Positions 1 through 35,732 of a stretch of 35,732 nucleotides of DNA are shown here, piece by piece. Below the pieces are notes generated by a model that worked only from the letters and a program-made list of their open reading frames with translations, was not told the DNA's origin and ran no database searches. Source of the stretch: Jimgerdemannia flammicorona (lineage: Eukaryota). The stretch spans positions 1 through 35,732 of the forward strand of contig RBNJ01000242.1 in NCBI GenBank assembly GCA_003990765.1, given 5' to 3'. Within the stretch, counting starts at the first letter, position 1, and every line of letters starts with the position of its first letter. The translations under genes were made by a program, and so were the position numbers.

Positions 1-19
1 AAAAAAAAAAAAAAAAAGA

Positions 20-783
20 ATAAATTGAACTCTAGAACAAATGCTAAGGAACTATGTTTCCTATAGATAAGATAATTGGTATGAATACCTTACCATAGTT
101 GAGTTTGCTTACAATAACAGTAAGCAAACCTCTCTTGAGATAATACTATTCTTTACCAATACTGGACAAAACCCAAACACTCTTCTGATACTTATCAGAA
201 CTACTGATAATCTCTCCACTATTGAAGCCATTGAAGAATTCCTACTCTGAATGTGCAATTTAAGCTAGATTGTCATCAAGAACTTATCCTGAGCTCAAGA
301 ATAACAGTCATAGTATATCAACCAGCACTACTAAGAAGAAACTTTTGATATTGAAGAAAAGGTTCTACTAGATATTTGAGGATACTGAGTTGATAACCTC
401 AAGTACAGACTATCAATAAAACTGAACAGCAAATTCATTAAACCATTCAAAGTTATCACACAAGTATCTCTAATCTTCTATAAATTGGTACTACTAGACA
501 CTATTAAGATTCACTGAGTCTTTAATGTCTAATATCTCAAGTGATATAATGAAAATAATAATGAACTATTTCCAAACCAAACTATAAAACCACCTGTATC
601 TATTATTATTAATAATTAAAAAAAATATGAAGTTGAATAAACTCTCAATATACATGGCTACAAGAACTAGCCAGAGTATCTTGTCAAATAGAAAAATTAT
701 CTAATCTATGATATGATATGGAAACTCAAGATCAACCTCCAGAATACCACCAACCTAGTTTAAGAATATAATTCCTTGAATAA
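20..783 (+). pseudogene. pol: Integrase C-terminal half plus chromodomain, with many stops
   Basis: Manual translation: EQMLRNYVSYR*DNWYEYLTIVEFAYNNS near 35-120; KLNSKFIKPFKVI (GPF motif) near 419-457; YEVE*TLN...EYLVK*KNY...DMIWK...NLQN (chromodomain) near 626-745. Confidence 0.85.
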
Positions 784-1215
784 CTGAGACAGAATACTCC
801 AGTACCTACTAGTTGATACTATATATTACTCTCTTGAACATCAAGTACCCTTATAATTATCACTAATAAAATCAAGAACTCAGCAAGTCAAGACAAAAGA
901 ATATCAATCCTTTAGAAAAATAGTAAAACTAAAAGCCAGTCTATTCTCTCCATACATAAGACATAGACATTTAAGAAGATTTCTTAAAGAAAATTCTCTA
1001 TCAGTAAATAACATCAAAATCACTTCTAGTATATAGTATTGAATATATAACCCTTTAATATATAAATCCAATATGTTAGGCAACTGTATTATGAGCATAC
1101 CACTTTCTGAGAAAAATAGACCTTACTGGACTTTTAACTATTCAAACAGTGTAATAACACTAGACCAAAATTAGAAGATCTTGATGAGGACATTGAAAGC
1201 TAAGAAGGAGAGAGT

Positions 1216-1519
1216 TGTAAGTATACAATCTCCAGGCCACTGAAATCACATATCACTGTCTGAACAAATTCAGAAATTATATATAAGATTATAAAGCTGA
1301 GTTAAACTGAAGTTATAGAATATAAAGCTGAGTCAACTTGAAGTCATAAAATATAAGATTTATACAAACAGAATCTTATCAATCAGAACTGAATGTATGT
1401 ATACTAAGTACTTAGATATATTGAAATAGAGAACTACAATAAACCAAACAAACAACTCCAACTCTTGAACATATATATAAATATGATCACTGAGATCTAC
1501 AATCATATCTATACTAACA
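1216..1519 (+). repeat. 3' LTR of the chromovirus element (about 304 bp)
   Basis: Preceded by PPT-like AAGAAGGAGAGAG (1202-1214). TG...CA ends with an 8/9 terminal inverted repeat. Internal ~31-bp tandem duplication (ATAAAGCTGAGT...) at about 1290-1355. The partner LTR is not in the window. Confidence 0.7.
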
Positions 1520-2583
1520 TTTGGAATGCTATTATGAACTAAGCCACACTCTCTCTACTCCTCATGAATATCCATAGCCTGGTATCCCTCTACTTTGTGG
1601 AAGTCTGATAGAATGCCCTGAACATACTTAATAAGGTCTACTAAATTGGACAAATCTCAAGCTACTATCAGATTGGCTACCTCTTAGAAGATATAGTTGA
1701 ACACTACCATAATATAGATATTATCTAAATGTCCCAATACCAGAAACTCATTGCCTATAAGCACTGAGAACTCTTTTACAAGTATAGTACCTTTATTTTC
1801 CATCTCTGAGTTACTATTACCAAAATGGTTACAACTCTGTCCTATGGCCAAATCAACAATATAGTATAAGAACTCAATTATAAGTATATTGAGTATATTC
1901 AAACTATAGACAGAATTTTCCCATACTCTGATGACCATATTCTGCAAATGCCCCAAGTTAGATATGCTATAAAGGATGTCTACAATATAATCTGATTTGA
2001 CAATAATGAAGCAGAAGATAATAATTCCTCTGATACTGACATAACCTCAAGCCAAAGATCTCTGTCAACCCTGATCATCCTGCCAACCTTATCAATGAAC
2101 TTATATGTAACAGTTCATCACCACCTATAAGATCTATTGGGATAATGATCATTAATATAAGTACCAATCTACATTTACCCCTGATTACTTTAACTATAAT
2201 GAAGAGACTAGAGAACACAACTAATACCTCTAGACAATCCTTGAGATTGAACCAACAACCCCATCTCTCAAGTATAAATGAAATGAGCTACAGCCACCAC
2301 TATACTACAACTCTGCAACTCATAGCACCATTATCTATAGAAGGTATATACATAGTGAATCTAATGAAAGTGAAAATGATGTACTCCTCCTTTACTCACC
2401 AACTCCTTGTCTAGCATATGAGACAGATGATGCTATCCTGTAGAATAGTAATGAAGTTCCAATATATTATTATCTGAGTAAACAGAGAGAAGTAATTAGA
2501 GAACTACTTTTTCTAAACAACTACTTCATCAGAGATGATATTATTAGTAGTGATATTATTGAAGACTACTTAGACAGTATTTA
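1520..2583 (+). pseudogene. Decayed ORF containing the unknown TE accessory domain, followed by an acidic low-complexity tail; 5' part apparently interrupted by the chromovirus
   Basis: Frame of 1621 reads ...GQISSYYQIGYLLEDIVEHYHNIDII*MSQYQKLIAYKH*ELFYKYSTFIFHL*VTITKMVTTLSYGQINNIV*. Stops are explicable as CAA/CGA/TGG transitions. The 3' boundary is approximate. Confidence 0.55.
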
Positions 2584-3399
2584 AATCTATAGATAGCTTA
2601 GCAGTCATTAGTATAGTTAGATTAGTCTTATATAATATAACTATAAACTAACTCAGCAGTCAGATAATCTCTTAATATATCACTTCACACTTGTACTATA
2701 TGACTGCATTCCAACTCAGCAAGGCACTAAGTACTATATTCATATTTAGCATAGTCCAGATAGCCTCTCATTAGTATAAATATCCCCTCTCCCAGATCTT
2801 AGAATCTTAGGTTTAAACAGACAAGAACAATTATATATATATATAAAAGATAAGAAAAATCCTAAACACTTCTTCATAATATTCCTTCACATAACTACTC
2901 TTAGTATAGCAATATTATAAATACTGAATAAACCTATTTAATAACCCACAAACTATATTTAAGTAAATCTGCTCTCTGTTAGGTCTCACTTCTAAATATA
3001 ATATAAAATTTCCTAATTGAGTATTGTCTGCAGTGATACATCAATTCAACTAAGCTGGTCTTAGTTTCTTAAACTTCCTGAAATATGGAAAATCCTGAAT
3101 ATTTAGAACTACTCTGAAAAAGGACTTTAATTGAGATATTAATCTAATCTTAAAATCAATAAATATAGAGGATATACTCTATATGAAATTGATCTTAACC
3201 TAAAGAAAATAGTCTTTCAGAATATCCAGAATTTCCAGAAAACCCATCTAGAACTATATAATGGTTACTTTAACAAGTAACCCTCTTATATATTCTCACT
3301 CTCTCCAAACTGTCTATACTCTAACAGATCTCAATAGTCTAACTATAGTACTACTTAACTACTTAAAAGAATCAAAAAGACCTGTTAAACTATATATAT

Positions 3400-3900
3400 A
3401 TCAAGTCTTGTAGTAATATATAAGTATTCTCTAAAAAACTTATTATTATATTTTTTTAATTATATAGTTTACTTTAATATATATATTTTTAAATTTTATA
3501 ATTTAATTTATATATTTATCTTAAAAAAACTATTTCTTTTTTAATTTTTTAATAATAATAATATTATTATTTATTAGATTATTATTTTATTTTATTTTCT
3601 TTATTTTTGATAATAATTAAATTTTGATAATATAGAATAATATATTTAAAATAATAAAAATTTATATTAAATATTTTTTATTTATTGTTATTTTTAAATA
3701 TTTCTTTTTCTATATTAGTTATTTATATATTATTAAATTCTATAATATAAAACATTTTACCTTTTTTTTAATAATTTATATATTATCTTTTCATTTTTCT
3801 TTTTATTAAGGAAAATCTATTTTCTTATAGTAGTTTAGTTTTAATGCTATCTATATCTTTATTCTATAATTTTGAATAAAGATTCAATTTCACTTTATAT
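3400..3900. other. Extremely AT-rich low-complexity tract
   Basis: Nearly pure A/T with sparse G/C and no recognisable coding signal. Confidence 0.8.
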
Positions 3901-4166
3901 CATTTGTTATAGCATGCTACATATAGGCACTGACCTTCTAGCACTGATTTTTTCATATAAGCCCAGTATTTCAAAAAGGTAATATCGATCGTATCCATAA
4001 GAATGTATCCTTTTCTCAAGAATAATTTATTCACGAAATGACACATTTACCATAACTTCACACGGTTGCATGTCAGACTAACGTCCATCTCTTAATCCGA
4101 ATGAAAAAAAAGTAAAGTCAAAACACCAAACTCTCGGCACATACATGCCCTGTCCGACCAGCCACC

Positions 4167-5477
4167 TTATTTCTTAACAAGTGACAACTTCCTCGCGGCC
4201 TGCCATCTCCTCCACATCACGTCTACCTCCTCAATCATCGGCTTCTTCCGCGGCTTCCACCCGAGTACCTCTTCCGCCTTCTTCCCCGAGCAGATCACAG
4301 TCTTCTGCGTAACAATCTCAAATATATCGTCGGGCTTTATCGCCTGCGTTCGGATCTCCCCGGTGTACCCGGCTGCGCGCGCGAATGCCGTGGCTATTTC
4401 CAAGTTGGTGTTGCGAGAAGAGTCAGCGAAGTTGAAAGCCTGGCCGCCAATGGCTGCGGTTTTAGCGGCGGCGATATGGAGGTAGCCGTCCACGAGGTCG
4501 TCGATGTGGACCTCGGACCAGATGATGTCCGGGCGGCCCTGTGGTGGCATTCACGTTAAGCGCGAGGGACGCGACCATCATGCTGATTAATTTATGGGAC
4601 TTATGCTGAGTATATACGTCCGCATATGACACCACTCCCTTTGATGATATCGGCCAATATATACATATATATATAATAAAATGCTTACCAGCACCACGAC
4701 CTCGCCTTTATCGACGGCCTGCTCGAAGTACGGGTAAAAGTGGCCGCTCTTCCTCCCGTACACATACGACGGCCTCACCGTGACTCCTGCAACTTTCCCA
4801 TTCGTCTTCTGGTAAGCTTGCAACACGTTCCGCTCGCTCACAACCCGAGGATTGAAGAGCGCGTGTCCCTCCTCCAGCGGCCAGTTATCCTCCTCTATGG
4901 GCGCGTCCGCTGGGGAGTTCATACCCTTGTAGTTAAGGAGGCCCGAGGTGTAGACCAAGACAGCGGGGTCGGTCGGGGATGAGGAGGCGGTGAGAATGGC
5001 AAGGAATGTGGAGACACAGTGCTTGTCGAAGGCCTCAAAGTTACTGGGGACAATTGAAACGAACGAGAGTGTAGAGGTGACCTTTAGAAATGAACGGCTT
5101 TAGAAATGAAGGTATGGAATAGCATCGACGAGCACAGTCAAGTGCAATATCATACTTACGCGTAATCGACAGCACAATGTATAACAATCTTGCACTGTTT
5201 GAGTCTGCAACATCGTGTCACAAAATGGTTGGTCAGCGCGTCACTCGGGCTCCAGTGCATCACTACTTTCGGTACTCGATACTTACACATCAGCATAGGT
5301 CTCCGGCTTCATCAGGTCCCCCAGCACGGGAGTGATCTCGTTGAAGGCCAGCTTGTCGGCCTTCTCCTGGGTCCTCACTAGGCCAAAGACGTGGTATCCC
5401 GCACGACGGAAGCCGAAAGCGACTTCCTCGCCGATGAAACCCGACGCGCCAGAGACGAATACGGATCGGTGGGGCAT
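4167..5477 (-). CDS. NAD(P)-dependent epimerase/dehydratase-like (extended/atypical SDR) protein, 320 aa; exons 5477-5287, 5204-5160, 5043-4689, 4538-4167
   Basis: N-terminal Rossmann motif VFVSGASGFIG, plus VIHCA, VYTSG, VRPSYVYG, VHIDDLVDGY, AFNFAD and LGWKP. Three GTAAG...CAG introns (82, 116, 150 nt) join 191+45+355+372=963 nt in frame. Branch-like CTGAC/CTTAAC seen in introns 1 and 3. CpG retained. Confidence 0.93.
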
Positions 5478-5965
5478 GTTTGAGTAGGAAGAGGGTTGAT
5501 CAACTCGACATTTGACAAGCTCATGAAGTCGCTTGACAATGCCCAGCCGTGATTGGCAATTCACCAGCCACAAAACTCTCCACTGCAAAAGCACGTGTTT
5601 GAAACGGACGAGTAATTTCTGAGTTTGAATTTGAAAATCCTTAATTTCGAATCACCCCTGACGCGATATTTGGTGCTGGCGTAATCTTTATTATTATTAT
5701 TTTTATTTTTTTTGGGGGTGGGAGAACGGTCTGGTTAGCGTTATTGAAGTTGGATTCCGCGAGTCTCTGTGAATAGGTAATGGCGTCAATACGATAGAGT
5801 ACCTGTATGGTAGGCTTTGCCGAATTTGCCGGTTGCGGAGCTAGAGGGTTATCAGCATACGCTTATACGAAAACACAGTAATGTCAAGGTCGATGCCATT
5901 TGACCATTCAATTATTACAATCAAAAATGAATTTGAATGTGTTGAAATATCTTAGTTATAGCTAG

Positions 5966-7218
5966 TGTAACATGCCCGGCTCAATGGAGGCAAATTACAA
6001 GGTTGGGGGTTGATGTAGTTTGGCTTGAGCCCTCAGTTACTTTGTCAAAAAGCAACAAAATGTTCTAAGATTCCTGAGGTCCTTGGTGTTTAATGGTATA
6101 ATAGTCAAAGCTGGATATCTGCAAGCTATTTCCTTATTGGGATGGGTTCTTGGGTGTAGCAGAGATTTGTGTGTGATGTGGGCAATTTGTATGATGGTTT
6201 CTGTATAGTGCAACGATCTCTGTATAGTGCAAGTGGATTCCTTATCCTTATGTGGGATGATCTGGCAATTTGGCAGCTTCCTTCTTGAGTGATGATCTCC
6301 AAAAGTACTCTATTTCTGGTGTAACAATCTTGGCATGATGAACTTGGTATGATGAACTTGGCAGTATTCCTTATGAGGGTTTGGCAGATAACTTGATTTC
6401 TCCTGTATCAGCATGCTAATTGAATAATAACTCAGATGGTGCAGATAATTCAGATAATTCTGATAACTCAGATGATATGGATTCTTAGCTCTCTGGAAAT
6501 ATTGAATAACTTGATAACTTGGGTAACTCAGATAATGGGTTCTTGGCAGATTATATCAAAGACTGGCTTAATTTGCATGGGGTTATATTGTAGACTGACT
6601 TCACTGTGAAGTTGCATCAGATAGACTGACTTGTGGCAAGATTCCTATAGGTTCTCTGGAAATGACAGATTCTTCAAATAGTGACAAAATTCTTCACTTA
6701 AACTTAGGTGACAAAATACTAAGTTCTTCAGACTTATTTGGCAAGTATATCAATCAATCTTTGTATTAGAAAGTGGACCAGAGTTGAAATGTATTCTGAA
6801 TTTTGGACTCTTCTTCGTATTGGAAAGCAAACTGAAGTTGAAATTTGTTTTGAATTTCAGACTCTTCTTTATATTGAAAAGCAAACTGGAGTTGAATTAT
6901 ATTCTGAATTTTAGACTGAGGTTTATTCACTCTTATCTTTGGGGCATTTTATACAATTGTGGTTGCTATTTGGTTACTATGTTGATAATTATAGATTATT
7001 ATCTATGGTAGATATACTTGGATAGTACAGTGTACTAGACTGATATAGTATACCTACTTGGTATAATATACTAGACCAGTATAGATAAATATACTATTTC
7101 TGATATTGCTGATATCTCTGACTAATCATACAGATTGGTATAGTAAAGTAGTCTTGGTTACTTATATAGTATGTGACTAATTTATAATTTTGATTAGATA
7201 ATTCTACTGCTCATTACA
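5966..7218 (-). repeat. 3' LTR of element A
   Basis: TGTAAC...ATTACA ends; colinear with 25541-26732. On the minus strand it contains TATAAAA then AATAAA. Preceded on minus by PPT-like TTTAGTAGGAGCTGA (7219-7233). Confidence 0.9.
6764..6917. repeat. 54-bp tandem repeat (about 3 copies) inside the A LTR
   Basis: Units start at 6764, 6818 and 6872 (TATT.GAAAG...GTTGAA...GAATTT..GACT). The partner LTR has 2 copies. Confidence 0.85.
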
Positions 7219-7258
7219 TCAGCTCCTACTAAAGAATAATCTATTCTTAGACTATTCT

Positions 7259-8117
7259 TTAGTTATTATTCTAATGTGCATAAGCATCTTTAGCATTAAT
7301 ACCTGAACTATTATCTTTATTTAGATTAGAGTTACTCTATTTAACAGATTCTTATTCTTTTTCTGAGAACAAGATCTCAATATGGTTGATGATACTTCAG
7401 TATAGAGATTCCAAATAGCTGACCATATGGTCAATGGCTGGCCATATGGCCAATGGCTGACCAGGGTGGCTCAGCCTTAAAATTTATGAATTGGCTAGTT
7501 GATCAAGTGGCCAGACCTTATTTGGCTATTTGATTTCCAAATTTTTCAAATTAAATAAAAGGTCTATAAATGCTACTTAATTAGTTAATTATAAATTTAA
7601 GACTGAGACAGAGTGGCTCAGTCTTAAATTTATAGATTGACTAGCTGGCCAGGTTAAATTTAAGGCCAGTTGGCTGTAAATTTAAGACCAATCCACCCTG
7701 GCCAGCTATTGGCCATATGGCCAGTTATTTGAGATCTCTACTCTAATAGATAGTGAGACTTATGTTTTGTATATTATTCAGAAAGAATTATATCTGTATT
7801 AGTGCTGGGATATTTCATTTATAGATTGTATATAATCTGTCTATAGCAGTGGTGTTTTTCTGGATCAGGCCAGTAGAGTTCCTAATATAGATTAGGTCTA
7901 TAGCTGGAAGGTTCTATAACTGTTCTCTAATTGCATAATAGGCCTATAGTTAATGGACTTATAGTAAATGTTTGACCAAGGTGAGATTCTTTTGATAGGT
8001 CTAGATTCACTAAAGAGAGTTTCCATTGGCTTGGCAGAATTGTGAGAGAGAAACTACAGGTAATTGAAATGAACTCAGGATAAAAGTCTGGAGATATTGG
8101 TCAATTATCTGGTTCAT
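7259..8117 (-). pseudogene. Accessory ORF downstream of pol in element A (interrupted by MITE 7403-7740)
   Basis: ATG at 8117 overlaps the pol stop (8103-8101). MNQIIDQYLQTFILSSFQLP...L*AYYAIREQL*NL...TTAIDRLYTIYK*NIPAL is colinear and in frame with B 22502-23014. Confidence 0.75.
7403..7740. mobile_element. hAT-like MITE (338 bp)
   Basis: TIRs of at least 42 bp starting TAGAGAT. 8-bp flanks CTTCAGTA / CTCTAATA differ only by transitions. Element B lacks the insert at the homologous site (about 22871-22878). Confidence 0.85.
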
Positions 8118-11100
8118 AGTAAGGAGAGAGGTATATCTTGAGATAGTTGATATATACTAGTATCCTCAGGGTTCATCTATCTATACTTCTTAAATAAATA
8201 CTGATTCCTCTAATATTGTATAAGATAAGGTCCTTTCCATTTATACTCTAGTTTGGTAGCAAAGTTTGTTTCAATCATACTTCTTCAAACTAGTACTTGA
8301 TCTCTAATCTTGATCTTCTGATCCTTCTGCTTCTGATTATAGTACTTCTTTTATCTCTTTTAGATCTTGATAATCTAAACTTATACTTGATTATATAACT
8401 ATTCTTTCTTCTTAAGGAGATCTCTGAGGTTCTTATGGTCAGTAGTTCTTGTTTTCTTGACAAACATCATCTCAAAGAGCTTTTGTTTGATTGATGTAGC
8501 AGGGGTATTCCAAATTTATCATAGGTTCTCAGATAAGTAGAGGTCCTAGTTAATAGGATTGACTTGGGCAAGTTCTTTCTTAATGGTCTGGTTTATTCAT
8601 TCTATCATATCATTGGTCTGAGAGTAGTATGATATAGTCCATTTGAGGTGAATCTTATGAATTCAGGCATAACTTGTAATTATGTTATTGATGAATTCTG
8701 TGCTTTAGTCAGAGATAAGTTCTTTTGAGAGTTTATATCTGAGTGTGAGTCTATAAAGAAGGCCTACAATAGTCAAGACATCTGTGATTTCTATTGAGAA
8801 AGCTTTGGGCCACTTGGTCAGATATTCAACAAATATAAGAATATACTTATTTCTTCTTAGTATAACTGGTAGAGGTCTAATTATATCTGCTCTCTATCTC
8901 TGTAAGATGTTGTCTAGTAGTATAATTGGTTATAGTGATGCTTGATGATTCTTCCTTCCTTGATACTTCTGGTAGATATTATATTTCTTAAGTATATCCC
9001 AGACTTGTATTCTGAGATTAGGCCAATGTTGATATATTGTTTGTAGCTTTTCTTCTATATTTATCTATCCTTGGTAGACTTTTTGGTGTTTTTTTTTGGA
9101 TGAGATCTTCTTGTACTTTAGTGATCTGAGAAGCTTCCTTTAGGGTGTAGTTCCTCAATACACCCTTCTTTTGATTTATTGAGATTGGTGAAAAAGTATA
9201 TCAACATTATTGTAAGCTTTCTCTGCTTTGTAGATTATGGTGATTTTGTAATCCTAGAGAAAAGAATCTAGTGGGCTAGGATTCCAGTAGGTTTCTTATA
9301 GTTAAATAGCCATTTGAGGGCTATATGATCAGTTATTAGAGTAAACTTTTTTCTGATAAGATAATGCTTGAACAGAGTGACCACCCATATAACTGCAAGG
9401 TATTCTAGTTTGGTGCTACCATAGTTGGTTTGTTGTTAATTAGTTGCTCAGCTTGTATAAGCTATCACATAGTACTGTTAGTCAGGTCCTTTTTGGACTA
9501 GAACTGCTCTAAGACTATCTTTAGAGATATCTGTATATAAGATGAATGGCTTCAATAGATTGGGCCAAATAAGGATAGGTGCTGTGATCATATGGTGCTT
9601 GAGTTCTTTGAAGACTTTTTCTTATGATTCTATCTATTTGTAAGATACTTCTTATTTGAGAAGAATTCAGATTAGTGTAGTGATTTGGGTAAAGTTCTTG
9701 ATAAACCTTCTATAGTAGGATACTAGTATCAGAAATAATAGTATTTCCTTTGGGGTCTAAGTATTAGCCAATTGTTAATCTTCTTAGTTTTCTTTGAGTC
9801 TACATGAGTTCCTACTTTTGAAATTATAAATCTATGGAATTAAGTTTCTGTTTCCCAAAGTAACATTTCTTAGTATTGAGTCTCAAGTAGTTCTTATGGG
9901 TGAGCTTGAAGAATTCTTTTAGATAGTGTAGATATTCCTCAAAATTTGCTAAATAGATATTAGAATCATCCATATATACAATTAGACATTAGTAGATCAG
10001 AGGGATGTAGACTGAATTCATCATTCTCTAAAAGATGGGAGATATATATATTGCAAAGTCCAAAGAGTATTCAGAGATATTCAAACAGTTTTTCTAGAGT
10101 AAGAAAGGCTGTCTTCTGAATGTCTTTGAGGTCTATGGAGATCTTATAGAAACTTGTGAAAAGATCCATACTGCTGAAGTATCTGGCATCTTATAACTGG
10201 TCCAAGAGATCATCAATACTGGGCAAAGGATAGGCATCCTTTTTGGTAACTAAATTGAGTTTTCTGTAGTCTATACAGAGTCTTCATCCTTCTTTCTTTG
10301 GTATAATAAGTGTAGGGCTGGCCCAAGGACTAGTTGAGGGTCAGATGACTCTATTGTCTAAGAGTTCTTGAATGTGTTCCTTTTCAAATATCTTTAGATA
10401 ATGGAGTATTCTATAGGGTTTCTGTCAGATGAGTGTTGTATTTCCTATATTTATACTATAGTGGTATAATGGGTTATATAGTAGGTTGCTATAATCAGTG
10501 GTAAAGATATCTTGATATTTGTTGAGAAGTTTTACTAGTTGCTATTACTGGAGTGTCAGTTCTTCTCTAATATTGGTAGAAGGCTTCACTGTCTCTTGGG
10601 TCACAGAGGGGCCTTTCCTTTCTTCAGAGACCTTTTGCTGTTTCTTGATAAGTTTAGCTTATAAACTTCTCTGTAGGTTTGGTTAAAGAAGAGCACTAGA
10701 TGTCCTGTGATATTTCCTTTTGATAAGATAATACTTTCCCAACTCTAATTAGTTACTTAAGAGTATACTAGATTCATCTTATCAGAGAATATATATTCTT
10801 TAATATCCAGATTCAGAATATCTTCATTGAGTTCAAAGAGAAGATTTCTGGGATCAGGTTGTATAAAGATTTCAAAGGTGGTTTGCTCTCCAGGTTCCAG
10901 GATGAGATTCTTATATAGTTTGACTGGTTGGTAATATACTTGCTAATGGGTATTCCTTTTGAGATAGTTGATCTGAAGGAGGTGTACTTCCTTCTTATCT
11001 GAGCTTCCAAATCCTTCAGCTTGCCTTATTCCTTTAGTTAGTTTGGAAACTTCTTGTAATTGTGGGGTTTTGACTTTCATGAAGACTGCCTAGAAAATCT

Positions 11101-14100
11101 TCTGTCCTCTAATAATTCAGTTCCATTCTGTACTATTGTTGTATAAGATGATTTTGATTTTGCCTGTATATCCTGGGTCTATGGTTCTTCCTTCTACAGT
11201 TATTTCATTTCTGGCAAGTCCAGACCTTGAGGTTAGTTGAATATAAGTTCCTTGGAGTGATAATATAGCTAGTTTAGTTCTGAACATCAATGTTCTTCCA
11301 AGTTTGATGATTTGTCCTCCAGACTGTAGAGGTCATATCCTACATATTCTTGGTGAGCTTTGGTCAGGGGTTTGGCCTTAGAATATAGCAGAGCATACTG
11401 GGCAACATCTTGCTGAGTTTAGGCTATCTAAGAGCTGAAGCTTCACTGGCAGAAAGTCTCCAAGTCTGAGATTGAGGTGTGGCCATCTGGCTCTAGTAGA
11501 GAGATCTTAGAGATAGTTAATTCCTCTCTTTCTCATAGGGTCTAGAGCTTCTATAAAATTGGTGGCATCCTCTATCTATCTTTAGCAGGTTGTATATCTG
11601 ATGGGAGCTAGGATATCTTCTCCCAATTGTAGATCTTAAGGGTTCTTCTTCCTGGTTTCTTGGTTTGACTTCTTCAGATCTGACCTCTATTATCTTCTCT
11701 CTTCAATATACAGATTGTAATATCCTAGCTGAGGTGAATCTTCTGGTGCCTGTAGTCTTTGCAGTCTGGGTATCTTCTATAGTTATAATATTCCATTGCT
11801 CAGAAATGCTGTTCCTAGCTATTAATCTCCTGCTGTCATGGGAATTGGTATCTATCTTAATTATAAGTTCGGGAAAGAGTAGTCAAGAGATATACTTCTG
11901 TTTAGATAAAGAGACCTTGTCCTCTGAATTGACTTTGCAATCTTATGGTGACTTCTTGAAAGATGGTTGACTGTATAACTATAGTTGGGAGTTCTAATCT
12001 TCAGGGTCTCTATCTTTCTTATTGATCTAGTAGATAGTACTAATAGCAGTAATCTCAGGAAGAGTAGAAGACTATTTGATGTGGATATCTTCTGGCCAAA
12101 AGGCTCTTTTTTGATATATGTATTTCTTACTTTGGAATAATGGAGATTGTACTGGATCCTTCTTCAATATTCCAGAGATCATTATCTTTGAGGAGTATCC
12201 AGCAAAGATCATCCCAGGGAATGAGTTCAGAGACCTCTTCTTCTTCAGATACTTTTTGTTCAGGAATCTCCTGTTCAGGAGTTTTTTTTTTCTCAGATGA
12301 TTCTTGATTCCAGATTGCTTATACTTCTGTAGCTTTGGCTACAGATGTTTCTAAAATATATCTGTATTTCATCTTCCTTCTTCTGTACTTAGGGCAAGTT
12401 GTACTAGGCAAATTCCTTGTCCCAATGATCTTAGAGGAGTGTATGAGACACTTGTGTCTTTTGAGACAGGTGGAGCATCCTTTGATCTGTTCTGCAATAG
12501 CTCTAATGGTGATATAAATACTATTTCTGATCCACACATTGTCTTCTGATCTGTCATCTACTAGATTAATTCAGAGATTGAGTCTGGGATCATTTTCATC
12601 TTCAGATTCTTTTTTCTCTTCTGTAGTAGACTCTTCACTGCTGGCATATTCTTCCTGGATGGTGACCTTCTTCTTCTTCTTTGATTTCTCATAGCTGGTT
12701 ATCTTAACTCTATACTTCTTGCCTCAGTAGTCAAACATGAGTGCTTATTGGCTAATATTAACAACTGCATTCATTTTCTTCATCTAGTTGATACTAAGGA
12801 TCATATCATAGATGACAGCTTTAGTGACAATAGCTTTTAGAATGAAGAACTGAATGTGTCCAAGGGAGATAGTGATGTTTTATACTTCTCTAAGAGGTTG
12901 AATTTGGGCTCTATCTGCTACTACAATACTGAGATTTAATAGTCCATCAATGGGCCATTGGAGAGTATCCAGAAATTATTTGACAATAATATAGATAGCT
13001 ACTCCTATATCTATGAAGATTTTCACCTTTTATCCTCTAATATCTTTATATAGATAGATGCTAATATGTCTCTCTATAGCTTAAATAGAGGTAAGAGCTG
13101 GTTCTTGATGTGGAATTGGGACTCAGCCAGTGCTAGACCTGGTGGTTCTCAGTAATTTGTTTTGGACTCCAGCTGGTATCAGTTGCAGAAACTGCAGAAG
13201 GGGAACTTCCATCTTGGCTTCTTGAATCTTTTGCCAGACTTTATTGTAGATATCTCTAGGCATAATCTTTAGGGTATACTTCTTCTTGGACTTTGGGACA
13301 GTAGGTTCCCATTCTCCTTGCTCCATTACTTCATCCTCTGGGGGTAGTTCATTTGTTTTTAAGAACAAAAAGTAAGAGAGACTGAAGAGGTGTTTCTACT
13401 TGCTTCTCTTCATATTCTTTATCTTTCTTTTGAATTCTTCTAGTAGTATTTCTAAATGGTCTTCCTATAGATCTCTTCTTTTTTTCTGCTAGGTAGACTA
13501 TCTTTCTTATAATGACTTTGACTGGGTATAAGTCCAGATTACTGTAGCCTTCACTGTTACTTTCCTCTTTGAAGTCTTCAACTAGATAGACTTCAGTCTT
13601 CTTATACTGAGTTTCATTCCTTTGGTTTGGTAGTTCTGAGTCTCTTTTATTACTTCTATATTGTTATATTTAGTAGTATAGTATCCAAACTATTCTCAGT
13701 AAAAGCATTGGACTTGGACTCTGTCTTGAACAGAGTATCTTCTTTCTTCTTACAGTTAGTTCCTATTATCTCTAGGTAGATAACTCTGACTCCTTTGTGG
13801 TGAGTATCCTCTATTGTCTTGATAACTCTAATTTTTACATATGGTAAGTTTTTCAATCTGTCCAACCAATTAGTCCAACTTAGAAGTGAGGTCTTGAATT
13901 TTGCTTCTATCCTTCTTTTCTTCTTTGGGTGGTCTTCTTTCTTCAGATCCTTCCTGTTCTTGGAGGAGTCCTTATAGGACTTTAACCAGAATGTCTTCTT
14001 TGTTATCCTTCTTATTATGGTCACTCCAGATAGATCCTTTTCTAAAATTAAAAAATTCTTGGGCTATATTTACTTGTTCCTTAAATCTTCTGATATCTAG

Positions 14101-14111
14101 AGTACAGATAT
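8101..14111 (-). pseudogene. gag-pol: Element A gag (3' part)-pol: zinc knuckle, protease, dUTPase, RT, RNase H, integrase
   Basis: FIDIGVA (about 13010); VGYDLY, SRSGLA and GFGSS dUTPase motifs (about 11000-11400); SPWASP and LCIDYRKLN (about 10260-10335); YMDD (9965-9976); KGPY (about 8225-8240). Many stops. Confidence 0.9.
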
Positions 14112-15530
14112 TGTGATATGCCAAAAATGTACTACTCAAATTATACCTTAGTCAGATGATGTGAACAATTAGTAACTTAGCCAGATGATATGAATATATA
14201 GTATAGTGACCAGACACAGCAACTATTGTTATAGAAAGTGTATAAATAGCCAGACTACCAGATAAGATATATCTGTATAGGACCTGTACATCTGTGCCAG
14301 ACCTGTACACTTGTGCTGGACCTGAACAACTCATAAGTAGTAAATCTATAGTTAGCTACATAGTAACCAGAGAGCAACCAACTGGTATAAAATACCCCAG
14401 AGATAAGAGTGAATAAACCTCAGAATACATTTCAACTTTAGTTCACTTTTCAATATAAAGAAGAGTCCGAAATTGAAGCAAAAGACAAGTCTATCTACCA
14501 CACTTTGAGAGAAACTCTACAGCCACTGCAAGGAGATTGTGAGCTTATTTCTCCACTCCAGTCTACTTTCTGATACAAAGCTTGAAGATTTTGCTGCTAA
14601 GTTCAAGTGAAGAACTTTGCCACCTTTGAAATTATTGGTACACTTACCAGACTAAGCCTGAAGAATCCAAGTTTGCTACCCAAGTTCAAGGTAGAACTTC
14701 ACTGCCATTTAAGTAATCTGCTACTTAAGGAATAAGCTGCCATTTCCAAGTTATCCATATTCCCAGAAAGCCTAAGAGAAAGCCACCTTGCTCAAGCCAG
14801 TTTCTGATGCAACTTCACAGTGATCCATTATATAAACAAAGCTAGTCTTTGATATAACTTTGCTAAGAGACCCTTTCTCAAAGTCATCAGTTGTTTGTAT
14901 TCCTAGTTGAAGCTGTCAATTCAAGAAGAATCTATAATACCCAAGTTATTATTCTCAGAAGACCCTGATTCAGAAGAATCTATAACATCTAAGTTATTTC
15001 CTGGAAGCCTGCTGATTTAAGAAGAATCTGTAACATCTGAGTTATTCATCATTCCCAGTGAGCCTGAGTTATTGAGTAATCCACCACTAGTACAATTCCC
15101 AAATATCCCATATAAGAAACCCACTGTACTATATAAAATTGCCACACAGAAATTACATAAGGAAACCACCAAATTGCCAGACCATCATGTATAAGAAACC
15201 TATCATGCTATATAAGATTATCACCCAGAAATCACATAAGGAACCCACTATACCACATAGAGATCATTGTGCTATATACAAATTCTACTAATTCCTAGTT
15301 AACCCAAGAAGGAAATCTATTCATACACAAATCACTAGTATACCCAGAGAACTATCTCAATAAGGAAATTGCTCACAGATATCCAGCTTTGACTATTATA
15401 CCACTAAACACCAAGAACCTCAAGAATCTTAGAATATTTTATTGCTTTTTGACAAAGTAACTAGGGCTCAAGCCAAACTATATCAATTCCCAATCTTGTA
15501 ATTTGCCTCTATTGAGCCAGACATGATACA
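14112..15530 (+). repeat. 5' LTR of element B (about 1.42 kb)
   Basis: TG...CA ends. TATAAAA at about 14386, AATAAA at about 14412. Colinear with 23055-24487. Confidence 0.92.
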
Positions 15531-15549
15531 TTTAGAGGCTCAACTGAAA
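15531..15549 (+). promoter_or_regulatory. Primer-binding site of B, probably tRNA-Pro
   Basis: TTTAGAGGCTCAACTGAAA directly after the LTR; the A copy reads TTTGGGGCTCAACTG. Reverting transitions gives TGGGGGCTCAACCGGGA, similar to the classic Pro PBS TGGGGGCTCGTCCGGGAT. Confidence 0.65.
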
Positions 15550-15565
15550 AGATTTCAAAATTGAT

Positions 15566-18500
15566 ATGACTTTTCAGCTCACAAGAACCCACAGTCAAAC
15601 TGGATACATTTTATACAATATCAATCTCTACCACTACAGAAGAACCAGTTATCACTAGTATTTAGATAGAAAGAGAAGTAATCACCTCAAGACTTGCCAA
15701 CTACCCAGCATCAGAAGGTTCCTAACCAGAACCAGAAGCCAGTATAGCCTGAAATCCCCAACCAGATCAATCAGATAATACAGGTGGCCCTATTGGAGAT
15801 TTTGAAGAACTTATACAAAAACTAGAAGATCTTATTACATAAGCTCAAGATCTTACCGCCAGATACCCCATACCAGTCCCATCAATCTCATCAATAGAAC
15901 CTTTACTACAAGCTCTTGCAGAATTGGAAGCAGCTTCTATAAGAATACCTATACTCATTCTACTTTGTCTAAGGTCTAGAATACTATTCTCAGGATACCC
16001 AAGCACCCCCACCTCTAGTGACAGTTCAGAAAGCAAATCAGAATCAGAATCTGAACCAGAACCAGAATTAGAAGAAAGTGATGAAAAAATGGCCACCTTA
16101 TTGCCAATCTTTACAGAATATCCAGAGGAAGACCCCAGAGAATTCCTTGATGGAATTGAAGGAATTGCAGCCCTAAGGAATCTTTCAGATAAAAGAAAAA
16201 TTGCCAGCTATAAGGCCTAGCTCAGAGAACCAGCCAGAGGAATTTTCTATTAAATAGCAAATAACCCAAATTCGGAACTAGCAAGACAGATATAAGTAGC
16301 ACTATCTTATAAGCTAGAATATGTAGCCATAGTCCACTGACTCATTGAAAAGTATGTAGGAAATGAAACCCACCACAAGGCTCAAGAATCTATTATGAGG
16401 ATGAAGATAAATCTTAGAGAATCACCCAGAGTCTTCATCATAAGAATTCAGAAGAGAATGCATACTACTGGGTTCAATACTACCAACCAGAACATTATAG
16501 GTCCAATGACCTTCATGAATGGGATTCTCCCAAACATTGCTCAGTATGTCTACACTCTAGGTATCAGAAGGTCTGAAGAGCAAGTAGATACAGCCCAAGG
16601 ATTCTTTAATGTCAGACAAGAAACTACCTAGAGTGATCATGACAAAAAAGAAGATAAAGAAGATATCCTGGTCAAAGCCCTACAAAGGACAAGAAAGATC
16701 TGAAGAAAGACAGCTAGCTAAAGAAGGAAAGAAGGATAGAAGCAAAATCCAAGACCTCAGCTCTAAGTTGGACTGATTGGTTGGACAGATTGAAAAACCC
16801 ATCATATGCAAAAATTGGAGCTACCAAGACAATAGAGGATATCTACCACAGAGGAGCCAAGATTATCCACCAAGAGATAACAGAAGCTACCAGCAAGAGA
16901 AAAGAAAGTACCCTGTCCAAGACAGAGCCCAAGTCCAATGCTTTCACTTTGGACAATTTGGACACTATACTACTGAATGTGACAACAAAAGAAGTGACCA
17001 AAGAGACTCAGAACAACCAAACCAAAGGAATGACACTCAGTACAAGAAGACTAAAGCCCATTCTGTTGAAGATTTCGAGGAAGCAAGCAATAGTGAAGAC
17101 TACAGTGACCTAGACTTTACCCTACCAAGGTTACTACTCAGAAAACAGTCTATCCAGCAGAGAAAAGGAAGAGACCTATAGGAAGACCATCCAGGAATAT
17201 CAGCAGAAGAATCATCCAAGAAGAAGATGAAGAATATGAAGAGGAATAGATAGAAACACCTCTCTGAACTCTCTCACCTTTTGTTCCTAAGACAAATGAG
17301 CTGATGAAAAAATTGAATAAGAAGAACAGGAACCTGCTGCCCCAAAGCCCAAGAAGAAGTATACCCTGAAGATCATACTCAGAGACATCTACAATGAAGT
17401 CTGGCAGAAGATTCAAGAAGCTAAGATGGAGGTCCCCCTTCTGCAGTTCCTATAACTAATACTAGCTGGAGTTTAAAACAAATTACTAAGGACCACCAGG
17501 TTCAGTACTGGCTGAGTTCCCATCCCACAACAAGAGCCAGCTTCTATTCCTATTCAAGCTACAGAATGACATATCAGCACTTACTTACATAGAGACATTG
17601 GAGGACAAAAGGCAAAAATCCTCATAGACACAGAAGCAGCTATCTGTATTATTACCAAATGATTCCTGAATACCCTCCAATGGCCCATTGATGGACCATC
17701 TAACCTCAGTATCATAATAGTAGATGGAGCCCAAACTCAACCCCTTGGAGAAGTATGAAACATCACTATCTCTCTTGGACACATTCAGTTCTCTATCCCA
17801 AAAGTAGTTATAACTGAAGCTATCATCTATGATATGATCCTTGGTACCAACTGGATGAAGGAAATGAATGCAGTTGTTAATATTGGTCAACAAGTACTCA
17901 AGTTTAACTACTGAGGCAAGAAGTACAGAGTTAAGATAACTAGCTATAAGCAATCAAAGAAGAAGAAGAAGGTCACTATTTAGAAAGAATATGCCAGCAG
18001 TGAAGAGTCTACCATAGAGGAGGAAGAAGGATCTGAAGATGGAAATAATCCCAGACTCAACCCCCAAATTAACCTGGTGGATGATATACCAGAAGACAAT
18101 GTATGGGTCAAGAACACTGTCCCCATTACCATTGGAGCTATTGCAGGAGAAATCAAAGAATTCCCCACCTGTCTCAAGAGATACAAGTACCTTGAGCACT
18201 TCTCCAAGATTATTGGGAAAAGGAATTCGCCTGGTATAGTCTGCTCTGAGTGTAGAAAGAAGAAGAAGAAATGCAGATATGCTCCAGAAATACCTACAGC
18301 TGAAGCTGCAGAGGTGCAAGCAATTTGGAGACAAGAATCATCTAAGGAAGAAGAGGTTCCTGACCAAGAAGTTCCTGAACAAGAAGTACCCAAAGAGGAA
18401 GAAGTCCCTGAACTCATTCTCTAGAATGACCCTTGCTGGATACTACCTAAAACAATGACTCTTGGAATATGGAAGAAGGATCCAGTACAATCACCATTAT

Positions 18501-21500
18501 TCCAAAGAAAGAAACTCACCAGAAAAAGGCTTTCTAGCTAGGAAGATGTCCACACCAAATGGTCTTCCACTCTCCCCAAGACTACTGCTATCAGTGCTAT
18601 CTTCTAGACCAATAGGAGAGATAGAGACCCCAGAGACCAGAACCTCCAAATATAGTTGCACAGTCAACTACCTTCCAAGAAGTTACCACTAAGTTGCAAA
18701 GCTGATTCAGAGGACAAGGCCTCTTCATCCAGACAGAAGTATACCCCTTATCTACTCTTCTACTAACTTATGACCAAGATGGATACTGATTCCCAAGACA
18801 ACAAAAGATCAACAACTGGAAATATTATTTCTGAGCAATAGGATATTGTAACCATAGAAGACATCTAGATTGCTGAGATTATAGGCATCAGAAGATCCAT
18901 CTCAGTCATGATGTTGCAATTCACACTTTGAAGAGAGGAGATAACTGAAGTCAGATCTGAAAAAGCCAGATCAAAAAGCCAGGAAGAAGGACCCTCAAGA
19001 TCTATGATTTAGAAGAAGACATCCTAGCTCTCATCAGACATGCAATCTGCCAAAGATGAATAGAAGATGCCACCAACTTCATGAAAGCCCTAGACCCTAT
19101 AGGAGAAGAGAAATCAACTATCTCCAAGACCCCTCTACTGGAGCCAGATGGCTGCACCTCAATCTCAGAGCCTGGAGGCTCTCCGCCAGTAGAGCCTCAG
19201 TCCAAGGACAGACTGAACTTAGTAAGGATATTGCCCAGTATGCCCTGCTATATCTCAAGGCCAAACCCCTGACCAAAGTATATACAGAAGATATATGATA
19301 TAATCTTCACAGTCTGGAGGATGAATCTATCAAGCCTGGAAAAACATTCATGATTAGAACTGGACTAGTCATACAACCACCTCAAGGAGCTTACATCTAA
19401 TTGACCTCAAGGTCTGGACTTGCCAGACAAGGAATAACAATAGAAGGAGGAACCATTGACCCAGGATATATAGGTAAAATCAAGGTCATTCTATACAACA
19501 GTAGTACAGAATGGCACCAAATCATTAGAGGATAGAAGATTGCCCAAGCAGTCTTCATGAAGGTCAAGACTCCACAATTATAAGAAGTCTCTGAACTGAC
19601 TGAAGAAACAAGACAAGCCAAAGGATTTGGAAGTTCAGACAAGATAGAAGTATATCTCCTTCAAGTCAACTATCCCAAGAGGAATGTTCTCCAGCAAGTA
19701 TGCTGCCAACCAGTCAAACTATACAAGAACCTCATCCTGAAGCCTAGAGAAAAAACCACCTTTGAAATCTTTGCACCACCTGACTCCAGAAACCTTTTCT
19801 TCAAACCTAATGAAGATATCCCATACCTGGATATAGAAGGACACACATTTCCTGACAAGATGAATCCAGTCCACTCCTGAGCAACTAACCAAAGTTGGAA
19901 AACCATTATCTTGTCAAAAGGAACCATCATAGGACACCTGGTGCCTTTTCTCAATTGAACTTATAGGGAAGTTTATGAACTAAACCTATCAGGAAATGGC
20001 AAAAGGTCTCAGAAGAAAAGAAAGGCCCCTCTGTGACCTAGGAGACAGTAAAGCCTTCTACCAATATTGGAGAGAAATTGACACTCCAGCAACAGCAACA
20101 ACTAGTAGAACTTCTCAACAAATATCAAGATATCTTCACTACTGATTATGGCAACTTGCCATATAACCCATCATATCACTATAGCATAAATACAGGAAAT
20201 GTAACACCTATCTGGTAGAAACTCTATAGAATACTCCATCACCTAAAAACATTCAAAAAGGAGTACATTTAAGAACTCTTAGAGAATAGAGTCATCTGAC
20301 CCTCAACCAGCCCCTGGGCCAGCCCTATACTTATTGTACCAAAGAAAGAAGAATGGAGACTCTACATAGACTATAGAAAACTTAATTCAGTCACCAAAAA
20401 GGATGCCTATTCTTTATCCAGAATTGATAACCTTTTGGATCAGTTACAATATACCAGATACTTCAGCAGTATGAATCTCTTTGCAGGATTTTATGAGATC
20501 TCTATGGACTGAAAAGACATTCAAAAGACAGCTTTCCTTGCTTTAGAAAAACTGTTTAAATACCTCTGAATGCCTTTTGGACTTTACAATGCACCACCCA
20601 CCTTTCAGAGGATGATGAATTCAGTCTATGCTCTCTTGATCCACTACTGCCTAATTGTATACATAGATGATTTCAACATCTATTCAGTAAATTTCAAAGA
20701 ATACCTATATTACCTAGAGGAATTCTTCAAGCTCACCTGCAAAAACCACTTGAGACTAAATGCAAAGAAATATTACTTTGGGAAACAGAAACTCAAATTC
20801 CTTGGATTCATAGTTTCAAAAAAAAGGAACCCATGCAGATCCAAAGAAAACTGAAAAGATCAACAATTGGCCAGCACCCAAGACCTTGAAGGAAATATTA
20901 TCATTCCTGATGCTGGTATTCTACTACAGAAGGTTTATCAAGGATTTCACACAAATTGCTGCCCCAATCCAAATTCTTCTCAAGAAAGAAGTGCCATTCA
21001 AATGGACAGAATCACAAGAAAAAGCCTTCAAAGAACTCAAGAACTACATGACTACAGCACTAATCCTTGTACACCCCAATCTACAGAAACTATTCATCTT
21101 ATATATAGATATTTCTAAAAATGGCCTTGGAGCAGTTCTAGCTCAAGAAGGATACAATTAACAACACTATATAATAGCTTATATAAGCAGAGCTATCAAT
21201 CAGCAGCAGATGAACTATAGTAGCACTAAACTGAAATGCCTTGCAGTCATATGGATGACCACCCTGTTCAAGCATTACCTTATTAGAAAAAGATTCACTC
21301 TGATCACAGACCATGTAGCCCTCAAATAGCTATTCAACCACAAGGAACCCATCAGAATCCTAGCCCACTTGACTCTTATTCTTCAGGATTACAAAATCAC
21401 CATCATCTACAAAGCAGGAAAAGCTTACAACAATGTTGATGTATTTTCTTACTAGCCCCAATAAATCAGAAGAGAGGAACTATACCCTAAAGAAAGCCCC

Positions 21501-22518
21501 TCAGACCATCAAGGTACAAGAACATCTTATCTGAAAAGAATACCAGAAAGCCCACCAAGGACAAGTGAGCATAGAAGAAAAGTTGTGAACAATATACCAA
21601 TATTAGCCCAAACTCAGAACACAAGTTCAGAATATACTCAAGAAATATGATACCTGCCAGAAGTATCAAGGAAAAAAGAATTATCAAGCACTACTGCAAT
21701 CAATTGCACTACCAGATAACATCTTTAGTAGATGTAATTGGACTCCTACCAGTCATACCAAGAAGGAACAAATATATTATTATATTTGTAGAACATTTAA
21801 CAAAGTGACCTGAGGCTTTCTCAATAGAAATTACAGATGCCTTAACCATTGTAGGCCTTCTCCATGAACTCATACTCAGATATGGACTTTCAGAAGAACT
21901 AATCTCTGAGTGAGGCACCAAATTCATCAATAATATAATCATAAGTTATGCTTGAATTCACAAGATCCACCTCAAATAGACCACATCATACCACCCTCAG
22001 ACCAATGGTATGACAGAAAGAATGAACCAGACCATTAAGAAAGGACTTGCTTAAGTTAATTCTATCAACTGGGATCTCTGCTTATCTGAGATCCTATGGG
22101 AAATCCAGAACACCCCTGCTGCCTCTACCAAACAAAAGCCATTCAAAATGATATTTGCCAAGAAAACCAGAGCTGCTGACCATGAGAATTTCAGAGACCT
22201 TCTTAAGAAGACAGAATAGTTATATAATCAAGCCCAAGCTTAGATTATTAAAGTACAAGAAAGACAAAAGAAGTACTATAACCAGAACAAAAGAATCAGG
22301 AGATCAAGATTGGAGATCAAGTACTAGTTTGGAGAAGCATGATTGAAACAAATTTTGCTGCCAAACTGAAGCCCAAATGGGAAGAATCTTATCTCATATA
22401 TAATATCAGAGGAACCAGCATCTATTTAAGAGACATGGATATATGAATTCTGAAGACACCAGTATACATCAATTACCTCAAGATATATCTTTCCCCACAT
22501 CATGAATCAGAGAGTTGA
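15566..22518 (+). pseudogene. gag-pol: Element B gag-pol
   Basis: ATG at 15566. Knuckle CFHFGQFGHYTTEC (16939-16980); protease LIDTEAA (about 17621); dUTPase; RT SPWASP / MPFGLYNAPPTFQR / YIDD (about 20659); RNase H LYIDISKNGLGAVLAQ and TDH; integrase YHPQTNGMTERMNQT and KLKPKWEESY; stop at 22516-22518. Confidence 0.93.
19230..19640 (+). pseudogene. dut: Trimeric dUTPase domain within pol of B
   Basis: Motif I I*YNL (VGYDL in A), II SRSGLA, III GGTIDPGYIGKIKVIL, IV G*KIAQAV, V RQAKGFGSSD. Confidence 0.92.
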
Positions 22519-23014
22519 TAACCACCTTCAGACTCTTGTCCTCAGCTCATTTCAATTACTACTAGTTCCCCTACCCCAATTCCAAGAAGTCAATGAGAAC
22601 ACTCTCCAGAAGATCCAGATTTATCAAGAGAATCTTGTTCTGACCAGATGATTGCTACAGGTCCACCAACTTCAGGCCCATTATGCAATTGGAGAACAAT
22701 TGCAAAACCTCTCAGTCCCTGAACAGACATATATCAAAAATACTACAAGACTATCAAGGAGAGATGTCACTGCTGCAGACAGACTTTACACTCTTTATAA
22801 ATGAAACCCTGCAGCCCTGATACAAGCACAATTCTCCTGGTATAATGCATGAGGAATGAACCTAGCCACCTACCTGAGCATCATTAATGCTGTTGAAATT
22901 CTATTCTCAGAAGAAGAAGAACTCTTAGAATGGAGCAACCATGGTACAGATGATAAAGATAATAGAACAGATATTGATACAGAAGATGCTTACCCACACT
23001 AAGATGATGACTAA
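22502..23014 (+). pseudogene. Accessory ORF (about 170 codons, unknown function) between pol and the PPT of B
   Basis: MNQRVDNHLQTLVLSSFQ...LQAHYAIGEQLQNLSVPEQTYIKNTTRLSRRDVTAADRLYTLYK*NPAALIQAQ...EEEELLEW... in one frame. Three internal stops are TGA (compatible with CGA decay), with one TAA at 23000 near the end. Confidence 0.8.
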
Positions 23015-23054
23015 AGGACAGTCTGAGGACAGACCATCCTTTAGTGAGGGCTGA

Positions 23055-24487
23055 TATAACATACCAAAAATATATCACCCAAATTATATCTTAGCCAGAT
23101 AATATGAACAATTAGTAACTTAGTCAGATGATGTGAACATATAGCATAGTGACCAGACACAGCAACCATTGCTGCAGAAAGTGTATAAATAGCCAGACTA
23201 CTAGATAAGATATATCTGTGCAGAACCTGTATACTTGTATCAGACCTGCACACTTGTGCTGGACCTATACAACTTGCCATAAGTAATAAATCTATAGTTA
23301 GCCAAATAGCAACCAGATAGAAACCAACCTGTATAAAATACCCCAGAGACAAGAGTGAATAAACCTCAGTCTGAAATTCAGAACACATTTCAACTCTGGT
23401 TCACTTTCCAATACAAAGAAGAGTCTGAAATTGAAGTAAAATATAAGTCTGCCTACTATACTTCAAGAGGAACTCTACAGCCACTGCTAGGAGATTGTGA
23501 GATTATTTCCCCACTCTAGCCCACTTTCTGATACAAAGCTTGAAGATTTTGTCACCAAGTTGAAGTGAAGAACTTTGCTGCCTTTGGAATTATTGGTATA
23601 CTTACTAGACTAAGTCAGAAGAATCTGAGTTTGCTGCCCAAGTTCAAGGAAGAACTTTGCCACCATTTGAGTAATCTGCTGCTTAAGAAATAAGCCACTA
23701 TTTCCAAGTTATCCACATTCCCAGAAAGCCTAAGAGAAAGCTGCCTTGTTTAAGCCAGTTTCTGATGCAACTTCACAGTAATCTGTTATACAAATGAAGT
23801 CAGTCTTTGATGTAACTTTACCAAGAGACCCTTTCCCAAAGCTGTCAGTTGTTTGTATTCTCAGTTAAAGCCACCAATTCAGAAAAAATCTGCAACACCC
23901 AAGTTATTATTCCCAGAAGAACCTGATTTAGAAGAATCCATGCCATCCAAGTTATTTTTCAGAAGCCTGCCAATTTAAGAAGAATCTGCAACATCTAAGT
24001 TATTTGTCATTCCTAGTGAGCCCAAGTTATTGAATAATTTTCTGCCAGTATAATTCCCAAATGTTCCATATAAGAAACCCACCATGCTATACAAATCACT
24101 ATATAGAAATTACATAAGGAAACCACCAAATTGCCAGACCATTATGCATAAGGAACCCATTACACTATACAAGATCATCACTCAGAAATTGCATAAGAAA
24201 CCTGCTGTGCCACACAGAGATTATTATGTTACATACAAATTCTGCCAATTTCCAGTTGACCTAAGAAGGAAATCCATTTATATACAAATTGCTACTATAT
24301 CCAGAGAACCATCCCAATAAGGAAATTGCTCACAGATATCTAGCTTTGACTATTATACCACTAAATACCAAGGACCTCAGAAATCTTAGAACATTTTGTT
24401 GCTTTTTAACAAAGTAACTAGGGGCTCAAGTCAAACTACATCAATCCCAATCTTGTAATTTGCCTCAATTGAGCCAGGCACATTACA
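23055..24487 (+). repeat. 3' LTR of element B
   Basis: Preceded by PPT-like TTTAGTGAGGGCTGA (23040-23054); ends CATTACA; colinear with 14112-15530. Confidence 0.92.
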
Positions 24488-24491
24488 ATAT

Positions 24492-25506
24492 ACTGAGCAA
24501 TATTTAGCAGAATTCTATTTATGAAAGTCATTGGACCTATAATGTCTTGGTTGGTAGTATTGAACTCAGCTATATATATTCTCTTCTGAATTCTTATAAA
24601 GAATACTCTGGGCAATTCTCAAAGATTCATCTTCATTACTATGATAAATTCTTGAGTCTTATAGCAGATCTCATTTCCTGTATACCTCTCAATGAGCCAA
24701 TATACCATGGCTTCATATTCTACTAGCCAAGTTGATACTATATTGGTGGCTGCTCTAAGGTCTAAATTGATATTATTTCTTACTCAGATAAAAATTCCTT
24801 TGGCTGGTTCTCTGAGCTGGGCCTTGTTGATGGTAATTTTTCTTTTAGGAAAAAGGTTCTTCAGTACTATAATTCCTTTGATTCCATCAAAGAATTCTCT
24901 TGGGTCTTCTTTAGAGTATTCTGCAAAGGTTGGTAATGGGGTGGCCATTTTATCATTACTGTCTTCTGATTCTAGTTCTGGTTCAGATTCTGACTCTAGT
25001 TTAGATTCAGATTCTGATTCACTTTCTGAATTGTTGCTGGAGTTCAAGATACTGGGTATTCTGAGGATAGTGTTGAAGATCTTGAGAGAGATAGAATAGG
25101 TCTGGATATTCTTGAAGGAGCTATTCCTTAATCTTCTTGTTCTATGATAGCTAGTAGTAGTGGTTCAATAAGTGAAATTGGTGAGACTTCTGCAGAAAAT
25201 CAGACTTGTTCAATGAGGTCCTTAAGTTATTGTGCAAGCTCATCAAAAACTCTGGTAGAGCTGCCTGTGTAATCTGGTTGATCTGGTTGGTCCTATAATA
25301 AGTCTATTAGTACTGGCTAGAGATTCTGTACTATATTGACTTCTAGTTGAGATCTTTCCAATACTGGATAGTTGGCAAGTCTTGAAGTGATTACTTCTCT
25401 TTCTGTCTAAATACTGGTAATGACTAGTTCTCTTATAGTGGTAGAGATTGGTATTGTATCAAATATATCCAGTTTGACTGTAGGTTCTTGTGAGCTGAAA
25501 AGTTAT
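24492..25506 (-). pseudogene. gag: 5' part of element A gag
   Basis: SESESE...KMATPLPTFAEYSKEDPREFFDGI matches B gag (KMATLLPIFTEYPEEDPREFLDGI). The start ATG is mutated to ATA at 25506-25504. Confidence 0.88.
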
Positions 25507-25522
25507 ATCAATTTTGAAATTT

Positions 25523-25540
25523 TTTCAGTTGAGCCCCAAA
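25523..25540 (-). promoter_or_regulatory. Primer-binding site of A (tRNA-Pro-like)
   Basis: Minus strand TTTGGGGCTCAACTGAAA immediately after the 5' LTR end. Confidence 0.65.
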
Positions 25541-26732
25541 TGTAATATGTCTAGCTCAATAGAGATAAATTACAAGATTGGAGGTTGATGTAGTTTGGCT
25601 TGAGCCCCCAGTTACTTTGTCAAAAAGCAACAAAATATTCTAAGATTTCTGAGATTCTTGATATTTAGAGATATAATAGTCAAAGCTAGATATCTATAAG
25701 CAATTTTCTTATTAAGATAGGTTCTTGAGTATAGTAGCAATTTGTATATAATGTAGGTGATTTGTATAATGGTTTCTATATAGCACAATGATCTCTGTAT
25801 AGTACAAGTAAATTTCTTATATGAGACAATCTGAAAATTTGGTAGCTTCTTTATTGAGTAATGATTTCTAAAAGTACACTATTTCTGGTACATATGATGA
25901 TCTTAGTATGATGAACTCAGTGTGATAAACTTAGTAGTATTCTTTATGTAGGTTTGGTGGATAACTTGATTTGGTACAGATTCTCCTATATCAGCAGATG
26001 ATATAAATAATTCAGATAACTTAGATAACTTCAATAATGCAGATTCTTAACTCATTGGAAATATTAGATAACTTGATAACTTGAGCAACTTAGATAATAG
26101 GTTTTTGATAAGTTATATCAAAGACTAGCTTTATTTATATAGGGTTATGTCATAGACTAGCTCCACTATGAAGTTGTATCAGATAGACTAACTTGTGATA
26201 AGATTTCTACAAGTTCTCTAAGAATAGCAGATTCTTCAAATAGTGGTAAAGTTCTTTACTTAAACTTAGATGGCAAAATACTCAGATTCTTTAGACTTAT
26301 CTGGCAAGTGTACCAATTAATCTTTATATTGAAAAGTAGACTAAAGTTGAAATATATTCTGAATTTTGGACTCTTCTTTATATCAGAAAGTAAACTGGAG
26401 TTGAAATATATTCTAAATTTCAGACTGAGGTTTATTCACTCTTGTCTCTGGAGTATTTTATATAGTTGTGATTGTTATCTGGTTACTATATATATTGCTA
26501 ATTATAGATTACTAAATATGACAGATATATCTGAATGGTATAGTGTACTAGACTGATATAGTATATCTACTCAGTATAGTATACTGGACTAGTATAGATA
26601 AACATACTATTTCTGATATCTCTGGCTAATTATACAGGTTGGCACAGTAAAGTAGTCTTGGTTGCTTAGGTATACTAGATATGGTATGTAGCTAATTTTT
26701 ATTTTAGTAAGATAATTCTACTCCTCATTATA
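25541..26732 (-). repeat. 5' LTR of element A
   Basis: Direct repeat of 5966-7218; terminal ...CATTATA (from CATTACA). Confidence 0.9.
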
Positions 26733-26733
26733 C

Positions 26734-27111
26734 TAGGAATCTTAGCTATAGCTAAGCCACTGGCTGGCCAGATGGCTGGGTTTAATTTTCAGGTTATAGT
26801 AAATAGGAAGACTATTGGCCAATGACTGACCAGAGTGGCTCAGCCTTAAATTTATAGATTGGCTACTTGACTAAGTGACTAGGCCTTATTTGATTATTGT
26901 GATTTCTAAATTTTCTAAATTAAATAAATACTACTTAACTAGTTAGCTATAAATTTAATACCAGAATAAAATAGCTCAGTTTTAAATTTATAGATTGACT
27001 AGTTAGCTAGACTAAATTTAAGGTCAAGCCACTTAGCCAGTTGGCTATAAATTTAAGACTAAGCTATCTTTATCAGCCATTAACTATATGGCTAGTTATC
27101 TAAGATCTCTA
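26734..27111. mobile_element. Second copy of the hAT-like MITE family (left end differs and is uncertain)
   Basis: About 26816-27111 is colinear with 7447-7740 and ends ...AAGATCTCTA. TAGGAATCTTAG at 26734 matches the first 12 nt of the inverted right end at 10/12. No 8-bp TSD recoverable. Confidence 0.75.
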
Positions 27112-27122
27112 ATAGTATATAT

Positions 27123-27612
27123 TGTGATAGTTGATTCAAATTAGGAATACAAATCAGAGGAATAGATATTTGATTATAGTATCTGAATCCAATTCCCAAA
27201 TATAGTATAGCTTTACAAATAGCAGTTATAGTATTTTGTAAATGTTAAAGTTTTACAAATATTAAACTCTTTATAAATATTAAAGATCTTATAGATGTTA
27301 AAATTTTAGCAATTATCAAAGATTTAGTAGATGTTAAAAAATTTAATACTTATGAAAAGTAACTCATAACTTAGCCACCTTATAGCTAGCAAACTTATAA
27401 AAATATCTCTAGTATCTAGAGTAAATAAACCTCAGATTGAAATAGTTCAAAGCAAAGAGAAAGCAAAGAAACTAGTAGGCCTGTGGACAGATATATATAT
27501 TTTGAACTCACTCACCCCTACATCCTGGGGACTCTGTAGAGTTAAAGAAGATCAAGTTTACAAGATATAGAAATCTGATATACTTGTACAGTTATGTATC
27601 TGCTATATTACA
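27123..27612 (+). repeat. 5' LTR of element C
   Basis: TGTGATAGTTG...CTATATTACA; TATAAAA then AATAAACCTCAG (about 27396-27435); repeated at 33327-33813. Confidence 0.9.
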
Positions 27613-27659
27613 ACTTGATGTCTATTGACTAGTAATTCAAGTCAAGATGAATTCCTTAC

Positions 27660-30600
27660 TTTTAAACTGAACAACAAACAACTACTACCATCTGAACAAC
27701 CATATAAATCAAATCAAGACATCCAGACAAGATGAATATAAGACTATTAGTATTCTACAGATATACTTCAGACAAATTAATTATTACATTTATTGATAAT
27801 TTTGAGCAGTATACTGCTGTAAGGACTCTGATAGCAAGATAGTAAGACAGTAAGTAACTCTTATATCCTTCAGTCTCCAAGGACCAGCAAGAGCAGTATT
27901 TATAGTTATAATCTATATAGGAAATAATTATAATACTATGCTAACAATATAGAAGATCTGGCTTTAAACTACCTACTATATAGATGAGATCAAGCAAACT
28001 CTAAAGAATAAGCTCAATACAATATATCAAGGAATGAGCAAGGACCTAAATATATTCTATACCAGAATCTGATATTAGATAATTCTTGTTTTTTATGCTG
28101 ATGCTATCTGAGATCAAATAGCTGAAGCAACCTTTATGAAAGAAGTTTATCCAGAGATAGTCATGGCTATCTACTTATCACTAATAGTCTTAGATCTAGT
28201 ACAAAAGATTACCTATACTCAACAATACTAGATAGTCAGACATCTATAAGACCATATAATAGAAAGAGTTACTGAAGTCAAAATTGAACCATTCAAGACA
28301 ACTAGCATAATCTCTACTATAGTGATCAATCAAAACACACCTCAGCTAAGAACTACTAAGTAGCAGAGAAATAGTGACCCTATAGAGGAACTTGCTAAGA
28401 AGCTTGCTAAAATAACTACTCATCTAGGAGATATAATAAAGGATTAGAGGAAGAGATTGCCACTTAGTTCAGAAGTTTGCTGCTACCTTAGATAAGAAGA
28501 GAGGTACCTACTATACATATAAAGAAGAAGGTCACTACTCATATAAATATATAAGTAAGATTAAGCATAAAGCTCAGCCAAGCAATGCTACAAGAAATAA
28601 GAATAGGTCAACACTATTATCTTTGAAGAAATTAGAGAATTAGATGAAGAAGAATGAGAAGCCTATTCTGCTGAGACTATTAAGAAGAATGTCCACAGGT
28701 AACTCTACAAGAGACCACTAGAGAGATCTAAGAAGAACTCTATAGAGAAACAGATAGAGAGTATTATAGAAAGTCAAGCTAAAGAAATGGATCAAGATAT
28801 AGAGTTGAAATAGGCTATCTAAGACATCATCCAAGGAACCATCTTAGTTAGCAAAGGAGATCTTTAAGTATAATATCTTCAAGGATCTCCCTTTGGCCAG
28901 CTGATAGAAATATCTATATTCAGATAGCAAATGAGATACAGACTTGCTGAGACAACTAAGGAACAAGGATAGAAGATAACTGAAGTCAACAATATTTAAT
29001 AAGACTTGAGAGAAGAAAGTAAAGACAATTGCAAGACCTCTACCTATGCAATCTGTTAAATCAGATAGAATCTGTAAACCTATTATTGACATTAGAGCAG
29101 GAGAATGTCTCCTCAGTAAGAAAGCAACAAACTGCCTAGATTGGGAGGTTGAAGAAGTAATCAAATTAGTGTTTGTTATAGCAGATGGCACAGAGCCACA
29201 CCTCTAGAAAAGATTCAGAATGTTTTCATAAGTTCAGAGGAGCAACAATCTCAGTAAATGTAATTGTAACCAATACTACTAACTATGATATCCTCATCAG
29301 CAACCAGTGGCTTCATAAAGTCAGAGCAATAATTGATCTGAATGCTCAGAAGATGTAGATTATCTACTAAGATCAGAAGATGTAAATTCCCATCAATATC
29401 AACAAAGGAGTACTGTTTGAGATAAAAAAAGAAAAAAGCAAGCAAAAAGAAGCCTATATAGTGGCTATACAGAAAAAGAAGAAGAATGGTGCAAAAGAAT
29501 CATTGAAGAATATATGCCACAAGGAGTCTGCTCTTATAGAATTAAGATATACTATATGAAATATATTGATAATTACTACTAGTATATCAGTAAGATCAAG
29601 AAAATCTATTATAAAGAAGACAGAAGGCTCTTAAGAACAGACAAGGTAAGAAAAGGAGAAGAAAGAAGATGATAACCACCAGCCCTCCTAAAGAATAGTA
29701 ATAACAAAGAAGAAATCAAGGTCAAGATTCAGAAAATCCATCCTAATATAGTTCTATCTGAATATAAGTTCAAGAATGTAGCTGGAATAAATATTACCAT
29801 AGTAGAGAAAACTATACTAGAGCTCTAGACAACTACTCTGCTTGCAACTAGTCTGGAAATGACCATTCCAAAGGACTATATCAGGATCCTCAAGTTAAGA
29901 AGCAGTCTGACCAAGAGTAAGATTATCATTAAAGGAGGAGTCATCAATTTAGACTATATTGAGAAAATACTACTCATTACTAGAAATAATAACCCTATAA
30001 TTCTATTTTCAATTAAGAAGAAGGACCAATTGGCATAGATATTGATCTTCCTAGTTCTTCAGCCAAAGATTATAGAAGTCAAGAAGTTGGAGAAAATAGA
30101 AAGAGGTAGAAAAGGATTTAAATCTACTAGAAGAGGAGTATTTACTAGGACCAAGATTACAGAACTAGATCACAAGGAGAAAACTACAAATAAGTATAGC
30201 TATACTATTGAAGATGAATTCCTACTCAAGAAGAAACTCAAGAAGATACTCTATAAATTTAAGGATATCCTAGCCATAGACTTCAAGGATATCAAGAGAA
30301 AGACTCTATACTACTATCATGATATAGATATAGAAGACACTGAACGAATCTACCAAAAAGCAGACCAATTTCACCAGCCTATCATAAATAGCTCAGAGAA
30401 GAAAACAAGCAGATGGAAGAAGCTGGTATCATCAAAGAAGCTAGTAGCCCTTGGGCTTCACCAGTTATATTGGCCCTAAAAAAAGGAAGTAAATTAGAAG
30501 AATTTGCTCCAAGGCTCTGTACTGATTACAGAAAGCTCAATCTGGCTACAAAGAAGGATCACCAATCACTGCCCCTCATCAGTGACATTCTTTTAACTTT

Positions 30601-32829
30601 GAGAGACAAAGTATAGCACTATAGTATCTTGAATTTATACTCAGGATTCTACCAGATTGGTCTCACTGAAGCAGTAAGTGAAAAATCAGTCTTTATTACT
30701 CTAGACAGAACCTCTGTCTATCTATAAATACCATTTGAAATATGCAATATACTAGCAAGCTTTTAGCAAATAATAAATAAAATCTTCTGCTATAATATAA
30801 GAAGATAGATAATGGTTTATATAAATAATATTATTATCTATAGCAAAACAGCTGAAGAATATCTGCAGCACATCCCACAGATAATAGAGAAGCTAAGATA
30901 GTATGGTCTTTACATCAAGCCCAAGAAGTACAAGTTTGTAGAAATTGAGATTTTCTATCTTAGCTATATTATTAACTAAGATAGAACACATGCAGACCCC
31001 CTTAAGATTCAAGCAGTAGTAGTATACCTAAGATCCACCACTATTACTGAAGTCCAAGCCTTCATGGGACATACCTCTTACTACTGCAGATTTATCAAAG
31101 AATTCTCTATTATTGCAAGCTCAATCTATAAACTCAACAAAAAGAATATTAAGTTTCAATAGACTGACAGATAATAGAAAACATTTGATAAGCTCAAGAT
31201 TAGGCTGAACTAAGCACCCATCCTTAGAAAATCTGATTAGACTCAAGAATTCATCTTGTAGATAGATATAAGTACCCAAGTACTAGGAGCTATCCTGGTC
31301 TAAAAAAAAGACAAAGTAGAATACATCATTGCATATCTCAGCTGAGGAACTCAAGGAGCTAAAAAGGAGTATGAATCTTATAAGTTGGAATATCTTACAG
31401 TCATCTGAGTTATAGAGAAGTTCCACTACTATCTTAAATGAAGATACTTCACCATCTAGACAGATCACTCCACTCTCACTTGACTATTAACTACTGGATA
31501 ACTCAATGGAATCTATATCAGATAGTTTATAAAGTTGCAAGCCTATAACATAATCATCATACACCACCCTGATAGAACTAATGCTAATATAGATACTCTC
31601 TCACAGATACTCCAAAGGACTCTCAACCAGCAAATCAACCATGAATAAGAAACTCTACTTGAAATTATTACTTATCTGAGATAGCAAAAGATGCTCCAAC
31701 ATCTGGAAGAATGAACACAAATGATTATTAATAGAATATGGAAATAATTTAAGACTAATAGAGAAATACTAAAGAAAGAAAAGCTACTAGTCATACCCAA
31801 ATACAAGAAGGAGTAAACAATGAAATCAGTATATAAACTTAGCTATCTAGGAAGAATAAATATATATAATAAAGCAAAAAGAACAATATAGTAGCTAGGA
31901 ATGGAGGAAGATATCAGATGATTTGTCAAGATCTGTAATAGATATTAGAAACAGAAGCAAGATCAATAAAATTAGACCCCAGGATTAGTACACATAGAAC
32001 TAGTACTCTTTACATATATTATAATAGATATAATCAGCCCCCTATCCTTGACTTTAAATGGCTACTAATATATCATTATCATTATAGATCTTTTCACAAA
32101 ATAGATAGAGACAGAATCTCTCAAAGAAGCTAATATATAGTCAATTACTGATTTCTTCCATATAGAAATCATATGCCAATTCAAGACTCCAATACAAGTA
32201 ACAATAGATAGAGAAACAGAATTCATAAATAAGTTCTTTGAGATTCTCTACAAGAAGTATAAGATATAGTACATTTGAACTATAGTCTATTACTCTCAGA
32301 AATATAGATAAGCAGAAAGGACCAATAAGATCTTTAAGAATATCATTGCTAAGATCTGTGATAATTATGAAAACTGAGATTACTATCTGCTAATAGTATT
32401 ATCTGCTCTTCAGGATATCTGATTACAAAGCATACATTTTACCCCTTAAGAGATACTATTCAGAGAAGAAAGGTTTTAAGAAATCTTACTATCTAATAGA
32501 GATACTATATAGAAATATATGGATACAGAAATATGGAGACTATACTAAATCAGAAAGAAGACTAAGGATTACATAATCAAGACACAGATACTACAATAGA
32601 ATAATACAAGAAAACTTACAAGTCTCTGGAGATTATCAAGATAGGAGGCAAAGTTCTAGTAAATCAAAATATAGTAGAAGCTTTATGGTCATAAAAACTA
32701 GAGCCTAAGTGGAAAGGACCTTACCTTGTATAAGATATAAAAAGAACTATCTTTTGGCTACAAAAACTCTCAGACACAATCATCCCTACTACCATTCACT
32801 GAAACTCACTCAAGAAGTATTATGGCTAA
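27660..32829 (+). pseudogene. gag-pol: Element C gag-pol (5' boundary approximate)
   Basis: Knuckle YYTYKEEGHYSYKY (CCHC with Cys->Tyr, 28509-28550); protease IIDIRAG (about 29082); dUTPase (AGINI, LRSSL, GGVINLDY, RGRKGFKST; about 29720-30135); RT SPWASP / LCTDYRKLN / YINN (30818-30829); RNase H; integrase KLEPKWKGPY. Confidence 0.9.
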
Positions 32830-32882
32830 TTAATGGAGTATTACTATAGCCCTCAAGATTACCAATACTACATAATGAGCTA

Positions 32883-33281
32883 TAGAAAGACAATGATGCA
32901 CTACTGAGCTTGATTATAGAAGAATCCTTTAATAGTATCTAGAGTATTTTTCAGATACACTTATCATGAATCTTGTATTTTAAGGCCTATCAGAACTAGA
33001 CTGAGGTTCAAGAATACTTCAAGTTGGGACAGCTACTAAACTCACAGCTAGAGATGGGTAAAGAAGATTGGATTAGAGAGTGCCAGCTCTCTCATACTCA
33101 GATAACAGTTATCAAGTGAGTTAACAAGTTGTTCAAAGATGATGAGCCAGCTCTAGCCTATTTTTGAGAAGTAGTTTTAGGAGACTTTGGATATATTAAG
33201 AGATACATATTATTGAGAGAATGTAATAGCATAAATTATACAGTAAAAGGAGATATAAATTGTAGAAGCTTGGGAGTTTGA
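32883..33281 (+). pseudogene. Accessory ORF downstream of pol in element C (start uncertain)
   Basis: ...FQIHLS*ILYFKAYQN*TEVQEYFKLGQLLNSQLEMGKEDWIRECQLSHTQITVIK*VNKLFKDDEPALAYF*EVVLGDFGYIK has the same position and motif spacing as the B accessory ORF. Confidence 0.65.
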
Positions 33282-33326
33282 GTAAATAGGATATTTCAGA
33301 GATGAATCATCTATTTAGAAGAAAGT

Positions 33327-33813
33327 TATGATAGTTGATCTAAATTAGAAATACAAATTAGAAAAATAGATATTTGATTATAGTACCTGAATCTAATTCT
33401 TAAATATAGTATAGCTTTATAAATAGCAGTTATGAGTATTTTGCAAATATTAAAGTTTTCACAAATATTAAACTCTTTGCAGATATTAAAGATCTTACAG
33501 ATGTTAAAGTTTTGATAATCATCAAAGATTTAGCAGATATTAAGGATTTAACACTTGGGAAAAGTGACTCATAACTTAGTCACCTTATAGCTAGTAAACT
33601 TGTATAAATATTCCCAGTATCTAGAATAAATAAACCTCAGATCAAAATAGTTTAAAGTAAAGAGAAAGTAAAGAAACTAATAGACCTGTAGGAAGATATA
33701 CTTCAAACTCACTCACTCCTATATCTTAAGGACTCTGTAGAGTTAAAGAAGATTAAGTTTTCAAGATATAGAAATCTGATATATTTATATAGTTATATAT
33801 CTGCTATATTACA
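33327..33813 (+). repeat. 3' LTR of element C
   Basis: Direct repeat of 27123-27612. Confidence 0.9.
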
Positions 33814-34860
33814 ATATACTTTTTGGTAAGTTTTTCACTTATTACACTTTTTTTATTATATATATATACTTTTTTCACTTATTATACTTTTTTTTTATAG
33901 TCACCCACCTATAGTTTTTACCCACTCATCTTTCATTTATTATCTCTTATGTTGTAGCAATATATAGGCAAATTTTTCTGTAAAAATTATTATTTTACCA
34001 AATGTAGTACATATCTGCAAATATATTTAGTATAAAATCTCTCTTTTTATATATATTATAGTATAAATATATATAATAACTATAATATAAATATAAAATA
34101 TTATAATAATATTTCTATTAACTATTATTATCTGTCTATAATTTTCTTATCTCAAGTTCAAAATTCTCACACTTCTAATAATTGTAAAATCTTAAAATGG
34201 CCAAGTGTGATATGTGATTGTAAAATCTCAAAGTGACTATGAAACCTTGTGGCTAATGTACAGTTTTTGTAGCTGATATACCTTTTTAATAATAGTTTAC
34301 AAACAAATAATAATTAAAAGATAAGCATTCCAATCAACTACTTTAACCTTCTAGTTAATATTAAAAACTATATTTATAAAATCCAAACCTCTCTTATTAA
34401 ATCAATATTAAAAGAAGTATATATTATAGTCAACAAAGAAATATTTTACACATCAAAAACTGATATTACCCCTTTACTAACTTTAGCTAATAATGAGAAT
34501 ACTTCTGATGATGAGGAGTATATTTAGATGAAGCAAAAAGCCAAAATATATATCATATGAAATATCAGAATATATAATAAGTAATAAGTCTAGAAGAAAG
34601 CTACTACTGCTATCTGAAAGAAAGCTACCACTGCTACCACTACTATCATTATTACTCCCACCACTATCACTACTACTACTGCTACTATTACTATTATTAT
34701 CACCCTCACCACCACCTCTACTATTAAATGAAAAGTTGAAAAGAATATTAAATGAGCCTAGAAGAAAGTTAAAGACACTAACAAAATATAACAAATTAGT
34801 GCTACTTTGTAAAAAGTCAAAGTAATTCAAGTACAATCTTCACAACCTATTGAAATATAC

Positions 34861-35732
34861 TGTAACAGTGACCCCAGAATGATGACATCAGCACAGGAGA
34901 CAGCCTTTCTTTACAAGCCACCAGATCAGAGTACAAGAAGATCATATGGCATACGAGATGAGCAACGATGACCAACTGTGAGTCATTGTGACCACAGCAC
35001 AAGCATCCTGAAGAATATAAAAGAAGGATCAAGGAATCGCAGTAGCAGCAACCAACAAGAACCCCAATCCCAAAATAGCTCAAAGACTTACCACAAACAA
35101 AATGCCTGCTGCCTGCCAAACCTCAAGGTCAAGAAATCATCAAGATATCTCAGTCGAGGAAAGGATGTTTCAAGACATCAGAAGAGCCATGAGGACCTGC
35201 TCAAGAAGGACTCCTAGTGTCAACCTGGGTACTGCAGACCCTTATCACTTTAACCTCTACCACCATGAAATGGAAACAAGGATCACCATTGCTACCGAAT
35301 GCCTCCAAATGTGGCAGGAGTACGAAATAGGAAACCTCCTCTGCCAGGAGTTCCTACAGGCCAGCCCTCAAGAGCTACAAGATGCCACCCCCATAGACCT
35401 ACATGAGGCAAGGACAGCAAAGAAGATCCATCAGATCTTCAGGCATGCACCATGGTCGATCCCCAACTTGGAGTATGTTAGAGTCTCAGACTTCAGAGAC
35501 CTGTCATCCCGCCGCATCAATGCACTAGAAGCCAGGGTAGCTACAGAAGCCCAGTCCACCATCACCCTCAACAGCGAAGAAGTAGAAGACTTCTGGCACC
35601 CTATTCTTCAGGACAACCCAGACCAATTCCTGCAAGGGTTGATCTCAGTATTCCAAGGCCCAAGCATCCAGGTCAGACCTCCCCAGGACCCCACATTTGT
35701 CCCTTACTTTGTGGAAGAGAACCTCATAGACT
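34861..35732 (+). mobile_element. Left end of putative element D (LTR-like start), less decayed
   Basis: Abrupt composition change at TGTAAC (the same terminal hexamer as the A LTR), TATAAAA at 35016-35022, several surviving CpGs. The other end is outside the window. Confidence 0.5.
35102..35732 (+). CDS. Uninterrupted ORF (at least 210 codons, 3'-truncated by the window) containing the unknown TE accessory domain
   Basis: ATG in AAACAAAATG context 80 nt after the TATA box. MPAACQTS...MWQEYEIGNLLCQEFLQASPQELQDATPIDLHEARTAKKIHQIFRHAPWSIPNLEYVRVSDFRDLSSRRINALEA... with no stop to the window end, which is probably why the ORF track omits it. Confidence 0.75.
   Translation, partial: MPAACQTSRSRNHQDISVEERMFQDIRRAMRTCSRRTPSVNLGTADPYHFNLYHHEMETRITIATECLQMWQEYEIGNLLCQEFLQASPQELQDATPIDLHEARTAKKIHQIFRHAPWSIPNLEYVRVSDFRDLSSRRINALEARVATEAQSTITLNSEEVEDFWHPILQDNPDQFLQGLISVFQGPSIQVRPPQDPTFVPYFVEENLID

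Follow-up and report, generated by a model that had tools for sequence, protein, structure and literature searches.

To our knowledge, extra genes are rare in LTR retrotransposons, and most of them have no known function. In bdelloid rotifers (PMC5408684), LTR elements are described as carrying varied types of a third open reading frame (ORF3), which lie on the sense strand between pol and the 3' LTR of retrovirus-like elements and fall into recognisable families, namely env-like glycoproteins, GDSL esterases or DEDDy exonucleases; a dUTPase is present in three of the four rotifer lineages, and the same type of ORF3 is shared by different lineages of retroelements. The ORF3 presented here, found in two Gypsy elements (B and C) within a 35,732-nt stretch of the Jimgerdemannia flammicorona genome (contig RBNJ01000242.1, the window), resembles these rotifer genes in its strand and position, in the dUTPase of its host elements and in its occurrence in different lineages. 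Unlike the rotifer ORF3s as described there, it has no recognisable family, enzyme motif or membrane segment, and it overlaps the pol stop codon. A second comparable gene is brtn, the extra gene of Boty-like Gypsy elements in Botrytis cinerea (Zhao et al. 2011, as cited in PMC8365987). Both brtn and the present ORF3 are extra genes of unknown function in fungal Gypsy elements; by its description, brtn is set apart, being antisense, whereas the ORF3 of B and C is a sense frame downstream of pol.

In element B, ORF3 occupies positions 22502–23014 of the forward strand as a frame of 170 codons, which begins MNQRVD, ends with a TAA at 23012–23014 and, in this decayed copy, contains four internal stops. 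Its ATG at 22502 is in the +1 frame relative to pol, whose TGA stop codon (22516–22518, forward strand) falls inside the first 17 nt of ORF3, and the 17-nt overlap given in the initial annotation proved to be exact. The frame ends 38 nt upstream of the 3' LTR, which opens with TG at 23052, and a purine tract (putative PPT; 23043–23051, forward strand) lies directly 5' of this LTR. The host is a Ty3/Gypsy element with a dUTPase and without a chromodomain (domain order PR-dUTPase-RT-RNase H-IN). Element A carries an ORF3 of the same family on the reverse strand (8117 to 7259), with the same ATG and frame and the same 17-nt overlap, as had been claimed; this copy has many stops and is longer than that of B because of a MITE-like insertion of about 340 nt at 7403–7740.

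The matching segment that had been noticed in element C at the equivalent position was also borne out. There, ORF3 spans 32822–33285 of the forward strand, with stops and two frame changes in the window copy, and its ATG at 32822 overlaps the pol TAA (32827–32829) by 8 nt, again in the +1 frame. The shared motif is found at 33015, downstream of pol and ahead of the 3' LTR, and the frame ends 43 nt before this LTR (opening with TG at 33329; the 5' LTR starts at 27125), which is preceded by a purine tract (putative PPT) at 33317–33325 of the forward strand. Element C has the same domain order as B and likewise no Chromo match. The layout of the two elements is thus the same, with a +1-frame start a few bases before the pol stop and an end about 40 nt before the 3' LTR, and in both the gene belongs, by its position as a sense ORF between the pol stop and the PPT/3' LTR, to the ORF3 category. 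The two elements are deeply separate (identity of 35% in RT, 37% in RNase H and 22% in ORF3), in agreement with the view that distinct Gypsy families share this gene.

The proposal that a real accessory gene underlies these copies gained its support from intact homologues in public protein sets. The intact relatives of the B family have 171–172 aa and include the stand-alone proteins P0008 and P0022 (171 aa) and P0009 (172 aa); P0009 and P0008 are identical at 127 of 170 residues, and P0013, of the same family, shows 51% identity. The intact relatives of C have 153 aa; both full-length C proteins begin MANQRS at an ATG that overlaps the pol stop, and in P0023, of the C family, the inner Met is replaced by Phe. 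Within the window, the ORF3s of A and B share 51% amino acid identity over 124 aa (tblastn, E 2.8e-30), with a further match in a tail piece. Their DNA differences in the ORF3 frame are most frequent at codon position 3, followed by 1 and 2 (0.444, 0.355 and 0.228, respectively; chi-square p=0.0016, and 3e-4 once the tail is included), which is the pattern also seen in the pol pieces of A and B. These data indicate that the flagged stretch represents, in decayed form, a genuine and previously unnamed third gene of a Gypsy element; the intact proteins of 171, 172 and 153 aa, together with the codon-position constraint, further indicate that ORF3 has apparently been maintained as a coding sequence.

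Concerning the relationship between the copies, the window copy of C taken alone matches B with E=2.6, and the homology of B and C becomes significant once intact relatives are included. Similarity between profiles, which the initial annotation had named as a test, was obtained for B and C by hhalign (P=6.4e-5, probability 64%). The B profile scored 18.0 and 15.3 bits against the C proteins, and the C profile 8.8–13.7 bits against the B proteins; none of 1000 shuffles reached such scores in either direction, where the shuffles preserve composition and not helical periodicity.

ORF D (35102–35731, forward strand) is intact and runs off the end of the window, with no pol upstream of it in the window, and appears to be a distant ORF3 relative with an additional conserved insert of about 70 aa. 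The merged B+C profile scored 7.3–14.9 bits against four D proteins, with 0 of 1000 shuffles as high for each. With one family per profile, the hhalign links to D were weak (P=0.0039 and 0.031; P=0.081 in the first comparison of B with D), and 2–104 of 1000 shuffles reached the real score in the single-profile tests, the exception being the B profile against P0005 (10.1 bits, 0 of 1000 shuffles). The D family is under purifying selection (pN 0.215, pS 0.70, dN/dS about 0.12 against L001). The "env position" described for the copies holds for B and C and is not seen for D within the window, where no pol precedes it; moreover, since D has its own start and no pol upstream, coupling to pol is not the sole expression route of the family.

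The left relic (1588–1980, forward strand; motif at 1663) is a heavily decayed, probable fifth copy, located on the same strand as an integrase SH3 domain (about 413–548) that lies some 1 kb upstream, and it is significant solely against the three-family profile (14.9 bits, 0 of 2000 shuffles). A chromodomain had been suspected there by eye; Pfam gives the SH3 domain and nothing else. Because D and the relic were both selected visually out of the entire window, their nominal P values make the links look stronger than they are. When all six frames were scanned with the three-family profile, the result was exactly the five copies initially listed, with nothing else above -3 bits, and the spacings of 35, 35, 36 and 33 residues from Gly to F/Y were correct on recount of the translations. 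The three-family alignment is collinear, running from an N-terminal motif through a core to an acidic, tryptophan-containing tail. As judged from the sequences, the stand-alone ORF D and the relic appear to be more distant relatives of ORF3.

If no real shared gene existed, B and A would hold a leftover open frame, and the likeness of C, D and the relic would be a coincidence of a short helical motif picked by eye. The stop-ridden window copies, the poor match of B to C alone, the first hhalign of B with D and a library search that found the B family and no other relatives would suit such an explanation. It is nevertheless barely credible in view of the intact copies and the coding-frame substitution pattern, of profile matches that beat every shuffle (B with C, merged B+C with D, and three families with the relic), of the identical layouts of B and C, and of the low dN/dS in D. 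We therefore consider the ORF3 gene family very probably real. The sharing between B and C had been attributed to a mobile module, an idea that found no support; since both elements have a dUTPase, no chromodomain, the +1-frame overlap with the pol stop and a similar distance to the LTR, common descent suffices without any exchange.

The ORF3 proteins are acidic (pI 4.5–6.2, net charge -3 to -35), including their cores, and the last 30 residues of the B proteins contain 10–13 D/E and no K/R, with aromatic residues (W, Y or F) in the same segment. The pLDDT of the AlphaFold model was 47 with B-family rows only, which made it unusable, and 76 with the merged alignment; the latter model has seven helices, so that the helical nature supposed earlier is also what the model predicts. 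The absence of an env or transmembrane signature agrees with a highest Kyte-Doolittle 19-residue mean of 1.14 (eight proteins) and with the lack of any Pfam env family in 13 family members, and the view that this is no chromodomain with the lack of a Chromo match in Pfam. At E<=10, Pfam gave no family for the window copies or the 13 members (best 0.026, noise); a sequence-profile search of the PDB reached E=0.71 at best, and Foldseek with the better model gave no match at E<=0.001 (best E=3 in the PDB and 1.3 in BFVD). The best VIA fold match, with Z=6.2, lies under the helical noise level, which the tool places at up to about 13. In the ESM Atlas, D had no usable match; P0008 had a model of its own (pLDDT 0.76) with generic helical hairpins as neighbours (TM<=0.37), and its feature matches were unrelated hypothetical proteins.

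Complex retroviruses keep regulators between pol and the 3' LTR, and ORF3 could accordingly be read as a transcriptional transactivator, a small nuclear protein in the style of foamy virus Tas or HTLV Tax, whose helical core would recognise the LTR directly or via a host factor, whose acidic-aromatic tail would be an activation domain, and which would be made from a subgenomic or internally promoted RNA. Besides its slot, this reading has in its favour the acidic tails of the B proteins with their aromatic residues, the helix-turn-helix DNA-binding domains of ParB, Spo0J and KorB in three of the top eight VIA rows (1vz0_A, 6s6h_B and 1r71_A; Z 5.9, 5.4 and 5.2, in the range of helical noise; rmsd 3.4–3.7 over 87–90 residues), and, among the weak Foldseek rows, the papillomavirus E2 activation domain and foamy Bel-3 (E=2.4, TM 0.39). 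None of these fold matches rises above noise, however (E>=1.3; Z<8), the protein is acidic throughout, core included, which is unusual for a DNA binder, and the conserved overlap with the pol stop plays no part in the model. The DNA-binding function that had been suggested is therefore not supported, and a transactivator seems unlikely.

The overlap itself has a role in the reading that we prefer. Stop/start overlaps of this size serve reinitiation in caliciviruses and fungal victoriviruses, and a downstream AUG that overlaps the upstream stop is present here in B and A (17 nt) and in C (8 nt). By this analogy, translation of ORF3 would begin on the full-length RNA through termination-coupled reinitiation at the pol stop, which would place small amounts of the protein beside newly made integrase. 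The protein may then act as a non-enzymatic adaptor, with a helical core that would bind Pol or integrase products and an acidic-aromatic tail that would bind a basic partner, such as nucleocapsid, integrase or histones, and it might aid a nuclear or integration step at the point where chromoviruses carry a chromodomain; its presence in both B and C would reflect common descent, not module exchange. A genuine ORF3 with a Pol-coupled adaptor as its product is, as a whole, the best explanation and the most likely reading, although we hold it tentatively; the bundle of a reinitiation product, an adaptor role in a nuclear or integration step and common descent of B and C is in itself rather doubtful.

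The same overlap has been considered in another way, in which a programmed +1 frameshift close to the pol stop would append ORF3 to the integrase C-terminus, where it would serve as an optional targeting domain replacing the chromodomain. Ty1 and Ty3 use a programmed +1 frameshift for gag-pol, both B and C have ORF3 in the +1 frame, the open stretch of this frame reaches back from the ATG by 16 codons in B and by about 27 in C, and neither element has a chromodomain. In B, GAG-AGT-T stands just before the stop, a sequence that we take to differ from the Ty3 shift site by a single base; as a conserved feature, GAGAGTT was rejected, since an Ile at residue 5, as found in some members, requires AAT in place of AGT. 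Fusion is further opposed by the lack of a similar shift site in C, by an ATG that is kept there in every family member, by D as a stand-alone ORF, and by a whole-library search with the B profile, without length limit, that returned no pol-fused domain protein. Such an integrase extension is thus very unlikely, and an adaptor translated from its own ATG remains the preferred reading.

The state of the window bears on one more possibility, namely that ORF3 is a counter-defence factor that blocks a component of host silencing (DNA methylation, RNAi or a deaminase), for example as an acidic nucleic-acid mimic, so that new copies would be protected where element silencing is heavy. The transposable elements of the window have a CpG observed/expected ratio of 0.00–0.02, compared with 1.10 in the host gene island, and LTR pairs differ almost wholly by transitions (194 versus 25 in B). 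Between A and B, ORF3 has evolved faster than pol (66–74% versus 78–85% nucleotide identity), as expected under conflict, and the strong acidity of the proteins would suit a mimic. Against this, Pfam, PDB profile and Foldseek searches revealed no likeness to known suppressors, selection on D is strongly purifying and shows no sign of being positive, and all window copies were silenced and decayed regardless; we regard this role as quite improbable. It is also unlikely that the genes form an undescribed family, coupled to pol as a third gene in two or more deep Gypsy lineages and standing alone, under strong purifying selection, as D, in which the host domesticated a regulator or counter-silencing factor borne by transposons or the elements captured a host gene; if true, this would provide a handle on how elements persist under heavy methylation and mutation.

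A whole-library HMMER search with the B profile returned five proteins, all of the B family, and was too insensitive to reach even C or D; the likeness to expanded proteins of mycorrhizal fungi suggested earlier was likewise not found in this search, which is too insensitive to exclude such relatives. A metagenome scan for the B family yielded 409 pattern matches, of which 0 were confirmed, and scans of viral contigs for C and B also gave 0 confirmed matches. Within the openly available full texts covered, including main-text passages of PMC12210899, a description of this ORF3 was not found. The family is unnamed and without a Pfam entry; retrotransposon ORF3s as a kind of gene are already known. 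Since the family is absent from Pfam, such ORFs are annotated as orphan "hypothetical proteins" or missed, and an ORF3 profile would improve the annotation of elements. ORF3 is kept across lineages with an RT identity of 35%, its fixed link to the pol stop suggests a testable mode of expression, and a stand-alone relative under purifying selection adds to the case; it therefore offers a workable case for the roles of non-enzymatic accessory proteins, such as targeting, activation or counter-silencing.

Among the better-known systems, the chromodomain of chromoviruses follows immediately on the integrase SH3/GPY-F module, in the slot that ORF3 fills in B and C; unlike the chromodomain, ORF3 is a separate frame with its own ATG and is predicted to be all-helical, with no Chromo match in Pfam. 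The foamy virus Tas/Bel and HTLV Tax regulators are likewise small, lie before the 3' LTR and have an acidic tail, but they show no sequence or significant fold similarity to ORF3, and they are expressed from spliced RNAs. Termination-reinitiation pairs are represented by VP1/VP2 of caliciviruses, M1/BM2 of influenza B virus and CP/RdRp of fungal victoriviruses. The gag-pol upstream of ORF3 is far longer than the upstream ORFs of these RNA-virus pairs, and reinitiation is putative here; as in those pairs, the second start codon lies at or across the stop of the first ORF, with overlaps of 8 nt in C and 17 nt in B. In the calicivirus, influenza B and victorivirus pairs, the two products are physical partners, as the ORF3 protein and the Pol products would be if ORF3 encodes a Pol-coupled adaptor.

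ORF3 of element B (22502-23014, plus strand), the accessory gene between pol and the 3' LTR, is a real gene, since its frame is open in divergent relatives and the differences between elements A and B follow a coding pattern. In agreement with the initial annotation, the translation runs over 170 codons, beginning MNQRVD, and the ATG at 22502, in the +1 frame, overlaps the pol TGA (22516-22518) by 17 nt. The terminal TAA lies at 23012-23014, followed by a purine tract (23043-23051) and, directly after it, the LTR (start at 23052). The window copy carries four internal stops, and a word-indexed search with the stop-masked frame recovered five proteins among 29 candidates. Two of these, P0008, with 171 aa and 81% identity to the window copy, and P0009, with 172 aa, start at the same Met, both finish in ...WDDD and are identical at 127 of 170 positions, and P0013 is 51% identical to P0008; the frame has thus been kept open through substantial divergence.

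Element A has the same ATG, overlap and frame (8117-7259, minus strand), as had been claimed, and its protein is 51% identical to that of B over 124 residues (E 2.8e-30). The surplus length of the A ORF comes from a MITE-like element of 340 nt, inserted at 7403-7740 and bounded by 42-nt terminal inverted repeats (86% complementary); a second copy of this element, 82% identical, lies at ~26790-27110 between the 5' LTRs of A and C. No part of the element has diverged faster between A and B than the ORF3 region (66-74% nucleotide identity vs 78-85% in pol), and the ORF3 differences are distributed over codon positions 1/2/3 as 0.355/0.228/0.444 (p=0.0016; p=3e-4 including the tail), the same pattern as in the RT and integrase pieces. 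Beside these data, the alternative that ORF3 is no real gene is scarcely credible.

The window, of eukaryotic DNA, is AT-rich (~33% GC), and decayed Ty3/Gypsy elements are piled up across it. The Pfam scan of stop-masked frames identified protease, dUTPase, RT, RNase H and integrase domains in B (plus strand), dUTPase, RT, RNase H and integrase in C, and an integrase SH3 domain at the left edge. The dUTPase (PF00692) lies between protease and reverse transcriptase in both B (~19270-19640, E 1.8e-22) and C (~29760-30130, E 1e-13), and the pairing of a dUTPase with Gypsy elements, mentioned for fungal elements in PMC2774666, would fit a fungal source. Repeat analysis placed the LTRs of B at ~14100-15466 and 23052-24448 (plus strand) and the LTR starts of C at 27125 and 33329, and showed that B (13962-24489) is nested in the gag region of the same-family, minus-strand A (7259-25540); the body of A is in two pieces (7259-13961 and 24490-25540), with LTRs at ~5924-7234 and 25498-26751. 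A low-complexity, microsatellite-like stretch (~34400-34800; poly-L, poly-Y/H and poly-T in translation) lies between the C 3' LTR and ORF D.

CpG is nearly gone from the elements (observed/expected 0.00-0.02, e.g. 15600-22500 and 27700-32800), and the LTR pairs are ~85% identical with differences that are nearly all transitions (B: 194 vs 25), which together point to methylation-driven deamination, not age alone. That ORF3 encodes a factor countering the silencing of such elements is distinctly improbable. The sole CpG-normal stretch amid the CpG-free elements is a GC-rich island (49% GC, CpG observed/expected 1.10) holding a split host gene of the NAD-dependent epimerase/dehydratase family (~4100-5600, minus strand; PF01370, E 4.2e-7).

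On sequence evidence, ORF3 is common to B and C, as the initial annotation had proposed from a matching segment; the profile-profile match, the shuffle tests and the identical gene layout all bear this out. The stop-masked C segment by itself matched B at E=2.6 only; it recovered four intact relatives among 11 candidates, to which a cluster look-up added the full-length 153-aa C proteins P0023 and P0024. The B and C profiles matched at P=6.4e-5 (probability 64%, 52 columns). The B profile scored 18.0 and 15.3 bits on the C proteins and the C profile 8.8-13.7 bits on the B proteins, with 0/1000 shuffles as high in either direction, the shuffles preserving composition and not helical periodicity. 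The full-length C proteins start with MANQRS, which corresponds to an ATG at 32822 in the +1 frame overlapping the pol TAA (32827-32829) by 8 nt; this overlapping ATG is likely the true start, since the inner Met is replaced by Phe in P0023. The C ORF ends at 33285 (plus strand), followed by a purine tract at 33317-33325 and the LTR start at 33329.

B and C are deep lineages, with identities of 35% in RT, 37% in RNase H and ~22% in ORF3. Both contain a dUTPase, and no chromodomain was found in either by Pfam. Given these shared traits and the shared layout, common descent with faster ORF3 evolution would be the simplest account, and the "mobile module" suggested initially is not needed.

ORF D, intact from 35102 to the window end, is not preceded by a pol within the window and so does not occupy the env position there. 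Single families linked to D only weakly: hhalign gave P=0.081 against B, improving to 0.0039 once the B alignment was enriched, and 0.031 against C, and in most single-profile tests 2-104/1000 shuffles reached the real score. The B profile scored 10.1 bits on P0005, tested as a D protein (0/1000 shuffles), and the merged B+C profile, with no D sequence inside, scored 7.3-14.9 bits on four D-family proteins (0/1000 shuffles each; highest shuffle 4.0-6.0), a nominal significance that is inflated, as D and the left relic were chosen by eye from the whole window; here too, the shuffles do not keep helical periodicity. The B/C/D alignment is collinear: an N-terminal M-x-Q/E-x-hydrophobic-D/R motif is followed by a Y-x-I/L-G-x-x-L helix, an A-x-K/R-I/L-Y/H-x-L/I-F/Y-K/R helix and an acidic stretch around Trp, with a ~70-aa insert extra in D. 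Taken together, D is probably related to the ORF3 family. D is clearly a working gene: compared with L001, a metagenome relative with a 323-aa ORF (D 35102-35731, L001 69-1040), 210 aligned codons gave 63% amino acid identity, pN 0.215 and a saturated pS of 0.70, or dN/dS ~0.12. Conservation in L001 further extends to the 21-residue leader of D that precedes the MFQDIRR motif and to ~30 nt on the 5' side of the ATG. D has 50% GC in a 28% GC setting, and its CpG content (observed/expected 0.18) is nearer the elements than the host gene; the surrounding locus of D extends past the window end.

A six-frame scan of the window with the three-family profile scored B at 164.9 bits, D at 155.2, A at 77.6 and C at 66.5, and then the left relic (1588-1980, 9.0 bits, i-E 3e-4), after which only the A tail and noise at -3.1 remained. 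Tested alone, the relic scored 14.9 bits (0/2000 shuffles as high), and its relationship to the family is probable. The motifs noted by eye were confirmed in place (B 22679, A 7940, C 33015, D 35318, left 1663), and the Gly-to-F/Y spacings (35, 35, 36 and 33) proved right when counted on the translations. By eye, a decayed-chromodomain-like stretch can be read at ~617-760 (plus strand), in the pol frame directly after the integrase SH3 of the relic, where Pfam reported no chromodomain. If it is real, the relic would be a chromovirus, which would extend the occurrence of ORF3-like sequence to a third type of Gypsy element.

Concerning the protein itself, 13 family members matched no Pfam family (best hit noise, E=0.026), a PDB sequence search gave no match (best E=0.71), and no membrane segment was found (highest hydropathy mean 1.14); identification as env thus failed for want of both a membrane segment and a Pfam match, and identification as a chromodomain for want of a Pfam match. 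From the B rows alone, AlphaFold reached pLDDT 47; the merged alignment yielded a seven-helix bundle for the C protein (pLDDT 76.3, pTM 0.72). No significant fold match was obtained by Foldseek (best E=3 in PDB, E=1.3 in BFVD) or VIA (best Z=6.2), where ParB/Spo0J/KorB DNA-binding domains reached Z 5.2-5.9, which for helical models counts as noise by the tool's own range. With a pI of 4.5-6.2 and a net charge of -3 to -35, the proteins are acidic; the last 30 residues in B hold 10-13 acidic and 0 basic residues, and the tails include aromatics (...AYPYWDDD in B, ...EAWEFE in C). A Tas/Tax-like transactivator, in which this would be an acidic activation tail, is an unlikely identity.

In both deep lineages, the ORF3 start codon shortly precedes the pol stop and is in the +1 frame, an arrangement which suggests translational coupling, in which ribosomes fresh from pol termination would reinitiate on ORF3. 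In caliciviruses, influenza B and fungal victoriviruses, a downstream partner protein is expressed by such reinitiation. Since D begins at a start codon of its own and is not preceded by a pol, the family must have some mode of expression besides coupling. An integrase extension through +1 frameshifting has very little probability; the five proteins returned at E<=0.001 by a B-profile HMMER search of the whole protein library all belonged to the B family, without a pol fusion among them, in a search that missed C and D too and says little on remote relatives. Coupled translation would place small amounts of ORF3 protein beside fresh integrase. Based on this coupling, the acidic, non-enzymatic, helical nature of the protein and the absence of a chromodomain, we tentatively consider it possible that ORF3 is an adaptor that binds products of Pol as well as some basic partner, be it nucleocapsid, integrase or histones, and assists a nuclear or integration step.

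Additional ORFs located between pol and the 3' LTR form an established category, and the present gene has the position that defines an ORF3. Full-text searches of the main texts of open-access papers showed no description of this family, and we rate it as an unnamed protein family within that category; that such a gene exists is no surprise as such, and it provides a clean, conserved and testable case. The extra gene of the Botrytis Boty elements, brtn, is described in PMC8365987 as antisense, whereas the ORF3 reported here is not antisense. The bdelloid rotifer elements, as portrayed in parts of PMC5408684, have varied ORF3s common to several retroelement types, and three of the four lineages contain a dUTPase, as do B and C.
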